Of a stretch of 64,000 nt of DNA, positions 1 through 64,000 are shown piece after piece (within the stretch, counting starts at the first letter, position 1; each line of letters opens with the position of its first letter). The translations under genes were made by a program, and so were the position numbers. The stretch covers positions 6,715-70,714 of the forward strand of contig CAYTBB010000001.1 of the NCBI GenBank assembly GCA_964435965.1. The letters run 5' to 3'. The notes under the pieces were generated by a model, which was given only the letters and a program-made list of their open reading frames with translations, did not search any database and was not told the DNA's origin. Origin of the DNA: an uncultured Dehalococcoidales bacterium. GTDB lineage: Bacteria; Chloroflexota; Dehalococcoidia; GIF9; AB-539-J10.

Positions 1-969
1 AATAAAGAAATTGGCGTGAGGTATGACCCTCAAGATATAACAATTACCGTTGGGGCGAAAGGTGGCCTAGACATATTGATGAGGGTTTTACTTGAGCCAG
101 GAGAGACTGTGGGGATTATGACTCCATTCTGGGTTACCTACCCCGAATCTGTGAAAATGGCACGCGTCATTCCGTATTTTCTGGGATCAGATGGAGGGGT
201 GAGACCGGAACCGGAAAAATTACGGAGAGAAATAGAAGCTAAGAACATAAAGGTTTTGCTCTATAGTTCACCGTGTAATCCTTCGGGTGTTGTTTATACC
301 AGGGATGAACTAGAGGAAATAGCCAAAATTGTGAAAGAAAAAGATATATGGGTTATCTCCGATGAGATTTACAATAAGCTTGTCTTTGACGGTAAAAAGC
401 ATGAGAGCATATTGTCCATCGAAGGCATGAGAGATAATGCCATATTGGTTGATGGCCCATCCAAGAGATTTGGTGTTCCTGGATGGAGATTGGGATACGT
501 TGCTGGACCGAGTGAAGTTATCAAGGCATTAACAAAACTACAAGGTCATGTCAATTCTGGAGCTTCGAGGCCAGCTCAATATGCTATGCGTGTTGCTTAC
601 ACTAGCCAAAAGGCTAAGGAAGCTACTGATGACATGAGACAAAGATATGAAAGGAATAGAAATATTTTTGTCAAGGGCTTGAATGAGATTGATGGCATTA
701 GTTGCATTAAGCCAGAAGGGGCATTTTACGCCTTTCCTAGCATCGATAATTTCTTTGGCTCCAAATATGAATTTGCCGGTAAGGAATACATGATAGAGAC
801 CTCTGTAGATTTCCGTAATTTTATTTTAAGAAAGGCGCAGGTAGCTGGAGTTGAAGGTGCTCCATTTGGGATGGATAGCCATATTAGATTTTCCCTAGCA
901 ACCGGGGAAGAAAATATTGTAAATGCACTGGATAATATCAACCAAGCGATGAAGGAGTTGCACTTGTAG
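1..969 (+). CDS. class I PLP-dependent aminotransferase (aspartate/aromatic aminotransferase family), 5'-truncated at the window edge
   Basis: The reading frame is open from nt 1. The protein carries motifs such as NPSGVVYTRDELEEIAKIVKEKDIWVISDEIY and a KRFGVPGWRLGY-type lysine region, both typical of AspAT-family aminotransferases. Confidence 0.8.
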   Translation, partial: NKEIGVRYDPQDITITVGAKGGLDILMRVLLEPGETVGIMTPFWVTYPESVKMARVIPYFLGSDGGVRPEPEKLRREIEAKNIKVLLYSSPCNPSGVVYTRDELEEIAKIVKEKDIWVISDEIYNKLVFDGKKHESILSIEGMRDNAILVDGPSKRFGVPGWRLGYVAGPSEVIKALTKLQGHVNSGASRPAQYAMRVAYTSQKAKEATDDMRQRYERNRNIFVKGLNEIDGISCIKPEGAFYAFPSIDNFFGSKYEFAGKEYMIETSVDFRNFILRKAQVAGVEGAPFGMDSHIRFSLATGEENIVNALDNINQAMKELHL

Positions 970-1095
970 TTTTCACATGTCAGTAAAACTCCCGGTTTTG
1001 CCAACCAGAAGATAAAAAGGGCTGCCTCTTTACTTGTTTCCATGTTCCAAGAGATTTATGGTGCATCAAATTTTGCTAACTATATATGAGGAAAC

Positions 1096-1125
1096 TTGCC
1101 ATCTTTATCAATCAATCTCTATTAT
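1096..1125 (+). promoter_or_regulatory. sigma70-like promoter candidate (TTGCCA-N18-TATTAT) upstream of tRNA-Arg/rpsB
   Basis: The hexamers TTGCCA (1096-1101) and TATTAT (1120-1125) are separated by an 18-nt spacer, about 20 nt before the tRNA 5' end. Confidence 0.3.
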
Positions 1126-1143
1126 GTTAAACTTAATGTAGAT

Positions 1144-1217
1144 GTCCCTGTAGCTCAGCTGGATAGAGCGGCTGCCTTCTAAGCAGCGGGTCGTGGGTTC
1201 GAATCCCTCCAGGGACG
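1144..1217 (+). tRNA. tRNA-Arg (anticodon TCT)
   Basis: The sequence folds as a cloverleaf with acceptor GTCCCTG/CAGGGAC, a D-arm AGCTCAGCTGGATAGAGC and an anticodon loop CTTCTAA (anticodon TCT). The T-loop is TTCGAAT and no CCA is encoded. Confidence 0.85.
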
Positions 1218-1246
1218 CGGCAGATTTGAAAGGGGTTAGAAGAATA

Positions 1247-2035
1247 ATGGAAAATCCGTCAGTAAAAGAACTTCTGGAAGCGGGGGCTCACTTTGGTCAT
1301 CCGGCTAGCTATTGGCACCCTAAGATGAGAAAATATATCTTTACCCAGCGCAACGGAATACATATCATTGATTTAGAAAAGACAGTTACGATGTTAGACG
1401 AGGCATGTGTCTTTGCCCGAGACCTAGCAGCCAGCGGGCAAACTATCCTCTTTGTCGGCACTAAGAAACAAGCCCAGCAAGTGATAGAGGAAGAAGCTAA
1501 AAGATGTACCATGCATTATGTCAATCAAAGGTGGCTTGGAGGAATGCTAACTAATTTTGCCACTATACAAGCGCGGATTGATTATCTGGTTCGTTTGGAA
1601 GATAAGAGGGAGAAAGGCGAGTTCGATCAGTTATCTAAGAAAGAAAGGGTGAAATTAGAAAAGAAAATCTTGAGGTTAAATGAACAAATGGGTGGTTTTA
1701 AGGAAATGACTGCTCTCCCTGGAGCTCTTTTCATCGCTGACCCTATCAAGGACAAAATTGCCTTTGCTGAAGCCAAAAACCTGGACATCCCTGTAATAGC
1801 CATTGCAGATACTAATTGTAATCCCGATGATATTGACTACCCTATTCCGGCTAACGATGATGCTATCAAAGCAATTAAACTGGTCTGTGCCAGAATAGCT
1901 GATGCCATAATTGAAGGCAAAGGAATACAAACTTCTGAAGAAGTAGAGGCTGCTGGGTTACCATCTGCCGAGACAGAAGAGTCCGTCGAAATTTTAGGTT
2001 CTTACACCTTTAATCCGGAGGAGGATCAACCCTAG
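1247..2035 (+). CDS. rpsB: 30S ribosomal protein S2
   Basis: The N-terminus [18 protein letters not shown] is characteristic of S2. The ORF-track start at 1193 overlaps the tRNA, so the in-frame ATG at 1247 is the likely true start. Confidence 0.93.
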
Positions 2036-2044
2036 GTTATTTGA

Positions 2045-2548
2045 ATGAGGGTATCAAGCGAGGCTATTAAAGAGGTAAGAGGCAGAACTGAAGCTGGTAT
2101 ACTTGAGTGTAAGGATGCTTTGCTAGAGGCAGGTGGAGATATAGAAAAGGCAGTCAAAGTTTTGAAATGCCGTGGGCTAGTAATTGCGGGAAAAAAGGCG
2201 GGGCGTATTACCAATGAAGGAGTAATTGAAGCTTACGTCCATCACACTGAGCGGGTAGGAGCATTAGTAGAGCTAAGCTGTGAAACGGATTTTGTGGCTC
2301 GCACGGATGAATTTAGACAGCTTGCTCACGACTTAGCCATGCAAGTAGTGGCTACATCTCCTCAGTTTATCACCGCGGCAGAAATCCCGACCGAGGCGGA
2401 GTTAGAGCCTCAAGAAACTTGCCTACTCCTCCAGCCCTTTATCAAAGAGCCCGATAAGACCGTGGAGGAAATTATCGCCGAAACAATAGGTAAAGTAGGC
2501 GAGAATATAAAGGTGCGCCGGTTTGCTAGATTTGAACTCGGCTGTTAG
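2045..2548 (+). CDS. tsf: elongation factor Ts (short, 167 aa form)
   Basis: The protein has a UBA-like N-terminus (EAIKEVRGRTEAGILECKDALLEAGGDIEKAV) and a core containing TDFVARTDEF. It lies immediately downstream of rpsB. Confidence 0.9.
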   Translation: MRVSSEAIKEVRGRTEAGILECKDALLEAGGDIEKAVKVLKCRGLVIAGKKAGRITNEGVIEAYVHHTERVGALVELSCETDFVARTDEFRQLAHDLAMQVVATSPQFITAAEIPTEAELEPQETCLLLQPFIKEPDKTVEEIIAETIGKVGENIKVRRFARFELGC

Positions 2549-2582
2549 CTATTGGCATTCTTGTCTTTACTGATAACCAATC

Positions 2583-3140
2583 ATGGTAGAAGAAATACTT
2601 ATCGAACTGAACTCAAAAATGCAAAAGGCTGTTGATGGCTTAGCCCGCGAGTTAGTTATTATCCGCACTGGACGAGCTAACCCAGCGATAGTTGAGAATA
2701 TTATGGTTGATTATCACGGCGCGCTTATTCCCGTCCACCAGATTGCCACTATATCTGCGCCTGAGGCTAATTTAATTGTTATTCAACCTTGGGATCGTAC
2801 CTCATTACGTAATATCGAGAAAGCTATTCTTAAAGCCGATATCGGCCTTAATCCTCTAAATGACGGCAATATAATTCGGGTGGTCATTCCTCCCCTCAGT
2901 GAGGAACGGCGCATAAAGGTAGCCAAATCAGTGTCTAAAAGAGTGGAGGAACGGCGAGTGGTATTACGCAATATAAGGCGAGACAGCATCGCAAAATTAA
3001 GACAAATGGAGAAAAATAAGGAAATATCACAAGACGAGCTTGAGGATTCTATTAAACAAGTCGACAAGATTAGCGAGAGTTTTATAAACAAAGCAAACGA
3101 AATAGGTCAGAAAAAGGAAAAGGAGATAAAGGAAGAATAA
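2583..3140 (+). CDS. frr: ribosome recycling factor
   Basis: The protein is 185 aa and starts MVEEILIELNSKMQKAVDGL...IRTGRANPAIVENIMVDYHG, as expected for Frr. Confidence 0.93.
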   Translation: MVEEILIELNSKMQKAVDGLARELVIIRTGRANPAIVENIMVDYHGALIPVHQIATISAPEANLIVIQPWDRTSLRNIEKAILKADIGLNPLNDGNIIRVVIPPLSEERRIKVAKSVSKRVEERRVVLRNIRRDSIAKLRQMEKNKEISQDELEDSIKQVDKISESFINKANEIGQKKEKEIKEE

Positions 3141-3174
3141 TCTACAGCGGCATGGAAGCTGATAAAATTGACTT

Positions 3175-3975
3175 ATGCTTAAGCAAAGGATTTTCACTGC
3201 TGCTGTAGGTGTACCTCTCATCATTCTCGCTGTTTGGTTTGGCGATCCTTCGTTTAGCCTTCTTATCGTTGCCGTAGTATTGCTCGGCACCTTTGAGTTT
3301 TATCACATGTCTACCAACCTCAATAAGAGGTACTCCCTAACTTATTTTGGCTTGTCATGGGCACTGGTACTCGCCCTGAGCCCTCACTATGCAAATATAT
3401 TACCCATAGTTATGACAGCCGCTGTGGTGATTTCTCTAGTCTGGCTGTTACGACTCTCAGCACAAAAAAAAGCATTCTGCGATTGGGCATGGCTAGTAGC
3501 TGGTGTTTTTTATGTGGGATGGATGCTCAGCTACTGGGTCAATTTGCGCATTTTAGAAGATGGGAAAGGTTGGGTTTACTTAGCTATACTCACCACATTT
3601 GCCAATGACACAGGCGCCTTTTTTGTCGGGAGAGCATGGGGTAAACATAAGCTAGCCTCTGCTATAAGCCCAGGTAAAACTTGGGAAGGAGCCCTAGGGG
3701 GCTTATTAAGCGCTACTATGGGCGCTATCATAGTATTCCTGATTCTTAACCTTCTTTCTCCTTTGCCCTTGGGATACTGGCAAATCATACTCCTTGGCTG
3801 CCTTATTAGCCTCTGCGCCCAACTTGGTGACCTGGTTGAATCTTTGCTCAAGCGTAACATGGAGGTGAAAGAATCAGGCAAGCTATTGCCAGGGCATGGT
3901 GGTATCCTTGACCGCTTTGACAGCCTTATTTTTGTCGGGGCAATGGTATACTATTATGTAATATGGACAGTGTAA
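3175..3975 (+). CDS. cdsA: phosphatidate cytidylyltransferase
   Basis: This is a multi-pass membrane protein with the CdsA signature KTWEGALGG...GHGGILDRFDS near its C-terminus. Confidence 0.85.
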   Translation: MLKQRIFTAAVGVPLIILAVWFGDPSFSLLIVAVVLLGTFEFYHMSTNLNKRYSLTYFGLSWALVLALSPHYANILPIVMTAAVVISLVWLLRLSAQKKAFCDWAWLVAGVFYVGWMLSYWVNLRILEDGKGWVYLAILTTFANDTGAFFVGRAWGKHKLASAISPGKTWEGALGGLLSATMGAIIVFLILNLLSPLPLGYWQIILLGCLISLCAQLGDLVESLLKRNMEVKESGKLLPGHGGILDRFDSLIFVGAMVYYYVIWTV

Positions 3976-5141
3976 AGAAAATAGCTATCTTAGGTTCAAC
4001 GGGTTCCGTAGGACAGCAAGCTCTGGGGGTGATATGTGCCCTTTCTGCTAGGTTTCGAGTGATAGCTTTAGCCGGGGGTGAAAATCTCAAGCTTCTGGAA
4101 AAGCAGATAGCCAAATTTCAACCTGACATGTTTTATTCCGCAGTCGAGCCTGACTTTACCTATAGAGGCGAATTCTTATCCATGGAACAAATAGCCAGCC
4201 ATCCAGACGTTGATCTGGTCATCGTAGCCACCTCAGGCAAAGCAGGGCTGTATCCTACTTTAGCAGCTCTAAAGGCAGGCAAAACAGTAGCTTTAGCCAA
4301 CAAGGAAGTATTGGTGATGGCAGGGGAAATTATCATTCGTGAGGCTAAAAGCTATCAAGCTCAAATTCTGCCTATTGATAGTGAGCTTAGTGCTATCTGG
4401 CAATGCTTGCAGGGGGAGGAAAATAAACCAAAAAGAATTTTTCTAACTGCTTCTGGTGGACCTTTCTACCACTATTCCCAGCCAGAATTAAGAAAAGTAA
4501 CGGTAGAGCAAGCTCTTCGTCACCCTATATGGAAAATGGGAAGCAAGATCACCATTGACTCGGCCACACTTCTGAATAAAGGATTAGAGGCTATTGAAGC
4601 TCATTGGCTTTTCGCTATTCCTTTTGAGAGCATTGAGATATTAATTCATCCACAAAGTATCATTCACTCCATGGTAGAGTTTATGGACGGTTCAATAAGA
4701 GCGCAGCTCAGCTTTCCTGATATGAGGTTGCCCATCCAATATGCCCTTTGTTACCCTGAGAGGTTGCTCAATTCAGAGCTACCACGCCTCAACTGGAGCA
4801 AAATTAAATCTCTAAACTTCGAGCCAGTAGAGCAAAACAGATTTCCTTGTCTTAAATTGGCGCTAGATGCGGGTAAGCAAGGAGGAACTTATCCCGCAGT
4901 GCTTTGTGCTGCCGATGAAGTGGCCGTAGGGCTTTTTCTTAACAAGCGTATAAGCTTTACTGATATAGCTAGAATAGCGCAAGAAACTTTGGAACAGCAT
5001 CGGGGCATTGCTCAGCCATCCTTGGAAGAAATTCTAGTTGCCGATGCTTGGGCAAGGGAATATGTTGAGCGTCTTTTCATTTGTCACCCTCACCTTATTC
5101 CTCTCCCTTCAAGGGAGAGGTTAGGTGAAGGAGGTCAGTGA
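3963..5141 (+). CDS. dxr: 1-deoxy-D-xylulose 5-phosphate reductoisomerase
   Basis: The NADPH-binding N-terminus ILGSTGSVGQQAL is present and Dxr-family similarity runs throughout. The last ~19 codons are encoded by a palindromic repeat (see findings). Confidence 0.93.
   Translation: MDSVKKIAILGSTGSVGQQALGVICALSARFRVIALAGGENLKLLEKQIAKFQPDMFYSAVEPDFTYRGEFLSMEQIASHPDVDLVIVATSGKAGLYPTLAALKAGKTVALANKEVLVMAGEIIIREAKSYQAQILPIDSELSAIWQCLQGEENKPKRIFLTASGGPFYHYSQPELRKVTVEQALRHPIWKMGSKITIDSATLLNKGLEAIEAHWLFAIPFESIEILIHPQSIIHSMVEFMDGSIRAQLSFPDMRLPIQYALCYPERLLNSELPRLNWSKIKSLNFEPVEQNRFPCLKLALDAGKQGGTYPAVLCAADEVAVGLFLNKRISFTDIARIAQETLEQHRGIAQPSLEEILVADAWAREYVERLFICHPHLIPLPSRERLGEGGQ
5084..5120. repeat. family-2 palindromic repeat TCACCCTCACCTTATTCCTCTCCCTTCAAGGGAGAGG
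   Basis: This 37-nt stretch matches 50071-50107 with 3-4 mismatches and contains the perfect palindrome CCTCTCCCTTCAAGGGAGAGG at 5100-5120. Related copies occur at 7489-7524 and 37595-37632. Confidence 0.55.
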
Positions 5142-5149
5142 GATAAGAG

Positions 5150-6454
5150 ATGCATATTGCCATAGTTATTATTCTTTTTATTCTGACTCTGTTCGTTGTA
5201 ATCTCCCTCCATGAATTGGGGCATTTCATCGCTGCCAGGCGTGCCGGAGTGAAGATAGAAGAGTTTGGCTTAGGTTTTCCTCCGCAACTTTTTGGCATTA
5301 AGCGCGGGGAGATAGTGTATTCGATTAATGCTATACCCGTGGGAGCTTTCGTCAAGAGTACTGGAGAAAATGACCCCTCAGTGCCAGGGAGCTTAGCGAG
5401 TAAAGATTCATGGAGCCGGTTAACAGTCTATGCTGCAGGCCCGGTAGCCAACATTTTTCTCGCTTTTATCTTGCTTAGTGCCTTCTTTACGCTACCTAGA
5501 AGTGTGGTAGTTGGTAGTGGGGTTATGGTGCACTCCATAGTAGAGAGCTCACCAGCGGAAGTAGCGGGTATAGAACCTGGGGATGTAATTCTGGAGGTGA
5601 ATAGGCAACCTGTTTATAAATGGGGAGATATACAAAATATGGTTAATTCAAGCAAAGAAGGTGAGGAAATAACCTTGCTTCTGCAAAGGGATGGGAGCCA
5701 GAGTGAAACCAGTTTGAAGCCAGAATTCGACTCGTCATTAGGGCGGCGAGCAATAGGTGTCCTGCTTTGCTGGAATATAGTGAATCAGGTGAGGGAAGGT
5801 TCACCAGCGGATGAGGTTGGTATTATGCCTGGAGACACCATCTTAAGCATTAATGGACAAGCTATATACAATGAGAAAAGTGTGTCTGCTGCCCTAGCTT
5901 CTATTGCGGAGGGAGAGGGAATAGGCCTAGCTTTACTTAGAGGACAGGAAGAAATCATTAAAGAGTTTGATTCCGCCCGACAGGTGACGGGCATAAAGTT
6001 AGACTGGGTGGATGGAGCCCGTATTGAGCAGAAGCGACTTCCTGTATGGAAGGCAGTCTACTTAGGAGGCTGGTATATTACCCATATGCCTGAGCTGATA
6101 GTAGCTTCTATTCCCTTAATCAAAGAAGATCCTGGCAAGGCATTAGTAGGGCCAATAGGTGCTGGTCAGTTAACTGTAGAAGCAGTGAGATCCTTTGGTT
6201 TCAGCAATATGTTATTTATGGCCGGCATCATTAGTTTGGGGATTGGTTTATTTAATTTCTTCCCTATCCCTCCTTTAGACGGGGGAGGGATGCTGGTGGC
6301 GCTTATTGAGGGAGTCAGGCGTGGGAAACGTCTCTCTCCTCATGCCATGCACTTGGCCTATAGTGTGGGCACTACTTTTTTAATCACGCTGATGGTTTTG
6401 ATAACCTTTTATGATATCCTGCGCTTAATCAAAGGCGGGAGCTTTGGATTATGA
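5150..6454 (+). CDS. rseP: RIP metalloprotease RseP (site-2 protease, M50 family, with PDZ domains)
   Basis: The zinc motif HELGHF lies in the first TM helix. Two PDZ-like regions (GIEPGDVILEVN, GIMPGDTILSING) and the C-terminal LDGG motif are also present. Confidence 0.9.
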   Translation: MHIAIVIILFILTLFVVISLHELGHFIAARRAGVKIEEFGLGFPPQLFGIKRGEIVYSINAIPVGAFVKSTGENDPSVPGSLASKDSWSRLTVYAAGPVANIFLAFILLSAFFTLPRSVVVGSGVMVHSIVESSPAEVAGIEPGDVILEVNRQPVYKWGDIQNMVNSSKEGEEITLLLQRDGSQSETSLKPEFDSSLGRRAIGVLLCWNIVNQVREGSPADEVGIMPGDTILSINGQAIYNEKSVSAALASIAEGEGIGLALLRGQEEIIKEFDSARQVTGIKLDWVDGARIEQKRLPVWKAVYLGGWYITHMPELIVASIPLIKEDPGKALVGPIGAGQLTVEAVRSFGFSNMLFMAGIISLGIGLFNFFPIPPLDGGGMLVALIEGVRRGKRLSPHAMHLAYSVGTTFLITLMVLITFYDILRLIKGGSFGL

Positions 6455-7512
6455 CACGTCGAGTTTCCAGACCTATAAGAATTGGCAGAGTAACTGTTGG
6501 TGGCGATGCTCCAGTTGTGGTGCAAGCGATGACCAAAACTGACACTCGTGATATTCCTGCCACTATAAACCAAATTAAGCAGCTAGAAGATTGTGGTTGC
6601 GAACTAGTGCGACTAGCAGTTCCAGATAAGGAAGCGGCGGAAAGCATTTCAGCGATAAAAAAGAGTGTTTCCTTGCCTCTTATTGCTGATATTCATTTCG
6701 ACTACCGTTTGGCTTTAGCTGCTTTACAGGCTGGCGCCGATGGACTTCGCCTTAATCCGGGCAATATTCGCGATAAAGAGCAAATTGCCAAGGTAGTGGC
6801 TGCAGCTAAAGAAAAGGAAACACCCATCCGCGTCGGAGTAAATGCCGCTAGTTTACCAGCAGACTTTGAGCTTGATGCTCCGCTATCTAAGCGGATGGTT
6901 AACATGGCATTGCAACAAATAAAGCTTTTGGAGAGCCTGGACTTTAATTTAATTAAGGTTTCTCTTAAAGCCTTTGATGTGCCCACTACCATTCAGGCTT
7001 ACCAGCTAATTGCCGACAAAATACCTTATCCGTTACACTTAGGTATCACTGAAGCTGGGCTTCCTCAATATGGAGCTATACGCAGTGCTGTCGGCATTGG
7101 CATACTTCTTTATCAGGGGATTGGCGATACTATCCGTGTTTCCCTTACTGCTCACCCATGTGAGGAGATATTTGTCGCTTATGAAATTCTAAAAAGCCTT
7201 GGACTTCGTCAGCGAGGGCCAACCTTGGTAAGCTGTCCTTCCTGTGGGCGAGCTGAAGTTGACGTCGTTACCCTGGCTGAAGCTGTGGACAAATATCTGA
7301 AGAAGATAACCAAGCCCATTAAAGTGGCGGTTATGGGTTGTGTAGTTAACGGACCCGGCGAGGCTAGAAATGCTGATCTGGGCATTGCTTGCGGCAAGGG
7401 GAAGGGTGCTATATTTAGAAAGGGCAGCGTGGTAAAGACAGTGAATGAGGAAAGCCTATTGGAAAGCTTAGTGGCGGAAATAAATTCCTTCTCTCTTAGG
7501 GGAGAGGGCTAG
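6451..7512 (+). CDS. ispG: 4-hydroxy-3-methylbut-2-enyl diphosphate synthase
   Basis: GcpE-family similarity extends throughout (RIGRVTVGGDAPVVVQAMTKTDT...CPSCGRAEVD...MGCVVNGPGEA). The stop codon overlaps the preceding gene by 4 nt. Confidence 0.93.
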   Translation: MTRRVSRPIRIGRVTVGGDAPVVVQAMTKTDTRDIPATINQIKQLEDCGCELVRLAVPDKEAAESISAIKKSVSLPLIADIHFDYRLALAALQAGADGLRLNPGNIRDKEQIAKVVAAAKEKETPIRVGVNAASLPADFELDAPLSKRMVNMALQQIKLLESLDFNLIKVSLKAFDVPTTIQAYQLIADKIPYPLHLGITEAGLPQYGAIRSAVGIGILLYQGIGDTIRVSLTAHPCEEIFVAYEILKSLGLRQRGPTLVSCPSCGRAEVDVVTLAEAVDKYLKKITKPIKVAVMGCVVNGPGEARNADLGIACGKGKGAIFRKGSVVKTVNEESLLESLVAEINSFSLRGEG

Positions 7513-7524
7513 GGTGAGGGTGAA
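7489..7524. repeat. family-2 repeat, reverse orientation (…GGGGAGAGGGCTAGGGTGAGGGTGAA)
   Basis: The reverse complement TTCACCCTCACCCTAGCCCTCTCCCC resembles the 5084 and 50071 copies. It lies immediately before the proS start, and the GGTGAGGGTGA segment doubles as a Shine-Dalgarno-like sequence. Confidence 0.4.
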
Positions 7525-7530
7525 ATAAAA

Positions 7531-9252
7531 ATGCGTTACTCGAAGCTTTTTGGCAAGACTTTACGACAGGCACCGGCAGAGGCCGAAAGCATAAGCCACC
7601 GGTTACTGCTCAGAAGTGGCATGATTGCCCAGATGGCCGCGGGAATCTATTCCTATTTGCCTTTAGGCTGGCGGGTGCTTAAGAATATAGAGCAGGTAAT
7701 CAGAGAGGAAATGAATAAAGCTGGTGGTCAAGAGTTGATGCTGCCGGTTCTGCAACCCTTCGAACTATGGCAGCAATCAGGTCGCTGTCTTTCTTTTGGC
7801 CAATCTCTATTTACCTTAACTGATAGAAAGGAGCATAAATTAGCCTTAGGGCCCACACATGAAGAGGTTATTACTGAGCTTGCTCATCACTGTGTGCAGA
7901 GCTACCGTGCTCTCCCTTTACTGCTTTACCAAATACAGACCAAATTCCGTGATGAGCCTCGTCCCCGTGGCGGACTACTGCGAGTCCGCGAATTTATTAT
8001 GAAAGACCTCTATAGCTTTGACGTTGATGAGGCTGGCCTGGATGAAAGCTATGAGAGAATGAGCCTAGCTTACAAGAATATCTATGCTCGCCTAGGCTTG
8101 CCAGCCTTGATGGTAAAGGCTGACAGTGGTGCCATAGGTGGCAAGGAATCTCATGAGTTCATGGTTATCACTGAGGCTGGCGAGGATGAGATTATTTATT
8201 GCTCCAATTGTAGTTATGCCGCTAATGCAGAGAAGGCTCAAAGTGCCAAAGCGAGGATAAATAGTGAAGCTCCACTTCCTTTGGAGGAGATAGCCACACC
8301 GGGGGCAAAAACTATAGAAGCGGTAGCTAGCTTTCTTGGCGTGTCAACGAATCAAACTTTCAAAGCCGTATTTTATTCCGCAGATGGCAAATTTGTTTTT
8401 GTTGTTATTCGAGGTGATCTGGAAGTTAATGAAACTAAGCTAAGAAATGCACTGAAATGTTCCGAACTTAGATTGGCTACCGAAAGCGAGGTAAATAAGG
8501 TAAACCTAGTAGCTGGTTTTGCTTCACCTATTGGTATAAAAGATATCAAAATTGTTGCTGATGATTCCATAACTTTAGGCTCTAACTTCATTGCCGGCGC
8601 CAATAAGCCAGGGTATCACTTCAAGAATGTAAATTATCCCAGAGACTTTCAGGTTGACCTTGTAGCCGATATTGTTTTAGCTCGCTCTGGAGATAACTGC
8701 CCTAAGTGTGGTAGTAAGCTGTCTTCTGCTCGTGGCATCGAAGTGGGGCATATATTTAAATTGGGCACCTTTATCAGCGAAAAAATGGAGGCATCCTTCC
8801 TAGATTCCAATGGAGCATCTCGGCCTATTGTTATGGGAAGCTATGGCATTGGATTAGGACGTTTGTTAGCTGCCACAGTAGAGCAAAGCCATGATGATAA
8901 AGGCATTATTTGGCCCCTCTCCGTTGCTCCCTATCAAGTTTATCTTTGCCCTCTCTATTTAGATAACCCTGAAATTGCCCCTCTAGCTGAAGATGTCTAT
9001 CACGAGTTGGAAAAGGAAGGGATCGAAGTTCTTTTCGATGACCGTGATGAATCCCCCGGAATTAAATTCAATGATGCTGACCTTCTAGGGATACCTTTGC
9101 GGTTGACTCTATCACCACGCACTATTCAAAGCCAAAGCATAGAGGTGAAATGGCGTGTGGGGAGGGAAACTCAGCTTGTGCCTCTGGAAAACTTGGCTGC
9201 TGAAGTTAATAGACTGCTAAGGGAAAAATTAGCCCAACGGTCAGTAAATTAG
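7531..9252 (+). CDS. proS: prolyl-tRNA synthetase (bacterial type with insertion/editing domain)
   Basis: The protein is 573 aa with class II synthetase motifs and a ProRS-like N-terminus MRYSKLFGKTLRQAPAEAE. Confidence 0.93.
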   Translation: MRYSKLFGKTLRQAPAEAESISHRLLLRSGMIAQMAAGIYSYLPLGWRVLKNIEQVIREEMNKAGGQELMLPVLQPFELWQQSGRCLSFGQSLFTLTDRKEHKLALGPTHEEVITELAHHCVQSYRALPLLLYQIQTKFRDEPRPRGGLLRVREFIMKDLYSFDVDEAGLDESYERMSLAYKNIYARLGLPALMVKADSGAIGGKESHEFMVITEAGEDEIIYCSNCSYAANAEKAQSAKARINSEAPLPLEEIATPGAKTIEAVASFLGVSTNQTFKAVFYSADGKFVFVVIRGDLEVNETKLRNALKCSELRLATESEVNKVNLVAGFASPIGIKDIKIVADDSITLGSNFIAGANKPGYHFKNVNYPRDFQVDLVADIVLARSGDNCPKCGSKLSSARGIEVGHIFKLGTFISEKMEASFLDSNGASRPIVMGSYGIGLGRLLAATVEQSHDDKGIIWPLSVAPYQVYLCPLYLDNPEIAPLAEDVYHELEKEGIEVLFDDRDESPGIKFNDADLLGIPLRLTLSPRTIQSQSIEVKWRVGRETQLVPLENLAAEVNRLLREKLAQRSVN

Positions 9253-9396
9253 TACAGTTGCCATCTCGCCTCTTCTTAGTCACCGTGTAAAAGACCTTCA
9301 GGGCGATATTTGGATAGTCCTCTGAGCATAAGTGGTCTTTGCCAATCTGCCTCCAACATTAGTCATACAAAAAGGAGGAATGTTAGACAGTAAGTC

Positions 9397-9426
9397 TTGA
9401 CAGGGGTATTCTCGTGCTCGTATTAT
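9397..9426 (+). promoter_or_regulatory. sigma70-like promoter candidate TTGACA-N18-TATTAT for the arsR-like gene
   Basis: The hexamers TTGACA (9397-9402) and TATTAT (9421-9426) are followed directly by an inverted repeat and a GGAG Shine-Dalgarno sequence. Confidence 0.4.
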
Positions 9427-9431
9427 ATTTA

Positions 9432-9453
9432 TAGATGCGAAAATATGCATCTA
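9432..9453. promoter_or_regulatory. 7-bp inverted repeat TAGATGC-N8-GCATCTA, candidate ArsR-type operator
   Basis: The two 7-bp arms are perfectly complementary and lie between the -10 element and the SD/start codon. ArsR/SmtB repressors typically bind a dyad that overlaps their own promoter. Confidence 0.4.
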
Positions 9454-9471
9454 ACTGCGGGGAGTTTGGAT

Positions 9472-9825
9472 ATGCGAGAGTTAGTCAAATCTTGCAAAGC
9501 CCTATCGGATGAAACCAGACTAAGGGTTCTAAATGTGCTTATGGAATGAGATTGCTGTGTATCCGAGGTAAGGCAGGCTCTGCAGATTTCGTAGGCCCGT
9601 GCCTCCCGGAGTTTGAGCACTCTTTATGACGCAGGGTTCTTAAGGCTTAGGCGACGTGGACTCTGGTCTTTATATTCCATAGAGAAAGAAAATTTGCAAG
9701 AATACTCTGTAGACCTAATTGAGGGTGTTAGAAAAGCATTGAAAGACGATGAAACAGCCTTACTGGATAGGCATCGATTGGAAGGCGGCAAGAGATTAGG
9801 ACCAGATCAGGTATGCAAACCATGA
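9472..9825 (+). pseudogene. ArsR/SmtB-family transcriptional regulator interrupted by two in-frame stop codons (TGA at 9547-9549, TAG at 9592-9594)
   Basis: One frame reads MRELVKSCKALSDETRLRVLNVLME*DCCVSEVRQALQIS*ARASRSLSTLYDAGFLRLRRRGLWSLYSIEKE..., an ArsR HTH pattern of 118 codons. A GGAG SD sits 8 nt upstream of the start. There are no frameshifts, only the two nonsense codons. Confidence 0.6.
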
Positions 9826-9858
9826 GGAGCTGCTCTCCTTTTTTCTGAGGTTATATAT

Positions 9859-11160
9859 ATGCTATTAGGCTTTAATAAGAGATTTTGGACTCTCGTTACC
9901 TGTCTCGTAATTGCTGGGATAACAGTTATGGTGTATCCCGGTTATGCCCGCCAGCAAGATTCTGTTCACGCTTCTGTGGAAGAGTCTGTTTCCATTGGTG
10001 AGGTTGCAGACCCCGGTATCCTGCTCAACTCCCCCTTTTACTTTACTAAGAGTTGGAGCAGAGCCGGTCGCCTTTTTTTCGCTTTTGAGAGCCAGAGGAA
10101 AGCCGAATTGGCATTGAGGTTTGCCAATGAGGATGCTCTAGCAATTAAGGAGCTGTGCGAAAAAGAAGAATACATATCTACTGGAAAGCAATGCGGAGAG
10201 TTCCAAGGACAGTTTCAGAGAACCCTCAAGTGGACGGAACAAGCAAGACAAGAAGGTAAAGATATTAAGGAATTGATGGCTAAACTTAAAGAAGACCATC
10301 TCAGCCAGCAGCAAGTTTTAGCCAGTGTGCTGGAAAAGGTGCCAGAGTGGGCAAGAGAGGGAATTCTAATTGCTATGGAGAATTCGAGCTCTCTTTTGGA
10401 AAATGCTGTTGAAGTAATGCAAGGAAAGCAGGAGGTGGAGCAATTTCGAGGGGAGCTCAGTCTTCAATTCAGCAACGTGGACAGGGAGACACAAATTAGA
10501 ATTCAGGAAAGATTGGGAACGAGACCCCGCAACTCGGAGACAGCTGCTGATTCTATAACTATCCCTGCGCTAGTCAATCATCCACCGATTATTACTAGCT
10601 TGATAGCTAATGATTATGAGGTTATCCCAACAGATAAATGCTATATTGAATGCAGTGCTGAAGACCAGGATGGCGATATCCTGAACTATATGTGGTCAGC
10701 CAGTAAAGGTGATATTTCAGGCACAGGGTCATCCGCTACCTGGGCTGCTCCTGAGGAAGAAGATAGCTATGATATCACAATCACAGTCAACGATGGATAT
10801 GGTGGGGAAGACGTAAAATCGTTGACTATTAGAGTACAACTCCCAGAGCCCCCAGTTATTGAGCAATTGATAGTTACTCCTGATGAACCTAAATATTTCA
10901 TTAAGCAATTAGTGGGATATGTAATCTTGAGCGGTAAAAGCTGTGGAATTGAATGTGTCGTTTCTGGTGGGGGGGAACTAAGTTTCGATTGGTCAGCCAG
11001 CGAGGGTGACATCTCTGGCACAGGTTGCGTAGTTACATGGACTGCACCTTCTCGTAAGTGTAGTGTTACTCTCTCTGCAACAGTGTCTGACGAAAGTGGC
11101 AATGTAGTCAGCGAAGAAATCCTTTTCCATGTCAGGACATGCCGCCCATGCTTCGTATAG
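9859..11160 (+). CDS. membrane-anchored secreted protein with an N-terminal DUF5667-like domain and two Ig-like/PKD-like repeats; Cys-rich C-terminus
   Basis: An N-terminal TM helix (LVTCLVIAGITVMVY) is followed by a DPGILLNSPFYFTKSW...KAELALRFANE domain. Two repeats carry W-S-A-S-x-G-D-I-S-G-T-G...W-x-A-P followed by ...TV.D..G, and the C-terminal tail is RTCRPCFV. Confidence 0.7.
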   Translation: MLLGFNKRFWTLVTCLVIAGITVMVYPGYARQQDSVHASVEESVSIGEVADPGILLNSPFYFTKSWSRAGRLFFAFESQRKAELALRFANEDALAIKELCEKEEYISTGKQCGEFQGQFQRTLKWTEQARQEGKDIKELMAKLKEDHLSQQQVLASVLEKVPEWAREGILIAMENSSSLLENAVEVMQGKQEVEQFRGELSLQFSNVDRETQIRIQERLGTRPRNSETAADSITIPALVNHPPIITSLIANDYEVIPTDKCYIECSAEDQDGDILNYMWSASKGDISGTGSSATWAAPEEEDSYDITITVNDGYGGEDVKSLTIRVQLPEPPVIEQLIVTPDEPKYFIKQLVGYVILSGKSCGIECVVSGGGELSFDWSASEGDISGTGCVVTWTAPSRKCSVTLSATVSDESGNVVSEEILFHVRTCRPCFV

Positions 11161-11491
11161 AATGGGATGATAAATTAGACTCCAGCTTGAAGCATTGACC
11201 CAGATCTATCGATTAGTATCCAGCAATAAGTAGTATGATGAGCTATACCTCTATCTTAGCAAGGAGAAGAGGCAGGCAAAACTGACATGTTTTCCTAGAG
11301 ATTGCTGGCAGCCAGGGCTAGATTTGAACTGATGCCCCTTCGGATTATGAGCCCAACGAGCTACTGATGAAATCTTACTAACGACCTTTGTTTGAATTTG
11401 CCTGAGTAGTCTGAGGTGGTAAAAGCTATTCTGGAGGAATGTTAAAGCCAGCATCTGGACAATAATTTCTGTAGAAGTTCATATATTAGAG

Positions 11492-13909
11492 TCAATCTCT
11501 TAAAGTAGCACCTAGTTCTTGATGTAATCTATCTACAATCCTCTGATGGGGTCTATTAACCTCTTCGTCGGTTAAAGTATGCTCAGGTGATTGATAAACA
11601 ATCCTTATAGCGAAGGATTTCTTGCCTTCAGGTATTTGCTCACCTCGATAAAAGTCAAAGAGCGTGACTTTCTTTACTAGCGGGAAGCTTCGGATTACAT
11701 CCTCCACCTGCTGATAGCTTACTTGCTTATCTATTACTAAGGCAATGTCTCTAGTTATGTTGGGAAACCGTGGGATAGGCTGATACTGCTTTACTTTGAT
11801 TGTTTTGCTCAGCAACTTCTCTATATCCATTTCAATAAGATAAACAGCATCAGAAAGCTCGAAGGCTTGTGCTACCTTGGGATGCAAGTTACCTACAATA
11901 CCCACTTTATCAGCGCCGATGATTATATTAGCTGCCCTTCCAGGTAATAGGCTTTCATCATCACTGGCCCCAAAGGTTGCTTCTAGTCCCAATTGGTTCA
12001 AAAGGTTCTCTACTACTCCCTTAGCATCAAAAAAATTGAGCTGCTCCTTATTACCGTGCCAGGACAATTCTGCCTCTGGGCCGCTAAGTGCAGCACAAAG
12101 CATTTCCTTTTCTTGTGGCAGCTCATTCCCTTGTGGCAAGAATATCTTGCCGATTTCAAATAATCTTATGCTCCCTTCCTCAACCCTTTGATTGTGTACC
12201 AAGGTAGTTAGCAAGCCAGGACGCAAAGTAGTACGCAAGTATTCCTGCTCCTTGGTCATAGGGTTAGCTACTTTCAAAGATGTAACTTTCAGCTTGAGCC
12301 TCGGAGAAATTTTTTGCAGCCTCTCTAAGCTAGTCAAAGAATAGGTCAGTATTTCTTGAAAACCGCAGCCGGTGAGAATATTTCCTAATCTTTGCTTGAG
12401 ATTGCTTCGCTGCACTCGCAATGACAACCTTGATTCCTGTTGAGGGAAGGGAGAGCTAAGCCTGGTAACAGGAACTTGGTCATAGCCGATAATGCGAACC
12501 ACCTCTTCTACAAGATCAGCAGAGCAGCTAATGTCGCTGCGCCAATAAGGAGCCACTACCAAGATTTGTGACGCTGAGTTGGCATGCTGACATTCAAAGC
12601 CCAAGGATTTTAATACTTTAAGAATCTTAGCTAATGGTACCTCTAAGCCTGAAAGTCGCTTCACCTCCTCAGCAGAGAGCAAGATGCCCTTTGGCTGTGA
12701 TTTCCCAGGATAAACATCTATTATGCTCTTAGCTGCCTTGCCGCCAGCCAGCTCCAAGAGCAATTGGGTAGCTCGCTTCAGTGGTAGCAGTGGTAAGTCA
12801 GGATTTAGCCCTTTATCGAAGCGAATAGAAGCCTCACTTTGCAAATTAAGGCAATGGCATCCTTGACGAATGATTGCTTGGTTGAAATTTGCTGACTCTA
12901 GGAGAATAGAAGTGGTTTTATCTGCAACCTCGGTATCCAATCCTCCCATAATTCCAGCAATAGCAACAGCCTTTTCTTTGTCAGCAATGACTAAAGTATC
13001 GGGGCTAAGAACACGCTCTATTCCATCAAGGGTGGTTATAGTTTCGCTATTTCTAGCCCGACGGACAATAATCTGTTTGCCTTCAAGTTCATGATAGTCA
13101 AAAGCATGGAGAGGCTGCCCATATTCCAGCATTACGTAATTGGTAACATCAACCACATTGTTAATAGGACGCATGCCATAGCTACTCAGGCGATACTGTA
13201 GCCAATTAGGAGAAGGGGCTATCTTAATCCCTATAATTAAGCTGGCACAGTACCTAGGACATAAACTTGGTTCAATTATGTCAACAGAGACAAAAGAATC
13301 TATCGGAGTCTCTGTTTCTTCATAATGAATCTCGGGCAAATGAAGTGCTTGCTCAGTAAGAGAGGCAATTTCTCTAGCAATGCCAATTATGGATAAGCAA
13401 TCTGGGCGATTGGGCGTTATATCTAAATCAAAAATAACATCGCCTAAATAGTCTCTAAGAGGCATACCTATAGGAGCTTCTGATGGTAATACCATGATGC
13501 CCCCGTGACTATCGGAGATCCCCAATTCCTTTTCAGAGCAAACCATGCCCTCAGAAAGAACGCCACGGATTTTAGCTGGCTTTAGCAAAATAGGTTTCCC
13601 AGTATGACCATCTATAAGTTGTGCTCCCACAGAGGCGAAAGGCACCTTCTGCCCGAGGCTAATGTTTGGGGCACCGCAAACCACAGTAACCTGCTGGGGG
13701 TCGAGATTAACAGTAGCTAGCCTTAGGCGATCTGCGTTGGGATGAGGATTTAAAGCCGTTACTTCTCCTACTACTACGTTGTTCCAGGTGCTGCCTGTAG
13801 TCTGTATGTCTTTGGCTTCCACGCCAGCCATAGTTAGCCTTCTAGCTAGCTCTTTAGGAGCAAGTTTGATGTCACTATAATCTTTAAGCCATTTAAGCGA
13901 AGCCTTCAT
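11492..13909 (-). CDS. pheT: phenylalanyl-tRNA synthetase beta subunit
   Basis: The protein is 805 aa and starts MKASLKWLKDYSDIKLAPKELARRLTMAGVE, with B3/4 and B5 domains and an FDX-ACB-like C-terminus. Confidence 0.93.
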   Translation of the reverse strand: MKASLKWLKDYSDIKLAPKELARRLTMAGVEAKDIQTTGSTWNNVVVGEVTALNPHPNADRLRLATVNLDPQQVTVVCGAPNISLGQKVPFASVGAQLIDGHTGKPILLKPAKIRGVLSEGMVCSEKELGISDSHGGIMVLPSEAPIGMPLRDYLGDVIFDLDITPNRPDCLSIIGIAREIASLTEQALHLPEIHYEETETPIDSFVSVDIIEPSLCPRYCASLIIGIKIAPSPNWLQYRLSSYGMRPINNVVDVTNYVMLEYGQPLHAFDYHELEGKQIIVRRARNSETITTLDGIERVLSPDTLVIADKEKAVAIAGIMGGLDTEVADKTTSILLESANFNQAIIRQGCHCLNLQSEASIRFDKGLNPDLPLLPLKRATQLLLELAGGKAAKSIIDVYPGKSQPKGILLSAEEVKRLSGLEVPLAKILKVLKSLGFECQHANSASQILVVAPYWRSDISCSADLVEEVVRIIGYDQVPVTRLSSPFPQQESRLSLRVQRSNLKQRLGNILTGCGFQEILTYSLTSLERLQKISPRLKLKVTSLKVANPMTKEQEYLRTTLRPGLLTTLVHNQRVEEGSIRLFEIGKIFLPQGNELPQEKEMLCAALSGPEAELSWHGNKEQLNFFDAKGVVENLLNQLGLEATFGASDDESLLPGRAANIIIGADKVGIVGNLHPKVAQAFELSDAVYLIEMDIEKLLSKTIKVKQYQPIPRFPNITRDIALVIDKQVSYQQVEDVIRSFPLVKKVTLFDFYRGEQIPEGKKSFAIRIVYQSPEHTLTDEEVNRPHQRIVDRLHQELGATLRD

Positions 13910-13924
13910 GTTAGCTACTAAAAT

Positions 13925-14959
13925 CTAGAATTGTTTTAAAAACCTAAGGTCATTACGGTAAAAGAGGCGAATATCGTCTATGCCGTAGCGAAGTATGGCG
14001 ATCCGCTCTACACCCATACCAAAGGCGAAACCGCTATAAATTTCAGGATCAATATCACCACGCTTGAGGACATCGGGGTGGGTCATCCCTGCGCCCAATA
14101 TTTCAATCCAGCCGCTGTAGCCACACAGTCGGCAGCCAGTTCCATGACAGGCTGAGCACTCAATAGCCACCTCCACCCCAGGTTCGACAAAGGGGAAGTA
14201 ATCACATCGGAAGCGTATTTTCCTTTCCTCACCAAAAAGGCAACGACTAAATTCAAACAAAGTGCCTTTCAAATCAGCCAAAGTAATATCCTTGTCTATG
14301 GCTAATCCTTCAACCTGATATAACATAGATTCATGGGTAACATCGGTTGCTTCATATCTATAAACCCGCCCTGGCATTATAGCTCTTATCGGTGGGCGTT
14401 TCTTTTCCATCAGCCTTATCTGCATCGGCGAAGTATGGGTGCGTAAAAGCCTGGATTCTTTATCCATCTCAGGATCTACCCACAAAGTGGCGAACATATC
14501 CCGTGCCGGGTGCCATTGAGGAATATTTAGAGCTTCAAAGTTATAATAATCCCACTCAACATCGGGCCCCTCAAAAACTTGAAAGCCCATGTTCTTAAAA
14601 ACATCACAAATTTCTTCAAGTACTCGGGTGGTGGGGTGAAGTCGTCCTATGGGGACAGGCCGACCAGGCAAAGTAACATCTAACCCTTCACGCTCTAAGG
14701 AAGTAGCCAGATGAATTTCTTCTAGAAACTTTTTCTTTCCAACTAGGCCCGATTCTAAAGCTCTCTTGATTTCATTAGCTTGGGCGCCTACTTTTTTTCG
14801 CTCCTCTAGAGGTAAGGTAGCTAAAGAGCGCAAAATTTGAGTTAACTTGCTTTTCTTGCCCAAGTGGTGAACTCGCCATGAGTTGAGTTCCCTAAGTTCG
14901 CTAACTTGGTTTAATTCACTAAGAGCCTCTCGACGAAGTTCTTCAAGTTGCTTGAGCAT
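13925..14959 (-). CDS. pheS: phenylalanyl-tRNA synthetase alpha subunit
   Basis: The protein is 344 aa with class II motifs ([35 protein letters not shown]). Confidence 0.93.
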
Positions 14960-15320
14960 TTGTGTTTTCAGATGAAACAGAAGCCATTAATTTAGCCAGG
15001 CCTTCAGGATCCTTAACTGCCATCTCAGCTAGCATCTTGCGGTTTATTTCCCTGTTTGACTTCTTTAAGCCAGCCATAAACTGACTGTAGGAGAGCCCTT
15101 GAGCTCGTGCTGCGGCATTGATGCGAGCGATCCATAATCTCCTGAAATCACCTTTTCGCTCCCGACGGTGGCAATAGGCATAATCTAAGCCATGGAGCAT
15201 AGACTCATGAGCACTACGATATAAGGCATGCCTGGCACCATAATGGCCCTTGGTTAATTCAAGTGCCTTTTTATGGCGCCTATGAGTGACTTTCCCGCTT
15301 TTAGCTCGTGGCAAGATCAC
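14943..15320 (-). CDS. rplT: 50S ribosomal protein L20
   Basis: The sequence [27 protein letters not shown]...[25 protein letters not shown] is L20-like. Confidence 0.93.
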
Positions 15321-15334
15321 ATCCTCCCTTAACT

Positions 15335-15670
15335 TTATTTTTCAGGCGTTACCTTTTTCCCTCTGGCGATAGAATAAACTACTATTAACGCAACCCCAAT
15401 AAATAGGAAGACAAGTCCGGGGATACCGGTTGCCCTGCCGATCTGGAAAACAAAAGCACTAATTATAAGAGCTATACCTATCCCAGTTACTACGGAGCCT
15501 GCAAGCAAGAATCCCCAACCAGGAGGGCCTAGTGGTTTTGGTTGCTTTGGCTGGTATAGCCCCTTCTCTATTAAAGCCATATCTTTTTTATGCTCCCAAT
15601 AAATTGCCCAGCCACCACAAGTTATGCCTAATGCTACTGACAGAATAGGAATTAAAAGAGCCCAATCCAT
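15335..15670 (-). CDS. small hypothetical membrane protein (3 predicted TM helices) inserted between rpmI and rplT
   Basis: The 111-aa protein has the hydrophobic segments LLIPILSVALGITCGGWAIYW, GFLLAGSVVTGIGIALIISAFVF and GLVFLFIGVALIVVY. It has the same orientation as its neighbours and tight spacing to them. Confidence 0.55.
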   Translation of the reverse strand: MDWALLIPILSVALGITCGGWAIYWEHKKDMALIEKGLYQPKQPKPLGPPGWGFLLAGSVVTGIGIALIISAFVFQIGRATGIPGLVFLFIGVALIVVYSIARGKKVTPEK

Positions 15671-15696
15671 TCCTAGTCTAAGCCACCTTTCATATA

Positions 15697-15894
15697 TTAT
15701 TTGTAAGGCAAAAGTCTTCCTACTCGCTTTTTATCTGCCGAAGAGACTGGTATCATTTCGTCATAAAGACGCTTGGTTCGAGGAGCTTTTTTCCGTCTTA
15801 AGTGGCTTTTGCCACACTTAGTCCGCATGAGCTTGCCACTACCTGTTATGTGAAAGCGCCCCTTCACTCCTTTATGAGTCTTAAGTTTTGGCAT
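15697..15894 (-). CDS. rpmI: 50S ribosomal protein L35
   Basis: The 65-aa protein reads MPKLKTHKGVKGRFHITGSGKLMRTKCGKSHLRRKK, as expected for L35. Confidence 0.93.
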   Translation of the reverse strand: MPKLKTHKGVKGRFHITGSGKLMRTKCGKSHLRRKKAPRTKRLYDEMIPVSSADKKRVGRLLPYK

Positions 15895-16444
15895 CTGATT
15901 TCACCACCGTAGATTTTTTCGCTGGAGAAGGCAAAAGGATTAAAGCTATACGCCTTGCATCCTTAACAAGATGGTCGCTTGCTACTGCTTCTTCTTTTAA
16001 GGCTTCGGCCACCTTCTGTAGCACCTTCCAACCCAATTCGGGATAAATAACCTCACGTCCTCTAAACCTCACCGATACCCTTACTTTACTACCTTCATCC
16101 AGCAATTTTCTTATTGTTCTAATCTTCGCTTGTAAATCATGTTCCTCAATTTTTGGTCTAAAACGAACTTCTCTAAGCAAGCCAATTTTTTGACTCCTTT
16201 TTACTTTCCGTTCTTTTTTCGATTGTTCATATTTATACTTTCCATAATCAAGAAGCCGACATACCGGTGGAATGACCGTTGGTGATACTTCAACTAAATC
16301 AAGCCCATGTTCTCGAGCAAGCTGCAATGCTTGCTCGAGAGGTAGTATGCCCAGTTGTTCTCCTTCCTCTCCTATAAGTCGAACTTCTTTGACCCTAATT
16401 TGCCTATTAATCCGTAAAGGTTTAACTATATCTTTTCCACCTCT
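15881..16444 (-). CDS. infC: translation initiation factor IF-3 (true start upstream of the ORF-track TTG; probably a non-canonical AUU/AUA-type start)
   Basis: The frame is open upstream to the thrS stop, and hand translation gives ...GGKDIVKPLRINRQIRVKEVRLIGEEGEQLGILPLEQALQLAREHGLDLVEV. There is no ATG, GTG or TTG in that N-terminal stretch, so the exact start is uncertain. Confidence 0.8.
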   Translation of the reverse strand, partial: RGGKDIVKPLRINRQIRVKEVRLIGEEGEQLGILPLEQALQLAREHGLDLVEVSPTVIPPVCRLLDYGKYKYEQSKKERKVKRSQKIGLLREVRFRPKIEEHDLQAKIRTIRKLLDEGSKVRVSVRFRGREVIYPELGWKVLQKVAEALKEEAVASDHLVKDARRIALILLPSPAKKSTVVKSDAKT

Positions 16445-16452
16445 AAAGTAAT

Positions 16453-18174
16453 TTAGCGCTTAGCCTCTATATCTCCTCTTATCTTTGCCTTGACCTGTGA
16501 AATAGTTTGCGAGCCTATGTCCTCACCACTCCTTAAGCGAAGCGACACATTGGACGAAGCTACTTCATTATCACCAACTATAATCATGTATGGTATCTTA
16601 TTTAGTTGGGCTTCCCTTATTTTCAAGTTCATTCTCTCTGAGCGGTCGTCAACCTGAGTGCGAATCCCCTCTTCCTCAAGCTCATTTTCCACTTGGTGCG
16701 TATAATCAATATGACGATCCGCTATAGGAATTATTACAGCCTGAACTGGTGATAGCCACACAGGAAAAGCACCACCATAATGCTCAATAAGACAAGCTAA
16801 GAAGCGTTCCATGCTTCCTAACACAGTGCGATGTATCATTGTTACATTGTGTTCTAAGCCATCAGCACCAATGTAACAAACATTAAATCGTTGTGGTAAA
16901 TTGAAATCGACCTGAATGGTAGGGCCTTGCCAAGCATGTCCTAAAGCATCTCTAAGTTTAATATCAATCTTAGGTCCGTAAAAAACTCCTTCGCCAGGAT
17001 CCAGTTTGTAGGGCAATTTAAGTTTTTCTAAGACCCGTTTTAAAGATTCTGTAGCTCCCTCCCACATTTCAATAGTCCCAGCATATTTATCTGGACGTGT
17101 GGATAATAGCAATTCATAATCACCAAAGCCGAAAGTGGACATCATAAACTTTGCTAGTTCTACAACTCCCATTACTTCCGCTTCAGTTTGCTCAGGTCGG
17201 CAGAAAATGTGAGCATCGTCTTGAGTGAATCCCCTTACTCTAGCTAAGCCATGTAGCACCCCGGTGCGCTCATACCTATATACCGTGCCTAATTCGGCAT
17301 ACCTCAGAGGTAAATCGCGATAGCTACGCAGTTGACTTTTATAAATCATGATATGCCCCAAGCAATTCATCGGCTTTATTATGTATTGTTGTCCTTCTAC
17401 TTCCATTGGTGAATATAAGTAATCCCGATAAAATTCCCAGTGCCCGCTGGTTTTCCACAAATCTAACTTGGCAATATGAGGAGTATAGACAATATCGTAG
17501 CCTTGCTTAATATGTTCCGCCTTCCAAAAATCCTCAATAATCCGCCGAATTAAAGCACCTTTAGGGTGCCAACAAATTAAACCAGGGCCAATTTCCTCGT
17601 GAATACTGAAAAGATCGAGCTCTTTGCCTAGCTTCCTATGGTCTCGTTTGGCAGCTTCAGCCTGGCACAATAAATAATCCTCAAGCTCTGCTTGGCTATC
17701 AAAAGCTACACCATAAATTCTCTGCAACATGGGTTGTCTCTCATCGCCACGCCAATATGCTCCGGCGATATGAGTAAGCTTAAACGCTTTCACCTCCCCT
17801 GTAGAAGCTATATGGGGGCCACGGCATAAATCGGTAAAAGAACCTTGCTTATAGATAGCCACTATAGCATCGGGGAGTTCATTAATAAGCTCCAGTTTAT
17901 AAGGTTGGGTGGCAAAAAGGAGACGTGCTTTCTCCTTGCTTACTTCCTCTCTGATGAAAGGCAAATCAGCAGCAATAATCTCCTTCATTTTGCTGTCAAT
18001 TATCGGCATGTCTTCTTGTGTTAACGGACGTGGTAGCTCAAAATCATAATAAAAGCCACTCTCAATAGCTGGCCCAATGCCAAATTTGGCCTCAGGGAAA
18101 AGGGATTGCACTGCCTCAGCCATGATGTGAGCAGCAGAGTGACGCATCCTTTCCAATCTCTCTTCTCTGTTCAT
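16453..18174 (-). CDS. thrS: threonyl-tRNA synthetase (lacks the N-terminal TGS domain; begins in the editing/second-additional domain)
   Basis: The protein is 573 aa. HSAAHIM is the editing-domain His motif, class II motifs are present, and the C-terminus is an anticodon-binding domain. Confidence 0.93.
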   Translation of the reverse strand: MNREERLERMRHSAAHIMAEAVQSLFPEAKFGIGPAIESGFYYDFELPRPLTQEDMPIIDSKMKEIIAADLPFIREEVSKEKARLLFATQPYKLELINELPDAIVAIYKQGSFTDLCRGPHIASTGEVKAFKLTHIAGAYWRGDERQPMLQRIYGVAFDSQAELEDYLLCQAEAAKRDHRKLGKELDLFSIHEEIGPGLICWHPKGALIRRIIEDFWKAEHIKQGYDIVYTPHIAKLDLWKTSGHWEFYRDYLYSPMEVEGQQYIIKPMNCLGHIMIYKSQLRSYRDLPLRYAELGTVYRYERTGVLHGLARVRGFTQDDAHIFCRPEQTEAEVMGVVELAKFMMSTFGFGDYELLLSTRPDKYAGTIEMWEGATESLKRVLEKLKLPYKLDPGEGVFYGPKIDIKLRDALGHAWQGPTIQVDFNLPQRFNVCYIGADGLEHNVTMIHRTVLGSMERFLACLIEHYGGAFPVWLSPVQAVIIPIADRHIDYTHQVENELEEEGIRTQVDDRSERMNLKIREAQLNKIPYMIIVGDNEVASSNVSLRLRSGEDIGSQTISQVKAKIRGDIEAKR

Positions 18175-18414
18175 TATTATTAAGCTCTTACCCTGTAATT
18201 AAATAAAAAGGCTCACGCCTAAAACGAGAGATTTCATAAAATTAAATCCCATTGGAAATCTAAGACGTGACATAAGCTGTTAGCTTTTACCTTCCGATGT
18301 TTTAGCCCTTTCTATCAGCATCCTTTAATCAATTGAGAAGAAATGCTCCCCACTACAAAATAACTAACGACCTAATTCACTCTCATATATTTATATTATC
18401 ATGTTTGCCAAATA

Positions 18415-18487
18415 TGGGCGATACTGGATTTGAACCAGTGACCTCTGCGATGTCAACGCAGCGCTCTAACCGCTGAGCTAACCGCCC
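18415..18487 (-). tRNA. tRNA-Val (anticodon GAC)
   Basis: The reverse complement is GGGCGGTTAGCTCAGCGGTTAGAGCGCTGCGTTGACATCGCAGAGGTCACTGGTTCAAATCCAGTATCGCCCA, a complete cloverleaf with anticodon loop TTGACAT and no encoded CCA. Confidence 0.85.
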
Positions 18488-18552
18488 CTTTCGATCGATT
18501 GTCGACCGATTGTAGCAGACATATATAGGAAGGTCAAATCTCCACATAGACA

Positions 18553-18728
18553 GTCATTCCACAACACCTACCTGTAGGCTCTGAACCCCTCACTCCTTTT
18601 CACTTCGTTCAGAGCTTCGGCTCACCAAGGTAAACTCCGCGAGGAATCTCGTAGCATTCAGACAGGCTCCGTGAAAAATCTTTACCCCTCGCTGCCTCTT
18701 TGCTTCGAGTGTTTCAGTTCAGAATGAT
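18553..18728. repeat. family-1 dispersed repeat, long form (copy D)
   Basis: This copy shares CCTACCTGTAGGCTCTGAACC...CCTCACTCCTTTTCACTTCGTTCAGAG...CGCGAGGAATCTCGTAGCATTCAGACAGGCTCCGTGAAAAATCT with copy A (34190-34340) and with the flanks of copy C. Its ends are the TIR-like GTCATTCC and CAGAATGATA. Confidence 0.6.
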
Positions 18729-18806
18729 AAAATAGATGCTTTCCAAAATGGCGAGGATTATAGTACGTGATATAATAGAATCAACTTTGCCGCATAGCAG
18801 GCTAAG

Positions 18807-19229
18807 ATGATTGAGAAGGCTTTTGAAATCATTGATCACACTGCTGACGTAGGCATTATTGCTTATGGAGCTGATATTAAGCAGCTCTTTTCCAATGCTG
18901 CTTTAGCCTTGTTTAGCTTGATCACGGAGGTCGGAAGCATTAATGAGAAATTGCAGCGCCACGTAGAGATAATTAGTGAAGACAAAGATAGCTTACTAGT
19001 AGAATGGCTTAATGAGCTTATTTACCTCTTTGATGCTGAGCACGTTTTGTTTAGGAGGTTCGACATCGAAAGTTTGACTAACAACCAGCTTAGAGCTACT
19101 TGCTATGGGGAGGATCTTGATCCTCTAAAACATAAGATAAGGACGGGAGTAAAAGCAGCTACATACCATATGTTAAAAATAAACAAGGATGACCACGGTT
19201 ATGAGGTGCAAATAATCTTTGATGTTTAA
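18807..19229 (+). CDS. archease (RtcB activator)
   Basis: The 140-aa protein starts MIEKAFEIIDHTADVGIIAYGADIKQLF and lies directly upstream of rtcB. Confidence 0.85.
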   Translation: MIEKAFEIIDHTADVGIIAYGADIKQLFSNAALALFSLITEVGSINEKLQRHVEIISEDKDSLLVEWLNELIYLFDAEHVLFRRFDIESLTNNQLRATCYGEDLDPLKHKIRTGVKAATYHMLKINKDDHGYEVQIIFDV

Positions 19230-19240
19230 GGAGTTAAGAC

Positions 19241-20698
19241 ATGTCAAAGTGGCCAGGACAACTTGTTAGGATAGACGATTATCATTGGGAAATTCCTCAG
19301 AGCTACAAAGATGGCATGAGAGTCCCTGGTTTAATCTATGCTAGTAAAGAGATGCTAGAATCCATACGTGAGGAACAAACACCAGAACAAGTCGCCAATG
19401 TTGCCTTCCTTCCCGGCATAGTTAAGTTCTCCTTTGCTATGCCAGATATCCATTGGGGCTATGGTTTCCCTATAGGTGGAGTTGCTGCCATGAGTGTTAA
19501 GGACGGCGTAATTTCCCCTGGCGGAGTGGGTTATGACATAAACTGCGGGGTAAGGTTGTTACGTACCAATCTTAATGAAGCTGAAGTAAGGCCTAAGATC
19601 GACCAGCTCGTTGACCGACTATTCGCTAATGTGCCCTCTGGTTTGGGCTCTGAGGGAAAAATAAAGGTAAGCCGAAAAGAGATGAATGACTTGATGGCTG
19701 GAGGGGCCCGCTGGGCAGTAAAGCATGGCTTTGGCTCCGAGGAAGACTTAGATGCCACTGAAGAAGGTGGATGCCTGAAGGGAGCCGATCCAAGTAAGAT
19801 AAGCGATAAAGCAATAAAACGGGGTATGCCTCAAGCGGGCACATTAGGCTCAGGAAATCATTTCCTCGAGGTTCAGGTAGTGAGGGAGATCTTTGACTCC
19901 GAGGTAGCTAGCGTCATGGGCATTAACGAAATAGGCCAGGTATTGGTTCTTATTCACACCGGCTCTCGAGGCTTTGGTCATCAGGTATGCACTGACCATC
20001 TGAGGGTGATGGAAGGGGCGGTATCAAAGTATGGCATAAAACTTCCTGATCGCCAGCTTGCCTGTGCCCCTATAGAATCAAAGGAAGGTAGAGACTATTT
20101 AGCTGCCATGGCATGCGCTGCCAATTATGCCTGGTGTAACCGACAATGTATTACTCATTGGTTTAGGGAAAGTTTTTCTAAAGTCTTCGCTAAAAGTCCT
20201 GAGGAACTTGGTATGAAGCAGATTTACGATGTGGCGCACAACATCGCTAAGATAGAGGAACATATGGTAAATGGGCAGAAGCTCAAGGTTTGTGTGCATC
20301 GTAAAGGCGCCACCAGGGCTTTTCCACCCAACCATAAGGACATTCCCCAGAAGTACAAGGAGATAGGGCAGCCTGTACTTATCCCAGGAGATATGGGGCG
20401 TTGCTCTTTCATTGCTGTGGGCACCCAGAAGGCTATGGAGGAAAGCTTTGGCTCTACCTGTCATGGTGCTGGCAGAGTGCTATCACGTCACGCCGCTATG
20501 CGAAGCTTAAGAGGCAAGGATGTGGCTCAAGATTTGAAGAGGAGAGGTATCACTGTTAAGACAGGGGACATACCCTCTCTAGCTGAGGAAGCATCTCAGG
20601 CTTACAAGGATGTCACTGGGGTGATAGAGGTCTGCCGCCAAGCCGGTATTTGTAACAAAGTAGCCATGGCCGTTCCCATAGGCGTTATTAAAGGCTAG
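19241..20698 (+). CDS. rtcB: RNA-splicing ligase RtcB
   Basis: The protein is 485 aa with metal- and GTP-binding motifs (GGVGYDINCGVRLL, GSGNHFLEVQ, HTGSRGFG, CHGAGR). Confidence 0.93.
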   Translation: MSKWPGQLVRIDDYHWEIPQSYKDGMRVPGLIYASKEMLESIREEQTPEQVANVAFLPGIVKFSFAMPDIHWGYGFPIGGVAAMSVKDGVISPGGVGYDINCGVRLLRTNLNEAEVRPKIDQLVDRLFANVPSGLGSEGKIKVSRKEMNDLMAGGARWAVKHGFGSEEDLDATEEGGCLKGADPSKISDKAIKRGMPQAGTLGSGNHFLEVQVVREIFDSEVASVMGINEIGQVLVLIHTGSRGFGHQVCTDHLRVMEGAVSKYGIKLPDRQLACAPIESKEGRDYLAAMACAANYAWCNRQCITHWFRESFSKVFAKSPEELGMKQIYDVAHNIAKIEEHMVNGQKLKVCVHRKGATRAFPPNHKDIPQKYKEIGQPVLIPGDMGRCSFIAVGTQKAMEESFGSTCHGAGRVLSRHAAMRSLRGKDVAQDLKRRGITVKTGDIPSLAEEASQAYKDVTGVIEVCRQAGICNKVAMAVPIGVIKG

Positions 20699-20706
20699 AG
20701 CAATAT

Positions 20707-20735
20707 GTCATTGCGAGTGAAGCGAAGCAATCCCC
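20707..20735. repeat. family-1 repeat head GTCATTGCGAGTGAAGCGAAGCAATCCCC (copy F) forming the 5' extension of the next ORF
   Basis: The motif GTCATTGCGAG...GCGAAGCAATC matches the copies at 25311, 41043 and 50834. Confidence 0.5.
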
Positions 20736-20776
20736 AGCTTGTAATAAAGCTTCCACCTCCTCAGCTAAAAGGTAAG

Positions 20777-21340
20777 ATGTCGCTGGAAGAAGCTATAGCT
20801 AGCCGTAGATCAGTTCGAAAATATCGCTCAGAACCATTAACACCTTCTCAGCTATCTCAGCTTCTCTGGTCAGCTCAGGGTATTACCGGGGCCGGGGGAC
20901 TTAGAGCAGCCCCCAGCGCTGGGGCTACATATCCTCTGGAAATTTTTGTTTTCATTGGCAAACAAGCCATAGAAGGGCTACAAGCTGGCATTTACCACTA
21001 TGATGTAGTTAGTCATTCACTGGTTTTACATCAACCGGGAGACTTGAGGAAAGAGCTAGCTAGGGCAGCTCTTGACGAGGGATTCATTGCCAATGCCCCG
21101 CTGGATATCGTTATCTGTGCCCTTTATCCCAGGACTTCCTACAGATATGGCCGGCGTGGAGAGAGATATGTTCACATGGAAATGGGACATGTCGGGGAAA
21201 ACATCCACCTTCAAGCTGTAGCTCTGGGCTTGGCCACAGTGGAAGTCGGTGCTTTTGATGACGAGGGGGTAAGAGAAGTCCTAGGAGTGGAAGAACAGAT
21301 TAAGCCTTTGTACATCATGCCCATTGGCAAGCCACTGTAA
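20777..21340 (+). CDS. nitroreductase-family protein (SagB-type dehydrogenase domain); possible extended start at 20705
   Basis: MSLEEAIASRRSVRKY is a typical nitroreductase N-terminus. The ORF-track start at 20705 would add 24 residues translated from the repeat element. Confidence 0.75.
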   Translation: MSLEEAIASRRSVRKYRSEPLTPSQLSQLLWSAQGITGAGGLRAAPSAGATYPLEIFVFIGKQAIEGLQAGIYHYDVVSHSLVLHQPGDLRKELARAALDEGFIANAPLDIVICALYPRTSYRYGRRGERYVHMEMGHVGENIHLQAVALGLATVEVGAFDDEGVREVLGVEEQIKPLYIMPIGKPL

Positions 21341-21456
21341 GGGCTAAAATCGCTGGTTTTACATTAAGTTTTGCCGCGTAGCAGTGTGATCACCTGTGCC
21401 ACTGCTGCTAGCTGGTGCCTTGCAGGCAGCTCTCGCGTCATATTTAGTGATACCTT

Positions 21457-23046
21457 CTATTTTATCTGGGCTTGCTTTATCAGCCAATACTCGATGCTGT
21501 CTGCCAAAGCTAGCCAGCTGGCTTCAATGATATTAGTTGAACTGCCTACTGTTCTCCAATGTTCCTGGCTATCGCTGGATTCAAGGAGCACTCGTACTTG
21601 AGAGGCAGTGCCAGCGGTTTCCTCGAGTATGCGCACCTTGTAATCGGTGAGCTCCACAGCAGTCAGGTCGGGGTAAAATTGGATCAAAGCTTTGCGCAAA
21701 GCCTGGTCAAGTGCATTGACCGGTCCATTACCTTCAGCGGCAGTGTGTACTATCCTGTCAGCTACCTTCACTTTAATAGTTGCTTCTGATAATGGCTCTT
21801 CCCGCCTTCCGCTACTAGGAGGGCGGCGGCGTTTCTCCACTACTACCATGAAATCAACTAGCTCGAAAGGTGGGCGATAATTTGGTTGGGCACGGTAGAG
21901 TAAAAGGTCAAACGATGCCTCAGCACTATCATATTGAAAACCTTGCCTTTCTAATGACTTAATTTGTTTTAGCACCTTTTCGATCTCTCCACCTTTGGGA
22001 GTGGGTAGTTTACGCTCCTTAGCTTTGTAAATAATATTCCCTTTCCCCGCTAGCTCAGAGATAACAACATGAGGGCGATTACCTACCAATTCAGGATTTA
22101 TATGCTGGTAGCTATCTGCCCATTTTGTTAAAGCGGAAACGTGGACTCCACCTTTGTGAGTAAAGGCATTGGCACCTACGTAAGGAAGCCGAGCGTAATG
22201 AGGCAAGTTAGCTAGCTCAGATATATAGCGGGAGAGATTGCGTAATTTGCTTAGCTGCTCCTGGGTGACGCAATCAATGCCCATCTTAAGTTTCAGAGTG
22301 GGAATGAGAGAACAAAGATTGGCGTTGCCACAGCGTTCACCATAGCCGTTAATAGTTCCTTGGATTTGTGTGGCCCCTGCCTCAATGGCAGCTAAAGAGT
22401 TAGCTACAGCAAGTTCAGCATCATTGTGGGCATGAATGCCTAGGGGGACAGGAGTCACTTTTTGCACCACTTTAATAGCCTCTGCTATTTGCTGAGGTAA
22501 AGTGCCACCATTGGTATCGCAAAGAACTACACACTCAGCACCAGCTTTAGCGGCAGCAGTTATTACGGCAAGGCTATATTCAAGGTTTGTTTTATAGCCA
22601 TCGAAAAAATGCTCGGCATCGAAGAAAACCCTTAGCCCTTTTGAATTAAGGTAAATTATGGAGTCTGTGATCATACTGAGGTTTTCTTCCAATGTGGTTT
22701 CCAGAACTTGGATTACTTGCTTATCCCAAGCTTTTCCTACAATGGTGACCGCCTTGGTTTTAGCCTCTAATAGAGCCCGGAGGTTGACATCTTCATCTGC
22801 CTTACAATGGGAACGCCTGGTGCTGCCAAAGGCAACTAAAGTTGAATGACCTAGGCTCAATTTTTGTGCCTTGGCAAAGAATTCAGTATCTTTGGGGTTA
22901 GAGCCAGGCCAACCACCTTCGATGAAATCGATGCCAAGCTCGTCTAATTTCTGGGCAATCTTCAACTTATCCTCAACAGAAAAGGAAATCCCTTCCTGCT
23001 GAGCACCGTCTCTTAAAGTTGTGTCATAAAGCTGGATTTGCGTCAC
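21457..23046 (-). CDS. cimA: (R)-citramalate synthase / 2-isopropylmalate synthase family, with C-terminal LeuA-dimer regulatory domain
   Basis: The 529-aa protein starts [47 protein letters not shown] and has a HMGL-like TIM barrel plus a C-terminal allosteric domain. It sits in the ilv/leu cluster beside leuA. Confidence 0.75.
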
Positions 23047-24128
23047 TTTATCCTCTGGGCAATTAAATCTCCCATTTCCTTTGTCCCCACTCTAGTTTTT
23101 CCTTCGCTCATTATATCGTAAGTTCGGTAGCCCTGCTCTAAGGTAGCCAAAACAGCATTTTCTATCGCCTGGGCTTCGGTTTCCAACTCAAAGGAATAGC
23201 GAAACATCATAGCTACACTTGAAATGGTAGCAATAGGGTTAGCTAGATTTTGTCCTGCTCGACTTGGAGCGCTGCCATGGATTGGCTCATACATACCAAA
23301 GGTCTTCCCTTTAGGAATTCCAGCTAAACTAGCTGAAGATAGCATGCCCATGGAGCCAGCAAGCATTGAAGCCTCGTCAGTGAGAATATCTCCGAATGTG
23401 TTTTCGGTGACCAAAACATCTAAATCGGCAGGACGTCGGATAAGTCGCATGGCACAGGCATCAACTAACATATGTTGAAGCTCGACATCAGGATAATCAG
23501 CAGAAATTTCTATGGCAATCTGCCGCCACAATCTCGATGACTGAAGAACATTGGCTTTATCAACGGAGATTAGCTTTTTGGTTCGGGCGCGAGCTAATTC
23601 GAAACCAACCCTCAAGATACGCTCAATCTCTGCTTCAGAATAAGCCATGGTATCAACAGCCTGCCTTCCCTCCGAAGTTCGCCATTGTTTCTTGGGTTGG
23701 CCAAAGTAAAGTCCGCCGGTGAGCTCTCTAACAAAAAGTAAATCAACTCCTTCAACTATCTCTGGCTTGAGGGATGTAGAATTAACCAGCATAGGTAGAA
23801 CCTTTACCGGACGCAAATTGGCAAATAGACCTAACTCCTTTCTTAGAGCTAAAAGCCCGTCTTCGGGGTGGACTTTAGCTTGAGGGTCATCCCACTTCGG
23901 TCCGCCAACTGCCCCCAATAGTACAGCATCACATTGTTTGCACATATCTAACGTTTCCTGGCTAAGAGCTACACCTGAGACATCTATGGCGCAGCCACCT
24001 ACCAAACCTTGGTGTAAAAAGAATTTGTGCCCGAACCTCTCAGCTACAGCCTGTAAGACTTTCGTTGCCTCAGCTATGACCTCAGGGCCAACGCCATCGC
24101 CAGGTAAAACCGCTACATCAAATCCCAC
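23043..24128 (-). CDS. leuB: 3-isopropylmalate dehydrogenase
   Basis: The 361-aa protein starts [17 protein letters not shown] and contains an NLFGDILSDEAS-type motif ([22 protein letters not shown]). Confidence 0.93.
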
Positions 24129-24130
24129 GT

Positions 24131-24622
24131 CTATCCCCTCTGTAATCTGCTTCTAGTATATTCGATTAGTCCACCGGAGGCTATAATCCCCATCATAAAT
24201 TCAGGGTAAGGGTTAGCTATAAATGTCTTATGCTTCGAAATGTTCTTAATTTTCCCGCTAGACAAATCTACTTCTAGTATATCGCCAGTCTCTGTTTCAT
24301 CTACTGCCTCAGTACACTCCAGAAGAGGCAAGCCAATATTGACAGCATTACGGAAGAAGATGCGGGCAAAACTTTGAGCAATAACGCAGGATATGCCGCA
24401 AGCCTTTATAGCTAAAGGAGCGTGCTCCCTTGAAGAACCACAACCAAAGTTAGTAGTGGCAACTATAATATCTCCAGGCTCGACTTTAGTGGTAAATTCA
24501 GGGTCAATCCCCTCCATGCAATGCTTCGCTAGTTCCTCAGGTTCAAATACATTGAGATAGCGCGCTGGAATGATAACATCGGTATCAACGTTAGCGCCGA
24601 ATTTATGAGCTTTACCTTTCAA
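24131..24622 (-). CDS. leuD: 3-isopropylmalate dehydratase small subunit (archaeal type)
   Basis: The protein is 163 aa with the [15 protein letters not shown]...[12 protein letters not shown] aconitase swivel domain. Confidence 0.9.
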
Positions 24623-24783
24623 CTGCTTAACCTCCTAAATGCCTTTATCCATTTCCTCTGCGTTTCAGCAACCTTAGCCTCATCTTCCGCAAGCTCTTTT
24701 AAAGCTGCTTTTGTTAACTGTAATAGACAGGGAATGCCTCATATCGAGGAACTTATTACCTCTAAAACCCCAAGGATTTTGTT

Positions 24784-26091
24784 TTAACTCTTGAGCCCAG
24801 TTACAACCTCCTCTGGACTAGTAATTCTGCCTAGAATAGCGCTAGCGGCAGCTACTACAGGACTTGCCAAATAGACCTCGGACTGAGGGCTTCCCATTCT
24901 GCCAACAAAATTTCGGTTGGTGGTAGATAAACAGCGCTCACCAGCGGCTAAAACCCCCATGTGTCCACCAAGACAAGGCCCACAAGTAGGAGTGCTTACT
25001 ACAGCCCCAGCTTCTATAAAAGTTTCTATTAGCCCCTCTCTCAAAGCATCAAGATAAACCTTCTGCGAGCCTGGAATAATGATACATCTAATTTCTGGAT
25101 GTATTTGCCTTCCTTTGAGGAGTTTAGCCGCTACTCTCAAATCACCAAGGCGACCATTGGTGCAACCGCCGATAACCACCTGATCTAGTTTTATGTTACC
25201 CACCTGGCTTACAGGTTTAGTATTGGAGGGAAGATGAGGGAAAGCCACCTGAGGCTCAATTTTGGACACCTCATATTCTCTGATTTTGGCATATTCAGCA
25301 TCTTTACATTGAGATTGCTTCGTCGCTGACGCTCCTCGCAATGACGTAGGGGATGGCTCGCAATGACGGAGGGACACGTGCGCTTTAATATATTCCTCGG
25401 CCTTAGCATCTACACAAAAAATGCCAGCCTTAGCTCCAGCTTCGATGGCCATATTTGCCATAGTAAAGCGCCCATCCATTGATAGCTCATCAACTGCTTC
25501 ACCCCTAAACTCCATAACCGAGTAAAGCGCTCCATCTACACCAATATCTCCGATGGTGTAAAGAATAATATCCTTGCCACTAACCCATTTGGGCAGCTTC
25601 CCATGGTAAATAAACTTAATCGTTTGTGGCACCTTCATCCATATTTCGCCGGTAGCCATAGCCACAGCAATGTCAGTTGAACCCATGCCTGTGGCAAAAG
25701 CTCCCAGGGCACCATAAGTACAAGTATGGGAATCAGCGCCAACAATGACTTGCCCAGACAAGACCAAGCCTTGCTCAGGCAAGAGCACATGCTCAATCCC
25801 CATTCGCCCTACCTCAAAGTAAATCAGTCCCTGTTCCTTAGCGAACTCACGCATCAGCTTTGCTTGTCCAGCAGATGCTATATCTTTATTGGGGCAAAAA
25901 TGATCGGGAACCATGACTACCTTTGCAGGGTCAAACACCTTTGATATTCCAAGCCGTTGAAACTCTTTTATGGCTAAGGGGGCAGTTATATCATTGGCTA
26001 AAACTAAATCAACTCTGACATTTATAAACTCGCCAGGCTTAACTTCCTTCTTGCCACTATGAGCTGCTAAGATCTTCTCAGCTAAAGTCAA
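24784..26091 (-). CDS. leuC: 3-isopropylmalate dehydratase large subunit (archaeal type) carrying an in-frame repeat-derived insertion
   Basis: The 435-aa protein has an aconitase-family catalytic domain with Cys ligands (GGCTNG, TCGPCLG). The segment [25 protein letters not shown] is translated from repeat copy G. Confidence 0.9.
25311..25368. repeat. family-1 repeat (copy G): two tandem GTCATTGCGAG heads plus a GCGACGAAGCAATCTC tail, inside leuC
   Basis: The plus strand reads GAGATTGCTTCGTCGCTGACGCTCCTCGCAATGACGTAGGGGATGGCTCGCAATGACGG, which matches copy H almost base for base. Confidence 0.6.
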
Positions 26092-26103
26092 ATTTTTCCA
26101 CTC

Positions 26104-26508
26104 CTAGCCATGAACCTTGGGAATCATTAAAACACCCGCAGTGATGAGAGCCGCAATGATGGAAATCAAGTATAGACCAGCGCCAGCAGCTAAACCTATG
26201 GCAGCGCTCACCCAGACGCTTGCTGCAGTGGTTAGTCCGGCTACACCCTCTCCACGCATGCCACGAAAGATAACGCCAGCACCAATGAACCCGACTCCAG
26301 CTACTACACCAGCGGCAACTCGTGAAGGATCCACTGCACCACTGAAGCCAAAAATGGAAGCTACGGTGAAAAGGGCTGCCCCCAGGGCAATCAAAATGTG
26401 AGTGCGCAGCCCTGCTGTTTTACTAGCTCGCTCACGTTGATAACCAATGCCTGCTCCTAGAGCAGCAGCTAAAAACAGGCGCAATATCATTTCCAGCCAT
26501 GGGCTCAA
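26104..26508 (-). CDS. MgtC/SapB-family membrane protein
   Basis: The 134-aa protein has 4 TM helices and the MgtC N-domain pattern GAGIGYQRERASKTAGLRTH. It is embedded between leuA and leuC. Confidence 0.7.
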   Translation of the reverse strand: MSPWLEMILRLFLAAALGAGIGYQRERASKTAGLRTHILIALGAALFTVASIFGFSGAVDPSRVAAGVVAGVGFIGAGVIFRGMRGEGVAGLTTAASVWVSAAIGLAAGAGLYLISIIAALITAGVLMIPKVHG

Positions 26509-28038
26509 CTAAGGTTTTCCTTTCTCAGCCGATTTCTTAGCTAAAAGTCGGTTCAGGGCATTCATATACGCCTTGGCACTGGCCACGATGATATCAGTAG
26601 AGGCACCCCGGCCAGTATAAGTGATGCCGTCGCTCTCAATTCTTATTAATACCTCTCCAATAGCATCAATGCCTTCGGTAATCGATTTGATAGTAAATTC
26701 TGTAAGCTTGTTAGGTATGCCCACTATACGGTTAATAGCTTTGTAGACAGCGTCCACTGGTCCTGTGCCTAAGGCGGCATCAGCTAGGCTGTGTCCGTCA
26801 GGTCCAATGAGCCTCACTGTAGCTGTAGGAAGGCTATGGTCACCACAAGAAACCTCGACATGGTCGAGGTGGTATACTTCGGTGGCAGCGCGAAGTTCTT
26901 CAGCTACCAAGGATTCGATATCACGATCAGTAATCTCTTTTTTCTTATCAGCTAGCCCTTTGAAGCTCTGAAATGCGCGGCTCAGAGCCTCTTCACTTAG
27001 AGTGTGGCCAAGTTCTATTAACCTCTCCTTGAAAGCATGTTTACCACTCAATTTACTTAATACCAGGCTGCTTGCCGGTATACCAACCGACTTTGGATTC
27101 ATAATTTCATAAGTTATGGCTTTCTTTATTAAACCATCCTGATGGATACCTGATTGATGGCGAAAGGCATTCGCCCCAACAATGGCTTTATTGAGTTGAA
27201 TAGCGAAGCCAGTAAGTTCACTCACAAGACGACTCGTCCTGTAAATCTGGGTAGTGTCAACATTGGTGGTGAGATTAAAGGAATCCTGCCGAGTCTTTAG
27301 CGCCATTACGATCTCTTCCAGAGAGGCGTTACCAGCACGCTCTCCAATGCCATTGATAGTGCATTCAACCTGCCGCGCGCCATTGCGTATTGCCTCAAGG
27401 CTGTTGGCTACCGCTAATCCTAAATCATTATGGCAATGAATGCTTATTACGGCTTTATGGATATTGGGCACCTCAACTAGAATGCCTTGGATCAAGCTGC
27501 CAAATTCCTGTGGTGTAGCATAGCCTACAGTATCAGGTATGTTTACTGTGGTTGCCCCAGCATCAATCGCAGCTTCTAAGATATGATAGAGGTAAGCAGG
27601 CTCAGTGCGACTAGCATCCATAGGTGAGAACTCAACATCGTCAACATAACTCTTAGCTCGAGCCACCATTTTCTGAGCCAGCTCCAGAATTTCCTCTCGG
27701 CTTTTATTAAGCTGGTAGAGAAGGTGGATATCCGAGGCGGAGAGGAAAACATGGATTCGAGGATGAGCTGCCTCCTTAATTGCCTGCCAAGCTCTATCCA
27801 CAGCCACAGCATTGGCATGGGATAAAGCACAAATTATGGGACGCCGAACTTCTCTGCTGATAAGTTGAACAGCTTCAAAATCGCCAGGCGAGCTAATAGG
27901 AAAACCAGCTTCAATAACATCAACGCCAAGCCTATCCAATTGCTTAGCTATTTCTAGCTTTTCCTGAGCATTTAGACTCGCTCCTGCCGCTTGTTCCCCA
28001 TCTCGCAAAGTGGTGTCAAAGATAATTACCCTGTCCAC
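26509..28038 (-). CDS. leuA: 2-isopropylmalate synthase
   Basis: The 509-aa protein starts [47 protein letters not shown] and has a C-terminal regulatory domain. Confidence 0.9.
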
Positions 28039-28072
28039 TTAATCCTCCTTAGTAGCCGACTCAAGGAGTTCT

Positions 28073-29074
28073 CTAGCTACTAGCTCCTTTCAGCCAGGGC
28101 ATCATCGCTCTCAGCTCCTTGCCCACAACTTCAATTGGGTGTTCAGCGTCCCTCCGTTTCATGGCATTGAAACTGGGACGCCCAGCTTGGTTTTCCAAAA
28201 TCCACTCTCTGGCAAAGCTGCCATCTTGAATCTCTGCTAGAATTTGTTCCATTTCCTCTTTGACCAAATCGTTGATAACCCGTGGCCCACGAGTATAATC
28301 GCCATACTCAGCCGTATCGCTTACAGAGTACCTCATGTAATTCAAGCCACCTTGATACATAAGATCAACAATAAGCTTCAGCTCATGGAAACACTCAAAG
28401 TAAGCGATCTCAGGCTGGTAGCCAGCCTCTACCAAAGTCTCGAAACCAGCCTTGACTAAGGATGATACCCCTCCACAGAGTACTGTTTGCTCGCCAAAAA
28501 GGTCAGTTTCGGTCTCTTCGGCAAAAGTTGTTTCCAGAACTCCAGCTCTAGTGCAGCCAATGCCCTTAGCATAAGCTAAAGCAATATCCTGTGCTTTACC
28601 CGAGGTATCTTGGTGAATAGCAACCAAAGCTGGAGATCCTGAAGCTTCGGTATAAAGTCTGCGTAATATATGTCCCGGACATTTCGGGGCTATCATGCTA
28701 ACATCGACATCAGGAGGCGGTACAATTTGTGAATAGTGAATGTTAAAGCCGTGAGCAAACATCAAGGTTTTGCCTTTAGATAGTTCCTTCTCGATTGACT
28801 CACGGTAGATTAGTGGATGTAAATTATCTGGAGCAAGCATAACAATGATATCGGCATGCTTTGTTACTTCAGTGGCGTTGGTTACCTTAAAACCAGCGCT
28901 TTCTGCTGCCTTCCAGCCTGCGCTATCTAAGGCTTCAGCAACAATAACTTGGCAGCCACTATCCCTCAGATTCTGAGCATGGGCATGCCCCTGGCTACCG
29001 TAGCCGACAATGCCAATCGTTTTCCCTTTGATTAAGTCCAGGCTGGAATCCTCGTCATAGTAAATTTTAGCCAT
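28073..29074 (-). CDS. ilvC: ketol-acid reductoisomerase
   Basis: The 333-aa protein starts [40 protein letters not shown]. Confidence 0.93.
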
Positions 29075-29169
29075 ATCTCCCTCCTTAAAATTCTAATATT
29101 TAGACTCTAAACAAATTCAAAATCCAAATTCCTTAATGTTTAGGATTTAGGATTTGGTGCTTCGGATTT

Positions 29170-29661
29170 TCACTGGGTGCCTCCACGAGTTAAAGCAATC
29201 CTTCCCGTTCTGGTGACCTCTTTAATGCCAAAGCTGCGGAGAAGTTCAAATAGCGACTTTACTTTATCCTCGTCTCCAGTGACTTCTACTGTTAGTGAAT
29301 CCGAGGCAACATCAACTATATTGGCTCTAAAAATATCCACGATCTGTATAATTTCGCTTCTTGTTGAAGCAGTAGCATTGACTTTGATTAAGGCTAACTC
29401 CCTGGCTACTATATCTCCTTCGGTTATGTCAGTCACTCTAATCACATTGATTAGTTTGTCTAATTGCTTCCTAACTTGTTCCACCTTTGCCGAGTCGCCA
29501 TTAACAACAACAGTCATGCGAGATAAGCCAGGCTGTTCACTTTGTCCCACAGCAAGGCTTTGTATGTTAAAGACTCGGCGGCGAAAAAGGCTGGCTACCC
29601 TGTTCAACACGCCAGGTTTATCTTCTACTAAAGCTACTAAAGTATGTTTCGTATCAGACAA
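29170..29661 (-). CDS. ilvN: acetolactate synthase small (regulatory) subunit
   Basis: The protein is 163 aa with an ACT domain (HTLVALVEDKPGVLNRVASLFRRRVFNIQSLAVG). Confidence 0.9.
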   Translation of the reverse strand: MSDTKHTLVALVEDKPGVLNRVASLFRRRVFNIQSLAVGQSEQPGLSRMTVVVNGDSAKVEQVRKQLDKLINVIRVTDITEGDIVARELALIKVNATASTRSEIIQIVDIFRANIVDVASDSLTVEVTGDEDKVKSLFELLRSFGIKEVTRTGRIALTRGGTQ

Positions 29662-29662
29662 T

Positions 29663-31378
29663 TTACTCCTTTTGTGAGATATTGCCGTGGCTGCTTACTA
29701 TTTCTGTCTTTGGCAGTTCTAAAGTTTCGGATAAACTCCCCCCAAGCGGTACCATAGGATAGACATTTTCCTCTGGCTCAACAACAAAGTCGATAAGAAA
29801 GGCCCCAGGATAATCCATCGCTTTCTGTATAGCTGGAATTACCTCCTCCCTGCGTTTTACTCTTATTCCGGGAATATCGTAGGCTTCGGCAATCTTAACA
29901 AAATCCGGGTTCCAGAGTTTTGTATCAACATAACGACGTTCATAAAATAGCTCCTGCCACTGCCTTACCATCCCCAGATAGCCATTATTAATAATGGCTA
30001 TTTTTACAGCAATATTCTCCTGCGTTATGGTAGCCAATTCTTGAATGGTCATTTGAAAACCGCCATCGCCAGCGATGCACCATACCACCTCCTTGGGGCA
30101 CCCCACTTTAGCTCCCATAGCGGCAGGGAGCTCAAATCCCATAGTGCCTAAGCCGCCTGACGAAATAAGGCTGTTAGGTTTAGTATAAACGAAATGTTGT
30201 GCAGTCCACATTTGATTCTGCCCTATCCCAGTAACTACTATGGCATTTCCTTGGGTAGCTTCATAAATCTGCTGAATAACATATTGAGGTAGAAGCCCCT
30301 CATTTTGCCTGATATCCAGTGATGGATGCTCATACCTCCATTGATCTAACTGAGAGAGCCAATCCAAATGGTCGCTGAAGTCAATTTCCTTATTCATAGC
30401 CTTTAATACATTTTTAACATCACCAACTATGGGCACATCTACCCTCACATTTTTTCCTATCTCTGCGGGGTCAATATCAATATGAACAATATGGGCATGA
30501 GGAGCAAAACCGCTGGTATTTGCCGTAGCCCGGTCATCAAATCTCATGCCAATGGCGATAATAAGGTCAGCATTCTGCACTGCCATGTTGGCATAAGTCA
30601 TACCATGCATCCCCATCATGCCGAGGCTAAGAACATGTTTTTGGGGGAAAGAACCAAGGCCGAGGAGTGTATTAACCACTGGTATTTGTGCCTTCTCAGC
30701 TAATTCCTTGAGCTCATCATAAGCCTGGGAAATAATTATTCCCCTACCGGCAATGATAAGGGGTTTTTCGGCTTTAGCTAATAAGCCTGCTGCCTTTTTA
30801 ATCTGAATGGAATGGCCTCGGGAGATAAACTTGTAGCCTGGCAAATCAACTTTCTCAGGATAAACAAATTCTGCTTCCTCTTGCTGCACATCTTTTGGTA
30901 TATCAATAAGCACGGGGCCTGGCCTCCCCGTCTGAGCGATATAAAAAGCCTCCTTGACTGTCTTTGCCAGTTCTGCAGTATTAGTGACAAGGTAATTATG
31001 TTTAGTGATGGGAAGTGTAATACCAGTAACATCTGTCTCCTGGAAAGCATCCTTACCGATGAACGGCCTAGCTACCTGGCCAGTTATGGCTATTATGGGA
31101 GAGGAATCCATAAAGGCATTGGCAATCCCGGTCACCAAATTAGCAGCTCCCGGGCCTGAAGTAGCTATACATACACCTGCTCTATATGTTGCTCTGGCAT
31201 AGCCATCAGCAGCGTGAGCCGCTCCTTGCTCATGACGAACCAATATATGCCGAAGTTGGGGATATTGAGGGAAGGTATCATATAGTGGTAGCAGAGCACC
31301 ACCAAGAATACCAAAAATAACTTCTACTCCCTCTTTAATTAAGCTTTCACACAAAATCTGAGCGCCAGTCTTCTTCAT
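29663..31378 (-). CDS. ilvB: acetolactate synthase large subunit
   Basis: The protein is 571 aa, ThDP-dependent, with a GDGGFQM-type motif (IAGDGGFQMTIQE). Confidence 0.93.
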   Translation of the reverse strand: MKKTGAQILCESLIKEGVEVIFGILGGALLPLYDTFPQYPQLRHILVRHEQGAAHAADGYARATYRAGVCIATSGPGAANLVTGIANAFMDSSPIIAITGQVARPFIGKDAFQETDVTGITLPITKHNYLVTNTAELAKTVKEAFYIAQTGRPGPVLIDIPKDVQQEEAEFVYPEKVDLPGYKFISRGHSIQIKKAAGLLAKAEKPLIIAGRGIIISQAYDELKELAEKAQIPVVNTLLGLGSFPQKHVLSLGMMGMHGMTYANMAVQNADLIIAIGMRFDDRATANTSGFAPHAHIVHIDIDPAEIGKNVRVDVPIVGDVKNVLKAMNKEIDFSDHLDWLSQLDQWRYEHPSLDIRQNEGLLPQYVIQQIYEATQGNAIVVTGIGQNQMWTAQHFVYTKPNSLISSGGLGTMGFELPAAMGAKVGCPKEVVWCIAGDGGFQMTIQELATITQENIAVKIAIINNGYLGMVRQWQELFYERRYVDTKLWNPDFVKIAEAYDIPGIRVKRREEVIPAIQKAMDYPGAFLIDFVVEPEENVYPMVPLGGSLSETLELPKTEIVSSHGNISQKE

Positions 31379-31389
31379 AATAGCTCCTC

Positions 31390-33060
31390 TTAGTCAGCAA
31401 ACACCGCTCCAGTGCTGGCTGAGGTCACCCTATCAGCATAGCGTTTAAGATAGCCAGCCTTAACCTTTGGTTCAAAGGGAGGCAATAAGTTTAATCGCTG
31501 CTCTATCTCCCCTTGAGATAATTCTACCTCTAATTTGTGGTTAGGTATATCTATTTTGACAATATCGCCGTCTTTCACAGCAGCTATAGGACCTTTCTCT
31601 GCTGCCTCAGGTGAGACATGACCGATAGCAGCGCCCCTTGTTGCTCCAGAGAAGCGACCGTCAGTAATCAAAGCCACCTTACCACCCATATCCATACCAC
31701 TGAGAAGAGAAGTTGGCGTCAGCATTTCACGCATCCCAGGTCCCCCTTTTGGTCCCTCATAGCGGATAATAATTATCTCTCCAGATTTGAATTCCACCTT
31801 CATTATTGCCGTAGTAGCTGCTTCTTCACTATCGAAGACCCGTGCCGGGCCTTGATGGACCAACATCTCGGGAGCTACAGCAGCACTTTTCACCACTGCC
31901 CCTTCAGGCGCTAGATTGCCAAATAATATACTAATACCACCGGTAATGCTATAGGGTTTAGACAGGCTACGAATTACCTCTCTATTCTTAACTTTAGCTT
32001 CCTTTATCGTCTCGCCCACTGGTTTCCCTAACACTGTCTGTGCCTCAAGATTTAGCAATTGGCATATCTCCTGCATCACTGCTGGAATGCCACCAGCTAA
32101 GTCTAAATCTTCAATGTGATAATCGCTTGCCGGGCTTAATTTACATATATGGGGAATACGCTGGCTAATTTCACTTACCAAAGACAAAGGGAAATCAATT
32201 CCTGCCTCATGAGCTATAGCCATAAGGTGCAGCGTAGAATTAGTGCTGCCACCCAAGGCCATATCTACAGCGAAGGCATTGTAGATGGAATCTCTGGTAA
32301 TGATGTCTTTAGGCCGAATATCCTTAGCCAATACATCCATAACTTGCTGCCCAGCTTGATAGGCTAATTGGCTTCGCCGTGCTTGTACCGCTGGTATTGT
32401 CCCGTTACCGGGCAAAGCCATACCCAAAGCCTCGGTAAGGCAATTCATGGTATTAGCGGTAAACATGCCAGCACAGCTACCACAGCCAGGACAGGCAACC
32501 CTCTCTAATTCCGCCAGCTCAGTCTCCGACATATTTCCCCTAATAGTCTCGCCCACCGCTTGGAAAACTGAGCTAAGGTCGACTGACTTCGCTTGATTAC
32601 CCTGATAAAACTTTCCCGCCATCATAGGGCCACCACTCACAAATACACCAGGCAAGTTAAGTCTCACCGCAGCCATCAGCATTCCTGGTATTACCTTGTC
32701 ACAATTGGGGATAAAAACTAAGCCATCAAAAGCATGAGCCTCAGCCACGATTTCACATGAGTCAGCGATAAGTTCTCGGCTAGGTAAGCTATACTTCATT
32801 CCTGGGTGATTCATGGCAATACCATCACAGACAACTATGGTATTAACTTCAAAAGGCACTCCTCCTCGACTGCAGATTCCCTCCTTTACTGCCCGGGCGA
32901 TAGACTGCAAATGAATATGTCCAGGAACAACCTCACTGAAGCTGTTAATTACCCCGATAAAGGGTTTATCCCAGTCGTCTGGGGAGCAACCTACAGCATG
33001 AAGTAATGACCTGTGAGGTGCCCGTTCGATACCTTTCTTGACAACATCACTTCTCATCAA
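31390..33060 (-). CDS. ilvD: dihydroxy-acid dehydratase
   Basis: The protein is 556 aa with IlvD/EDD family motifs ([26 protein letters not shown]). Confidence 0.93.
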
Positions 33061-33109
33061 CTCCTCCTTTAACTTAAAAAATGGAAACTACCACAAATAG
33101 TTAGCAGGG

Positions 33110-33550
33110 TCAAGCTGTTTCCAAAGCCTTTATTTTCCTTAATCTCAGGATATGCCTGCCACCTTCAAAATTGCTGGATAGATAGGTTCTAACAATTTCC
33201 AAAGCTAAATCAACATCTATATTCTCACCCCCAAGGCACAGGATATTGGCATCATTGTGTTGACGAGCTCGTTGTGCCGTAAAGGTGTCATGGCATAAAG
33301 CTGCTCTTATGCCCTTTATTTTGTTAGCTGCCATGCTCATGCCTATGCCAGTGCTGCATATTAAAATGCCTTGGGCAAAGTCACCTGAGGCTACTGCTTC
33401 TGCTACATCTTGAGCAATATCAGGATAGTCTACCGACTCAATGTTATAGCAGCCAAAATCATGATAGTCATGATTTAGTTTTGGCAGAAATTCCATAATC
33501 GCCTGTTTTATTCTGAAGCCGCGGTGGTCACAACCTAGAGCAATACGCAT
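33110..33550 (-). CDS. rpiB: ribose-5-phosphate isomerase B
   Basis: The 146-aa protein starts MRIALGCDHRGFRIK...ICSTGIGMSMAANK. Confidence 0.9.
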   Translation of the reverse strand: MRIALGCDHRGFRIKQAIMEFLPKLNHDYHDFGCYNIESVDYPDIAQDVAEAVASGDFAQGILICSTGIGMSMAANKIKGIRAALCHDTFTAQRARQHNDANILCLGGENIDVDLALEIVRTYLSSNFEGGRHILRLRKIKALETA

Positions 33551-34172
33551 GACCTTTTACCTCACAATATTCTTTATAGGCTTTATCAATTTCATGTGTG
33601 GATATAATACCTTGACGCAAAATCGTAGGCATTTCGCCTGTGACATCCACTATGGTTGATTCACTGCCACCAGGGCACTTGCCACCATCAATGATAAGGT
33701 CAACTTTATCTCCCAACCGTTGCTCAACCTCATCAGCAATCAAAATGCTTGGCTTGCCACTGATATTGGCGCTAGTCCCAATTATTGGGCTTCCCAAGCT
33801 TTGGATAAGAGCTAGAGGGATGGGATGGTTAGGGACACGCACTGCTATGGTAGATTGGGTAGTGAGATAGGTAGGCAATGAAGCTGCTTTAGGCAGAAGC
33901 AAAGTTAAGCCTCCGGGCCAAAAGTACCTTGCTAGGAACCAAGCAAGCTCAGGTATCTGCTCAGCTACGGTGCTTACTTGAGATATATCAGCAAGGAGCA
34001 AAGGAAAGGACGAATGCCTGGGGCGTTTTTTTACTGCGTAAATTCTCTCGACAGCCTTACGGTTGAAGGCATCAGCTCCTAACCCGTAAACTGTATCAGT
34101 AGGAAAAGCAATTATCCCACCCTTTTTAAGTATTTGAACTGCTTTCCTCACCTGTTCTTGCAAAGCATTCAT
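33528..34172 (-). CDS. tsaC: L-threonylcarbamoyladenylate synthase (TsaC/YrdC/Sua5 family)
   Basis: The sequence IIAFPTDTVYGLGADAF matches the family. The ATG at 34170-34172 (minus strand) is preferred over the ORF-track TTG at 34187. Confidence 0.85.
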   Translation of the reverse strand: MNALQEQVRKAVQILKKGGIIAFPTDTVYGLGADAFNRKAVERIYAVKKRPRHSSFPLLLADISQVSTVAEQIPELAWFLARYFWPGGLTLLLPKAASLPTYLTTQSTIAVRVPNHPIPLALIQSLGSPIIGTSANISGKPSILIADEVEQRLGDKVDLIIDGGKCPGGSESTIVDVTGEMPTILRQGIISTHEIDKAYKEYCEVKGHAYCSRL

Positions 34173-34189
34173 GAGAGTATTTGCCAACC

Positions 34190-34340
34190 TTACTTGTAGG
34201 CCCTGAGCCTTTCGCTTCCTGTCATTCTGAATTCTTCACTCCTTGTCATTCTGAGGGAGGGAAGCGACCGAAGAATCTCATTGCGCTCAGGACAGGCTCA
34301 GCGAAAAATCTAGAGCCCCTTCACTTCATTCAGGGTGACA
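34190..34340. repeat. family-1 dispersed repeat, long form (copy A) with two TGTCATTCTGA heads and a CAGGGTGACA terminal inverted repeat
   Basis: The copy reads ...CTTGTAGGCCCTGAGCC...TGTCATTCTGAATTCTTCACTCCTTGTCATTCTGAGGGAGGGAAGCGACCGAAGAATCTCATTGCGCTCAGGACAGGCTCAGCGAAAAATCTAGAGCCCCTTCACTTCATTCAGGGTGACA. It is homologous to copies B, C, D and E. Confidence 0.65.
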
Positions 34341-34419
34341 ACGAATACCAGCATTCATCGCCTTGACGCTAGTATAACACAGTGATAATCTAGCATAACA
34401 TTATCAGTGTAACTCTGAA

Positions 34420-36090
34420 ATGGAAAACGAACTGCAAAGCCACCGGGTCTCCGCTAGCGATGACATTGAAGTCTCTACTTACTTGAAGATCGCTAAAGAG
34501 TTGCGTGGTGAGCAACCAACATTTGAGTTTAAGGCGCTGCCGCCGGGCGAAAAAGAAACCATAGTAGTGATTGATTTTGGCTCTCAATACAGTATGCTCA
34601 TTGTCAGGCGAGTGCGAGAATGCCATGTCTACTGCGAGCTTGTGCCCTATGATACCCCCTGGAAGAAAATAGCTATCCTTAACCCAAAAGGTTTTATCCT
34701 TTCCGGGGGCCCTGGTAGTGTCTATGTTCCTGGGGCTCCTCTAGCTCCGACCTATATTTACGAGAGCCATCTTCCAGTAATGGGCATTTGCTATGGCACG
34801 CAGGCTATTGCCTATCAACTAGGTGGCCAAGTATCTCCAGGTGAAAAGCATGAATATGGTCATACTATCCTACATGTAAGTGCTGAGGACTGCCCTCTTT
34901 TTGCTGGCCTCCCTACATCCCTCCCTGTGTGGATGAGCCATGGTGACCAAATATTAGAGACGCCTCCCGGCTTTAAGGCCGTGGCTTATACCGAAAATTC
35001 CCCTATCGCTGTTATGGGCAATGATGAGGGTATTTTTGGGCTCCAGTTTCATCCTGAAGTGGCTCATACTCCACAAGGAAAAAACATATTCCAGAACTTT
35101 CTATATCGTGTATGCGGCTGTCAAGGCAATTGGACCGCTACTAGATTCATAGCTGAGAGCATAGACAAGATTAAGGAACAAGTGGGCGCTGGTAGGGCTA
35201 TCTGCGCCCTTTCCGGTGGTGTTGATTCGGCAGTAACCGCTACTCTTATTCACCGCGCTATTGGTGATAATCTGACTTGTTTATTTATCAATACTGGGCT
35301 GCTACGTCGTGAGGAGCCAGAGAGAGTGCTTAATACTTTCCAGCGCAATCTCAAAATGGATATAGTTCATGTAGATGCCAGCGAAAGATTTCTGGAGCGA
35401 CTTCGCGAGGTAATTGATCCAGAGATGAAGCGACACCTGATAGGGGAGGTATTCATCCGGGTTTTTGAGGAAGAAGCAGCTAAACTGGGCAGGTTTGATT
35501 TTTTGGCTCAAGGGACTCTTTACCCCGACGTGATCGAAAGCAGCACTGCTATTGAAACTAAGGCCTCAACCAAAATAAAAAGTCATCACAACGTTGGTGG
35601 CTTGCCAGCTAAAATGAAGTTTAACCTTATTGAGCCATTGAGGTATCTGTTTAAGGATGAAGTTCGGGAGATAGGGCTAGCTTTGGGTCTACCTGAAGAC
35701 ATGGTTTGGCGGCAACCATTCCCGGGACCGGGACTAGCTATCCGCATCATTGGCGAAGTGACCAAAGAACGGTTGGAGATACTTCGTGCCGCTGATTGGA
35801 TTGTGATGAACGAGATCAAAAAGGCTAAACTTTATCGTCAGCTATGGCAGAGTTTTGCTGTGCTTACTGGTGTCAAAAGCGTGGGCGTGATGGGCGATCA
35901 TAGAACCTACGGCTATCTAATAGCAGTTAGGGCAATAAATAGTGAGGATGCCATGACTGCTGATTGGGCGAGGTTGCCTTATGACCTCCTGGCTAGAATA
36001 TCAGACCGCATAGTTAATGAAGTCCCCGATGTCAATAGAGTAGTTTATGATGTTACCAGCAAGCCGCCGGCAACCATAGAATGGGAGTAA
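34420..36090 (+). CDS. guaA: GMP synthase (glutamine-hydrolysing); the N-terminal ~45 residues are non-standard, so the true start is possibly downstream
   Basis: The protein is 556 aa with a GATase domain ([10 protein letters not shown]...CYGTQ...) and an ATP-PPase domain (SGGVDSAV). Confidence 0.9.
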
Positions 36091-36093
36091 CTG

Positions 36094-36168
36094 TTCACTT
36101 TAGTGTCATTCTGAGAGAGCGTGGCGACCGAAGAATCTTAGAGACACTTCGCTTCGCTCAGGGTGACA
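36094..36168. repeat. family-1 repeat, short form (copy B)
   Basis: The copy reads TTCACTTTAGTGTCATTCTGAGAGAGCGTGGCGACCGAAGAATCTTAGAGACACTTCGCTTCGCTCAGGGTGACA. Its TIRs are TGTCATTCTGAG and CTCAGGGTGACA. Confidence 0.65.
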
Positions 36169-36212
36169 CAGAGTGGCTGAACGCTTACGAGTGGGAATAA
36201 AATAAGATTAAA

Positions 36213-36488
36213 ATGGAGGAGAAAAAGATGAATTGCCCCTTTGGAGAGAGAGAAGAAGAGCAACTGACTTTAGAAGAGGATTTGGAGATGCTCCGCGAGG
36301 ATTTGGTAGGCGAACTGCAAGCTATAAACCAATATCAAGAGCACATAGAGAGCCTGGAAAGTGAAGAGGCTGTGACTACATTGGAACACATCATTGAAGA
36401 TGAGAAGGAACATGTTGCCGAGTTGGTTAAACTAATTCAAAATCTTGACCCTGTTCAGGCTGAGAAATTTAAGAAGGAGATTTTGTAG
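36213..36488 (+). CDS. small acidic ferritin-like protein (EncFtn-like di-iron motif E..Y...ExxH)
   Basis: The 91-aa protein contains GELQAINQYQEH...LEHIIEDEKEHVAEL. E34, Y41, E64 and H67 reproduce the E32/Y39/E62/H65 spacing of encapsulated ferritins. An AGGAG SD precedes the ATG. Confidence 0.55.
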   Translation: MEEKKMNCPFGEREEEQLTLEEDLEMLREDLVGELQAINQYQEHIESLESEEAVTTLEHIIEDEKEHVAELVKLIQNLDPVQAEKFKKEIL

Positions 36489-36494
36489 AGTGCG

Positions 36495-36563
36495 ATGGCG
36501 AATAGACCTAAATTAAAGGGAGTGAAAAAGAATAGAGGCAAGCACAAGAAAAAGAAGCGATAG
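36495..36563 (+). CDS. possible 22-codon highly basic micro-ORF (MANRPKLKGVKKNRGKHKKKKR)
   Basis: The ATG lies 6 nt after the stop of the ferritin-like gene. Of 22 residues, 13 are K/R. It is not on the ORF track and may be non-coding. Confidence 0.12.
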   Translation: MANRPKLKGVKKNRGKHKKKKR

Positions 36564-36697
36564 CTATTCTCTGAAGCTACAAACAAGATTCTTGGGCTTG
36601 AACATCCAATAACTAAAAACCTAAAGCCAACAGAATATGTATTACTATAACCTCCAAGCCTCCGTCCACTATAGAGTGGGAGTGAAATACTTAAAAA

Positions 36698-37495
36698 ATG
36701 GAAGACATAGATAAACTTAATGAGCTTTTACACTTCATGAAAGGTGCTGAACCATTCTCTGTGACTTTTACTGAATTGACTAAGTCTAGCGAGCAATGGT
36801 GTCCTTTTCAGCATGGTGATGGTTTCAACTTAGACTGCTACAAAACCCATTCTCAGGTTCAGGCTATAATTAACTGGACTGAGAAGTACTTGATTTGCTG
36901 TAAATACTTAGATATTAATAAGTATAGCCTTGATTCCATGACTGATACTCTTGAAAAATTAAGAATACCCGAAGAAATTCGTGAGCATGCTGATTTTCAG
37001 CTGTTTATCGATGACCTGAAGCTACTAATTAAGTTTGTAGAGCCAGACATCTGTGACAAACTTTCCCGTCTTGAATGTACAGAGTGTGAAAGGTTAGATG
37101 AAGCGCTAGTATGTTTTCAGAATTATTGTTTCTATTCTGCCGTTGTCATGTCAGTTTCGGCTGTGGAATATCGTATCGCTGAAATGATTAGAAGGTCGGA
37201 TTCTGAGCTTTACTTGAAACACTTTCAAAAGGTAACTTTGGGACAACTTATAAAGGTTTTTCAAGACGATGAGTATAAAGATGAGGAATTTAAAAAAATA
37301 AGGAAATTAATGCCCATTAAGCATAAACCACTGGTTTCATTACTAAATAATTACCGTGTATTCGCAGCACATCCGACAGAGCAAAAAATCACTCCCCAAA
37401 TTGCAGAAGCTATTATTCACCTTGCGTTCTCTTTTCTAACAGATGCCCAAACCTGTCCGTACAGTCCGGAGGAGAGGATTTGCCGTAAGGCGTAG
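36698..37495 (+). CDS. hypothetical Cys-rich helical protein with C-terminal Rx4H (HEPN-like) motif; low-GC
   Basis: The 265-aa protein has AT-rich codon usage (~38 % GC versus ~47 % in neighbours). It contains YRVFAAHPTE near the C-terminus and multiple Cys pairs (CPFQHGDGFNLDC, ICCKY, CDKLSRLECTEC, CFQNYC). Confidence 0.55.
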   Translation: MEDIDKLNELLHFMKGAEPFSVTFTELTKSSEQWCPFQHGDGFNLDCYKTHSQVQAIINWTEKYLICCKYLDINKYSLDSMTDTLEKLRIPEEIREHADFQLFIDDLKLLIKFVEPDICDKLSRLECTECERLDEALVCFQNYCFYSAVVMSVSAVEYRIAEMIRRSDSELYLKHFQKVTLGQLIKVFQDDEYKDEEFKKIRKLMPIKHKPLVSLLNNYRVFAAHPTEQKITPQIAEAIIHLAFSFLTDAQTCPYSPEERICRKA

Positions 37496-37594
37496 TCATT
37501 AGTAAATAGCTAATTTTGAACCTGTTTTAGGATTTAAACTTAAATGTTTTGATATAAGTTCGAAGGTAGCCTGAAGGGGCAAAGCTCCTTCAAA

Positions 37595-37632
37595 CCCGAT
37601 CCCTCCCCCTCTCCTTTGAAGGAAAGGGGGAC
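37595..37632 (+). promoter_or_regulatory. strong hairpin CCCCCTCTCCTT-tg-AAGGAAAGGGGG upstream of purD (family-2-like)
   Basis: The stem is 12 bp with one mismatch. It lies ~100 nt after the preceding stop and ~45 nt before the purD start. No U-tract follows it. Confidence 0.3.
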
Positions 37633-37677
37633 ACAGGAGGTGAGGTTGGTTGAGATTATAGTACTGCGAGGTGTAAT

Positions 37678-38946
37678 CTGAAAATACTGGTTATTGGTGG
37701 CGGGGGAAGGGAGCACACATTAGCCTGGAAAATTGCCCAAAGCGTCAGGGTGGAGAAGACTTATGTCGCTCCAGGAAATGCTGGCACAGCACTTATAGCT
37801 GAAAATTTAAATATTCACCCTACAGATATAGAATCCCTGGGCAAGGTAGCTAAAGATAAAGGCATTGACCTTGCCGTCGTTGGTCCTGAAGTCTCATTGG
37901 CTTTAGGTATAGTAGACTATTTTGATAGCTTGAATATCCCCGTTTTTGGCCCCACCAAAGCAGCCGCTCAGATTGAATCAAGCAAAGTTTTCGCTAGAAA
38001 CTTGATGGAGAAATATGGCATTCCCTGTCCCAAAGGAAAGGTTTTCTCCTCCTATTCTGAGGCTCATGAATATCTTAAGCGACAACAATCGCCCATCGTC
38101 ATCAAGGCAAATGGATTAGCTGCTGGTAAAGGCACAATTATAGCCAGCTCCTTGTCAGAAGCTAACAAGGCGCTTAGCGACATTATGGAGGCGAAAATCT
38201 TTGGCTCAGCAGGAGATAAAGTGATAATTGATGAGTATCTTACCGGCAAAGAGGTAAGCCTGATAGCTTTCACTGATGGTAAAACGATTTCACCCATGGT
38301 TCCTGCCTGTGACTATAAGAAAATCCGGGATAACGATCAAGGACCTAATACTGGTGGTATGGGAAGCTATAGCCCGCCGGGATTTTTTCCTGCTGAACTA
38401 GTAGAGAAGGCTACTAATACTATTTTATTGCCGGCAGTAAAAGCGATGGCTAGCGAGGGAGCAATCTACAAAGGGGTAATCTACGCCGGGTTAATGGTCA
38501 CCAACAAGGAGGAATTATCGGTGTTCGAATTTAATGCTCGCTTTGGCGACCCAGAAACTCAAGCTGTTTTACCTCTTCTCCGAAGTGACCTGGTGGATAT
38601 ACTCTTGGCTGTGACTCAAGATAATCTTGACCAAGCAAAAATAGAGTGGAGTGGTGATGCCTGTGTGGGAGTGGTTATGGCTTCCGCTGGCTATCCTGGA
38701 AAGTATGAAACAGGCTTCCCGATAAAAGGTTTGGACAAGGTGGATAAAGATTTGTTGATTTTTCATGCTGGAACTAAATTGGGCGCTGATGGGACAGTAT
38801 ATACCAACGGTGGGCGGGTGCTTACTGCAGTAGGCACTGGTGAAAACATGGCTGAAGCTCGGAAGAAAGTTTATCGCAACTTAGCTAATATTTATTTTGA
38901 GGGCTGTCATTATCGCAAAGATATTGCTCTCAGGGAGATAATTTAA
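37678..38946 (+). CDS. purD: phosphoribosylamine--glycine ligase; probable non-canonical CTG start
   Basis: The in-frame sequence upstream of the ORF-track ATG (37750) reads L-KILVIGGGGREHTLAWKIAQS, which is the conserved PurD N-terminus. There is no ATG/GTG/TTG between the upstream stop (37651-37653) and this motif. GAGGTG lies 4 nt before the CTG at 37678. Confidence 0.85.
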   Translation: MKILVIGGGGREHTLAWKIAQSVRVEKTYVAPGNAGTALIAENLNIHPTDIESLGKVAKDKGIDLAVVGPEVSLALGIVDYFDSLNIPVFGPTKAAAQIESSKVFARNLMEKYGIPCPKGKVFSSYSEAHEYLKRQQSPIVIKANGLAAGKGTIIASSLSEANKALSDIMEAKIFGSAGDKVIIDEYLTGKEVSLIAFTDGKTISPMVPACDYKKIRDNDQGPNTGGMGSYSPPGFFPAELVEKATNTILLPAVKAMASEGAIYKGVIYAGLMVTNKEELSVFEFNARFGDPETQAVLPLLRSDLVDILLAVTQDNLDQAKIEWSGDACVGVVMASAGYPGKYETGFPIKGLDKVDKDLLIFHAGTKLGADGTVYTNGGRVLTAVGTGENMAEARKKVYRNLANIYFEGCHYRKDIALREII

Positions 38947-39405
38947 ATGGCAAAAGTAGGCATCGTCATGGGCAGCAAGACGGACAGGGACATAGTCAAG
39001 CCAGCAATAGACATGCTAGAGCGGTTAGGCATTGATTATGAGGTTTCCATCATCTCAGCTCATAGAAGCCCAGAGAAACTAAGGGAATATGGCTCGAAGG
39101 CGGAGGAGCAAGGTTTTGAGGTTATCATTGCTGCTGCCGGCGGGGCTGCCCATCTCCCCGGTATTCTGGCTAGCTGGACAACGGTGCCCGTAATTGGCAT
39201 TCCTTTGCCTACTAGCGAACTGAAGGGGGTAGATGCTTTGCTCTCTATAGCTCAGATGCCTGCTGGAGTTCCGGTAGCCTGTGTCGGCATTGGGACAAGT
39301 GGAGCAAAAAACGCTGTCTTGCTCGCCGCTCAGATTCTGGGAATCAAGCACGAAGAAGTAAAAGAGGCCTATCGTAAGTATAAAGTGGAGCTAGCGGAGA
39401 AATAA
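38947..39405 (+). CDS. purE: N5-carboxyaminoimidazole ribonucleotide mutase
   Basis: The 152-aa protein reads VGIVMGSKTDRDIV...SAHRSPEKL...AAGGAAHLPG. Confidence 0.93.
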   Translation: MAKVGIVMGSKTDRDIVKPAIDMLERLGIDYEVSIISAHRSPEKLREYGSKAEEQGFEVIIAAAGGAAHLPGILASWTTVPVIGIPLPTSELKGVDALLSIAQMPAGVPVACVGIGTSGAKNAVLLAAQILGIKHEEVKEAYRKYKVELAEK

Positions 39406-39406
39406 T

Positions 39407-40753
39407 ATGATTGAACGTTATTCCAGACCACAAATGAAGAAAATATGGTCAGAGGAAAGTAAATTTGACCAATGGCTTAAAGTGGAGATTGCTGTTTGTG
39501 AGGCTTGGGCGGAGCTGGGCAAGATCCCCAAAGAAGCCATCCCCAAAATAAGGAACGCCAAATACAACCTGGAGCGTATTGCTGAATTTCTCAAGGTAAC
39601 ACACCATGATATGACCGCCTTTCTTAATTCAGTGGCTGAAAGCCTTGGTGAAGAGTCGCGCTTCATCCATCTTGGGCTTACCTCCTCAGACATCATGGAT
39701 ACTGCTCTAAGTCTCCAGTTAAAAGAAGCAACTGATATCCTGGGACAAGACATCACTGAGCTTATCGCTGTATTAGAAAACAAAGCTATGGAGCACAAAT
39801 ATACCATTATGATGGGGCGAACCCATGGTGTGCATGCTGAGCCAATCACCTTTGGTTTAAAGCTAGCCCTGTGGGCTGAAGAGATGAAGCGTAATGCTCG
39901 GAGATTAACAGAAGCTAAGAAAGCTATCTCTGTAGGGAAGATATCCGGAGCAGTAGGCACCTACGCCACTGTACCTCCCCAAGTCGAAGAAAGAGCTTGT
40001 GCCAAATTAGGTCTTGCTCCAGCCCCAATATCAAGCCAGATAATCCAGCGTGACCGCCATGCCCAATTTATAACTACTCTAGCCATAATTGCTGGCTCCC
40101 TGGAAAAATTTGCCACCGAGGTCAGGAGTCTTCAGAGAACTGAAATCCTCGAGGTTGAGGAACCCTTCCAAGCCGGACAGACAGGCTCCTCGGCGATGCC
40201 CCATAAAAGAAATCCTGAGCTTTGCGAGCGCATCTGCGGACTTGCTAGATTGATAAGGGGGCATGCTTTGACCTCTCTGGAAAACATTGCCTTATGGCAT
40301 GAGCGAGATATCAGCCATTCCTCCACAGAGCGTATTATTCTGCCCGATTCTTGCTTAGTGATGGACTATATATTGTCTCTGTTTGCCTCAATAATGAGAG
40401 GGCTTGAGGTTTATCCCGAGAACATGCGGCGTAACCTCGAGCTTACTCAGGGGTTAATCTTCTCTCAAAGAGTGCTCCTAGCACTAATAGATAAAGGCGT
40501 AAGTCGAGAAAAGGCCTATAAGATGGTGCAAGACAATGCTATGAAAGCCTGGCAAGAAAAGAGGAGCTTTTTATCCCTGCTTGAGGCAGATACAGAAATA
40601 ACAGCTTACTTATCTAAATTTGAGCTAGAATCCTTGTTCGACTATAATTATTACCTGAAGCATGTAGATAATATCTTTGAACGATTGGGGCTAACCGAGC
40701 TAAAAGAGGTCGAGCAACCCGAAGTGGAAAGGTTAGCCTCAGAGGCGCTTTAG
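39407..40753 (+). CDS. purB: adenylosuccinate lyase
   Basis: The 448-aa protein starts MIERYSRPQMKKIWSEESKFDQWLKVE...GSSAMPHKRNP. Confidence 0.93.
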   Translation: MIERYSRPQMKKIWSEESKFDQWLKVEIAVCEAWAELGKIPKEAIPKIRNAKYNLERIAEFLKVTHHDMTAFLNSVAESLGEESRFIHLGLTSSDIMDTALSLQLKEATDILGQDITELIAVLENKAMEHKYTIMMGRTHGVHAEPITFGLKLALWAEEMKRNARRLTEAKKAISVGKISGAVGTYATVPPQVEERACAKLGLAPAPISSQIIQRDRHAQFITTLAIIAGSLEKFATEVRSLQRTEILEVEEPFQAGQTGSSAMPHKRNPELCERICGLARLIRGHALTSLENIALWHERDISHSSTERIILPDSCLVMDYILSLFASIMRGLEVYPENMRRNLELTQGLIFSQRVLLALIDKGVSREKAYKMVQDNAMKAWQEKRSFLSLLEADTEITAYLSKFELESLFDYNYYLKHVDNIFERLGLTELKEVEQPEVERLASEAL

Positions 40754-40758
40754 CACAG

Positions 40759-41727
40759 TTGGGAATGTCTGTTTTATTACAAACTGACTTACCTCTTCCC
40801 TTATTCCGTCGCGGCAAGGTAAGAGATGTCTATGACTTAGATGACAAACTTCTTATAGTGGCTACTGACCGCATCTCTGCTTTTGATTTTGTCCTGCCTT
40901 GTGGCGTCCCCAACAAAGGGAAGGTTCTTAATCAACTCTCAGCCTTTTGGTTTGAGAAAACAGCCCATATTGTGCCCAATCATCTCATCAAGGTAATTGA
41001 TAGCTTGGATGCGTTTGAGGATGTCATCGCGAGGGCTGAAAGCCCGAAGCAATCTCAAGAGAAGAAAGATTCCTCGCTTACGCTCGGAACAAGCCTTATT
41101 GGCCGCTCCATGCTTGTGGCTAAAGCTGAGCGTATTCCTGTAGAATGTGTTGTTCGAGGTTACTTATCTGGCTCAGCTTGGGCAGAGTATAAGAAAAGTG
41201 GTACTGCTGGCGATATTCGCTTACCAGCCGGGATGAAGGAAAGTCAAGAATTGTCTCACCCTATCTTTACTCCTACTACCAAAGGAGAGGCAGAGCATGA
41301 CCGTCCTTTAACTAATCAAGATATAAGGAACCTTGAGGAAATATCATTGCAGGCGGGGCGAAGCAAGCTCAATTTGATTAAGGAATTGGAGGAGAAAAGC
41401 TTGCTCATTTACCGCTACGCACGAGATTATGCTAAAAACAAGGGCATCATGATTGCCGACACCAAGTTTGAGTTCGGCTTTGTCAATGGTGAACTAACGC
41501 TTATTGACGAGCTATTAACGCCGGACTCGAGTCGCTTTTGGGATGCTAGCCAATACGAAGTTGGTCATTCACAACCCAGCTTTGACAAACAACCAGTTCG
41601 TGATTGGCTTTCAGCCTCAGGATGGAACAAAGAGCCACCGGCGCCTATGTTGCCATTGGAGGTAATTGAGGCTACCACACAACGGTATAACAGAATCTAT
41701 CAGTTGTTTACTGGAAAACGTGTCTAG
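40759..41727 (+). CDS. purC: SAICAR synthetase (long, eukaryote-like form) carrying an in-frame repeat-derived insertion
   Basis: The 322-aa protein contains GKVRDVYD...VATDRISAFD...ADTKFEFG...LTPDSSRFW. The segment DVIARAESPKQSQEKK is encoded by a family-1 repeat. Confidence 0.9.
   Translation: MGMSVLLQTDLPLPLFRRGKVRDVYDLDDKLLIVATDRISAFDFVLPCGVPNKGKVLNQLSAFWFEKTAHIVPNHLIKVIDSLDAFEDVIARAESPKQSQEKKDSSLTLGTSLIGRSMLVAKAERIPVECVVRGYLSGSAWAEYKKSGTAGDIRLPAGMKESQELSHPIFTPTTKGEAEHDRPLTNQDIRNLEEISLQAGRSKLNLIKELEEKSLLIYRYARDYAKNKGIMIADTKFEFGFVNGELTLIDELLTPDSSRFWDASQYEVGHSQPSFDKQPVRDWLSASGWNKEPPAPMLPLEVIEATTQRYNRIYQLFTGKRV
41043..41076. repeat. family-1 repeat copy inside purC (GTCATCGCGAGGGCTGAAAGCCCGAAGCAATCTC)
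   Basis: The head GTCAT(T/C)GCGAGG and tail CGAAGCAATCTC match copies G and H. Confidence 0.55.
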
Positions 41728-41805
41728 CTAAAGTTCGCATTACTCTAAAGCCTACCGTTATTGAAAATTACACCTTTGAGTTAGAAGAAACCTAGCCTCG
41801 GCATT

Positions 41806-42459
41806 GTGCAAAATCTCTCAGCTATAAAGAGTATACAGATGGAATGGAGCAACGCAATCAGTGTCATAATTGCCATTTTGGTGATGATTGGTTTGCCTTT
41901 GGCTCTCCGTAAACAAAGGAAGGTTGGTCCCCAGAGGAAAGAGGAGCTTTGCCAGCACCTTCAAAAAATGGGAGTAAGGGCATACCTGGCGCAAATCGCA
42001 GATAACCGCGAGAAGATAGGTCAGAGACGCTCTTCGGGAGAGAAGTCTATGGGAATTATTGAGTTAAAGGATAGAAATATAGATTCCATAAATGTTATTG
42101 GCGTAACAAGCCAATATGGAACCCACTATTTCATTAATTATTTGGTGAGAAACCCGAATATGACGGAAAAACGAAAGTTGAAAAAGACGAGCTTGGTTAG
42201 AAGGAAAAGTGCACTCCTTTGGGGCAAAGTAGTAGGTATCGAATGGAAAGGAGATGAATCCTTAGCAAAGAGCCTCAATTTTGACTATGGGCTAGAAAAT
42301 AAATTATTGCACTCTGAGCTTAAAGATCCGGGGGGAGGCATCTGGATTTTTCCTGAACCCAAGCACGAATATGTCCGGATAAGGACTGCTTATTCTCTTC
42401 CCTCCCCAGAGATATTTGAGACAATAGGCATCATAGCTAGGTATGTTAAGTCATGGTGA
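41806..42459 (+). CDS. hypothetical membrane-anchored protein (single N-terminal TM helix), AT-rich
   Basis: The 217-aa protein has the TM segment ISVIIAILVMIGLPLAL and no recognisable family. Confidence 0.55.
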   Translation: MQNLSAIKSIQMEWSNAISVIIAILVMIGLPLALRKQRKVGPQRKEELCQHLQKMGVRAYLAQIADNREKIGQRRSSGEKSMGIIELKDRNIDSINVIGVTSQYGTHYFINYLVRNPNMTEKRKLKKTSLVRRKSALLWGKVVGIEWKGDESLAKSLNFDYGLENKLLHSELKDPGGGIWIFPEPKHEYVRIRTAYSLPSPEIFETIGIIARYVKSW

Positions 42460-42520
42460 CGGGGGAATAAAAACATCGAAGTTCGATAACAATATCGCTG
42501 TGGTGTTTACCGCAGCTTAT

Positions 42521-43498
42521 TCAATAAGCTCGATACCAGTTTTCATTTACTTTACTGGCTTCGAGCTTTGTATACCAGGGAGTTCCAGAAGCATTGGCCA
42601 ATTCAGTTAAGCTTTGCAACCTCCTAACTACAGTGTTTTCTAAAAATGCCATTCTTTTCTTTCGGGAGCTAATTTGAGCAGCTTCTTGCCATAAGGCACG
42701 TCCGGCTAGAAAGCCTGAAGCTCCCGCCTGGCAAGCTAGCTCAACCTCTTGGTAAAAAAGCTCGAAATTCACGCCGGCACTCAGGATAACCCAGGGAACT
42801 CGACTTGCCTCATTAAGTTGATGACAAAAATCTAACAATCGGCCTTTATCCCTTTCATATTCAAGGTCAGATGGGAATTCAGACTTAAGCACATCAATGT
42901 GGAGAGCTGTGATTTGCTTGGCTGTTTCAATAACTAACCGCGGCTTTACCCTAGCGAAGTTTTGAGGATCGGCCTCTGCTTTCCCTACTTTATAGCTCAC
43001 GGGCTCAACTACGAAGGGCATGTCTTCTGCCAGACAATCGCCAGCTAGCTTCTGCACAGTATCCAGTTGTCTTCTAGCAACATCAATGTCGGGGCGATAA
43101 TAGAGTAAAAGCTTTGCCCCTGTGGCTCCCATTTTCTTTATCTTTTTAACGTTCCAATCAGCAATTACCTGAGTGACTCTTGCCTCCGCTTCACCTGAAT
43201 AGCCAGTCGCTTCTAAACTTACCAGCAATCCAGTGTCCCTGGGGAGAACACCAGCGGCAATTGCCTGACCAGCTCCATAAACGGGATCCAGGAGGATAGC
43301 ACTAGCATGAGGGGCCAAGGCTCGGCATAGATCTAACTTAAAATCCACCATTGCCTGATAACCAACGCTCTCAGGATGCTTTTCATCGAGCATCTTCATC
43401 AGCGAACCCCTGTGGTCAAGGGCACACATCGCCATGATGCCTTTCTCATTAGCTAACTGCTGTAACCCTCTTAACTTACCTATAGATAGTCTTCTCAT
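42521..43498 (-). CDS. class I aldolase of the LacD / tagatose-1,6-bisphosphate aldolase family
   Basis: The 325-aa protein has LacD-like blocks: ALDHRGSL, ILLDPVYG, GLLVSLEATGY, KLLLYYRPD, AEDMPFVVEPVSY and ILSAGV. Confidence 0.75.
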   Translation of the reverse strand: MRRLSIGKLRGLQQLANEKGIMAMCALDHRGSLMKMLDEKHPESVGYQAMVDFKLDLCRALAPHASAILLDPVYGAGQAIAAGVLPRDTGLLVSLEATGYSGEAEARVTQVIADWNVKKIKKMGATGAKLLLYYRPDIDVARRQLDTVQKLAGDCLAEDMPFVVEPVSYKVGKAEADPQNFARVKPRLVIETAKQITALHIDVLKSEFPSDLEYERDKGRLLDFCHQLNEASRVPWVILSAGVNFELFYQEVELACQAGASGFLAGRALWQEAAQISSRKKRMAFLENTVVRRLQSLTELANASGTPWYTKLEASKVNENWYRAY

Positions 43499-43501
43499 GC
43501 C

Positions 43502-44473
43502 CTAAGCCAGTATTTCCGTCAGTTTCAGTAAATTGCTATCTAGTTCCTTTCTTTTTCCCCATGTTTCGCTCAATGGGGTAAAGGCTATCTCCCCTTTTAA
43601 CTCTCCAACCATGTAGCCCGTCTTGCCATTAGCCAAAGCATCGATGGCCGCTGCTCCTAGCTGACTGGCCAAAATCCTATCCCTAGCCGTTGGTGAGCCA
43701 CCTCTTTGTATATGCCCCAAGACACAAACTCGGTACTCTAATCTCAACCTTTCCCATACCTGTTGGGCAATAGGAAATACCCCACCTGCTTCATCTCCCT
43801 CAGCAACTATTATGATGTAGGATTTTTTACCCCTCTTAAAGCTGCGCCTCATATCAAGACAAAGCTCCTCGATCTTTGTTTCTGCTTCAGGCATCAGAAT
43901 GCTCTCAGCTCCACCAGCGATTCCTACATCTAAGGCGATGAACCCTCTATCTCTTCCCATAACCTCAATGAAAAAGGGGCGCTGCAGTGACCCAGCAGTG
44001 TCCCTGATCTTATCTATAGCATCTAGAGCTGTATTTATCGCCGTATCGAAACCAATAGCATAGTCAGTGCCATAGACATCGTTATCTATAGTGCCTGGAA
44101 TACCGATTACTTTTATTCCTCCCACCTCAGCTAAGGCTGCTGCACCACGAAAGGTGCCGTCCCCACCTATGGTTATTAAGCCCTCAATGCCTTCCCTGTG
44201 TAAAGCTGCAATTGCCTTCTTTAGGCCTTCTGCTGTTTTCATCTCTTCACAGCGAGCAGTCTCAAGAATAGTGCCACCGCGCTGGATGATATTAGCCACT
44301 GCCCTAGAATCTAACCGCACTAAGTCGCCTTCCAACAGGCCGGCATAGCCGCGCCGAATCCCTACTACTACCAACTTACAGCTAGCCCCGCAACGGACGA
44401 CTGCCCTGATACAAGCATTCATCCCAGGAGCATCACCACCACTGGTTAAGACACCGATCTTGCTCAATTCCAT
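43502..44473 (-). CDS. pfkA: ATP-dependent 6-phosphofructokinase
   Basis: The 323-aa protein starts IGVLTSGGDAPGMNACIRAVVR and contains GGDGT and MGRDRG. Confidence 0.9.
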   Translation of the reverse strand: MELSKIGVLTSGGDAPGMNACIRAVVRCGASCKLVVVGIRRGYAGLLEGDLVRLDSRAVANIIQRGGTILETARCEEMKTAEGLKKAIAALHREGIEGLITIGGDGTFRGAAALAEVGGIKVIGIPGTIDNDVYGTDYAIGFDTAINTALDAIDKIRDTAGSLQRPFFIEVMGRDRGFIALDVGIAGGAESILMPEAETKIEELCLDMRRSFKRGKKSYIIIVAEGDEAGGVFPIAQQVWERLRLEYRVCVLGHIQRGGSPTARDRILASQLGAAAIDALANGKTGYMVGELKGEIAFTPLSETWGKRKELDSNLLKLTEILA

Positions 44474-44585
44474 TTGGTTATCCTCTATTGTTACCCAGCG
44501 CCCTACTGGTCACCTAGCAATTATAACATATCCAATAGCTAGTTTGGCTGAGTAGCTCAATTATAGTAAAATATGATTAAAGTCA

Positions 44586-46061
44586 ATGAAGCTGATATGG
44601 AGCAAGGAAAGTCTATGCAATCTTATAAAGGAGAAATTCTCTGACTATCACCTCATAGTCGTCTCTAATCGTGAGCCATATATTCATAATTATGTCGGTG
44701 GTAAGATTAAATGTGAAGTTGCGGTTGGAGGTGTAACCACAGCATTAGATTCCGTAATGTGTGCTACAGGCGGCCTTTGGATTGCGTGTGGGAGTAGTAA
44801 GGCTGATAGGAAGACAGTAGACTTAAATAATAAGGTAATGGTCCCCCCTGAAGAGCCACTTTATACTCTGAAGCGAGTGTGGCTGACTAAGAAGGAGATA
44901 AATGGCTACTATTCCGGCTTCTCAAATCAGGCACTTTGGCCTCTGTGCCATTCTACTTATGTTCAGCCTATGTTTGATGAATGGCAATGGAACACTTATA
45001 AGAGGGTAAATAGTATCTTTGCCCAAAGTGTGCTGGAGGAAATAGGAAACAGAAAGGCCTTGGTTTTCATCCAGGATTATCATTTTGCTCTACTACCGAA
45101 GTTGATAAAAGAAGCTAGGGCGGAGACTACAGTAGCACAGTTTTGGCATATTCCTTGGCCTAGACAGCAAGTTTTTAGTACCTGCCCCTGGCAGGGGGAA
45201 ATATTGGATGGCCTTTTGGGGAATGACCTTTTAGGCTTTCACACAGTACGCCACTGCCGTAACTTTCTTACCACAGTAAACAGAGTCACCAAGGCCAGGG
45301 TTAACTATGACAAGGCAGAGGTGATCTTGGATGAAAAGGGAATGCTGGTACGTCACTTCCCTATAAGTGTAGATTTTGAACAACTCTCCCAAGATGCCCA
45401 GAAGGGTAAAGTTAAACGAGAAATAAAACGGTTGAAGCATAACCTAGCATTGGAAGGAAAATCTATAGCCATTAGTATAGACAGGCTGGATTATACTAAA
45501 GGAATTCCTCAAAGGCTGATGGCTATAGAGCGCTTTCTAGACAACTGGCCAGAGTATAAGGGGAAAGCGGTCTTTATAGAAGCGCAGGTGCCCAGCCGTA
45601 CCCAAATCTCAAGTTATAGAAAACTAGGAGAAGATGTAGATGCACTGGTGACAAAGATAAACCAGAAACATGCTTTGGGGGCTTGGAAGCCCATAATCAC
45701 TCTACCTGGACCTTCGCCCCCTAATAAATTGGCAGCTCTAAGATGCATAGCGGATTTATGCATAGTGAGTTCGCTGCATGATGGAATGAATCTGGTGGCC
45801 AAGGAATTCGTTGCCAGCCAGAGTGATAACGATGGCATTTTAATATTAAGCTCATCCACTGGAGCTGCCAGAGAGCTTGACGATGCTTTATTAATAAATC
45901 CTCTTGCCATTGACCAATTTGCTGCCTCAATTAAGGAAGCTCTGGATATGCCTAAATCAGAAAGGCGCAAACGGATGAGAAGGAAAAGAAGCATAGTTAA
46001 GAAGAGCAATATCTATAGATGGGCAGCCGATATTTTCTCGGAATTAGCAAAATTGTCGTAG
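44586..46061 (+). CDS. otsA: GT20-family glycosyltransferase (trehalose-6-phosphate synthase-like)
   Basis: The protein is 491 aa with OtsA blocks (YSGFSNQALWPLCH, VFIQDYHFALLP). It is paired with an HAD-IIB phosphatase downstream. Confidence 0.8.
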   Translation: MKLIWSKESLCNLIKEKFSDYHLIVVSNREPYIHNYVGGKIKCEVAVGGVTTALDSVMCATGGLWIACGSSKADRKTVDLNNKVMVPPEEPLYTLKRVWLTKKEINGYYSGFSNQALWPLCHSTYVQPMFDEWQWNTYKRVNSIFAQSVLEEIGNRKALVFIQDYHFALLPKLIKEARAETTVAQFWHIPWPRQQVFSTCPWQGEILDGLLGNDLLGFHTVRHCRNFLTTVNRVTKARVNYDKAEVILDEKGMLVRHFPISVDFEQLSQDAQKGKVKREIKRLKHNLALEGKSIAISIDRLDYTKGIPQRLMAIERFLDNWPEYKGKAVFIEAQVPSRTQISSYRKLGEDVDALVTKINQKHALGAWKPIITLPGPSPPNKLAALRCIADLCIVSSLHDGMNLVAKEFVASQSDNDGILILSSSTGAARELDDALLINPLAIDQFAASIKEALDMPKSERRKRMRRKRSIVKKSNIYRWAADIFSELAKLS

Positions 46062-46074
46062 CTACAAACATGGC

Positions 46075-46875
46075 ATGAAACATCTCCTCTCTTACTGGAA
46101 TGTTGTTGCTGTCAGGATCAGGGAAGCAACGCACATACTACTGCTGATTGATTATGATGGTACCTTAACCCCCATCGTAGAAAGGCCCGAATTAGCCCAC
46201 TTATCACCAGAGATGAAAGAGTGCCTGCAAGGTCTGGCTAACAATCCCCGCCTGACTTTAGGAATTATAAGTGGCAGAACCATAGGGGATCTGCAACAAA
46301 GAGTAGGTATCAAGGACATTGTCTATGCTGCGAACCATGGTTTGGAGATAGAAGGACCAAGTATTAGTTTTGTTAATACGGCCGCTAAGCAGGCAATCCC
46401 TTTGCTACGTTCTTTATGTCAAGATATTAGTAAAGCTATAGCGGGCATTAAAGGAGCTAGAATAGATAATAAAGAGCTAACATTAAGCCTGCACTATCGA
46501 CTGGTAGATGAATCACAGCTAGATGAATTGAACAAGATTTTCACTGAAATCGTTAAACCTTCTCTTGCTTCAGGTCAGATAAGAATCACTCCAAGCAAAA
46601 AGGCATACGATATAAGGCCAGCAGCAGATTGGGATAAAGGTAAAGCAATAGAGTTCATCGCTCAAAAACTTACTGGTGAGGATAAACCGTTGATGCTATT
46701 CCTTGGCGATGATGTAACCGATTACGATGGCTTTCGCACGGTAGATATGAATGGCGGGATTTCCATTTTCGTAGGCGAAGAGACTACTAAGCCTCCAGCC
46801 CGGTATTTCCTGTATTCACCGAAAGAAGTATATCAATTCCTTGGGATGCTAGGAGAGGTCTTTAGCTCTCAATGA
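46075..46875 (+). CDS. otsB: trehalose-6-phosphate phosphatase-like HAD-IIB hydrolase
   Basis: The 266-aa protein has LLLIDYDGTLTPIV (DxDGT motif) and GDDVTD. Confidence 0.8.
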   Translation: MKHLLSYWNVVAVRIREATHILLLIDYDGTLTPIVERPELAHLSPEMKECLQGLANNPRLTLGIISGRTIGDLQQRVGIKDIVYAANHGLEIEGPSISFVNTAAKQAIPLLRSLCQDISKAIAGIKGARIDNKELTLSLHYRLVDESQLDELNKIFTEIVKPSLASGQIRITPSKKAYDIRPAADWDKGKAIEFIAQKLTGEDKPLMLFLGDDVTDYDGFRTVDMNGGISIFVGEETTKPPARYFLYSPKEVYQFLGMLGEVFSSQ

Positions 46876-47452
46876 CCTCCTTCGTACTAGGCACTCTGCC
46901 CAGAATTCGCTCATCAATGCGGGTGGCTGAATCCAGGGCTCGGCCTAAGGCTTTAAATAAAGCTTCAGCCTTGTGATGGTCGTTGACGCCAGTGAGCACT
47001 TTGGCATGAAGGTTAATTTTGGCTTCGGAAGCGAAGGAAACTAAAAAATGGCGGACTAAATCAGCTTCCAAATCACCTATGCTAGCTTCGCTGAAGGATG
47101 CTTCTATCACACTGTAGGCTCTTCCCCCTATATCCACTGCTACTGCTGCCAGAGCTTCATCCATGGGCACGGTAGCATGTGCCATTCGGGTAATGCCTCG
47201 CTTTTCTCCTATTGCTTGATTCAAGGCTTTACCCAGAGCAATAGCTACATCCTCGACTACATGGTGCTGGTCGGCACTTGTGCCTGAGAGTTTTATGTCA
47301 AATACTCCATGCTGAGCTAGTTGAGTGAGAAGATGGTCAAACATCCTTACGCCCGTAGTTATCTCGAATTGCCCGCTGCCATCAATATTCAGCTCCACCC
47401 TGACGTTTGTTTCTGCAGTTTCACGAGTTACTACTGCTTTCCTTTCAGCCAT
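46862..47452 (-). CDS. hisB: imidazoleglycerol-phosphate dehydratase
   Basis: The 196-aa protein reads RKAVVTRETAETNVRVELNIDGSG...HH..E. Confidence 0.93.
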   Translation of the reverse strand: MAERKAVVTRETAETNVRVELNIDGSGQFEITTGVRMFDHLLTQLAQHGVFDIKLSGTSADQHHVVEDVAIALGKALNQAIGEKRGITRMAHATVPMDEALAAVAVDIGGRAYSVIEASFSEASIGDLEADLVRHFLVSFASEAKINLHAKVLTGVNDHHKAEALFKALGRALDSATRIDERILGRVPSTKEVIES

Positions 47453-47455
47453 TTT

Positions 47456-48649
47456 TTAAACTCCTTTTGATTTTATTTCCTTTAATGCCCCAATTAAGGC
47501 ATCGGTGTCCTCAGGTTTACCCACGCTTATTCGCAGGTAATTTCTTAATCGTGGGCTATCAAAATAGCGGATAAAGATGCCTCTTTTTTGCAGCAAACGC
47601 CAAATCTCTTTAGCCGGAGATTCTTCGCCGAGCTTGCCCTGAGTGAGATTCCTCGGTCGCTGTCCCTTCGCTTTGCCCAGGGCTTCGGCTAACCCCACGG
47701 AATGACAGTGTAAGGAGCAGAGGATAAAATTAGCACTGGAAGGATAGGGTTTTAGCCATTCTAGCTCTTTTAATTTGCCAAATAATCGCTCCCGCTCAGC
47801 AACTATTTTTGCTACATTGCCACGAAGATACTCTATATCTGACAAAGAAGCTAAGGCGGCTGCCTGTGCTGCGACATTAACATTATATGGTTGCTTAATC
47901 TTCATAAGGTAGCTGGCGATTTCAGTAGGGAAGATGCCATAGCCTATTCGTAAACCGGCTAGCCCAGCCCATTTGCTGAATGTACGCAGCACTATCAAGT
48001 TGGAGTAGTTGGGCACTAAATTAGCCACAGTGACGTTGCTAAACTCAAAGTAAGCTTCATCCACCATCACAATTTTCCCGGTGTTGACAAGTTCCATTAT
48101 CTCCTGCCCAGTAATAATGTTGCCCGCAGGATTATTAGGTGAAGCAACAGAGATGACCTTGGTCTTTTTATCCAATACGCTCTTAATGCCAGCTAAATCG
48201 ATAGCAAAATCTCCATCTCTAGGTACATCAACTACCTTGCCACCGCATACCTCAGTACTAAAGGGATACATACCAAATGTTGGTGGACAATTGACAACCT
48301 TGTCACCAGGTTTAAGGAAAAGCCTCAGAACAAGATCAATTATTTCATCACTGCCGCTGCCGCAAACAATGTGCTCACGATTTAAGCCGGTATATTTCTC
48401 TAAGGCTTGTCTAAGCCTTCTTTGTTCCGGGTCGGGGTAGATATAATAGTAAGGGTAGTTAGCTAAAGCTTGATAGACTCTGGGGGAGCACCCGTAAGGG
48501 TTCTCATTGCCATCGAGTTTAATTATCCTTTCTACAGATAATTCAGCCCGCTGGCTCAAAATATCCATTGGCTCAATAGGGGTATAGCTTTTCATAGTTA
48601 TCAATTCAGGCCTGATTAGTTCTTTCATAGCCATCTCAACTAAAACCAA
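47456..48649 (-). CDS. hisC: histidinol-phosphate aminotransferase
   Basis: The protein is 397 aa, class II aminotransferase, with SFSKWAGLAGLRIGY. Confidence 0.9.
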   Translation of the reverse strand: MVLVEMAMKELIRPELITMKSYTPIEPMDILSQRAELSVERIIKLDGNENPYGCSPRVYQALANYPYYYIYPDPEQRRLRQALEKYTGLNREHIVCGSGSDEIIDLVLRLFLKPGDKVVNCPPTFGMYPFSTEVCGGKVVDVPRDGDFAIDLAGIKSVLDKKTKVISVASPNNPAGNIITGQEIMELVNTGKIVMVDEAYFEFSNVTVANLVPNYSNLIVLRTFSKWAGLAGLRIGYGIFPTEIASYLMKIKQPYNVNVAAQAAALASLSDIEYLRGNVAKIVAERERLFGKLKELEWLKPYPSSANFILCSLHCHSVGLAEALGKAKGQRPRNLTQGKLGEESPAKEIWRLLQKRGIFIRYFDSPRLRNYLRISVGKPEDTDALIGALKEIKSKGV

Positions 48650-48737
48650 ATGTTAAAAATGAAAAAATCAAAATGACAACTCAAAATGTAACTTTTTTAT
48701 TTTTGCTTTGCATTTTTGCCTTTTGCATTTTAATCTT

Positions 48738-50060
48738 TTATTTGGCTCTCATCCTTTTTTCTATCGCTTGAGCGTGCGCATCCAGCCCTTCAGCTTTAGC
48801 CATTACCATGGCTGCTTGGCTTAGTTCTCTCATAGCCGCCTTGTCTAAGGCGATGACATTGGTAACCTTTAGAAAGTCCTCAACACCTAAAGGGGAGCTA
48901 AAGCGAGCACTGCCTTGGGTAGGCAATACATGTGATGGACCAGCAATATAATCCCCTAAAACCACTGGTGAATCTTCTCCAATAAAAATACAGCCCGCAT
49001 TATGAATCTTGGGCATTATGGAGGAGGCATCAGATACCATGAGAGAAAGATGCTCTGGAGCATAAAGGTTGACCAGTTCGATAGCCTCATCAAAGTTATT
49101 GACCAATATAATCATTCCTCTATCAATAGCCTGGGTAGTGATAGAGCGGCGTTTCAGCTTCCCTAATTGCGCTACCACCTCTCTATCAACTTGATTAGCC
49201 AGACCAGATGAAGTAGTAATCAAAATCGTCTGCGCTAAAGGGTCATGCTCAGCTTGAGCTAGAAGGTCAGCGGCGCAAAGTGAAGGGTTAGCTGTCTCAT
49301 CAGCCACAATCACTATCTCGCTTGGTCCTTGAAGTCCATCAATAGCTACGTTGCCATAGACCATCTTCTTAGCCAAGGTCACAAAGATATTGCCAGGGCC
49401 ACAGATTTTGTCCACTTTGGGTATTGACTCAGTCCCGAAAGCTAAGGCAGCGATAGCTTGAGCCCCGCCAACTTTGAAAATACGATCGACCTTTGCAAGA
49501 TCAGCAGCTACTAGAGTAGGTGACGGGATGCTGCCATTTTTACCAGGTGGCGAAGCCACGATAATCTCCCTGACCCCAGCTATCTTAGCTGGCATGGCTG
49601 TCATTAGCACCGTAGATGGATAGGTAGCAGTACCACCGGGAATATATAAACCCACTCTATCTAGCGGCTGGACTTGCCTGGCTAAATATTGATTAACAAA
49701 TATAGTGCCACTCTTACAGGCACAAGCAAGATGGAAATCTCGTATTCTCTTAGCTGCTAATTCGAGTGCTGAGACAAGTTCCTTGCCTACCATATCGTAA
49801 GCTGCTGAAATTTCTTGCTTGCCTACCCCTAAGGAATCAAGTTCGACAGCATCTAACTTTTTAGCGTAATGGAAAAGAGCTTCATCGCCTTTATCACGAA
49901 CGTCGCCAATGATACGTTCCACTACTTCTTTGGGGGAAAGCTCTTCTCCAAAGACGTGCTTTATTTGTGTTGCCACTTGTGGCGAGACAATGAAAGATTC
50001 CAGGAAAGTTTTTCTGGTCAGCAATTGTCTTGCCTTATTAAATCCTTTGACTCTTATCAT
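48738..50060 (-). CDS. hisD: histidinol dehydrogenase
   Basis: The protein is 440 aa with HisD family motifs (QAEHDPLAQ, GDYIAGPSHVLPT). Confidence 0.93.
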   Translation of the reverse strand: MIRVKGFNKARQLLTRKTFLESFIVSPQVATQIKHVFGEELSPKEVVERIIGDVRDKGDEALFHYAKKLDAVELDSLGVGKQEISAAYDMVGKELVSALELAAKRIRDFHLACACKSGTIFVNQYLARQVQPLDRVGLYIPGGTATYPSTVLMTAMPAKIAGVREIIVASPPGKNGSIPSPTLVAADLAKVDRIFKVGGAQAIAALAFGTESIPKVDKICGPGNIFVTLAKKMVYGNVAIDGLQGPSEIVIVADETANPSLCAADLLAQAEHDPLAQTILITTSSGLANQVDREVVAQLGKLKRRSITTQAIDRGMIILVNNFDEAIELVNLYAPEHLSLMVSDASSIMPKIHNAGCIFIGEDSPVVLGDYIAGPSHVLPTQGSARFSSPLGVEDFLKVTNVIALDKAAMRELSQAAMVMAKAEGLDAHAQAIEKRMRAK

Positions 50061-50070
50061 GATAATCTTT

Positions 50071-50107
50071 TCACCCTCACCTTAATCCTCCCCCGTCAAG
50101 GGAGAGG
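50071..50107. repeat. family-2 palindromic repeat TCACCCTCACCTTAATCCTCCCCCGTCAAGGGAGAGG
   Basis: This is a near-identical copy of 5084-5120. It lies in the hisG-hisD intergenic spacer and is followed (50114-50127) by a family-1 head fragment GGCTCGCAATGACA. Confidence 0.5.
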
Positions 50108-50141
50108 AGAATTGGCTCGCAATGACAAAAGGGAGAGTTAA

Positions 50142-51569
50142 TCATGAGAGCCCTCTGCGTAATGTTTGAATAAGAAATTCAATCTTCTCCTTTTTACCAG
50201 GGAAGTCAAGGCTGCCTTTGTTTCCGATTAGACAAGCAGTGGATTTGAAAAGCACATCGATAACTTTTAAGTCATGTTGCGCCAGTGTTTTCCCAGTTTG
50301 GGTATTGTCAATGAGCAAATCGGCATCCTCGGGCAGGAAAACTTCACTCGCTCCCCAAGTTGGGATTACCTTGCACGGGTTGATATAGTTATCTCGAAGA
50401 TACTTATCAGCGATGTTTACGTATTCTGAAGCTACTCTTAATAGAGTAAGTTTACCACTTTGAATAAGCGATCTTAAGTCAGCAACGTCGGTTATAGGCA
50501 TATCTTGACTCACTGCAGCCACAATTTTAACCATACCAAAGCCCAGATCAAGCAACTCCTTCACTGGGCTTGAGGGGAAACGATAGAGGTGTTCCAGCAA
50601 CCAATCCTTACCGGTTATGGCTAAATCAAAATTGCCATTAGCCACTTGAAGAGGCATATCCTGAGGTCTGATTACCTTAATGCCAAGCCAATCTAAATCG
50701 GAGGAGGGGCGACGGTTCAATACTTCCTCTGTATACCCCTGAATGTTAAGCCCACTTCGCTTCAAAAACTGCGCCGTAGGTGGTTGCTGATGTCCATCAG
50801 GCAAAGCTAGCTTTATTTCCTTCGCTTGCCAATGAGATTGCTTCGTCGCTTCACTCCTCGCAATGACCGTACTAGGGCTTGTAACAACATTATTTCGGCT
50901 TGCAATAACATTGCTGAAACAATTCAATATCTGGCTCAGATCTTTATTCTCCAAGCTTTCTCGGTTAGCGATTAGAAAGGCTGTGACCGGGAGTAACTTT
51001 ATTAGGGGAACCAAACTTTGCTCCTTTATCTCATTTTCATTCCTTGCCCACAGTATTGCCAGATCAGCACTATCTGGGGGATAAATTTCAGCAGCTCCCC
51101 ACACCGGGAAAATCTTAAAGGCCTTCATCCTGAGATTTAAGGCAAAAACTTGAGCTAAATTAGGGTACTCGCTTACTATGCGCCAGTTATCCCGCTTGGC
51201 TAACAATCCGTCAAGATTGGATATCCCTGCTTGGTAGCTGGCCACCGCATATACACCACCCTCACCGTAATTTAGACTTGATATTTTTACTAAGGCGCTC
51301 GCTGGATACCTCGCCAAAAGTTCCTCAACCCAATCCAAGCCACATATTCCCAGGTCATAATTGCCTATGGCTACTTGCATGGGAATATCTTTCTCCTGAA
51401 ATACCTTGGCCGAAAGCCAAGAGAACCTTCTCGATTGAAGGCGATATCGCCTCGTCTTATTGCTGTAGCCTTTAATGCCCACCCCTGCCCCTTTAAGCAA
51501 GTTAGCCGTAGTCAGTAAGAACCTACCTTTAGGCAAGGCGAGTTTGATATGGCACGGTTGGTATTCCAC
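50142..51569 (-). CDS. hisG: tandem double-domain ATP phosphoribosyltransferase (two short-form HisG domains fused through a repeat-derived linker)
   Basis: The N-half reads IKLALPKGRFL...KDIPMQVAIGNYDLGICGLDW...DSADLAILWAR. The C-half reads IKLALPDGHQQ...QDMPLQVANGNFDLAITGKDW...DADLLIDNTQTGKTLAQHDLKV. The PRPP-loop TGxT motif is kept only in the C-half. Confidence 0.85.
   Translation of the reverse strand: MEYQPCHIKLALPKGRFLLTTANLLKGAGVGIKGYSNKTRRYRLQSRRFSWLSAKVFQEKDIPMQVAIGNYDLGICGLDWVEELLARYPASALVKISSLNYGEGGVYAVASYQAGISNLDGLLAKRDNWRIVSEYPNLAQVFALNLRMKAFKIFPVWGAAEIYPPDSADLAILWARNENEIKEQSLVPLIKLLPVTAFLIANRESLENKDLSQILNCFSNVIASRNNVVTSPSTVIARSEATKQSHWQAKEIKLALPDGHQQPPTAQFLKRSGLNIQGYTEEVLNRRPSSDLDWLGIKVIRPQDMPLQVANGNFDLAITGKDWLLEHLYRFPSSPVKELLDLGFGMVKIVAAVSQDMPITDVADLRSLIQSGKLTLLRVASEYVNIADKYLRDNYINPCKVIPTWGASEVFLPEDADLLIDNTQTGKTLAQHDLKVIDVLFKSTACLIGNKGSLDFPGKKEKIEFLIQTLRRGLS
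50834..50868. repeat. family-1 repeat (copy H) forming the inter-domain linker of hisG
   Basis: The plus strand reads GAGATTGCTTCGTCGCTTCACTCCTCGCAATGACC. On the coding (minus) strand it is followed by two degenerate head-like units, aatgttattgcaagc and aataatgttgttacaagc. Confidence 0.6.
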
Positions 51570-51577
51570 AGATGATT

Positions 51578-52816
51578 TTACCTGCCTAATATATTAAGAA
51601 TCTCCGCCACGGAGGCTACATCTCTCCGCTGCTTCTGCTGACGATCTATGAGCACAAACGGAGACGGCTTCTTAGTAACTGAGATAACCCAGCGATAGTT
51701 AGATGGCTCTCGTTCAGTGAAGGCGATTCCCACCGTGCATTTCGCCTCACGAAGCGATTGAGCTAGAGTGAAGCATGTTCTCACTATCTCCGGGGTTGAC
51801 TCCTCACCCTTAATTAAAATTCTAGATTCGGTGCCCTCTTCGCTTTCCAATGGAAGCAATTTCATTATCGGGTCAATATAAAGGGCAAAGCCGCAAGCAG
51901 GAATGCTTTTCCCGCTCATAAAGGGAATAAGGTCATCATACCTTCCTCCCCCACCTATTTTCTCCCTATCAGCTAATAACTGGAAGCAAATTCCGGTGTA
52001 GTACTCGAAACCGCGTATTGCCGTGATATCAATTTCATAATTACAGTTCAGGCTGTCTAGCAATGTGGTGATGTTTATGAAATCCTCCATACTAGACTTG
52101 AAATCCGATGAAGCTTGCTGGCACAAAGCTTTTGTATTCTGCAAGAAACCACTTGACTTTCCCTTTAGGCTTAGAAGCAAAGGTAGAAGTCTATCCAGTT
52201 CAGGTCTAGTTGATTTTCCCTCCATTAATGCTTGCCAATCTCCATCTAAAACACGGCTTGTTACTTTAGCCTCTTCGCCCGGGCCAAGCTTAAGTTCTTT
52301 AATCACTGCCTTCACCAAGCCAGCATGAGATAATTGTAATCTAATGTTAGCCAAGCCAAGTTTATGTACAACCTCTTTAACCAACGAAATTATCTCGGCA
52401 TCCGCTGCCAATTTAGTACCGCCTAAAAACTCAGCGCCACACTGCCACCTCTCCCTGTTCTCCCGGCCTGTTTCTTCAAAGGCAAAGATATTAGTCATAT
52501 AGAAAAGTTTAGCTATCTCGTGTTCACTTAGATTGTTAATATAAAGTCGGGCTACGGGAATAGTGCCGTCTGGTCGCAAGACCACTCTCTCACCGCTCCA
52601 GCCATTCCAATCAAGAAAGGAGTATACTTTGCCTAGCATACTTGGAGTAAGCGTTCCCGCAGCCGTAAATAGATGGAGGTATTCTAAGGTCGGTGTTCTT
52701 ACCTCTTGATACCCATACTTACCACAGCAATTTCGAAACGCATCTTCGATATGCCGAAAGCGCACCATATCCTCAGGAAGCAAGTCCCGCATTCCTTTAC
52801 ATTTTTTGCTTTCCAT
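51578..52816 (-). CDS. hisZ: ATP phosphoribosyltransferase regulatory subunit (HisRS-like)
   Basis: The protein is 412 aa and HisRS-like (GMRDLLPEDMVRFRHIED, YYTGICFQ) but lacks an anticodon-binding domain. It lies directly upstream of hisG. Confidence 0.85.
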   Translation of the reverse strand: MESKKCKGMRDLLPEDMVRFRHIEDAFRNCCGKYGYQEVRTPTLEYLHLFTAAGTLTPSMLGKVYSFLDWNGWSGERVVLRPDGTIPVARLYINNLSEHEIAKLFYMTNIFAFEETGRENRERWQCGAEFLGGTKLAADAEIISLVKEVVHKLGLANIRLQLSHAGLVKAVIKELKLGPGEEAKVTSRVLDGDWQALMEGKSTRPELDRLLPLLLSLKGKSSGFLQNTKALCQQASSDFKSSMEDFINITTLLDSLNCNYEIDITAIRGFEYYTGICFQLLADREKIGGGGRYDDLIPFMSGKSIPACGFALYIDPIMKLLPLESEEGTESRILIKGEESTPEIVRTCFTLAQSLREAKCTVGIAFTEREPSNYRWVISVTKKPSPFVLIDRQQKQRRDVASVAEILNILGR

Positions 52817-52896
52817 TTTTTTGACTTATTGAGTCGCTCTATTCTACACTAAGCTATGTCGGCCTTCAATGATAAATTCGAGGTTGTTTAACCATA

Positions 52897-52948
52897 CCTA
52901 CCTGTCATTCTGAGCGTAGCGAAGAATCTCATACCGCTCAGGGTGACA
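52897..52948. repeat. family-1 repeat, minimal short form (copy C)
   Basis: The copy reads CCTACCTGTCATTCTGAGCGTAGCGAAGAATCTCATACCGCTCAGGGTGACA. Its TIRs TGTCATTCTGAGCG and CGCTCAGGGTGACA are perfect apart from the central TT/GG. Confidence 0.65.
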
Positions 52949-53018
52949 AAATAAATACCCTAAAATTTGTTGCTTTTTGGTGCTTAGTTTATAATTAACT
53001 TGAGGTTTAGAAAGCTAG

Positions 53019-54332
53019 ATGAATAGAACTTTGCTCAGGATTTTCCTTCTTGCCTTGTTTATAATCACAATAGTTGGGGCTTTGGGAGGCAGCATAATTA
53101 GCGCTTCCAGTCCAACGATTGAAATCCTTCATGTGGAAGGCACTATTGTGCCAGTGGTGGCTGATTACATTGATCGAGGTATTAGCCAGGCTGAAGATGA
53201 GAATGCTACTGTTTGCATTATTGAATTAAATACGCCAGGAGGGCTTCTCACCGCAACGGAGAAAATAGTCCAGAGAATTATGAATGCCGATGTGCCTGTA
53301 GTAGTTTACGTTTCCCCTAAAGGTGCCTGGGCTGCTTCAGCGGGAACTTTCATTACTTTATCTGCTCATATAGCCGCTATGACATCGGGCACCACTATTG
53401 GTGCTGCCCATCCTGTAGCTGCCGGGGGAGAGGAAATACCGGAAGCCCAAATGGAGAAGATAGTCGAATTTTCGGCTAAATGGATGAGGACCATTGCCGA
53501 GGAGCGGGGTCGCAATATGGAAGAAGCTGAGCTAGCCGTGACAGAAAGTAAATCCTTTACTGATGTTGATGCCCTGGAATCTAACCTTATTGATATGAGA
53601 GCTGATAATTTAGAAAGCCTTATTTCCCAAATCAATGGCTGGAGAGTTACTTTAGCCAATGGCGAGGAAGTTACTATTAACACTACGGGCTACGAGACAA
53701 TTAGAAATGAAATGAATGCCATTGAGCAGTTCTTGCAAGCCATAAGTGACCCAAATATTGCCTACATCCTGCTTACTCTGGCTACCATAGGGCTAATCAC
53801 TGAGATTTCCAACCCAGGGATGGTTATTCCCGGGGTAGCCGGTGGCATAAGCTTATTCCTGGCGTTTTACTCCTTGGGAGTACTTAATGCTTACTGGGGG
53901 GGTATAGCGCTTATTCTGCTTGCCGTTGGACTTTTCGTCGCCGAGTATTTCACCGCTAGCTTTGGTCTATTTACCGCTGGAGGTATAATCTCGCTGGTTG
54001 TTGGCTCCCTAATCTTATTCAGCTATAGTCCAGGAATAGAAGTAAATCGTGGGCTAATTGCCGGCGTCACAGCTGCCATTGCCGCCTTTGGTATCTTTGT
54101 CATTGGTGCTATCATTAGAGGACAGAGACGCCGCAAAGCTACTGGCCCTGAGGGAATGGTGGGGAGGCTAGCTATAGCCAAAACGCCTCTAGACCCCACA
54201 GGCACAGTTCTAGCTGAAGGCGAACTTTGGACAGCCATAGCTGAAGGGGGTAAAATAGAACCACATGAGAAGGTGGTCATAACCAAAGTAGAAGAACTGA
54301 AATTGTGGGTGGCAAAAAAATCTAAAGAATAG
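53019..54332 (+). CDS. NfeD-family membrane-bound serine protease (ClpP-like domain, TM region, C-terminal OB-fold domain)
   Basis: The protein is 437 aa with a signal/TM segment, the ClpP-class block GGLLTATEKIVQRI...SAGTFITLSAHIAAM, 4-5 TM helices and a C-terminal NfeD beta-domain. Confidence 0.85.
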   Translation: MNRTLLRIFLLALFIITIVGALGGSIISASSPTIEILHVEGTIVPVVADYIDRGISQAEDENATVCIIELNTPGGLLTATEKIVQRIMNADVPVVVYVSPKGAWAASAGTFITLSAHIAAMTSGTTIGAAHPVAAGGEEIPEAQMEKIVEFSAKWMRTIAEERGRNMEEAELAVTESKSFTDVDALESNLIDMRADNLESLISQINGWRVTLANGEEVTINTTGYETIRNEMNAIEQFLQAISDPNIAYILLTLATIGLITEISNPGMVIPGVAGGISLFLAFYSLGVLNAYWGGIALILLAVGLFVAEYFTASFGLFTAGGIISLVVGSLILFSYSPGIEVNRGLIAGVTAAIAAFGIFVIGAIIRGQRRRKATGPEGMVGRLAIAKTPLDPTGTVLAEGELWTAIAEGGKIEPHEKVVITKVEELKLWVAKKSKE

Positions 54333-54341
54333 GAGGGTAGT

Positions 54342-54752
54342 TTGCTATTCATGGAATCGCCCTTTGTCGAATCATTACCTGAAGAGTTAGAAGCACTATT
54401 TAAGGCGTTATCTAAAGCGTTATTTAAAGTATCAGAAGCACTATCTATGGGAATAACAGGGCCTATTATTGTAGTCATAATTTTTGCCGCCGCCTTTGTT
54501 ATCTTCGTCATTTTTGCTATCGTTAAAGGTCAAAGGCGGAAACTCACCGCTGGTGTAGAGAATATGGTGGGAAAAGTGGCTGTAACGCAAACAGAGCTCA
54601 ATCCTACAGGCACAGTTCTGGCTGAAGGCGAGCTTTGGACAGCCATAGCTGAGGGGAGTAAAATAAAACCTGATGAGGAGGTGGTCATAACTAAAGTAGC
54701 AGGCTTGAAATTGTGGGTAACAAAAAAATCTAAAGAAAAGGAGGACAAATAA
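54342..54752 (+). CDS. short NfeD-like protein (TM + OB-fold), recent partial duplicate of the preceding gene's C-terminus
   Basis: The C-terminal ~55 residues (PTGTVLAEGELWTAIAEGSKIKPDEEVVITKVAGLKLWVTKKSKE) are nearly identical to the C-terminus of 53019..54332. The nucleotide sequences of the two regions are ~90 % identical. Confidence 0.7.
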   Translation: MLFMESPFVESLPEELEALFKALSKALFKVSEALSMGITGPIIVVIIFAAAFVIFVIFAIVKGQRRKLTAGVENMVGKVAVTQTELNPTGTVLAEGELWTAIAEGSKIKPDEEVVITKVAGLKLWVTKKSKEKEDK

Positions 54753-54753
54753 C

Positions 54754-55521
54754 ATGGTAACGGGTTGGGTTTTTTACATTATTATCGCCCTAGCAGTAAT
54801 ACTACTTCTGTCAAATGCTATCAAGATCGTTCAAGAATATGAAAGGGGAGCTGTTTTCCGACTGGGCAGATTCGTTGGCCTGAGGGGGCCAGGGCTTGTC
54901 ATCCTCATACCTTTCCTTGAGCGTATAAGGAGGGTTGACCTTCGTGTAATCACTATGGATGTTCCGGAGCAGGAATGCATGACTGTGGACAATGTTACCG
55001 TCAGAGTTGATGCCGTAGTTTACTTTCGGGTAGTTGATGCGGCAAATGCCGTTCTCAAAGTATATGACTTTGCCAAGGCGACCCACTTACTTGCCCAGAC
55101 TACCCTGCGGAATATTGTCGGGCAATCCGAATTAGACGAGTTATTAGCTCATCGAGATAGACTTAATGAAAAGATGCAAAAAATCGTTGATGAAGGCACA
55201 GACCCCTGGGGGATAAAAGTAAGCATGGTAGAAACTAAGGAGGTACAATTGCCCGAAAATATGAAACGGGCTATGGCGGCACAGGCTGAAGCTGAGCGAG
55301 ACAGGCGAGCCAAGGTTGTTCACGCTGAAGGTGAATACCAGGCAGCTGAAAAGCTAGCTCAAGCTGCTGAAGTCATGTCCAAGCAACCCGCATCCCTACA
55401 ACTTCGCTATCTGCAAACACTAGCAGGCATTGCCACGGAAAGAAGCAATACCATTCTTTTCCCCTTACCTATGGACTTGCTAACCGCCTTTTCGAGTAGA
55501 GGTACCCCAGAAAAGAAATAG
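54754..55521 (+). CDS. SPFH/band-7 (stomatin-like) protein
   Basis: The protein is 255 aa with an N-terminal TM helix and an SPFH domain (EYERGAVFRLGRF...DLRVITMDVPEQECMTVDNV). It forms the classic nfeD-stomatin operon. Confidence 0.9.
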   Translation: MVTGWVFYIIIALAVILLLSNAIKIVQEYERGAVFRLGRFVGLRGPGLVILIPFLERIRRVDLRVITMDVPEQECMTVDNVTVRVDAVVYFRVVDAANAVLKVYDFAKATHLLAQTTLRNIVGQSELDELLAHRDRLNEKMQKIVDEGTDPWGIKVSMVETKEVQLPENMKRAMAAQAEAERDRRAKVVHAEGEYQAAEKLAQAAEVMSKQPASLQLRYLQTLAGIATERSNTILFPLPMDLLTAFSSRGTPEKK

Positions 55522-55573
55522 GCAGATGCTCCGGCCTGGCTAACCGGTTGGGCCGGAGTAAATCTTCCGGTAA

Positions 55574-56566
55574 TTAAACCTGAGCAACACCAATCAGCTC
55601 AGCTAAATTGTGGATTCCTTTATCGCTCATAAAATGCTTTATTCCTTCCAATATATTAAGGCTGGCACGAGGGTTGGTTAAATTGGTGCTACCAACTTGT
55701 ATTGCGCTAGCCCCACACATAATGAATTCTAAGGCATCTGCAGCACAACCAATACCACCGCAACCTATCAATGGGATATGCGCGACCTTAGCTACTTCAT
55801 ACACCATATAAAGTGCTATGGGTTTGATAGCAGGACCAGAAAGTCCACCAGTAATATTCCCTAAGCACGGTTTTCTTTTACTTATGTCAATCGCTATCCC
55901 TTTCACCGTGTTGATCAAAGATATGGCATCAGCTCCAGCACTTTCCACTGCTAAAGCAATTTCCTTAATATCAGTTACATTAGGGCTTAGTTTTACCACG
56001 ACGGGCAAGCTGGTCACAGCCTTAACCGCTGAAGTTACTTCAGCAGCAAGTTTTGGGTTTACTCCAAACTCAATTCCACCCGCTGAAATATTAGGGCAGC
56101 CAATGTTTAATTCAATGCCGCTTACCCCGTGTATGCCTTCCAACTTGGCCGCTACACTAGCATATTCATCAATTGTTTCTCCGGCAACGTTAACAATGAC
56201 AGGAATTCGCCAGCTTGCCCATATGGGGGCTTTATCCCTGATCATGGCATCAACGCCAATATTCTCCAAACCTACAGAATTAAGCAAGCCACTCTCCGTT
56301 TCCACCAATCGCGGTTGAGGATTGCCCTTCCTTGGCATAAGAGTAGTGCCTTTACAAACAATTGCCCCTAGCTTCTGTATGTCAATAAGCCCGCTATATT
56401 CCGTGCCATAACCAAAAGTGCCCGAAGCTGTCATCACTGGATTATCCAGCATTAACCCTTTAGGATGACAAGGAGCTAGCTGAACGCGAAGATTTAACGA
56501 ATTAGCTCTCACACCTATAATTTTATTATAGCAGGGTAGCCTCTGAAGCGATATGCCTTGTATCAC
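55574..56566 (-). CDS. pyrD: dihydroorotate dehydrogenase catalytic subunit (class 1-like)
   Basis: The protein is 330 aa with an FMN-binding TIM barrel (NPVMTASGTFGYG, GAIVCKGTT, IGCGGI). Confidence 0.85.
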   Translation of the reverse strand: MIQGISLQRLPCYNKIIGVRANSLNLRVQLAPCHPKGLMLDNPVMTASGTFGYGTEYSGLIDIQKLGAIVCKGTTLMPRKGNPQPRLVETESGLLNSVGLENIGVDAMIRDKAPIWASWRIPVIVNVAGETIDEYASVAAKLEGIHGVSGIELNIGCPNISAGGIEFGVNPKLAAEVTSAVKAVTSLPVVVKLSPNVTDIKEIALAVESAGADAISLINTVKGIAIDISKRKPCLGNITGGLSGPAIKPIALYMVYEVAKVAHIPLIGCGGIGCAADALEFIMCGASAIQVGSTNLTNPRASLNILEGIKHFMSDKGIHNLAELIGVAQV

Positions 56567-56588
56567 CAGCTATGTTAAAATTTAACCA

Positions 56589-57260
56589 ATGCCAGAAGTA
56601 ACTTACCTTCTTCGCCCTATAGAGGATGAGGATATTCCCCAGGTAACTGAGATTGACCGCGAGGCTTTCCCTGGCGAGTCGCTGTTTCGCCCTTACACTT
56701 CATATAAGCAGGAGATTCACAATTCATTAGCCCACTACATAGTAGCTTGCATTGAGAAGGGGACTGGACCAAAACCAAGCCGGGAAGATATGCAAAAAAA
56801 GTCCTGGCTCAAACGCCTCTTGGGCCATCACCATTTAGCTATTAGCACGAGCGCGGTGCGAAACAACCTCTATAGTAAAGAATACATAGTTGGCTTCGCT
56901 GGCTTCTGGATTATGCTAAATGAGGCACATATCATCGCTATTGCGGTAAGAAATAATTATCGCCGCAAGGGAATAGGCGAAGGACTGCTCATTTCAGTTA
57001 TTGAGGTGGCTACTCAAATACATGCCAATGTAATCACCTTAGAAGTGCGTGCTTCTAATGAGATAGCCCAGGCACTTTATAAGAAATATGGATTTCGAGT
57101 AGCGGGCAAGCGCCCAAGGTATTATTCAGATAACGGCGAAGACGCTGTGCTTATGAGCACAGATACTATTACTCTGGCCCCCTTCCAAGCTCATTTCCAG
57201 CGACTGAAAGAAGCTCATAGCCAGAGGTGGGGAAAAATCTTCACAACTCAATTAGCTTGA
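56589..57260 (+). CDS. GNAT-family N-acetyltransferase (RimI-like) with an internal His-rich insertion
   Basis: The acetyl-CoA-binding block is AVRNNYRRKGIGEGLL. An extra segment, KGTGPKPSREDMQKKSWLKRLLGHHH, separates the GNAT motifs. Confidence 0.7.
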   Translation: MPEVTYLLRPIEDEDIPQVTEIDREAFPGESLFRPYTSYKQEIHNSLAHYIVACIEKGTGPKPSREDMQKKSWLKRLLGHHHLAISTSAVRNNLYSKEYIVGFAGFWIMLNEAHIIAIAVRNNYRRKGIGEGLLISVIEVATQIHANVITLEVRASNEIAQALYKKYGFRVAGKRPRYYSDNGEDAVLMSTDTITLAPFQAHFQRLKEAHSQRWGKIFTTQLA

Positions 57261-57340
57261 AATCGAAATAGGTTAATAAATTCTGCTCCCCTGATTTCCG
57301 ACTCTACTAATGACATCCGAATCTTCGCAGCACTCTCGTG

Positions 57341-58480
57341 TCAACTATATTTGCTTAGAATAGCTTTGAAGGAATCTCTGACAAAAGCTAGCTGTTCTTT
57401 ATCAGCGGCAAAGGTAGAGAGTTTAAAAGCTTTTGTCAGACCCGGCTGCAGCCCCCAAATGCCTCTGCCCTTCAGCTCCTTGTACAGGAAATATCCCCTC
57501 TCTCGGACATTCTTGGAGATGTCATAGAGCATCGGAGCTTCAAAGTGCAGTAAGTCATGTCTATGCGGTTTCTCTCCTAGCTGCTTAAAACCCAATTTCT
57601 CAAGTTCAGTGGAAAGCCATTGCGCCTTTAATACTTGCTCAGCCCAATGGTTAACCCTTTCTTTCACATAAGGGAAGGAAGCCATAAGCGTTACCAGCGG
57701 GACGCCCCTCAAGGTACAGCCAAGAAGCTCAACCTCTTTATTGCTATATGCCTCAGATTTCCTCAATACTATTTCTTCCCACTTCTTTTTCATTCCCAAA
57801 ACTCCACAAGGCCCGGCAGAAGCCATGCTTTTGTGTCCACTACCAACAATGAAGTCAGCTCCAACATCGTTCATTTTGATCGGCATTCTGCCCACCGCAT
57901 ATGCACCATTAAGGATATAAGGGATACCATATTCTTGAGCAATTTTCCCTAGCTTTGTGGCATCGGAAAGATTTCCATAATTGCCATCGGGGTAAGTTAA
58001 TAAAATTAGTTTAGGATTATTCTTTTTTATAACTGGTATGTAATCGTTAACATCAATCCTGAATTCTGGATAACCGGAGTGAGGCACTTCGATAACATTC
58101 AACCCTACCCTTTCAGCGGCAACAATTGTAGTGTAATGCCTGCTACTATCGACAATGATTGAATCACCTGGCTTGGCCAAAGAATGCATTACCATGTATT
58201 TAGCTTCTCTTGCCCCATGAGTTATGGTAGCAACATCGCAACCCAAAAATTGGGGTAAAAGTTCCCGCACAAACTCTCGGACAGGAGGATTTGTTATCTC
58301 GCACAAGCTGCCAAGGCAAAAATCACACACGGAATACCCATCTCCAAATTCCACTAATGCTTCCCTAGCAGCATCAGTGAGAATGCCTCCCGTTTGAAGA
58401 GGCATAAGATTTATAAGGCCTTTGTGCAATCTTTGTAATGCACCAAGTTTCTGTAATGCTTTATTTGTTGGCTGCTTCAT
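57341..58480 (-). CDS. Sep-tRNA:Cys-tRNA synthase (SepCysS), PLP-dependent
   Basis: The protein is 379 aa with a PLP-lysine region (IVGSGHKSMASAGPCGVLG) and a size typical of SepCysS. It overlaps SepRS by 4 nt. Confidence 0.75.
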   Translation of the reverse strand: MKQPTNKALQKLGALQRLHKGLINLMPLQTGGILTDAAREALVEFGDGYSVCDFCLGSLCEITNPPVREFVRELLPQFLGCDVATITHGAREAKYMVMHSLAKPGDSIIVDSSRHYTTIVAAERVGLNVIEVPHSGYPEFRIDVNDYIPVIKKNNPKLILLTYPDGNYGNLSDATKLGKIAQEYGIPYILNGAYAVGRMPIKMNDVGADFIVGSGHKSMASAGPCGVLGMKKKWEEIVLRKSEAYSNKEVELLGCTLRGVPLVTLMASFPYVKERVNHWAEQVLKAQWLSTELEKLGFKQLGEKPHRHDLLHFEAPMLYDISKNVRERGYFLYKELKGRGIWGLQPGLTKAFKLSTFAADKEQLAFVRDSFKAILSKYS

Positions 58481-60000
58481 GAAGTTTTCCTTTTTAGTGC
58501 CTGCGATTTTATGGTTACAAATACAGCACCACCAACTCCTATCTTCTTCTGCTGCCCTTCTATGTACTCCTGAATAGCCTCTGGAATTCGCAGATTAAGG
58601 TCAGAGAGATGCTTTATTGTTTTCACCTGATAAGTTAAGTTTTCATCGCTGCTTTCTATTAAAGCTGCTGCCCCCATTGCTATAGCACGCATGTAGTTTA
58701 TACCTGAATGTACTCCTGAGGGGACAACGTCACTATAGATGCTACCATTAGCTACGCAAATCTCGTTAAAACCAGCGGGACCAATCAACCTCTTACCTGT
58801 CTCCGTTTCTACAACTTTTACCTGTATGGAGTCATCCTCCCAGGCTAAAAACTCACATGGGGCAATCTCATCTTTATACTTTCGGGCAGTTTCCTCGATT
58901 GCCTTGGCTATCTTTTTTCCTTTGGCAGTCTTGGGACTTGTTATAGAGGTAATGGACTTAGCTATATCTTCATCACTATATTCAGCTATGGAAAATTGGG
59001 GATATGCCAGCTTCCTTATATCATCCACTTCATATAGAATCATCGCTAGCCGCTCAACCCCCAAGCCAGCATTAAATACGGGATACCGGATGTTAAAGTT
59101 TGCTAAGGATATAGGAGAGTACATGCCAATATCGGCAACCTCGAGCCAATTCCCTTTGTAGTTAATGAAAGCCTCTTGCTCCTGGCCGGGCGCATAATAC
59201 TTAGATGTTGCTATCTTTGTCTCAAATTTGATATCTACAAAGCCATATTGCCGTAAGACGTCTTTGGTTATTTCTCTTCCGGCATCCAAGGACATTTTGG
59301 GGGCCATTACTACGACTGATGCTGAATGATGAATCCGCAAATGGTGAGCATCTTCCCTTTGCTCATTGCGGTATCGAGGCCCTACCGAAAATAAGGCCAG
59401 CGGAAATTTAGCTTTGTCCTGCAACGCTGCTAAAGTGTGAAACCATGTAGCTGTCATATGGCTTCTTAAAGTCTTATTAGAAGGTAACGGTCGTAGCTTT
59501 TTTAGCTCAGGAAAAACCTTGTCTAGAAGCCCTGTAGCTTGGTTGTCAGTGATATCCAGTCCAGCAATGAACTCCTCAATGAGGTTATCTGCCTCGATTT
59601 CTCCCTTCTTATACCTTCTAAGAATTGACCTCAATTTCTCACTTTCAATTTCTCCTGCTATCTCCTTTATTTGAGCTATTTTTTGGGCACTCAGCCCTAT
59701 CTCAGGGCGAGGTAATTCAGCCAAATAAAAAACTCTGTCAAGGATAAGCCGAGCCTCCGGGCCATACTGCTTAGAGACATCATAATCGGGCAAAATTGTA
59801 AGATTCTCAACTTCATCAAAGCCAAGATTTAACAGGATTTCCCTCGATTGTTGAACCAATTGGCGCACAAGGTGAGGTTTCCCTTTCCTTTCTAGAGAGA
59901 TTTTGGTACCCTTTGGAATAAGTTTTCCTGTTGATACCCAAGCCTCGGTAAAATTCTTTTTTGCTTGCGACTTTATTTCGTTTAAATCAAACGTTGCCAT
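58477..60000 (-). CDS. O-phosphoseryl-tRNA(Cys) synthetase (SepRS)
   Basis: The protein is 507 aa with class II PheRS-like motifs and SepRS-specific blocks (DRVFYLAELPRPEIG, KTLRSHMTATWF, NAGLGVERLAMIL, APCEFLAWED). Confidence 0.85.
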   Translation of the reverse strand: MATFDLNEIKSQAKKNFTEAWVSTGKLIPKGTKISLERKGKPHLVRQLVQQSREILLNLGFDEVENLTILPDYDVSKQYGPEARLILDRVFYLAELPRPEIGLSAQKIAQIKEIAGEIESEKLRSILRRYKKGEIEADNLIEEFIAGLDITDNQATGLLDKVFPELKKLRPLPSNKTLRSHMTATWFHTLAALQDKAKFPLALFSVGPRYRNEQREDAHHLRIHHSASVVVMAPKMSLDAGREITKDVLRQYGFVDIKFETKIATSKYYAPGQEQEAFINYKGNWLEVADIGMYSPISLANFNIRYPVFNAGLGVERLAMILYEVDDIRKLAYPQFSIAEYSDEDIAKSITSITSPKTAKGKKIAKAIEETARKYKDEIAPCEFLAWEDDSIQVKVVETETGKRLIGPAGFNEICVANGSIYSDVVPSGVHSGINYMRAIAMGAAALIESSDENLTYQVKTIKHLSDLNLRIPEAIQEYIEGQQKKIGVGGAVFVTIKSQALKRKTS

Positions 60001-60078
60001 GTTCAGGCTTCCACTTCACTATAAATACTATCCCTTATTGTTTGTAACCAGCCGGACTTTGCTTCTCCCTAACCAGAA

Positions 60079-60594
60079 CTAGCCCTTTTTCAGCTTGCTG
60101 ATGCATTGTACTAGGTATTGCCTCAATATACTCAGCGCTGCCTCGGCAGCCTCTCTCTTGTTTTCCCCTCGGTTTCCCTGAAAGATACATTTTTGGCTCA
60201 GGCTACCGTCTTTAGCCGCTAAGCCAATGTGAAATAGCCCCACAGGTTTCTCAGAGCTACCACCTGAGGGTCCAGCGATCCCAGTATTAGAAACACATAT
60301 ATCTACATCTAATAGCCTTCTACCACCTTCAGCCATCTCTATGGCTGTTTGCGAACTGACAGCCCCATAATTTTCTATAGTTTCCTTTCTCACTCCGAGA
60401 ACATTGATTTTTACCTCATTGCTATATGCTACCAAAGAGCCTTTAAAATAGCCGGAGCTACCGGGCACGTTGGTTAACCTATCAGCTATCCTGCCACCAG
60501 TAGCTGACTCGGCTGTACCAATGGTAACTAACTTTCCTGTTCTGGCTTGGCATTCTTTTATCAGGTCTGCAATCTCTATTTCCGGTTTTGCCAT
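60079..60594 (-). CDS. CinA C-terminal domain protein / NMN amidohydrolase PncC-like
   Basis: The sequence TGKLVTIGTAESATGGRIADRLTNVPGSSGYFKGSLVAYSNEVK matches the family. The internal ATG at 60592-60594, with a GGAG SD, is preferred over the ORF-track start at 60648. Confidence 0.8.
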   Translation of the reverse strand: MAKPEIEIADLIKECQARTGKLVTIGTAESATGGRIADRLTNVPGSSGYFKGSLVAYSNEVKINVLGVRKETIENYGAVSSQTAIEMAEGGRRLLDVDICVSNTGIAGPSGGSSEKPVGLFHIGLAAKDGSLSQKCIFQGNRGENKREAAEAALSILRQYLVQCISKLKKG

Positions 60595-60637
60595 ACGTCT
60601 CCAATTATTCTCGCCTAGTAATCCCACCTGCCATCTT

Positions 60638-60665
60638 GAGCCCTTCACTCTTGTTCAGGGTCACA
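60638..60665. repeat. family-1 repeat fragment (copy E): GAGCCCTTCACTCTTGTTCAGGGTCACA
   Basis: This matches the right end of long-form copies A and D (AGAGCCCCTTCACTTCATTCAGGGTGACA). Confidence 0.4.
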
Positions 60666-60715
60666 ATTAAACGGTCTGCAACTATTTTAGCAGGTTTTCT
60701 TGATATAATTTACCC

Positions 60716-61489
60716 GTGGCTGAATTATCTGATGTGATAACTTTTCTTGGCACTGCCGGCGCTAGATTTGTAGTTACCCGCCAATTTCTAGCTTCCGGGG
60801 GTGCCTGGCTTAGCCTTGGCAACACTCAAATACTTCTCGATCCCGGCCCTGGCAGTTTAGTCCAAGCTGTTAAGAGGAAACTTGACCCCTCTAAACTGGA
60901 AGCTATTATTTTATCGCATAAGCATTTAGACCACAGTGGAGATATTAACATTATGATCGAGGCTATGACCGATGGCGGCAGAAAAAAGCGGGGGACAGTC
61001 TTTACTCCTGCTGATACTTTAAATCAAGAGCCTGTTATCTTATCTTATTTGCGCTCCTACCCCGAAAGAGTAGAAATTTTGACTGAGGGGGGCTCCTACA
61101 AATTAGCTAACATTTCTTTTGAGACGCCAATTAGGCATAAGCATCCTGTGGAAACGTATGGTTTTATCTTTCGAACGCCACGACACACCTTCTCTTGGAT
61201 TACTGATACTAAATATTTTGATGAGTTACCTAGTTATTATGTGGGAGAGTTAGTGATTATCAATGTTGTCAGGTTAACTCCCAGAGCTCCCATTGATCAC
61301 TTATCTCTTCCCGAGGCCAAGGGAATAATCAAAGAAATAAAACCAAAGACAGCCATACTTACTCATTTTGGCATGACCATGTGGCGAGCTAAGCCTTGGG
61401 AATTAGCCCAAAAATTAACCATGGAAACTGGAATTACAGTTATAGCTGCTCGGGATGGAATGCGATTCGATTTGGCGCAATTGAAATAA
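60716..61489 (+). CDS. MBL-fold metallo-hydrolase
   Basis: The protein is 257 aa and contains the HxHxDH motif (SHKHLDHSGD). Confidence 0.85.
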   Translation: MAELSDVITFLGTAGARFVVTRQFLASGGAWLSLGNTQILLDPGPGSLVQAVKRKLDPSKLEAIILSHKHLDHSGDINIMIEAMTDGGRKKRGTVFTPADTLNQEPVILSYLRSYPERVEILTEGGSYKLANISFETPIRHKHPVETYGFIFRTPRHTFSWITDTKYFDELPSYYVGELVIINVVRLTPRAPIDHLSLPEAKGIIKEIKPKTAILTHFGMTMWRAKPWELAQKLTMETGITVIAARDGMRFDLAQLK

Positions 61490-61495
61490 AGAGAA

Positions 61496-61619
61496 GCTTC
61501 CTGGCAACGGCCTATTTTCCCAAAGGGTTGCCCCTCAAGTATCGTCTGCGCTGGAGCGTTTCACTTCCGTATTCGGGATGGGAACGGGTGGTTCCACTCC
61601 GCTCTAGTCACCAAGAAGC
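61496..61619 (-). rRNA. rrf: 5S ribosomal RNA (orphan; no 23S/16S in window)
   Basis: The reverse complement reads GCTTCTTGGTGACTAGAGCGGAGTGGAACCACCCGTTCCCATCCCGAATACGGAAGTGAAACGCTCCAGCGCAGACGATACTTGAGGGGCAACCC...GCCGTTGCCAGGAAGC. It contains the universal 5S core CCCATCCCGAA.ACGGAAGTGAAACGC, and its 5' and 3' ends pair to form helix I. Confidence 0.85.
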
Positions 61620-61672
61620 TCCCGTTCAGTAGTATAATATATAATGAGTGGAAATTCAAAATCATACTGAAA

Positions 61673-62416
61673 ATGGGTAACGAGCTATCGCCAAAATATT
61701 ATATTGGTACTAGCGGCTGGCATTATAACCACTGGCGTGTCCTTTACTACCCTGAAGGGTTACCCAAGTCGAAATGGCTACAATTTTATGTCAAGCAATT
61801 CAACACTGTAGAGCTTAACAACAGCTTTTACCATCTCCCTTCTCAGAAGGCTTTCGCCACCTGGCGGGAATCTGCACCTGAAAACTTCGTCTTTGCCGTC
61901 AAGGTAAGCCGCTTCATTACCCATATAAAAAGATTGAGAAATTTGGGCTCAGCAGTGGAAGACTTCTTATCACGGGCTTGTTTGCTCCAAGATAAGCTAG
62001 GCCCCCTTCTATACCAACTACCACCTAACATGAAACGCAATGCTGAGGTATTGGGAAGTTTCCTATTTTCATTACCTCAAAAATATCAACATGTGTTTGA
62101 ATTTCGCCACGAGTCCTGGCTCGACGATTCTATCTTCCACATCTTACAACAATACAAGGCTGCCTTGTGCGTCTTTGATATGCCTGGCTTTACTTGCCCT
62201 CTTGTAGCCACTAGCGACTTCGCCTACATCCGTTTCCACGGCAGTGCTAGCTTATATTCAAGCTGTTACTCTGACGAGGAGCTTTCTCAATGGGCACAGA
62301 AAATTGCGCAGCTAGGTGAAAAAGTCAAAGCTGTTTACATCTATTTCAATAACGATGCCGAAGCTTTTGCAGTCAGGAATGCCTTGACCTTAACAAAATT
62401 TATAAATATTGCTTGA
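61673..62416 (+). CDS. DUF72-family (YecE-like) protein
   Basis: The 247-aa protein reads YYIGTSGWHYNHWRVLYYPEGLPKSKWLQFYVKQFNTVELNNSFY. Confidence 0.85.
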   Translation: MGNELSPKYYIGTSGWHYNHWRVLYYPEGLPKSKWLQFYVKQFNTVELNNSFYHLPSQKAFATWRESAPENFVFAVKVSRFITHIKRLRNLGSAVEDFLSRACLLQDKLGPLLYQLPPNMKRNAEVLGSFLFSLPQKYQHVFEFRHESWLDDSIFHILQQYKAALCVFDMPGFTCPLVATSDFAYIRFHGSASLYSSCYSDEELSQWAQKIAQLGEKVKAVYIYFNNDAEAFAVRNALTLTKFINIA

Positions 62417-64000
62417 TCCTCTGAGCTAGAGCTGGGGTTATTCTTTCCACGTAGCTAAGCTGACTAATTGAAGCCTCTTTAACGGCCTCGATTGAGCCAA
62501 ATTCCTTCAACAAGGCTCTCTTCCGTTTCGGACCAATCCCAGGAATGTCATCTAGGATGGAGGCTGTGCCCCTCTTACTCCGCAATTTTTGATGATAACT
62601 TACAGCGAAGCGATGTGCTTCATCCCTTGCCCTTTGCAGTATGTAAAGGGCAGGAGAATTTTTAGCTATATCAACTGGGGCAGGCTTGCCTGGTATGAAG
62701 ACATCCTCATTTTCTTTAGCCAGACTAGCCATGGGAATAGAATCAACTCCTAACTCTTGCCTTGCTTCTAAGGCAGTGGCTAGATGCCCTTTGCCACCGT
62801 CAATAAGGATAAGGTCAGGCATAACTGCCCAGCTACCCTCACCAGCTATGCCTCTCTTGAAGCGTCGTCTTAATATCTCTTGAATCATGGCATAATCATC
62901 AGCCCTAGTCACCATTTTCACTCGAAAACGACGATAGAGACTTGGTTTGGGTAAGCCCTTTTCCAGAACAACCATGCTGCCCACAGCTAATGTGCCTCGA
63001 ATATCGGAAATATCATAACCTTCTATCCTCAGCGGGATTCTTGGCAAGCAAAGCCTATCTTTTAGCTCTTGCAAGTCTGAAGTTATAGCCTCTAAATTTA
63101 TTTGCTTAGCTTTAGCCAATAGCAAACCTTTAGCGGCGTTTTCAGCTACCATATTTACTAGCCGTTTTTTAGCTCCTCGCTGTGGCACCTGAAGTTTTAC
63201 CTTCCCTCCCCTTCGTTCCTTAAGCCAGTCAGCCAGCACTGACATTTCGTCTACGGGATATTGAAGTAATATTACTGATGGTATATAGGAAGCTGAGGCA
63301 TAATATTGCTTTACGAAACTTGCCATTATTTGACCGGGCATTTCATCATGAATGCCTTCCATGATGAAATGGTCACGGCCAATAAGCTTGTTATTGCGGA
63401 TGAAAAAGACTTCCACATAAGCCTGCCCCTCATTTTGCACCATAGCAATGACATCTTGCTCGCCCTTCAAGGCAATAGCAATCCTCTGCCCCTCTATGAC
63501 TCTCTCTATTGCCAGAATTTGGTCACGGAGCAAAGCCGCCTTTTCAAATTGAAGTTGCTGGGCCGATGCTCTCATCTTGTTGTTTAACTCATGAAGCACC
63601 AATTCCTGTTTACCTTGCAAAAATAAAATAACTTGGTTTATTACCTCCCGGTATTCCTGTTTACTCACCGCGCCAATGCATGGCCCAAGACAGCGGTGAA
63701 TATAATAGTCGAGACAAGGTCGCTTATCTGTGCCATCAATGGACCTGGTACAAGAGCGAAAGGGAAAGATTTTCTTTACCAGCTTCAAGGTTTTACGTAC
63801 TGACCCAGCACTAGCAAAAGGCCCAAAGTACCTGGCTCCACCACCCTTAAAACGGCGGGTGATGTAAACGCCTGGCCAATCTTCACTAATATCTATCTTA
63901 AGGTAGGGGAAGGTCTTGTCGTCTTTAAGGCGCACATTGTACCTCGGGTGATATTTCTTTATCAGATTGCATTCTAAGATAAGTGCTTCTTGCTCAGTGT
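62400..64000 (-). CDS. uvrC: excinuclease ABC subunit C, N-terminus beyond window edge
   Basis: The C-terminus has the RNase H-like and HhH2 domains (IPGIGPKRKRALLKEFGSIEAVKEA). The frame stays open to nt 64000, reading ...EQEALILECNLIKKYHPRYNV upstream of the ORF-track start. Confidence 0.9.
   Translation of the reverse strand, partial: TEQEALILECNLIKKYHPRYNVRLKDDKTFPYLKIDISEDWPGVYITRRFKGGGARYFGPFASAGSVRKTLKLVKKIFPFRSCTRSIDGTDKRPCLDYYIHRCLGPCIGAVSKQEYREVINQVILFLQGKQELVLHELNNKMRASAQQLQFEKAALLRDQILAIERVIEGQRIAIALKGEQDVIAMVQNEGQAYVEVFFIRNNKLIGRDHFIMEGIHDEMPGQIMASFVKQYYASASYIPSVILLQYPVDEMSVLADWLKERRGGKVKLQVPQRGAKKRLVNMVAENAAKGLLLAKAKQINLEAITSDLQELKDRLCLPRIPLRIEGYDISDIRGTLAVGSMVVLEKGLPKPSLYRRFRVKMVTRADDYAMIQEILRRRFKRGIAGEGSWAVMPDLILIDGGKGHLATALEARQELGVDSIPMASLAKENEDVFIPGKPAPVDIAKNSPALYILQRARDEAHRFAVSYHQKLRSKRGTASILDDIPGIGPKRKRALLKEFGSIEAVKEASISQLSYVERITPALAQRIKQYL

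Follow-up and report, generated by a model that had tools for sequence, protein, structure and literature searches.

The leuC gene of the 64-kb stretch of DNA analyzed here (the window) raises the question of why its reading frame passes through a segment that resembles short repeats scattered elsewhere in the same window: whether a repeat was inserted into its codons and is carried by the enzyme, or the segment is ancestral protein sequence, and whether anything still acts on the site. The identity of the host gene is clear. Its product was assigned to PF00330 (aconitase family), matched the sequence of M. jannaschii LeuC in the PDB (4KP1/4NQY) with E=5e-125, and retains the invariant cluster cysteines C310, C370, and C373, and the gene lies in the cluster ilvD-ilvB-ilvN-ilvC-leuA-mgtC-leuC-leuD-leuB-cimA; fold, cluster cysteines, and leuD/leuB neighbors all place it in the aconitase family. 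The nearest LeuC relatives were found in Dehalococcoidia metagenome-assembled genomes.

On the minus strand, positions 25368-25310 read CGTCATTGCGAGccatcccctaCGTCATTGCGAGgagcgtcagcGACGAAGCAATCTCA, in the module order CGTCATTGCGAG-ccatcccctaC-GTCATTGCGAG-gagcgtcagc-GACGAAGCAATCTCA. Two heads, both CGTCATTGCGAG and both CGTC tagged, occupy 25357-25367 and 25335-25345, with the tail at 25311-25326, in agreement with the initial annotation, which had also described the repeat as lying in frame within an unbroken leuC, as it does (Table 1). The complete unit measures 37 nt and the whole insert 59 nt, and the insert supplies 20 residues of repeat sequence at a net gain of 39 nt (13 codons). The frame runs from head 1 (RHCE) through head 2 (SLRG) to the tail (ATKQSQ), register being restored by the 22-nt head spacing together with a hairpin loop that is 1 nt longer.

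Table 1. Repeat copies in the window and the leuC features that carry or adjoin them
Feature	Position	Strand	Description
Short form in pheT	12396..12426	-	TGTCATTGCGAG-TGCAGC-GAAGCAATCTCA; in frame, LSLRVQRSNL, residues 495-504
Short form at nitroreductase ORF	20706..20736	+	Overlaps the called ATG
leuC	24784..26091	-	3-Isopropylmalate/citramalate isomerase large subunit, 435 aa; host gene, ORF intact
Codons just 3' of tail (..CKDA)	25299..25309	-	Ancestral PYSIYQS codons absent; tail-encoded KQSQ there instead
Complete repeat unit in leuC	25310..25346	-	CGTC-ATTGC-GA-GGAGCGTCAGCGAC-GAA-GCAAT-CTCA; residues 249-261
Orphan head CGTCATTGCGAG + spacer CCATCCCCTA in leuC	25347..25368	-	RHCEPSP(T), residues 242-249; no tail of its own
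Sister-family composite, intergenic	34221..34339	+	GTCATTCTGAG heads, GAAGAATCTCA tail, inverted GTCACCCTGAA partner
Sister-family inverted pair, intergenic	36105..36167	+	GTCATTCTGAG.. facing inverted GTCACCCTGAG..
Element in purC	41022..41057	+	Inner hairpin GGGCT-GAA-AGCCC; in frame, VIARAESPKQSQ
Long form in linker of tandem HisG-HisG protein	50832..50868	-	In frame, VIARSEATKQSH
Sister-family inverted pair, intergenic	52904..52947	+	

Loop length was compared across orthologues by counting residues of the YxK-to-DAEY segment, which has 27 in the window LeuC. The same segment has 14 residues in all but one of nine outgroup Dehalococcoidia loci (L001, the exception, has a repeat insert of its own), as well as in P0107/L085, an 82%-identical relative that reads ..aaagagcatggcaattatccttattcaatatatcgaacagataaaggt.. 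and contains no repeat DNA. Among 96 diverse LeuC sequences (50%-identity cluster representatives), the loop likewise has 14 residues in 44, with a range of 7 to 40, and the excess over the solved M. jannaschii LeuC is only 8 residues. The orthologue alignment thus bears out the gain of about 13 residues that the initial annotation had estimated. On these sequence comparisons, 14 residues is the usual length, and the 27 residues of the window protein are due to repeat insertion.

The enzyme appears to tolerate this addition. An AlphaFold (AF2) model of LeuC built on a diverse alignment of 50%-identity cluster representatives had a mean pLDDT of 95.0 (63 homologues, all more than 80% identical, gave 44.7) and superposed on 4KP2 and 4KP1 with TM scores of 0.88-0.91. 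The ten-residue blocks 241-250 and 251-260 reached pLDDT values of 57 and 71, respectively, and the last five C-terminal residues reached 66, while all other blocks were at least 90. In the leuC flanks, divergence from the window was 14% at third positions versus 7.7% overall for relative L082 and 56% versus 27% for L207, and this concentration at third codon positions indicates purifying selection on leuC in insert-carrying lineages. Because the model is confident elsewhere and the gene is under such selection, the insert is, as modeled, a tolerated and presumably translated loop; the model confidence and the length variability further suggest that it is surface exposed.

The repeat has a recognizable anatomy. 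In the collected loci, the canonical short form reads (C/T)GTC-ATTGC-GA-GCGAAGC-GAA-GCAAT-C(T/C)(C/A), and in the long form the inner part is GGAGCGAAGCGAC. The head GTCATTGCGAG matched the window eight times at ≤1 mismatch versus 0.71 expected (none of 100 shuffles reached eight), and the tail matched three times versus 0.05 expected. When the skeleton GTC-N5-GA-G..C-GA(A)-N5-C was scanned over 2.2 Mb of collected loci, perfectly complementary 5-nt arms were found in 80 of 196 candidates versus 0.19 expected. These 80 comprised ten arm sequences (ATTGC, 42; ATTCT, 23; eight others, 15 in total), all ten beginning with A and nine with AT, for instance, ATTGC/GCAAT, ATTCT/AGAAT, and ATGGC/GCCAT. 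The arms therefore covary, differing in sequence yet staying complementary. Inner hairpins also vary with their pairing kept (GGGCT-GAA-AGCCC, GC-TTAA-GC, and GACCT-TT-AGGT) and include T/G pairs that are compatible with U·G pairing. In the minimum-energy RNA fold of the leuC unit, an outer stem of 5 bp leads through GA/GAA and GA/GA internal loops to an inner GC hairpin, and copies with different inner hairpins gave the same architecture. Folding energies of single copies were no better than those of shuffles, whether computed for DNA or RNA (z-scores of +1.1 to -1.6), so that it is the covariation that argues for the stem-loop. Of 40 listed perfect-stem copies, 39 were tallied for the base 5' of GTC, which was C in 25, T in 13, and G in 1; the inner segment between the internal loops spans 5-17 nt; and the 3' ends are CTCA or CCCC in window copies and CCA in many metagenome copies. 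The tail used for a metagenome scan, GAAGNNAATC, was one base too long, and that scan, which still returned real variants plus extra DNA, was therefore unusable as a test of covariation.

Nine element loci were located in the window, for which a crude gene map gave 59 ORFs over 93% of the sequence and 7% noncoding. Four of the loci fall within that 7%, three of them as inverted pairs, and intergenic copies were mostly paired in this way with sister families. Copies that are in frame and share the orientation of the gene occur in 4 of about 59 ORFs, namely leuC, pheT, purC, and the hisG-like gene. In pheT, the copy is flanked by the B5 domain (410-476) and the core domain (496-696). The corresponding purC segment has 50 residues here and at other filled sites versus 40 in empty-site relatives; comparison with yeast Ade1 shows an 11-residue gap, and some purC relatives have an additional orphan head that adds 7 residues. 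A repeat-like VILSEAKDL occurs in some PurC homologues but at empty-site length, and it may be ancestral. The nitroreductase-side copy, which recurs at the same position in L082 and L084, is probably 5' untranslated or intergenic. In addition, the internal module CTCAGGACAGGCTCAGCGAA.. of the intergenic composite recurs in the leuC insert of L084, and an intergenic copy at 50116 has CCA after its head, as in the leuC orphan head module. Copies within the window genome differ from one another. No transposase, RAYT, or Y1 transposase domain was detected among the 40 window ORFs scanned.

At the leuC site itself, the loops of the 120 closest LeuC homologues were 14-77 residues long, filled sites holding members of the ATTGC or ATTCT family with one to four heads. 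In the DNA of these arrays, head modules are repeated in tandem ahead of a single complete unit; for instance, L208 has three heads in tandem, of the head-plus-CCA type. Across lineages, three reading frames of the element are used, giving VIAR.., SLRG.., and RHCE or CHSE. A layout with two heads and a 14-nt inner segment is common to the window, L082, L083, L207, and L208, and decayed versions were found in L210 and L001. Ancestral-type codons are kept after the tail in L208 (..YTISQS), L210 (FSIVQS), and L001 (YSVYQS); by comparison with these and with the empty site of L085, the PYSIYQS codons were apparently deleted in the window lineage, with KQSQ in their place. In L084, whose leuC flanks are 7.2% diverged from the window, about as in L082, four ATTCT-family heads make up a 77-residue loop.

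The complete unit is far better conserved in nucleotide sequence than its flanks. Its codons showed 0 of 33 differences between the window and both L207 and L208. The flanks of these two were 23-27% diverged overall, with 50-56% divergence at third positions, and the 20 codons next to the unit were 22-28% diverged. By our own arithmetic from these divergence rates, such identity would arise with a chance of about 1e-4 or less in each comparison. The unit of L083 had two changes, one in the tag and one in the hairpin loop, both at unpaired positions, while the orphan head differed from that of L083 at 11 of 32 positions, close to the neutral rate. Since the identity is confined to the element, a long recombination tract is unlikely. 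Moreover, the 14-nt inner variant GAGCGTCAGCGAC occurred only in leuC among the DNA examined, which, together with the differences among copies, argues against homogenization by a master copy and is better fitted by vertical inheritance with constraint than by reinsertion. A neighbor-joining LeuC tree, computed after masking of the loop, resolved too poorly for insertion events to be tallied. Because close relatives differ in their arrays while distant ones share a nucleotide-identical unit, the site would seem to be no frozen relic but one at which an element-directed process still acts.

We explain the leuC segment as the insertion of a REP/RPE-type stem-loop repeat among the codons for a LeuC loop, and we assign this explanation as a whole a probability of roughly 0.85. 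A dispersed stem-loop repeat of about 28-37 nt, with CGTC or TGTC at its 5' end, would have inserted into leuC codons at a length-variable connecting loop between helix 229-238 and strand 269-274. The added residues would form a flexible loop at the surface that takes no part in catalysis, and KQSQ, encoded by the tail, presumably replaces the deleted PYSIYQS segment. The site may still be acted on through copy-templated conversion, reinsertion, or slippage between head modules, and a trans-acting, hairpin-recognizing enzyme may drive the process, by analogy with RAYT/IS200-type HUH transposases acting on REPs.

Other explanations were weighed against this one. That no insertion took place, the segment being an ancestral variable loop, an assembly artifact, or part of a pseudogene, is almost certainly wrong: loop length does vary across the family (7-40 residues), but the DNA is nearly identical to dispersed copies elsewhere in the window, and the site is empty in outgroups and in a close relative. 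The orthologue alignment, which the initial annotation had proposed as a check, refutes an ancestral loop in favor of insertion of a dispersed repeat; an artifact is countered by recurrence of the insert in independent ENA, NCBI, and JGI assemblies, and a pseudogene by the intact ORF under purifying selection. An intein or a group I/II intron was also considered and rejected, the insert being made of repeat sequence and giving no Rfam match. Very improbable, too, is an adaptive peptide, such as a Cys/His-rich metal-binding or regulatory loop on this Fe-S enzyme. One frame does yield RHCE or CHSE, and arrays repeat C-H-S-E; against this, the VIAR.. and SLRG.. readings of other lineages contain no Cys or His, the loop varies from 14 to 77 residues, and the insert is of low confidence in the model.

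It is harder to set aside a pure relic, in which one ancient insertion was inherited vertically and decayed neutrally with no process at present, although we regard this as unlikely. The layout shared by the window and four relatives, the near-neutral decay of the orphan head, the clearly decayed versions in L210 and L001, and the nitroreductase-side copy at one position in three genomes are all as a relic would leave them, but a relic does not account for a complete unit that is nucleotide identical across such diverged flanks, for a relative 7% diverged that holds an entirely different array of the other repeat family, or for the composite VIARSEIPRLSLRGT..APQSQ common to purC of P0283 and leuC of L001. 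Rather improbable is a function of the element as nucleic acid, that is, a structured RNA or single-stranded DNA motif kept by selection. Such a motif might, for example, bind a protein, signal the processing or stability of the mRNA, or make translation pause at a domain boundary. The identity of the unit extends to synonymous sites, both L083 changes spare paired positions, all five in-gene copies are in sense orientation, inner hairpins contain U·G-compatible pairs, and lineages differ in which of three frames they read in this DNA, so that the peptide is not the conserved thing. Weighing against such a role, the repeats matched no Rfam family, either at the gathering threshold or at the permissive E≤1, their folding energies are unremarkable, no terminator-like T-run follows the leuC hairpin in the sequence, and relatives with empty sites or decayed copies work without the element. 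The more general proposal, that the complete unit in leuC is kept at the nucleotide level by selection or site-directed copying, is likewise doubtful. If true, the Dehalococcoidia repeats would be functional nucleic acid modules within coding sequence or active loop-rewriting cassettes, and some loops of housekeeping proteins would be hypervariable by element design, with the repeats not being inert passengers.

Insertion of a REP/RPE-type repeat, the reading preferred here, invites comparison with known systems. The initial annotation had likened the leuC copy to Rickettsia palindromic elements, the RPE-1 type of which was reportedly described by Ogata et al. in 2000 and 2002. RPE-1 is about 100-150 bp long and encodes 30-50 residues. 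The likeness in behavior held: both lie in frame in housekeeping genes, here leuC, pheT, purC, and the hisG-like gene; both leave the ORF intact and add a tolerated extra loop, which in leuC is variable and of low confidence; and both occur in many unrelated genes. Kinship held only in part, through the CGTC tag shared with RPE-4 and RPE-6. In contrast to RPE-1, the leuC unit has only 28-37 nt, its array turns over rapidly at one site between close relatives, and its hosts are not Rickettsia but uncultivated Dehalococcoidia, known here only from metagenome assemblies.

In anatomy, the element appears, from its sequence, closest to the CGTC-tagged REP superfamily of Di Nocera, De Gregorio & Rocco (2013, PMC3733652), in which Neisseria dRS3 stands beside the RPE-4 and RPE-6 of R. 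conorii. Members have an unpaired CGTC/TGTC tag, stems beginning with A-T, a short 3' tail, and no dedicated transposase; no mobilizing enzyme is known, five phyla have been reported to carry them, Chloroflexi not among these, and some CGTC and GTAG REPs, RPE-4 and RPE-6 among them, have been recorded in frame inside genes (PMC3733652). The leuC element shares the unpaired 5' tag (CCTC is also allowed in the CGTC families), the A-T first positions of the stem, the dispersed distribution, often as intergenic inverted dimers, the lack of a flanking transposase, and the presence of some copies wholly within ORFs, in frame, adding 8-30 or more residues. The stem-loop, however, departs from the published families, in which 8-9 bp enclose a loop of 4-5 nt: the leuC element has five contiguous Watson-Crick pairs, followed by internal loops conserved as GA/GAA or GA/GA and by an inner G...C hairpin that varies. 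What appears to be a similarly short, unpaired 3' tail is CTC(A) in the window genome versus the CCA consensus of CGTC REPs, and, unlike those, the element forms direct tandem arrays of orphan head modules. None of six DNA or peptide strings of the element occurred in the supplementary tables of PMC3733652.

REPIN/RAYT systems are likewise built of short hairpin repeats that persist over long periods and are conserved beyond neutral expectation (Bertels & Rainey 2011, PMC3116915). The window element resembles them in its persistent hairpins, in conservation that exceeds the neutral level, and in its intergenic inverted doublets. It differs in having CGTC or TGTC and no GTAG tag, and the leuC copy is a single unit with a direct orphan head, not an inverted REPIN doublet; no linked RAYT gene was found among the 40 window ORFs scanned. 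The small dispersed repeats (SDR) of cyanobacteria, reportedly described by Elhai et al. in 2008, are similar in being very short, hairpin-forming mobile repeats inside conserved sequences, with a different sequence family and host phylum. Full-text literature searches returned no published description of the repeat sequence or of REP/REPIN elements in Dehalococcoidia. Because the tag, A-T positions, and distribution agree with the CGTC superfamily, the stem-loop does not, and no published description was found, we regard the element as a new family-level member of the REP/RPE-like repeats, the behavior itself being known from Rickettsia and other bacteria.

Translated repeats of the REP/RPE type have so far been regarded for the most part as peculiar to Rickettsia and a few proteobacteria. 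The same behavior is now found in uncultivated Dehalococcoidia, where two traits are unusual: the high density of copies in genes and, at one site, an array that is fast changing yet partly ultraconserved. For annotation, odd peptides in Dehalococcoidia proteins, such as VIARSEATKQS, SLRGA.., and CHSERSEESQ, and the accompanying length differences are repeat derived and are not errors. The leuC site amounts to a natural experiment in a well-understood enzyme, confined to one loop and spanning empty sites, one to four heads, two families, three frames, and 14-77 residues, and it offers a tractable system for studying how such elements move or convert and how much random sequence a protein loop absorbs.

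Within the window, the stem-loop repeat element (about 28 to 37 nt) is read through in frame by several genes. Among the 120 PurC homologues compared, the site without the insert (empty) consists of a 40-residue segment and the filled site of 50 to 70 residues, with an extra orphan head, a head module without its own tail, present in some of these proteins. In the purC copy of the window, a second, degenerate repeat that reads KDSSLTLGTS follows VIARAESPKQSQ. The pheT insert is positioned between the B5 domain and the catalytic-like domain of PheT, and PheT differs in net length by only ~4 residues from its S. haemolyticus counterpart in the PDB.

Repeat copies and composites in the window and in related genes
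Feature	Location	Strand	Description
Third repeat family	5081-5120, 7500-7525, 50068-50107		..CCTCTCCCTTCAAGGGAGAGG.. / GGTGAGGGTGA
Element, short form, in pheT (11492-13909)	12396-12426	(-)	In frame, translated LSLRVQRSNL
Element, short form	20706-20736	(+)	Contributes called ATG of nitroreductase ORF (MSLRVKRSNPQ..)
Intergenic composites	34221-34339, 36105-36167, 52904-52947		GTCATTCTGAG..GAAGAATCTCA unit opposite inverted GTCACCCTGAG unit
Element in purC (40759-41727), including second repeat	41022-41095	(+)	In frame, VIARAESPKQSQ
Tandem HisG-like gene	50142-51569	(-)	475 aa, two HisG-like halves
Element, long form	50832-50868	(-)	VIARSEATKQSH, linker joining two HisG-like halves
Composite peptide, PurC form	PurC homologue P0283		VIARSEIPRLSLRGTASRSNLWAGSEQAPQSQ
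Composite peptide, LeuC form	L001 leuC, 10001-11332		AIARAEIPRLSLQGTESRSNFWTGTDEAPQSH

Repeats were also found at gene boundaries and between domains. Copies at the nitroreductase site occur at the matching position in two loci from related Dehalococcoidia assemblies (L082 and L084), and the true start of this ORF is probably the downstream MSLEEAIASRRS rather than the repeat-derived ATG. At the other end of genes, the third repeat family supplies the final residues and stop codon of both dxr (..PLPSRERLGEGGQ) and ispG (..SLRGEG), and it also adjoins the orphan head at 50116. In the HisG-like linker, the long-form element is immediately preceded by a degenerate head-like stretch (NVIASRNNVV), and the element may have been involved in the fusion of the two halves.

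Several other features of the window were recorded. A small MgtC-family membrane protein gene (26104-26508, minus strand) has leuA on one side and leuC on the other, a position matched in the gene calls of six related loci (L081, L083, L084, L208, L209, and L210). Neighboring minus-strand genes at 57341-60000, one with a SepSecS/SepCysS-type domain (PF05889) and the other with a 507-aa class II PheRS-alpha-like synthetase domain, resemble a SepRS/SepCysS pair, which would make Cys-tRNA by the indirect route. A solitary 5S rRNA gene lies at 61499-61615 (minus strand), with no 16S or 23S rRNA gene within the 64-kb window, and a 181-nt direct repeat (54156-54336 and 54564-54744; 82% identity, copies 408 nt apart) is located around the end of an NfeD-like gene and the next ORF.

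In L084, the internal module of the intergenic composites, CTCAGGACAGGCTCAGCGAA.., turns up again within the leuC insert, with the translation AQGRLREESQ. A composite peptide of ~32 residues is common to two different genes of different genomes, encoding PurC and LeuC, a pattern suggesting that nested elements travel, or undergo conversion, as one unit.

Follow-up and report, generated by a model that had tools for sequence, protein, structure and literature searches.

In the divergent spacer between a Sua5/TsaC-like gene and guaA lies a cluster of short repeats, at positions 34190..34341 (+) of the window, by which we mean the whole 64-kb stretch of DNA analysed. A leader module (34190-34219) is followed by a head-only copy (34220-34231) and then by a full unit of the ATTCT type (34243-34280, +; 45 bits, E 5e-11 with our covariance model R1). 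Next come the module GCTCAGGACAGGCTCAGCGAAAAATCT (34285-34311) and, in reverse orientation, a unit of the ACCCT type (34312-34341, -; R1 23.5 bits, E 1.4e-4), and the inverted termini of the cluster are formed by the outermost heads. The cluster is conserved in the relative L245, and in the relative L004 it contains an extra internal 29 nt with another canonical unit. The first-pass annotation had suggested building a covariance model of the family, and R1, run with filters off, found 10 complete units at 8 loci in the 64 kb: 12397-12427(-), 20705-20735(+), 25310-25347(-), 34243-34280(+), 34312-34341(-), 36103-36140(+), 36140-36169(-), 41021-41057(+), 50833-50869(-) and 52902-52931(+). The seed of R1 contained 8 of these 10, the reverse partners at 36140 and 34312 being outside it. 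About 8 partial or degenerate copies are present in the window besides the complete units.

Each unit is an imperfect hairpin of about 30-40 nt that carries no gene and is composed of a tag, (C/T)GTC, an outer stem of 5 bp, a tandem G·A step (with GA facing GA or GAA), a variable apical hairpin and a tail of 3 nt. The apical stem has 2-8 bp, and its loop is usually a GNA triloop (short form: GCGNAGC), whose middle base is free (N in CGNAG is A 60, C 26, T 15 and G 12 times). With the G·A step counted, the short form has a 9-position stem and a 3-nt GNA loop (ATTCTGAGC-GTA-GCGAAGAAT), but only 5+2 bp of this stem are Watson-Crick pairs; in the long forms the apical helix varies. The stem starts with AT in the ATTGC and ATTCT types and with AC in the ACCCT type. 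In a strict scan of the window, seven units carried the tags TGTC (five), CGTC (one) and GGTC (one); the units at 34312, 36140 and 41021 have TGTC, and the base before GTC in 353 units from other phyla was C in 188, T in 150, and A or G in 15. Conservation of the flanks ends at 1 nt upstream (-1) and 3 nt downstream (+3) of the units. The tail is conserved for 2-3 nt only; in the genome sample it is CAG after ..AATC (= CCAG), and the Dehalococcoidia and viral contigs have TC(A) (= CTCA).

Covariation of the stem is strong, also in tests without selection for pairing. The three sub-families of the outer stem (ATTGC/GCAAT, ATTCT/AGAAT and ACCCT/AGGGT) differ in a manner that is complementary across the stem. 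When head types were tabulated against tail types in 932 kb of Dehalococcoidia DNA, with no pairing requirement, we counted ATTGC-GCAAT 33 times, ATTCT-AGAAT 23 times, ACCCT-AGGGT five times and no mixed combination. Similarly, 168 of the 174 matches in viral contigs to a degenerate pattern allowing 16 stem combinations were complementary. In alignment A1, nine of the 10 pairs were changed on both sides, and the observed pair score was reached by none of 500 shuffles and stood far above the slid controls. Apical helices of at least 4 bp were found in 51 of 133 distinct inner segments (about 16 expected). Part of the perfect matching of heads and tails may be due to common origin from a small number of master copies and not to selection for pairing. 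On the other hand, single units showed no unusual stability against shuffles under standard nearest-neighbour DNA parameters (z -1.1 to +1.7), and the dimers alone stood out as stable. From published thermodynamics, G·A steps and GNA triloops would be expected to add stability.

The units are arranged singly, as tag-outward dimers that make long hairpins, and in nested or tandem clusters. Among neighbouring units in 240 loci, 52 pairs were tag-outward (HH), 3 tag-inward (TT) and 11 tandem (HT), with a modal spacer of 22-27 nt; the dimers of the window at 36103-36169 and 34243-34341 likewise have their tags outside. Head-only modules are also common, since 28 of 61 ATTGC heads in the 932 kb of Dehalococcoidia DNA had no tail.

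The first-pass annotation had described a dispersed family of short inverted repeats with copies at nine places, and related sequence is indeed present at all nine, in counts far above chance. The tail motif CGCTCAGGGTGACA occurs five times with up to two mismatches (0.16 expected from shuffles), and CCTTCACT-N(2-6)-TTCAGGGT occurs twice, at 34318 and 60642 (0 expected from shuffles). The expectation that the copies align above background was borne out by the pair 18553-18728 and 34190-34340, whose 52-nt local alignment scored 45 (shuffles: mean 15.9, maximum 27). The description of the tail as the inverted complement of the head is correct only for places with a second unit or head in reverse orientation (34190-34341, 36103-36169 and 52902-52948), but does not apply to ATTGC-type copies, which are single units without such a tail. 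The copy placed at 41043-41076 covers the 3' half of the unit 41021-41057 and the start of a reverse remnant, but leaves out the 5' half of the unit. Copies in pheT (12397-12427), hisC (47617-47707) and the second purC site (41342-41372) were missing from that annotation, in which the in-frame intragenic placement of many copies also went unnoticed. A head-like 14-mer inside dxr (4749-4762) was judged to be a chance match.

With regard to the other intergenic sites, a degenerate composite cluster (18553..18728, +) lies between a tRNA gene (18415-18487, -) and an archease gene (18807-19229, +). One of its modules, CGARGAATCTC..TCAGGACAGGCTC.G.GAAAAATCT, is found again at 34268-34320, and R1 gives only a weak match in the cluster (18596-18614, E 0.47). 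An ATTGC-type short unit (20705..20735, +; R1 42.6 bits, E 2.6e-10) in the spacer of rtcB and a nitroreductase gene is conserved in L004. Downstream of the double-hisG gene is a head-only copy, TGTCATTGCGAGCCA (50106..50128, -), which is an exact head match with an R1 score of 8.6 bits (E 4); it is abutted by a copy (50068-50107) of an unrelated small palindromic repeat. The minimal 46-nt form (52902..52948, +) occupies the divergent spacer of hisZ and nfeD, where a short ATTCT-type unit with a GCGTAGC mini-hairpin (52902-52931, +; R1 45 bits, E 5e-11) is joined by a reverse head (52935-48) in a 14-bp hairpin with two G·T pairs. Its DNA fold is -10.2 kcal/mol (z -3.6), and none of 200 shuffles was as stable. 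A degenerate reverse ACCCT-type unit (60638..60665, -) at the 5' edge of a cinA-like ORF (60079-60648) escaped detection by R1 and is linked to 34318 through the CCTTCACT-N(2-6)-TTCAGGGT pattern, of which these are the sole two matches.

Directly after the guaA stop codon there is a 110-nt insertion (36091..36200, +) with a tag-outward dimer, made of an ATTCT-type unit (36103-36140, +; R1 E 3e-8) and an ACCCT-type unit (36140-36169, -; R1 E 3e-6) within short unique flanks. The dimer folds as DNA with -13.8 kcal/mol (z -3.2), and a direct repeat of 12 bp, GAATGGGAGTAA (36079-36090) and GAGTGGGAATAA (36189-36200), marks the limits of the insertion. Such a repeat would not result from REP/RAYT-type single-strand transposition. 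The insertion is absent from L245 (92% nucleotide identity) and most of the other relatives compared, and is present in L259 with identical flanks and a core of 46 nt. A copy of the 67-nt core with 89.6% identity was found at an unrelated locus in L270, without those flanks.

An insertion of this kind could speak for classical MITEs, namely internally deleted derivatives of DDE-type insertion sequences that are moved by the transposase of the latter, by cut-and-paste or copy-and-paste, and have terminal inverted repeats and a target-site duplication. The inverted termini of the dimers (TGTCATTCTGAGCG...CGCTCAGGGTGACA) fold strongly (z -3.2 to -3.6), the guaA-3' insertion combines its 12-bp direct repeat with absence from most relatives, and an insertion between leuD and leuB in L004 is flanked on both sides by AAGGTG. 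However, the majority of copies are single units without an inverted partner, and head-only modules abound. The first-pass annotation proposed a check for target-site duplications, and the direct repeats at polymorphic sites proved inconsistent, being 12 bp, 6 bp, 4-5 bp or none from case to case, so that no fixed target duplication was found there; nor did the conservation of the units, ending at -1 and +3, reveal a common target motif. The flanks inside the 12-bp repeat at guaA are unique, and the 67-nt core recurs elsewhere without them. None of the about 60 ORFs in the 64-kb window gave a Pfam match to a transposase, neither a transposase nor any other neighbouring protein recurred across 120 genome loci, and no parent insertion sequence was seen in either set. 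Moreover, the 30-nt core is conserved across phyla with covarying stems, unlike IS-derived MITEs. We therefore consider the label MITE of the first-pass annotation, taken in the strict sense, very unlikely to apply, whereas its description of the repeats as REP-like, dispersed, modular and non-autonomous agrees well with hairpins of about 30 nt that have a conserved tag and tail and form dimers and clusters. Bacterial MITEs such as Correia and Nezha are similarly small, non-autonomous, dispersed and sometimes intragenic, and share inverted termini with the dimer forms of the window, but they have an identifiable parent insertion sequence and fixed target duplications (review PMC10969869), neither of which was found for the window repeats.

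About half of the units in the window are in frame inside essential enzyme genes, namely pheT, leuC, purC (two sites), hisC and the double hisG, where they contain no stop codon and are read as extra peptide. The first-pass remark that the repeats are unusual for a housekeeping region falls short of this, the elements being inside the housekeeping genes themselves. In pheT (ORF 11492-13909), an ATTGC-type short unit, TGTCATTGCGAGTGCAGCGAAGCAATCTCA (12397..12427, -; R1 46.6 bits, E 1.6e-11), in frame and sense, encodes LSLRVQRSNLK in the linker between the B5 and the catalytic-like domain (Pfam limits: B5 410-476, tRNA_synthFbeta 496-696), a region that is variable in comparison with PDB PheT chains. 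The hot spot in leuC (25310..25369, -; ORF 24784-26091) has a head-only module, CGTCATTGCGAGCCATCCCCTAC (25349-25369, -), preceding a complete ATTGC-type unit whose apical hairpin is longer (25310-25347, -; R1 50.9 bits, E 8e-13), both in frame and sense. In 120 homologues (78-95% identity) the leuC site ranges from no unit (417-419 aa) to about five units, which differ in type and frame, and L004 (92% identical) has ATTCT-type units there. The assignment of the window to the Dehalococcoidia is based on the sources of LeuC homologues at 82-93% identity, besides which another homologue is labelled simply as a Chloroflexi bacterium.

The purC gene (ORF 40759-41727) has two sites. The first (41021..41090, +), also a hot spot, is in frame and sense and encodes VIARAESPKQSQEKKDSSLTLG; it is composed of an ATTGC-type unit with the apical stem GGGCT/AGCCC and a GAA loop (41021-41057, +; R1 44.6 bits, E 6e-11) and a reverse remnant (41064-41090), and amounts to a net 11-residue insertion against yeast SAICAR synthase 1a48. 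Across 78 related genes, this site is empty or filled with ATTGC-type units, ATTCT-derived units or tandem 21-nt head modules, of which L245 has one more than the window. At the second site, a degenerate unit below the R1 threshold, TATCATTGCAGGCGGGGCGAAGCAAGCTCAA (41342..41372, +), encodes ISLQAGRSKLNL and adds a net 27 nt in frame (nine residues more than in 1a48); the window, L245 and L246 have this insertion, and L247, L259 and L273 lack it. The hisC gene (ORF 47456-48649; Pfam Aminotran_1_2) contains near its C-terminus a 91-nt degenerate composite (47617..47707, -), recognised by motif matches, in frame and sense, which consists of the head TGTCATTCCGTG.., then ..CGAGGAATCTC and then CTCAGGGCAAGCTCGGCGAAGAATCTC; in L245 this site is taken by a different composite, 42 nt shorter, of a canonical ATTCT unit and a head. 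Finally, a 475-aa ORF (50142-51569) that Pfam HisG matches twice has units in its linker (50833..50909, -): an older degenerate unit read directly from the sequence (50886-50909, -) precedes an ATTGC-type unit (50833-50869, -; R1 50.5 bits, E 1e-12). These units form part of the linker between the HisG halves and encode VIASRNN..VIARSEATKQSH. The double-HisG fusion is conserved in relatives, with a linker that is hypervariable and stop-free.

The intragenic units are confined to variable loops or linkers. An AlphaFold2 model of LeuC with the insert, made with 41 close homologues, was unusable (mean pLDDT 42), and the surface-loop placement is therefore based on alignments to PDB sequences. The intragenic copies are in frame, free of stops and in sense orientation, and the same protein positions recur, all of which might be taken to mean that selection acts on a conserved peptide module and that the similarity of the DNA is secondary. 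However, all three sense frames are used for the same repeat DNA in different genes, about half of all copies are intergenic and in both orientations, conservation tracks base-pairing and not codons, and close homologues function without the insert (the 417-aa LeuC and the empty purC sites). The data on frames and intergenic copies have already largely refuted this explanation, which we regard as extremely improbable.

Another alternative is that the hairpins are structured RNAs serving the host, for example as 3'-end stabilisers, terminators, attenuators or small RNAs, and are kept for this function rather than as selfish DNA. The strong covariation is compatible with this, as are the G·T (G·U) pairs in the dimers, the orientation of the intragenic copies (30 sense and 0 antisense, at about 8 independent sites) and the report that many REPs are transcribed (PMC3733652). 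On the other hand, the copies between co-directional genes are evenly divided (11 sense and 11 antisense), with seven more between divergent genes; others are inside the coding regions of unrelated enzymes, and both presence and type of unit vary at orthologous sites of close relatives. In the Rfam search of the window, only the 5S rRNA and two tRNAs passed the gathering score, and the elements themselves matched no family with E up to 10, the best hits being chance-level eukaryotic miRNA or snoRNA models. A host-serving RNA thus has, in our judgement, a low probability as the explanation of the family, about as low as that of MITEs, though some individual copies may have been co-opted.

The first-pass proposal to look for polymorphism among related genomes turned out well: presence, number and type of units vary at orthologous sites. 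Relatives at about 92% nucleotide identity have different unit types or numbers at the intragenic sites, and more distant relatives have no units there. Occupied sites keep changing, by gain of tandem head modules or by swap of the unit type. Since content differs at several orthologous sites between relatives this close, the first-pass suggestion of activity is supported in that the REP-like units appear to have been active recently.

We are fairly confident that the window repeats, with the anatomy described above, are REP-type elements of the CGTC/TGTC-tagged superfamily (Di Nocera, De Gregorio & Rocco 2013, BMC Genomics 14:522; PMC3733652), because the features of the family match the definition given in the text of that paper. 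They are a new example of an already described repeat class, as judged by the described features of that class. According to that text, the tag is CGTC, with TGTC or CCTC variants allowed, and is unpaired and terminal; the stems are perfect, of 8-9 bp, with A-T as the first two pairs; the loops have 4-5 nt, other lengths being noted for Bradyrhizobium CGTC-1; and the tail is short (3 bp), unpaired and about CCA in consensus (PMC3733652). Dimers are mostly HH with the tags outside, tags-inside and tandem arrangements and clusters are rare, and no associated transposase is known (PMC3733652). The window repeats are alike in the CGTC/TGTC tag, the A-T start of the stem in two of the three types, the small loop of the short form, the 3-nt unpaired tail, the dominance of HH dimers, the in-frame intragenic copies and, as far as the 64-kb window and the 120 genome loci go, the lack of a transposase, but differ from these published features in the 5-bp stem, the G·A step, the variable apical helix, the frequency of clusters and head-only modules, and the intragenic position of about half of the copies. 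The sequences ATTGCGAG and ATTCTGAG and the encoded peptides had no match in the text and supplements of PMC3733652, its consensus figure aside, and a literature search by GTCATTGCGAG, CTGAGCGAAGCGAAG and other sequence words returned only unrelated primer and plasmid matches.

The same paper files Rickettsia RPE-4 and RPE-6 in the superfamily and treats Neisseria dRS3/NIMEs as CGTC-1; its text reports the family in five phyla, Chloroflexi not being among them, with a strong presence in Bradyrhizobium and other Alphaproteobacteria (PMC3733652). The Rickettsia RPEs (Ogata et al. 2000) are also palindromic repeats that are translated in frame in housekeeping genes, with the extra peptide tolerated at variable surface positions. 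Their hosts are obligate intracellular Alphaproteobacteria, whereas the window comes from a free-living member of the Dehalococcoidia, and RPE-1 is about 100-150 nt long, unlike the window units of about 30-40 nt; the likeness is one of description. The GTAG REPs and REPINs are likewise non-autonomous, short, imperfect palindromes that have a conserved unpaired tetranucleotide tag and form dimers, and their presumed active form is a single-stranded hairpin, but their tag is GTAG and not (C/T)GTC, and their hallmark is a single-copy RAYT (TnpA-REP) tyrosine transposase gene flanked by repeats. A REPIN-RAYT system was rejected on account of the (C/T)GTC tag and the absence of a RAYT or other Y1 (Y1 HUH) transposase from the window (64 kb of the genome). 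The Neisseria dRS3 repeat has the layout CGTC-ATTCCCGC-loop-GCGGGAAT-CCAG and is the integration target of a filamentous prophage through an IS110-type recombinase. Its tag, AT-start stem and tail register are as in the window, and it too is clustered in mosaics, but its stem is perfect and of another sequence.

REP-like hairpins are among the commonest non-coding repeats of bacteria. The core is present in every phylum-level group that we sampled (Alpha-, Gamma- and Deltaproteobacteria, Chloroflexota, Bacteroidota, Patescibacteria, Cyanobacteria, Planctomycetota, Firmicutes and Campylobacterota) and also in viral contigs, mostly as tag-outward dimers, and exact matches to the pattern of the window's ATTGC core are numerous in Bradyrhizobium and other Alphaproteobacteria. 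Small GIY-YIG nuclease genes have been associated with repeats of this kind, but a regular expression detected no GIY-YIG-like N-terminus among 7,522 ORFs of 240 loci that carry the repeats. The recurrent families in the viral sample were ordinary structural genes of phages or gene-transfer agents.

As a tentative explanation, which we think possible but would not yet favour outright, the units may be mobilised in trans through a single strand. The hairpin would form in single-stranded DNA, or possibly RNA, and would be recognised by a trans-acting enzyme of the host or of a mobile element, which would copy the unit. Local slippage and recombination between copies could add to the turnover, and selection would remove intragenic copies that break the frame or the fold. 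A bolder and rather unlikely extension is that a single widespread enzyme acting on single-stranded DNA recognises the core. This enzyme, a cryptic mobile nuclease or else a factor of host replication or repair, would copy units in many phyla and in phage or prophage DNA and would prefer occupied sites. If true, one shared enzyme would account for the lack of transposases in the CGTC class as well as for the hot spots that recur inside genes. Dehalococcoidia typically have small genomes, and in that case these genomes, with many polymorphic sites, would be well suited to a search for the enzyme by phylogenetic profiling.

Whatever moves them, the sites described here, which are empty, singly or multiply filled in relatives that are 70-95% identical, offer a clean polymorphic data set. 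The in-frame copies in essential enzymes, as in Rickettsia, indicate that insertion of selfish palindromes into loops is not peculiar to intracellular parasites. They are also a warning for annotation and phylogenomics of uncultured Chloroflexota, in which REP-derived segments make core proteins longer, give rise to spurious small ORFs, and can lead alignments and marker-gene trees astray. In the window, the unit at 20705-20735 overlaps the earliest candidate start of the nitroreductase ORF, whose true start is probably the downstream ATG.

The dispersed repeat family claimed in the first-pass annotation is real: when the listed places were read directly, the shared motifs were present far above chance. 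The tail motif occurs five times in the window (0.16 expected from shuffles), a two-part motif is common to 34318 and 60642 (0 expected), and the two long forms have a common 52-nt alignment with a score of 45, against a shuffle maximum of 27. The repeats do not come from faulty assembly, since the same organism has been assembled a second time with 99.98% identity. The annotation also described one family with a shared head and tail; the motifs stand but not the uniformity, since repeat finding and motif scans split the copies into types named after their outer stems: ATTGC (GTCATTGCGAG...CGAAGCAATCTC), ATTCT (GTCATTCTGAG...CGAAGAATCTC) and ACCCT, which occurs mostly in reverse orientation. 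The covariance model of the unit (R1, filters off) finds 10 complete units at 8 loci in the window, about 8 more copies, partial or degenerate, were recognised by reading the sequence, and nhmmer reports 69 significant units across 932 kb of related DNA. A second small palindromic repeat, TCACCCTCACCTTAxTCCTCxCCC..TCAAGGGAGAGG with hairpin CCTCTCCC/GGGAGAGG, is unrelated to these units. It lies at 5081-5120 (+), 50068-50107 (+, abutting a head-only module at 50106-50128) and 7500-7525 (-), with a weak copy at 37589-37628. L245, a locus of a relative, has a 62-nt insert with a hairpin of this second kind (about 18107-18170), flanked by ATCCTT(T/C), at the site equivalent to 48758.

Alignment of 55 distinct units from the window and 82 related Dehalococcoidia loci gives the order of the unit: first a (C/T)GTC tag and an outer stem of 5 bp, next a G·A step (GA opposite GA, or opposite GAA for the ATTGC type), after that an apical helix (2-8 bp) that mostly closes a GNA loop, and last a CTC(A) tail. 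The short form contains GCGNAGC, and we take d(GCGNAGC) to be the DNA mini-hairpin published as unusually stable; tandem G·A steps would add further stability. The hairpin is conserved and covarying. In the 932 kb, where pairing was not selected for, the table of head type against tail type is perfectly diagonal (33, 23 and 5). Viral contigs were scanned with a degenerate pattern that allowed 16 stem combinations: 168 of 174 matches had complementary ones, and the stems ATCCT/AGGAT and ACTCT/AGAGT were added. In the unit alignment A1, where the outer helix but not the apical helix was partly selected for pairing during unit collection, nine of 10 pairs changed on both sides; the observed score was reached by none of 500 shuffles, and slid controls were far lower. 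Compared with shuffles, apical helices of 4 bp or more are about three times as frequent, and those of at least 6 bp number 15 against 0.8 expected. Under standard parameters, unusual stability was not found for single units, and dimers were unusually stable (z -3.2 and -3.6).

With regard to the class of the element, the REP-like half of the annotation's MITE/REP-like label agrees with published features. CGTC-tagged REPs, as described by Di Nocera et al. (2013; PMC3733652), have a CGTC or TGTC tag, stems starting with AT, small loops and a 3-bp tail; HH dimers (tags outside) predominate, units also occur within genes, and no transposase is reported there. The same paper places Rickettsia RPE-4/6 and Neisseria dRS3 in this class and lists five phyla, Chloroflexi not among them (PMC3733652). 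Compared with this published description, our units are alike in tag, tail, dimers and intragenic copies, their loops are small, and the stems of the ATTGC and ATTCT types start with AT (those of the ACCCT type with AC), whereas their stem is broken by G·A steps, their apex varies, clusters and head-only modules are frequent, and the intragenic share is very high. Judged by described features, the repeats are probably of the CGTC-tagged REP kind with the hairpin anatomy described here. What is new is this kind in a new phylum, with a variant stem design. No Rfam family match to the repeats was found, and the later papers found citing PMC3733652 do not name a mobilising enzyme.

The exact pattern is also widespread. 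Among the matches listed for species representatives are many Bradyrhizobium and other Alphaproteobacteria, Gamma- and Deltaproteobacteria, Chloroflexota, Bacteroidota, Patescibacteria, Cyanobacteria, Planctomycetota, Zixibacteria, Sporomusa and Helicobacter; matches were also listed from viral contigs. In 353 units from the listed genome matches, GTC is preceded by C or T in 96% and the tail is mostly CAG. Conservation stops at -1 and +3, and neighbouring units are 52 times tag-outward, 3 times tag-inward and 11 times tandem. In contrast to the usual dimers, one viral contig (L051, 2695-2818) has four ATTGC-type units that follow one another in strict tandem every 33 nt (25-nt units, 8-nt spacers). 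Many of the viral contigs with an ATTGC-type unit (L005-L124) have common head, portal and tail-like genes, in clusters of 15-19 loci. The ATTGC type may be frequent within a single group of elements resembling prophages or gene-transfer agents, and our guess is that this group is linked to Alphaproteobacteria.

The annotation's suggestion of recent activity is supported, as unit content differs at the same sites between the window and relatives with about 92% nucleotide identity. Taken together, the differences that two such relatives (L004 and L245) show from the window concern the leuC unit type, a 29-nt module inside the cluster at 34190-34341, an insertion between leuD and leuB, a unit between hisC and hisB, the composite in hisC, a purC module of 21 nt and the whole guaA-3' dimer (36103-36169, within the insertion at 36091-36200). 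Among 120 LeuC homologues at 78-95% identity, some have nothing at the leuC site (417-419 aa), and others carry between one and about five units there, differing in type and frame. The source names of two LeuC homologues (P0006, P0049; 82-93% identity) point to a Dehalococcoidia MAG as the origin of the window. Site 1 of purC is likewise empty or variously filled in 78 related loci, including tandem 21-nt head modules, and all 78 genes are open through it. The guaA-3' insertion is missing in most of roughly 30 other relatives compared and present in one (L259) with the same flanks and a 46-nt core; its 67-nt core recurs with 89.6% identity at an unrelated locus of another genome. A direct repeat of 12 bp bounds the insertion, and at other sites such repeats measure 6 bp or 4-5 bp or are missing, so that no duplication of fixed length is seen; with no transposase found in the window, the MITE reading is not supported. 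Units are gained, lost and replaced rapidly, and occupied sites are used again. Other differences were seen. A 265-aa ORF without Pfam match (36698-37495, +) is part of 1.1 kb for which L245 has about 260 nt of other sequence, and in L004 two additional small genes stand between ilvC and leuA (7355-8250), absent from the window, one without a Pfam family on record and the other matching PaREP1.

Translation of host ORFs with Pfam placed units in frame inside five genes of the window, which the annotation overlooked: pheT (in the linker that joins B5 to the catalytic-like domain), leuC, purC (two sites), hisC and a double-HisG gene (linker). A copy at the nitroreductase start probably lies in the 5' leader. 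Set against solved structures, the purC and leuC inserts lie in length-variable stretches (net insertions of 11 and 9 residues in purC versus 1a48; 8 residues more in leuC than 4nqy), and PheT is likewise variable at its insert. Intragenic matches are 30 sense and 0 antisense at roughly 8 independent sites, against 11 and 11 for intergenic units between co-directional genes, a bias that is suggestive only (p about 0.02). Within genes, units are in frame, stop-free and sense-only. The double-HisG ORF (50142-51569, -; 475 aa) has two HisG (ATP phosphoribosyltransferase) halves and adjoins hisZ; relatives as distant as about 45-65% identity keep the fusion, and its linker is hypervariable and free of stops, made of REP units in the window.

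The interest lies in these in-frame hot spots in core enzymes and in how a cross-phylum hairpin spreads. The units are non-coding and non-autonomous. A single-strand, trans-mobilised mechanism is possible, and we propose it tentatively: a trans-acting enzyme would recognise the hairpin as single-stranded nucleic acid, slippage could yield tandem head modules, insertion into or recombination with resident copies may swap unit types at one site, and selection would filter intragenic copies. No protein family recurring beside copies was found at 120 loci of other genomes. GIY-YIG genes, presumably companions of such repeats, showed no association among 7,522 ORFs from 240 repeat-bearing loci (N-terminus regex only).

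Other genes in the window deserve mention. A SepSecS/SepCysS-like aminotransferase (57341-58480, -) adjoins a 507-aa class-II tRNA-synt_2d protein (58477-60000, -), a pair that we take to resemble the indirect SepRS/SepCysS pathway for making Cys-tRNA, known above all from methanogenic archaea. A lone 5S rRNA gene (61499-61615, -) has an MBL-fold hydrolase gene on one side and a DUF72 gene on the other, and no 23S rRNA gene adjoins it. Finally, a direct repeat with 82% identity and a spacing of 408 nt (54081-54336 and 54489-54744) corresponds to the C-terminal NfeD domain of a long nfeD and the adjoining short nfeD paralogue.

Follow-up and report, generated by a model that had tools for sequence, protein, structure and literature searches.

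The purC gene of an uncultured Dehalococcoidales bacterium carries a palindromic stretch inside its reading frame, and the question is whether these residues belong to the enzyme or derive from a dispersed repeat, and by what process such a repeat would persist and change there. The gene is located at 40765..41727 on the + strand of the window (the whole stretch of DNA analysed, 64,000 nucleotides) and encodes a long-form, Ade1-type SAICAR synthetase. Its ATG is found at 40765, with an alternative ORF start (TTG) at 40759, and the ORF is intact to 41727 from either position (320 and 322 aa, respectively). The Pfam profile PF01259 (SAICAR_synt) matches this ORF with E=8.8e-73 over profile positions 2-230 of 233, the best solved relative of the product is yeast Ade1 (1a48, E=1e-72), and the closest database proteins belong to Dehalococcoidia/Chloroflexota MAGs. 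The genes purD-purE-purB are located immediately upstream, an order also present in the orthologous contigs. Near-full-length profile coverage, the match to a solved structure and the purine-operon context identify the host gene as purC.

The window contains the 34-mer GTCATCGCGAGGGCTGAAAGCCCGAAGCAATCTC a single time (41023-41056, + strand), and it is read in frame within purC as (D)VIARAESPKQS(Q). A preliminary description had correctly recognized an in-frame repeat in this gene, but placed it at 41043-41110, with a start 20 nt too far to the right, so that its interval overlaps only the end of the unit, the spacer and the second arm. It had also counted a single copy; the 34-mer is indeed such a copy, but it is just the left arm of a two-arm palindromic element of 72 nt (41023-41094, 24 codons, encoding VIARAESPKQSQEKKDSSLTLGTS), and a further unit is present at 41342-41370. 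The left arm, an A-type unit (41022..41056, + strand), consists of the tag TGTC (41022-41025), an outer stem ATCGC/GCAAT, of which ATCGC has one mismatch against the consensus ATTGC, a GA//GAA internal loop, an inner hairpin GGGCT-GAA-AGCCC (41033-41045) and a CTC tail. Its right half, GAAGCAATCTC, does not vary at all among the 13 orthologues that carry the A-type unit. The spacer between the arms (41057..41067, + strand, AAGAGAAGAAA) is 11 nt long and supplies the codons Q-E-K-K; among orthologues, its codon positions 1 and 2 vary and position 3 is constant. The right arm is an inverted unit (41068..41094, - strand; the structural scan matches 41066-41093 on the minus strand), conserved in orthologues, which reads GCTTGTTCC-GA-GC-GTAA-GC-GA-GGAATC on the minus strand, where its stem is GTTCC/GGAAT and its tag has decayed. 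It is translated on the + strand as DSSLTLGTS and resembles the canonical inverted partner GAGATTGCTTCG..CTCGCAATGAC of other genomes.

The second site contains a decayed single A-type unit (41342..41370, + strand), TATCATTGCAGGCGGGGCGAAGCAAGCTC (ISLQAGRSKLNL), which is read in frame 2 as (I)SLQAGRSKL and adds a net 27 nt. The orthologue L005 possesses TGTCATTGCAAGCGGGGCGAAGCAATCTC at this site, with one mismatch against the consensus, and the 27 nt are missing from L004 and from most orthologues at 75-80% identity. The stretch 41342-41370 is a second insertion in purC, independent of the element at 41023-41094, and brings the gene to three units in frame. Since the ORF stays intact in more than 100 orthologues, the inserts are probably translated as extra loop residues. 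Both sites are predicted, purely from the hypervariability of their length, to be surface loops; an AlphaFold2 model (34-sequence alignment, mean pLDDT 51.6, below 50 over residues 1-123) was unusable.

Comparison with PurC homologues and with Pfam delimits the inserted residues. The HMMER alignment to Ade1 (1a48) opens a gap of 11 residues at query residues 101-111, close to the earlier estimate of about 12 residues in excess of the yeast enzyme, and a gap of 9 residues at the second insert. The segment matching residues 68-122 of the window's PurC comprises 54 aa, as compared to a modal 35-36 aa in 109 diverse long-form PurCs, and the segment around the second insert likewise comprises 54 aa against a PurC-family mode of 45. 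Had homologues from organisms lacking the repeat carried the same residues, the insertion would have been called into question; such homologues were looked for, and those outside the clade do not have these residues. Syntenic Dehalococcoidia orthologues at 59-62% identity possess a loop at this position that is both short and unrelated, e.g. DTLDSLKQYFPPKTTLPDY. Because outgroup PurCs are devoid of these residues, the alignments support an insertion rather than native residues.

The inserted units belong to a family. The pattern TCATYGCGAG-N4-30-GAAGCAATC has five matches in the window against 0.00 expected (100 shuffles), and GTCATTGCGAG, at no more than one mismatch, has eight matches against 0.71 expected; the resemblance is thus not due to chance. 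In the structural scan the units follow the plan gtc-[5 nt]-GAG-[variable]-CGA(A)-[5 nt complement]-ctc, in which the tag YGTC is followed by a stem (ATTGC/GCAAT), by an internal loop of GA//GAA or GA//GA and by an inner hairpin that is variable (5-30 nt). In 161 units from other genomes, GTC is preceded by T in 84 cases and by C in 55 (139 together). The five-base stems covary across subfamilies as ATTGC/GCAAT, ATTCT/AGAAT, ACCCT/AGGGT and GTTCC/GGAAT. Inner segments contain a perfect stem of at least 5 bp in 21 of 113 distinct units (1.6 expected), with GNA triloops, which are typical of stable DNA hairpins, as their most frequent loops. The folding energy of the purC unit does not differ significantly from that of shuffled sequences (z = -0.7 as DNA, -1.3 as RNA), and for this reason the case for a hairpin rests on the covariation across copies.

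Further copies are found throughout the window. pheT contains a 28-nt A-type unit (12398..12425, - strand) in frame as SLRVQRSNL, with about 4 aa more than the solved structure 2rhs at this point, and leuC contains a half-unit plus a full A-type unit (25311..25367, - strand), also in frame, with about 8 aa more than the solved structure 4nqy. An A-type unit at 50834..50867 (- strand), read as VIARSEATKQS, lies in the in-frame linker of two tandem HisG-like halves (double HisG ORF). Another one (20707..20734, + strand) is located between rtcB and a nitroreductase gene, either outside both genes or at the very 5' end of the latter. Sister subfamilies are combined in an intergenic composite (34230..34340, + strand), in which an ATTCT/AGAAT unit is accompanied by a middle module and by an inverted arm of ACCCT type; comparable composites occur at 36105-36168 and 52904-52947. 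All A-type units inside genes of the window are oriented along transcription. The preliminary description had named leuC and purC as hosts and argued for a systematic phenomenon rather than coincidence: both genes do carry copies and the argument holds, while the list was incomplete, lacking pheT and the hisG-hisG linker.

The units measure 28, 34, 35 or 57 nt, and are read in all three forward frames (VIAR..KQS, SLRG..RSNL and HCE..AIS); the consensus unit is open in five of its six frames. Since the lengths are not tied to multiples of three and no forward frame is avoided, frame-breaking copies were purged, and frame compatibility is a survivorship effect and not a property of the element. 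Of the two alternatives proposed earlier, the purging of frame-disrupting insertions is therefore retained, and an element compatible in length and frame is not.

Beyond the window, exact outer arms are present in at least 120 stretches (one genome per species, among the matches listed) from Chloroflexota, Bacteroidota (including cultured Flavobacterium, Mucilaginibacter and Chryseobacterium), Sporomusa, Proteobacteria, Patescibacteria, Planctomycetota, Omnitrophota, Atribacterota and others; the repeat core extends to well over ten phyla. At most of these genome loci an inverted partner is located 8-50 nt from the unit, as is the case in purC, and composite architectures such as that of leuC in the window recur in other phyla. 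A BLAST search of plasmids recovered unannotated copies on cyanobacterial, methanotroph and Halomonas plasmids, and no annotated ones. No transposase is encoded among the 60 ORFs of the window, all of which are housekeeping genes, and no recurrent neighbour gene was detected when 2,818 ORFs from 120 genome loci were clustered, the clusters consisting of generic ABC ATPases and similar genes only. An apparent enrichment of UvrA near the units was rejected as an artefact of the ABC-ATPase cluster. An autonomous element between long-range L...R pairs was likewise rejected, the enclosed genes being unrelated; among the loci examined, no such pairs enclose a transposase shared between loci. Rfam at gathering threshold recovered a 5S rRNA and two tRNAs in the window and left the repeat unmatched, and a permissive scan of the canonical dimer returned sub-threshold generic hairpin (miRNA-precursor) matches only. 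A literature search by exact sequence or peptide yielded nothing relevant, and the supplements of PMC3733652 hold no consensus that matches the unit.

Comparison of 80 syntenic metagenomic orthologues reveals a graded series of alleles at the purC loop, at least six of which are repeat-derived. Whereas the loop is short at 59-62% identity, closer relatives carry one or another of these alleles. One consists of an A-type unit plus right arm, and equal-length versions of the A-type carry another inner hairpin (GGAACGAAGTGAC in L132, TCCCGATAAGATCGGGA in L136). An ATTCT-type unit, e.g. TGTCATTCTGAACGAAGTGAAGAATCTC in L147, is read as VILNEVKNL. A half-unit followed by a full unit is present in L003, L126, L133, L135 and L138, nested units in L002 and L163, and a copy in frame 3, read as HCEAQSAETIS, in L170. 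L169 possesses unrelated palindromes in the loop, and the distant homologue P0224 a different repeat peptide, PAFAGMT. Among the 120 closest proteins, the KQS-type pattern of the A-type unit occurs in 107, the VIL-type unit in 7 and the second insert in 23; the KQS-type pattern misses A-type variants in P0013 and P0066. A neighbour-joining tree, which carries no support values, interleaves the alleles. The loop is, by all appearances, a permissive site that has been hit repeatedly. A 'length-neutral overwrite' in L001 was considered and rejected in favour of the simpler reading as an older ATTCT/ATCCT-type unit, which is decayed in L005. Nine lineages conserve the inner hairpin GGGCTGAAAGCCC, which is found only in purC copies among the DNA examined; ectopic conversion alone does not explain this conservation.

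The site is still changing at strain level. The proteins P0013 and P0011 differ solely in a block of 20 residues. Between the purC genes of L002 and L206 no substitution is found outside the element; within it, L002 has 68 nt in place of 8 nt of the resident unit. The new block combines a B-type arm with a full A unit and another module, and the replacement is bordered by 18 and 8 nt in common with the resident unit. Downstream of purC, L002 diverges from its near-identical relative. L209, which comes from a different sample than L206/L207, was aligned with these over 3,990 nt, and all 39 differing columns fall into one patch of 80 nt that takes in the element with its spacer and the 15 nt of flank upstream of it. 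In L209 this patch matches the allele of a lineage diverged by about 10% (L003/L126), and its differences in flank and spacer are transitions in 11 out of 11 cases, 10 of them GC to AT. It could be the product of ordinary inter-strain recombination or of local hypermutation, neither of which requires the element as a trigger. No target-site duplication was found when filled and empty purC sites were compared.

At third codon positions, the purC element is the slowest-evolving stretch of the gene. In the window sequence and six orthologues of 68-76% nucleotide identity, third positions are invariant in 9 of 11 unit codons, against 61 of 300 elsewhere (p=3.6e-5), and the excess persists when only codons with an invariant amino acid are counted (4 of 6 in the unit, 27 of 175 elsewhere, p=0.008). 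All of the 12 most conserved among 281 sliding windows lie in the element. Across the 13 A-type carriers, 4 of 6 third positions of the outer arms are invariant, compared to 19 of 276 (p=4.6e-4). The ATTCT-type allele displays no excess of third-position conservation (p=0.1). Pure purifying selection was considered as the cause of this conservation and is weakened by the strain-level patch replacements.

Taken as a whole, the purC stretch is probably a copy of a selfish hairpin of REP/RPE type, non-autonomous and translated in frame, which acts as a hot spot of templated replacement. The 72-nt element and the unit of 27-29 nt occupy the DNA of two length-variable PurC loops, with the frame kept and free of stops. 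Once present, the hairpin may turn its surroundings into a local hot spot of templated replacement, through break repair or gene conversion, the new sequence being copied from other purC alleles or from other copies of the family, with the shared outer arms as homology. Selection would then remove frame-breaking outcomes. Templated replacement would best explain a pattern in which the outer arms are invariant, inner hairpins are exchanged for others of equal length, half-unit and nested composites recur, and isogenic contigs differ only here.

Classical transposition is an alternative that we consider less probable. Hairpin dimers similar to REPINs would be moved as single-stranded DNA by a trans-acting HUH/Y1 transposase (RAYT- or IS200/IS605-like), and the purC alleles would represent repeated insertion into or beside an existing hairpin. 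A conserved unpaired 5' tag followed by a covarying stem is what REP-RAYT systems possess (PMC3733652); inverted dimers as the usual form in other genomes, the prevalence of GNA triloops in inner hairpins and a nested copy in an otherwise identical strain are in line with this mechanism as well. It accounts poorly, however, for a 64-kb window free of transposases and for 120 loci beside which no gene family recurs, and CGTC-tagged REPs have themselves been reported without a dedicated transposase (PMC3733652). Moreover, the fresh event in L002 is a replacement of 8 by 68 nt between shared arms instead of a clean insertion, and the 80-nt patch takes in flanks specific to purC. An explanation in which selection keeps the hairpin for an effect exerted by the DNA or the mRNA (e.g. 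binding of a protein, a role in RNase action or stability, or a pause of translation between domains), with the peptide as a by-product, would accommodate the highest third-position conservation in purC beside spacer amino acids that change freely, the single inner hairpin kept in nine lineages for which no donor is seen elsewhere, and the uniform orientation of in-gene A-type units along transcription in the window. Such a function is nevertheless unlikely, as close relatives carry different alleles or none and purC consequently does not need the element; the ATTCT-type allele decays like ordinary coding sequence, no compensatory changes occur in situ, no Rfam family matches, and the folding energy is not significant.

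Two remaining explanations deny a mobile origin of the residues or the reality of the join. Were the loop native, i.e. ancestral or selected in the PurC lineage and similar to the repeat by coincidence or convergence, the near-invariance of the peptide VIARAESPKQSQ in about 100 orthologues at 75-97% identity would be expected; but the family that the 34-mer matches has copies in non-coding DNA as well as in unrelated genes, against 0 matches expected by chance, the residues are missing from outgroups and yeast Ade1, and the unit is read in other frames elsewhere, all of which renders a native loop very improbable. A mis-assembly of the metagenome that spliced the repeat into purC is more improbable still, to the point of being negligible: short dispersed repeats can cause chimeric joins, and L002 does depart from its near-identical relative downstream of purC, yet the element is in frame in more than 100 independently assembled orthologues (ENA, JGI, NCBI, Logan) with intact ORF and conserved synteny, and its inner hairpin is unique to purC.

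The reading as a translated, non-autonomous hairpin copy subject to templated replacement can be widened, in a form that we put forward as speculation and regard as rather doubtful. The Y-GTC-tagged, GA-bulged unit (GTCATTGCGAG..CGAAGCAATCTC plus covarying sister forms) might constitute an undescribed repeat class of many phyla that lacks a transposase of its own, is spread and homogenized by hairpin-triggered break repair or gene conversion, and, as a side effect, turns permissive loops of essential enzymes into hypervariable in-frame cassettes, in the present case the sole differences between strains that are otherwise clonal. At a single purC site, alleles are available that are empty, filled, swapped, nested or duplicated, isogenic pairs among them, and this makes the mechanism of spread and turnover testable. 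For annotation, the peptides VIARSEATKQS, SLRGA..RSNL, HCE..EAIS and VILNEVKNL in metagenomic proteins should be taken as repeat-derived and not as motifs. Such peptides also make proteins look more diverse than they are and can join adjacent ORFs into one, as in the hisG pair.

Among known systems, GTAG REPs and REPINs are short tagged hairpins, usually arranged as inverted pairs, high in copy number, non-autonomous, mobilized by RAYT (TnpA_REP) and usually species-specific. The present unit shares the short tagged hairpin, the usual inverted pairing, the high copy number and the lack of autonomy. In contrast, its tag is YGTC(A) and not GTAG, its core is conserved across phyla, and no RAYT is present in the 64-kb window or beside the units in 120 loci. 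Bacterial MITEs that form in-frame fusions comprise ERIC, Nezha and the Coxiella QMITE (PMC10969869, PMC5896051). Like these, the unit is a small non-coding repeat able to reside in ORFs without breaking them, but it is far shorter than typical MITEs, and neither the signature of terminal inverted repeats plus target-site duplication nor a related insertion sequence was found. The unit fits neither the GTAG/RAYT systems nor the MITEs.

The nearest described relatives of the unit are the CGTC/TGTC-tagged REPs, a superfamily that includes dRS3 of Neisseria as well as RPE-4 and RPE-6 of Rickettsia (Di Nocera et al. 2013, PMC3733652). These REPs have an unpaired CGTC (or TGTC/CCTC) tag, a perfect stem of 8-9 bp, a loop of 4-5 nt and a CCA tail, and have been reported from Proteobacteria, Chlorobi, Bacteroidetes, Spirochaetes and Thermotogae (PMC3733652). 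They form mostly inverted dimers, including heterodimers of subfamilies, with occasional intragenic copies and no linked transposase (PMC3733652). The unit agrees in its YGTC tag at one end, its inverted dimers, its heterodimers of subfamilies, its intragenic copies and the lack of a transposase in the window or beside the units in 120 loci. Its stem also starts with A-T, T-A, but only 5 bp are paired, followed by the GA//GAA loop and a variable stem; the inner segment of 5-30 nt, the CTC tail and the Chloroflexota host are further differences.

With regard to the insertion into genes, the closest parallel is found in the Rickettsia palindromic elements (RPE-1 to RPE-10), which are about 100-150 bp long and, as described by Ogata et al. 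(2000) and reviewed in PMC10969869 and PMC3733652, are in-frame palindromic repeats in unrelated housekeeping genes, translated, tolerated and absent from orthologues of other lineages. The palindromes of the purC family likewise reside in frame in protein-coding genes that have orthologues without them. Unlike RPEs, which were described in Rickettsia, the units comprise 28-57 nt (72 nt for the purC dimer) and occur in three reading frames, and their core is shared by well over ten phyla; the hypervariability of the purC site between near-identical strains is a further difference. The locus adds free-living uncultured Chloroflexota, and a core present in many phyla, to the theme of selfish DNA within coding genes, which is best known from Rickettsia. 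Since in-frame palindromic repeats are already established, by Rickettsia RPEs and by REPs in several species (PMC3733652, PMC10969869), the insertion of a repeat in frame is a known kind of event, and the strain-level hot-spot behaviour and the core shared across phyla are the parts worth following up.

A dispersed palindromic repeat, TTGTCACCCTCACCTTAWTCCTCYCCCKTCAAGGGAGAGG, distinct from the hairpin unit with the ATTGC/GCAAT outer stem (A-type), is present in the window at positions 5081-5120 and 50068-50107, and in a weaker form at 37589-37628. Of its sites, one is the 3' end of dxr; another is the hisD-hisG gap, where the copy adjoins an A-type half-unit, CTCGCAATGAC (50116-50126). The neighbouring ORF (50142-51569, minus strand) comprises 475 codons and consists of two HisG-like halves in tandem, starting with IKLALPKGRF... 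and IKLALPDGHQ..., respectively. Joining the halves is an in-frame linker, free of stop codons, in which NVIASRNN represents a decayed half-unit and VIARSEATKQS a full A-type unit. The A-type repeat may have fused two neighbouring hisG paralogues, or it may hide the true start of the second hisG.

Two tRNA genes are located at 1144-1217 and 18415-18487, the latter adjoining a repeat cluster (18580-18700). The 5S rRNA gene (61499-61615, minus strand) is solitary, with no 23S or 16S rRNA within the 64-kb window. On the same strand, at 57341-60000, a 507 aa ORF resembling class-II tRNA synthetases (tRNA-synt_2d) adjoins a SepSecS/aminotransferase-like ORF. The two look like a putative SepRS and SepCysS for tRNA-dependent cysteine synthesis, a pair that is unusual in bacteria.

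The SAICAR synthetase gene purC is followed on its 3' side by a conserved ORF of 205-217 aa (41806-42459, plus strand) without any Pfam match; orthologous ORFs of about 205 aa occur in the metagenomic contigs L003-L005. In L005, purS is located between purC and this ORF, a position from which it is absent in the window.

Between L206 and L209, two contigs from different samples, purC nucleotides 249-328 differ by 11 substitutions in the flank and spacer, besides a swapped inner hairpin. All 11 are transitions, 10 of them in the direction GC (L206) to AT (L209). This pattern fits either an imported diverged allele or local, deamination-type hypermutation on exposed single-stranded DNA.

Further palindromes are found in loop 1 of PurC, the loop that holds the two-arm element in the window. 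Six contigs (L140, L142, L151, L155, L166 and L171) possess a small additional palindrome, TCCGACTCTGTCGGA, read as SDSVG, directly before the unit of the ATTCT-type sister subfamily. Loop 1 of L169, L153 and L159 contains another, perfect palindrome, AAGCTTTCAGCTG...CAGCTGAAAGCTT. The distant PurC homologue P0224 has an 81-aa loop 1 that includes EIPAFAGMTKENAGMTKGD, which we take to be a reverse-frame translation of the GTCATTCCCGC..GCGGGAATC repeat (dRS3-like, CGTC-1). Because of this correspondence, loop 1 of P0224 looks as if a different repeat family had hit it independently.

Follow-up and report, generated by a model that had tools for sequence, protein, structure and literature searches.

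Gene organization at the his locus

HisG is the first enzyme of histidine synthesis. In the window, by which we mean the whole 64,000-nt stretch of DNA analysed here, from an uncultured Dehalococcoidales bacterium, a hisG gene coding for two HisG domains lies on the reverse strand in a his operon with the following genes:

51578–52816, reverse strand: hisZ-like gene, a HisRS paralogue of 412 aa (Pfam tRNA-synt_His)
50142–51569, reverse strand: tandem double-domain hisG open reading frame (ORF), 475 aa, GTG start and TGA stop
48738–50060, reverse strand: hisD, histidinol dehydrogenase (Pfam Histidinol_dh, E 1e-158)
47456–48649, reverse strand: hisC, continuing the his operon
46862–47452, reverse strand: hisB, continuing the his operon

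The stop of the hisZ-like gene precedes the start of the tandem hisG by 8 nt. Its product matched Pfam tRNA-synt_His over aa 8–317 and had no Pfam anticodon-binding domain, and it scored under both the hisS and the hisZ NCBIfam cut-offs; a tRNA-synt_His gene of this kind directly upstream agrees with an earlier sequence-only reading of the locus, which had placed the double hisG next to hisZ. Of 85 loci, 83 had the order hisZ, N-terminal half (N half), C-terminal half (C half), and the remaining two were cut by a contig end; hisD followed in 78 of the 85. Genes for IGPD and an aminotransferase occupied the same operon places in two further relatives, L081 and L082.

Profile searches matched two stretches of the tandem protein, not one, with both Pfam HisG PF01634 (206 bits) and TIGR00070 (237 bits against a cut-off of 75.75), so that the earlier claim of two complete short-form HisG domains in one 475-aa chain was borne out, as was the presence of every motif quoted for the two halves. 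When aligned with each other, aa 7–212 of the N half and aa 251–455 of the C half were 35% identical (E 1e-38); both halves start with IKLALP(K/D)G, and KDIPMQVAIGNYDLGICGLDW of one half pairs with QDMPLQVANGNFDLAITGKDW of the other. The chain ends about 20 aa past the HisG core, and PF01634 was its sole Pfam match at E <= 0.01, with the HisG_C regulatory domain absent. On the side of structure, Foldseek gave target-normalised TM-scores of 0.8–0.91 against HisGS chains.

The tandem hisG ORF is not an assembly artefact. An identical protein (P0001) comes from an independent assembly, and proteins of 95–96% identity from further independent assemblies (L001–L003) carry the same in-frame repeat between the halves. 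In P0007/P0008 the same sequence is called as only 412 aa, from M64 onwards, so that the conserved N terminus is lost. The gene thus codes for two HisG domains in one chain, of which, from the motifs described below, only the second looks catalytic.

Sequence motifs and selection in the two halves

The two halves, the linker between them and their diagnostic motifs were located as follows:

50922–51548, reverse strand: N half, aa 8–216, HisG fold, putatively non-catalytic 'N-type' (PF01634/TIGR00070, phmmer, dN/dS)
51522–51530, reverse strand: K14-G15-R16, the KGR motif, equivalent to Arg32 of P. arcticus HisGS (PaHisGS)
51030–51065, reverse strand: degenerate PRPP-loop position DLAILWARNENE, from the half-versus-half alignment
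50817–50921, reverse strand: inter-domain linker, aa 217–251, predicted to be disordered
50145–50816, reverse strand: C half, aa 252–475, putatively catalytic 'C-type' HisG (Pfam, PDB matches, Foldseek)
50790–50798, reverse strand: D258-G259-H260 in place of the canonical KGR, in 81/81 sequences
50652–50669, reverse strand: RPQDMP, with R301 equivalent to PaHisGS Arg73, in 81/81 sequences
50286–50321, reverse strand: PRPP-binding loop DLLIDNTQTGKT, in the C half only

The C half has its best Pfam stretch at aa 301–471, matched PDB HisG sequences down to E 5e-14, and reached Foldseek TM-scores of up to 0.91, normalised to the target, against HisGS chains. Its PRPP loop fits the pattern D/E-x-x-x-(S/T)-G-x-T, with D417, T425, G426 and T428 invariant in 81/81 sequences and position 421 being D or E. 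An arginine of the catalytic Arg32 type is missing from this half, in which DGH is invariant, KGR being found only in the N half; R286/R287 in the Arg56 region are retained, and dN/dS was 0.07–0.21. Like the N half, the C half is under purifying selection, dN/dS being in round terms about 0.1–0.2 for both. With its PRPP loop, ATP-binding arginine and invariant DGH, the C half would be the catalytic one.

In contrast, the N half does not fit the PRPP-loop pattern, and the earlier statement that the loop is confined to the C half, with DLLIDNTQTGKT there and DLAILWARNENE at the N-half equivalent, was upheld: the D/E, T, G and T were gone in every homologue, the stretch here reading L173…NENE. 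Q58 stands where the Arg73-type arginine would be. The N half alone nevertheless matched PDB HisGS sequences at E 2e-7 in phmmer, and it keeps K14 and G15 in 80/80 sequences, with position 16 being R in 73 of the 80 and K in 5, as well as R/K at position 40 in 79/81 sequences, R40 lying at the position of the trans-acting Arg56. D61 (of DIP), E134-Y135-P136-N137 and G158-A-A-E161, the GSxE equivalent, are also retained. The dN/dS of the N half was 0.09–0.35, with dozens of residues invariant across deep divergence; it is under purifying selection and is not a decaying remnant. Keeping KGR and having lost the PRPP loop, it is most likely a conserved non-catalytic partner, as far as can be read from the motifs.

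The arginine of the R-x-x-D-V/I-P motif was at one stage equated with PaHisGS Arg56, together with a 'complementary loss' model for the two halves; both were dropped, as this arginine is Arg73, while Arg56-Lys57 of PaHisGS form the 'SRK' loop according to the papers and the PDB alignments.

Linker and short repeat

In the AF2 model of the tandem protein, residues 224–245 had a pLDDT below 50. Mean pairwise identity was 19% in the linker against 60% in the N half and 70% in the C half, and dN/dS indicated far more relaxed selection on the linker than on either half. Its length was 35 aa in 53/81 sequences and 32–38 aa in 73/81. The linker is thus free in sequence but constrained in length.

The linker holds one intact copy of a repeat found across the window, GTCATTGCGAG…GAAGCAATCTCA, also written GTCATTGCGAG…GAAGCAATC. 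The repeat units at and near the linker are:

50833–50867, reverse strand: intact repeat copy GTCATTGCGAGGAGTGAAGCGACGAAGCAATCTCA within the linker, read as VIARSEATKQS
50897–50909, reverse strand: degenerate head-only unit GTTATTGCAAGCC, 9/11 match to the head
50116–50126, reverse strand: head-only unit in the hisG–hisD spacer, from the head scan

Head and tail of the linker copy are identical to those of the copies at 12394–12426 and 25302–25345. With up to one mismatch allowed, the window has 8 occurrences of the 11-mer head where 0.71 would be expected, a count reached in 0/100 shuffles. The linker had been described as translated from a repeat copy plus two degenerate head-like units. The full copy does lie inside 50817–50921, and of the two units GTTATTGCAAGCC is plausible, because its 'head + GCC' form is shared with 50116–50126 and 25357–25367, but GTTGTTACAAG at 50878–50888 (reverse strand), with a 7/11 match to the head, is by our own estimate at chance level.

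The intact linker repeat is limited to the window sequence and its closest clade, L001–L003. In L004 the linker repeat is placed elsewhere and read in another frame, L007 carries a second repeat family, and P0012/L082, L008 and L024 have a positionally homologous but decayed repeat. Three linker types, A, B and C, were distinguished among orthologues; repeat-free linkers of 35 aa were the majority among the relatives fetched, and the linkers of deep fused homologues were Pro/Ala-rich, with no trace of the repeat. In L081, whose gene is otherwise 97.4% identical, about 86 nt of linker DNA could not be aligned and form a wholly different cassette, while DNA identity in the linker flanks was 97% and the gene was still fused. 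A reading of the P0003/L081 linker as the same DNA in a shifted frame was rejected, as the ~86 nt of DNA are themselves unalignable.

Other copies of the repeat lie in frame in pheT, purC, an aconitase-family gene and a nitroreductase gene, and the family is read in more than one frame. The pheT copy sits between the B5 and CLM domains, and those of purC and the aconitase-family gene sit inside the SAICAR_synt and Aconitase domains. In a comparison of purC orthologues the insert was missing in P0439, P0453 and P0530, a nested second copy was present in P0431, and an extra head-only unit was found in P0428, P0432, P0438 and P0444. Predicted folds of the repeat were no stabler than those of shuffled sequences (z −0.71 to +1.0), giving no sign of hairpin or MITE-like folding, and no Rfam family matched the repeat region.

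It is possible that this family of ~35-nt repeats colonises Dehalococcoidia housekeeping genes in frame in the manner of Rickettsia palindromic elements (RPEs), which are selfish repeats that have entered protein-coding genes without breaking the reading frame (Ogata et al., 2000, as reviewed in PMC10969869). Like RPEs, it is a multi-copy short repeat lying in frame in unrelated housekeeping genes, at loops and linkers, it is read in more than one frame, and its copies are present or absent among orthologues. However, its unit is ~35 nt rather than ~100–150 bp, it shows no clear palindrome, and its host here belongs to a free-living Chloroflexota lineage.

Conservation of the tandem gene and its split form

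The relatives inspected were the best 80 of 588 confirmed genome matches; they are species-level relatives within Dehalococcoidia, 54–96% identical, one of them labelled D. mccartyi. The ORF ran continuously through the linker in all 80 of them, and also in L081 and L082, and the sole stop in any match was in L050 at codon 21, near the N terminus. A comparison with relatives, proposed to see whether they have one hisG gene or two, therefore gave a single fused gene in 80/80 and two separate genes in none. Fused homologues of 451–485 aa were found at identities down to 33%, those with names being from Dehalococcoidia or Chloroflexota. On these comparisons the tandem hisG is an old, conserved design common to hundreds of Dehalococcoidia species. 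The N and C halves scored 120 bits against each other, whereas against canonical PDB HisG the C half scored at most 55 bits and the N half at most 34 bits; the N/C duplication appears to be lineage-specific.

In Desulfobacterales (L083 Desulfococcaceae HSG9, L084/L085, and proteins of Ca. Magnetomorum and Magnetoglobus), hisZ is followed by an N-type gene of 221–225 aa and then a C-type gene of 255–259 aa, with a TGAATG junction or a 14-nt overlap between them. As in the window, the N-type protein carries KG(E/R) but lacks a PRPP loop, ALPDGH, IRPQDMP and a PRPP loop (IIENTETGNT in the split genes) are found in the C-type protein, and the pair keeps its order after hisZ. The split pair differs in that the genes are separate and without the 35-aa tether, that identity to the window halves is only ~40–45%, and that no hisD follows. 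Standalone N-type proteins fall in more than 100 clusters, from Desulfobacterales and allies; those of Desulfobacterales are probably not enzymes.

Origin of the fusion

The gene had been explained as a recent, lineage-specific fusion in which a mobile repeat removed the stop and start between two adjacent hisG paralogues. A full repeat copy does sit at the domain junction (50833–50867 in 50817–50921), the repeat family does enter genes in frame, and another phylum does have the split two-gene form with stop and start abutting. However, the ORF is fused in 80/80 species-level relatives whether or not the linker bears a repeat, and most of their linkers are repeat-free; fused forms extend down to 33% identity, the repeat-bearing linker has the same 35 aa as repeat-free ones, and the 97%-identical relative with another linker cassette is still fused. 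Since 80/80 are fused and the repeat is confined to the closest clade, the fusion long predates the repeat copy. The linker repeat is a later passenger with no part in creating the fusion, and a recent event of the proposed kind is refuted by these comparisons.

A deep-time variant, in which an insertion, possibly a repeat, fused abutting N- and C-type genes at the base of Dehalococcoidia and present linkers descend from it, seems improbable as well, if less strikingly so. The distance from the last N-type helix to ALPDGH is ~15–20 aa in the split form against ~35 aa in the fused one, so the junction must have gained sequence; linkers have also been overwritten by repeats again and again, and the type C linker (L011), in our own reading, bears a faint, statistically non-significant likeness to a family-2 repeat. 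Against this, the Pro/Ala-rich linkers of deep fused homologues show no trace of the repeat, and the ancestry of the linkers is unreadable because their sequence is saturated.

A HisGS gene would rather have been duplicated long ago, after which the copies specialised. The C-type copy (aa 252–475) would have retained the PRPP loop and R301 while its N-terminal KGR became the invariant DGH, and the N-type copy (aa 8–216) would have retained the fold, KGR and R40 but neither the PRPP loop nor the ATP-binding arginine. The linker repeat was inserted in frame, or replaced existing sequence, only secondarily and in a segment that tolerates it; it is one of several in-frame copies in the housekeeping genes of this genome.

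Assembly and role of the N half

The AF2 model of the whole chain had a pLDDT of 86.5 and a pTM of 0.83, with only residues 1–4 and 224–245 disordered. A pTM of this size over both halves, around a linker with pLDDT below 50, fits the earlier idea of a pseudo-dimeric HisG; by its pTM, the model suggests that the halves may form an intramolecular HisGS-like dimer. We consider it likely that the gene encodes a single-chain asymmetric HisGS catalytic dimer that arose from an old duplication, the repeat being secondary. The N half would pair with the C half as subunits do in the canonical HisGS dimer; each pseudo-dimer would have a single active site, to which the N half would lend a partner surface and perhaps residues that act in trans. 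In Dehalococcoidia the copies are joined by a predicted disordered tether of ~35 aa in which length matters and sequence does not, and in Desulfobacterales they are separate abutting genes, the pair following hisZ in both groups. As the pair comes after hisZ whether fused or split, the enzyme would be a HisZ core carrying tandem HisG units, and the working enzyme probably has only half as many active sites as usual. The chances seem about even that this is a third ATP phosphoribosyltransferase architecture next to HisGL and HisGS/HisZ, an obligate hetero- or pseudo-dimer of a catalytic DGH-type and a PRPP-loop-less KGR-type unit that works with HisZ and has one active site per dimer, and in which KGR and Arg40 of the dead half act in trans.

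The motifs of the two halves do not complement each other cleanly. The C half has H260 at the Arg32 site, selection maintains the Arg32 equivalent in the PRPP-loop-less N half, and Arg32 is understood to act in cis; R286/R287 of the C half would point at the dead N-half site. Ligand binding may thus persist in the N half, or the geometry may depart from that of the canonical dimer. Were the N half a regulatory domain that holds, for example, a nucleotide, PPi or histidine in what is left of its active-site cleft and exerts control alongside HisZ, the retention of KGR, D61, E134-Y135-P136-N137 and G158-A-A-E161, the strong purifying selection, the predicted reach of the partner's R286/R287 into the N-half cleft and the otherwise unexplained reciprocal KGR/DGH pattern would be accounted for; yet this half has neither the loop for the PRPP 5-phosphate nor the arginine for the ATP gamma-phosphate, and the known histidine sensor, HisZ, is still encoded in synteny, so that we regard such a role as unlikely. 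That the N half is a functionless relic carried by an active C half, as the missing PRPP loop and Arg73 equivalent might suggest, is scarcely credible at all in view of its dN/dS of 0.09–0.35 with dozens of invariant residues over deep divergence, its survival as an intact gene of its own in more than 100 protein clusters from Desulfobacterales and allies, and the confident AF2 model across it.

Comparison with known ATP phosphoribosyltransferases

Known HisGS/HisZ enzymes (P. arcticus 5M8H, A. baumannii 8OY0, T. maritima 1USY, L. lactis 1Z7M) share with the tandem protein the HisGS fold, present here in both halves, the lack of a C-terminal regulatory domain and, at the locus, a hisZ-like gene directly upstream. 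The ATPPRT hetero-octamer consists of a HisZ tetramer and two HisGS dimers, and in PaHisGS R32 and R56 are catalytic, R56 working across the dimer interface (PMC9734150), while Arg73 forms a salt bridge to the ATP gamma-phosphate (PMC10795190). In the tandem protein a PRPP loop and an Arg73 equivalent occur in the C half, and both halves have an arginine in the Arg56 region. However, the tandem system has two unlike HisG domains, in one chain or as paralogous genes, instead of a homodimer, one half is without the substrate-binding motifs, the putatively catalytic half has DGH and not KGR/Arg32, and the number of active sites per complex would be halved.

With HisGL enzymes (E. coli 1H3D, M. 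tuberculosis 1NH7, C. jejuni 4YB5) it shares the fold of the catalytic core (Foldseek TM-score ~0.65, target-normalised) and a single polypeptide longer than HisGS. The extra mass of HisGL is a C-terminal histidine-binding domain of ~80 aa (Pfam HisG_C), and HisZ is unneeded. In contrast, the extra mass of the tandem protein is a whole N-terminal HisG core, HisG_C is absent and HisZ is retained. No description of a double, fused or paralogous HisG was found in the searchable literature, which agrees with the earlier supposition that the architecture was undescribed but is weak evidence, as most subscription journals lie outside it.

Significance

Hundreds of Dehalococcoidia genes are annotated plainly as 'ATP phosphoribosyltransferase', some with the N half truncated. 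A disordered tether that is overwritten by repeats, and swapped between near-identical strains without harm, makes hisG a useful natural case for studying what constrains linkers. The ATP-PRT step controls flux through histidine synthesis, and the enzyme serves as a model of allosteric activation, by HisZ. Cis and trans roles are hard to tell apart in the canonical homodimer, and a natural asymmetric pair of one dead unit and one live, differently mutated unit would help; as the natural dimer exists both fused and split, cis and trans action, half-of-sites behaviour and HisZ signalling would become directly testable.

The tandem hisG gene and its operon

The tandem hisG product was matched in two stretches by both Pfam HisG PF01634 (206 bits) and NCBIfam TIGR00070 (237 bits; cut-off 75.75), and profile searches with Pfam and NCBIfam found no HisG_C regulatory domain in it. 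The N half (aa 8–216) and the C half (aa 252–475) aligned over ~205 residues with 35% identity (E 1e-38). The sequence-only reading had proposed this ORF and two HisG domains in one chain, and both are borne out by these results. Every motif that it quoted was present, with the PRPP loop DLLIDNTQTGKT restricted to the C half and DLAILWARNENE at that place in the N half. The his operon on the minus strand runs hisZ-like gene, tandem hisG, hisD, hisC and hisB, confirming the proximity to hisZ.

51578–52816, minus strand, hisZ-like gene, the first gene of the his operon
50142–51569, minus strand, tandem hisG ORF, GTG start, 475 aa
50817–50921, minus strand, inter-domain linker, aa 217–251
50833–50867, minus strand, family-1 repeat copy in the linker (GTCATTGCGAGGAGTGAAGCGACGAAGCAATCTCA), a full family member

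The hisZ-like protein (412 aa) scored below the NCBIfam cut-offs for both hisS (230.7 vs. 286.75) and hisZ (206.7 vs. 271.65), and Pfam profiles left its ~95 C-terminal residues unmatched; the protein is apparently a diverged HisZ, co-varying with the tandem HisG. The deposited protein clusters P0007 (from NCBI, JGI, and ENA) and P0008, 412 aa and 100% identical, begin at Met64 and so lack the first 63 codons (51381–51569), including IKLALPKGR, the conserved beginning of the N half. A start at the GTG at 51569 agrees with all homologues.

Distribution and age of the fusion

A protein search with the tandem HisG returned >120 clusters of ~475 aa with 67–100% identity, the named ones all being called ATP phosphoribosyltransferase of Dehalococcoidia. 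A genome scan, using one genome per GTDB species, confirmed at least 588 matching stretches, the best 80 of which were all from Dehalococcoidia or Chloroflexota MAGs (one labelled Dehalococcoides mccartyi) and matched at 54–96% identity along essentially the whole length. When the N half alone was searched against the full database with phmmer, it recovered fused proteins of 451–485 aa at identities as low as 33%, from Dehalococcoidia or Chloroflexota where named. From hisZ through the N half and the C half to hisD, the arrangement was the same in 78 of 85 loci, the other seven being cut by contig ends or belonging to Desulfobacterales without hisD nearby.

The sequence-only reading attributed the fusion to a repeat insertion joining two hisG paralogues. 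This is rejected, because the frame is open through the linker, with no stop, in all 80 best relatives and most of their linkers are repeat-free. Nor did the comparison reveal separate hisG genes among the best 80 Dehalococcoidia/Chloroflexota relatives, all of which have a single ORF. The fusion is thus old and conserved, and was not created by the family-1 repeat.

A split form does occur elsewhere. Phmmer detected complete proteins of about 213–235 aa of the N type, that is, without a PRPP loop, and a search with one standalone N-type protein gave >100 clusters of ~220–226 aa, the named ones being from Desulfococcaceae, Desulfobacterales, Ca. Magnetomorum/Magnetoglobus, and Tectomicrobia. 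In two genomes the split order was hisZ, N-type hisG (221–225 aa), and C-type hisG (255–259 aa), the pair overlapping by 14 nt or abutting at TGAATG, and the split C-type proteins carry ALPDGH, IRPQDMP, and the PRPP loop IIENTETGNT. Split pairs after hisZ lie in three Desulfobacterales loci:

L083:3704–6432
L084:3773–6446
L085:1864–4537

The existence of the split form indicates that the specialised pair either predates the covalent link or is independent of it. The two halves matched each other at 120 bits, while canonical PDB HisG reached no more than 55 bits with the C half and 34 bits with the N half, so the duplication is specific to this HisGS (short-form ATP phosphoribosyltransferase) lineage. 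In the nearest single-domain relatives, KGR, the R-x-x-D arginine, and the PRPP loop all occur together. In P0179 (637 aa, high-GC), HisZ and an N-type HisG are apparently fused and followed by an Arg/Pro-rich, frame-shifted-looking tail; this may be a real HisZ–HisG fusion or an assembly/frameshift artefact.

The linker and its repeat

The linker had been described as a family-1 repeat copy plus two degenerate head-like units. The copy stands, as does one unit, GTTATTGCAAGCC, which matches 9 of the 11 head positions in the form of head-only units elsewhere and is credible by its sequence as a real degenerate unit; the other, at 7/11, is at chance level. The window has eight occurrences of the 11-nt head, where 0.71 would be expected. 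The repeat folded no better than shuffled sequence and matched no Rfam family.

Across the sequences compared, the linker (between residues 216 and 252 in the numbering of the window's protein) is 35 aa long in 53/81 and 32–38 aa in 73/81, and its mean pairwise identity is 19%, vs. 60% and 70% for the N and C halves, respectively. The intact repeat was found only in the window and its closest relatives (L001–L003), and in a large clade at 66–69% identity the linker is 35 aa long and shows no recognisable repeat. Progressively decayed positional homologues of the window-type linker (type A) occur in P0012/L082, L008, and L024, while type B, another repeat copy in another frame, occurs in L004 (also at another offset), L019, P0003/L081, P0005, and P0009. 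In L007, a second-family repeat copy lies in frame within an enlarged linker, inside an 85-aa stretch.

Outside the linker, the gene of a metagenome relative (L081:3001–4431) differs from that of the window at 34 of ~1318 positions (97.4% DNA identity), while ~86 nt of its linker, holding a decayed repeat in another frame, cannot be aligned (about 50828–50913 in the window); pS was 0.06–0.09 in the halves and 0.75 in the linker. By these contrasts the linker is a swappable cassette, and the pattern suggests that close strains exchange linkers by recombination.

Repeats and other features in the window

Further family-1 copies lie in frame within four other genes, and a head-only unit stands alone:

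12394–12426, in the pheT ORF 11492–13909 (minus strand), between the B5 and CLM domains
20706–20738, in the nitroreductase ORF 20705–21340 (plus strand), in the first 12 codons
25302–25367, in the aconitase-family large-subunit ORF 24784–26091 (minus strand)
41023–41057, in the purC ORF 40759–41727 (plus strand)
50116–50126, head-only unit

These copies support the view that the hisG linker copy is one more tolerated in-frame insertion. In housekeeping genes the GTCATTGCGAG…GAAGCAATCTC repeat is flanked on both sides by Pfam domains, and its translations include MSLRVKRSNPQL. An alignment of purC orthologues P0419–P0538 showed the repeat-derived VIARAESPKQSQ segment in most Dehalococcoidia orthologues (77–97% identity), though not in P0439, P0453, and P0530; in P0431 the segment itself contains a nested second copy, and P0428, P0432, P0438, and P0444 have an additional head-only unit (VIASxPT). 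The repeat resembles Rickettsia palindromic elements in lying in frame within housekeeping genes, but is a much shorter unit with no evident palindrome (PMC10969869).

A second, related family (TGTCATTCTGAG…CGAAGAATCTC…GCTCAGG) occupies intergenic spacers at 34244–34278, 36104–36138, and 52904–52942, one copy just upstream of hisZ. A third short repeat (TTCACCCTCACCTTAWTCCTCYCCCKTCAAGGGAGAGG) occurs at 5081–5120, 50068–50107, and 7500–7525 (inverted), one copy adjoining a head-only unit in the hisG–hisD spacer. A 181-nt direct repeat of 82% identity (54156–54336 and 54564–54744) corresponds to the C-terminal parts of adjacent NfeD-like ORFs (53019–54332 and 54342–54752), which resemble tandem paralogues and are followed by an SPFH/band-7-like gene. 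Rfam matches in the window at gathering threshold were confined to:

61499–61615, minus strand, 5S rRNA gene
18415–18487, minus strand, tRNA gene
1144–1217, plus strand, tRNA gene

Roles of the two halves

The dN/dS values were 0.09–0.35 for the N half and 0.07–0.21 for the C half, and much higher for the linker; by this sequence measure both halves are probably functional. Among 81 sequences, D258-G259-H260, R301, D304, D417, T425, G426, and T428 of the C half are invariant, D or E occupies position 421, and 75 keep R287. In the N half, K14-G15 is invariant, R16 is found in 73/80, R/K40 in 79/81, and R43 in 76/81, and the PRPP loop is absent from all 81.

In the P. arcticus enzyme, two HisGS dimers sandwich a HisZ tetramer; Arg32 (of KGR) and Arg56 are catalytically important, and Arg56 extends across the dimer interface and reaches the pyrophosphate of PRPP in the partner subunit (PMC9734150), while Arg73 forms a salt bridge to the ATP gamma-phosphate (PMC10795190). 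By PDB alignments, the PRPP loop, the Arg73 equivalent (R301), and the Arg56-region arginines are all preserved in the C half, which has His at the Arg32 position; the N half preserves counterparts of Arg32 and Arg56 and has neither a PRPP loop nor an Arg73 equivalent (Q58 instead). This distribution of residues leaves the C half as the sole plausible site of catalysis, with the N half as a conserved partner and potential donor of R40 in trans. KGR is thus kept in the loop-less N half, and an invariant DGH takes its place in the putatively catalytic C half.

AF2 modelling of the whole chain (27-sequence alignment) gave a mean pLDDT of 86.5 and a pTM of 0.83, which for a two-lobed protein indicates that the arrangement of the halves is confidently fixed; residues 224–245 were predicted disordered. 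The model fits an intramolecular HisGS-like dimer, lending support to the pseudo-dimer suggested earlier. Foldseek matches in the PDB were all HisG, each spanning about one half, with TM-scores normalised to the target of up to 0.91 (HisGS chains).

Place among known HisG enzymes

In the searchable literature, whose coverage is incomplete, neither a tandem nor a paralogous HisG was found described; the sequences are already public under a generic name. The tandem HisG does not belong to the long form. It would work in the manner of HisGS/HisZ without being a standard member, since its presumed catalytic half lacks Arg32/KGR and its catalytic 'dimer' is made of unlike halves. The overall explanation, which we hold to be fairly probable, is a conserved tandem HisG forming a pseudo-dimer, in which the repeat is secondary. 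Its least secure parts are the geometry of the intramolecular dimer and the part that the DGH and KGR motifs play in catalysis.
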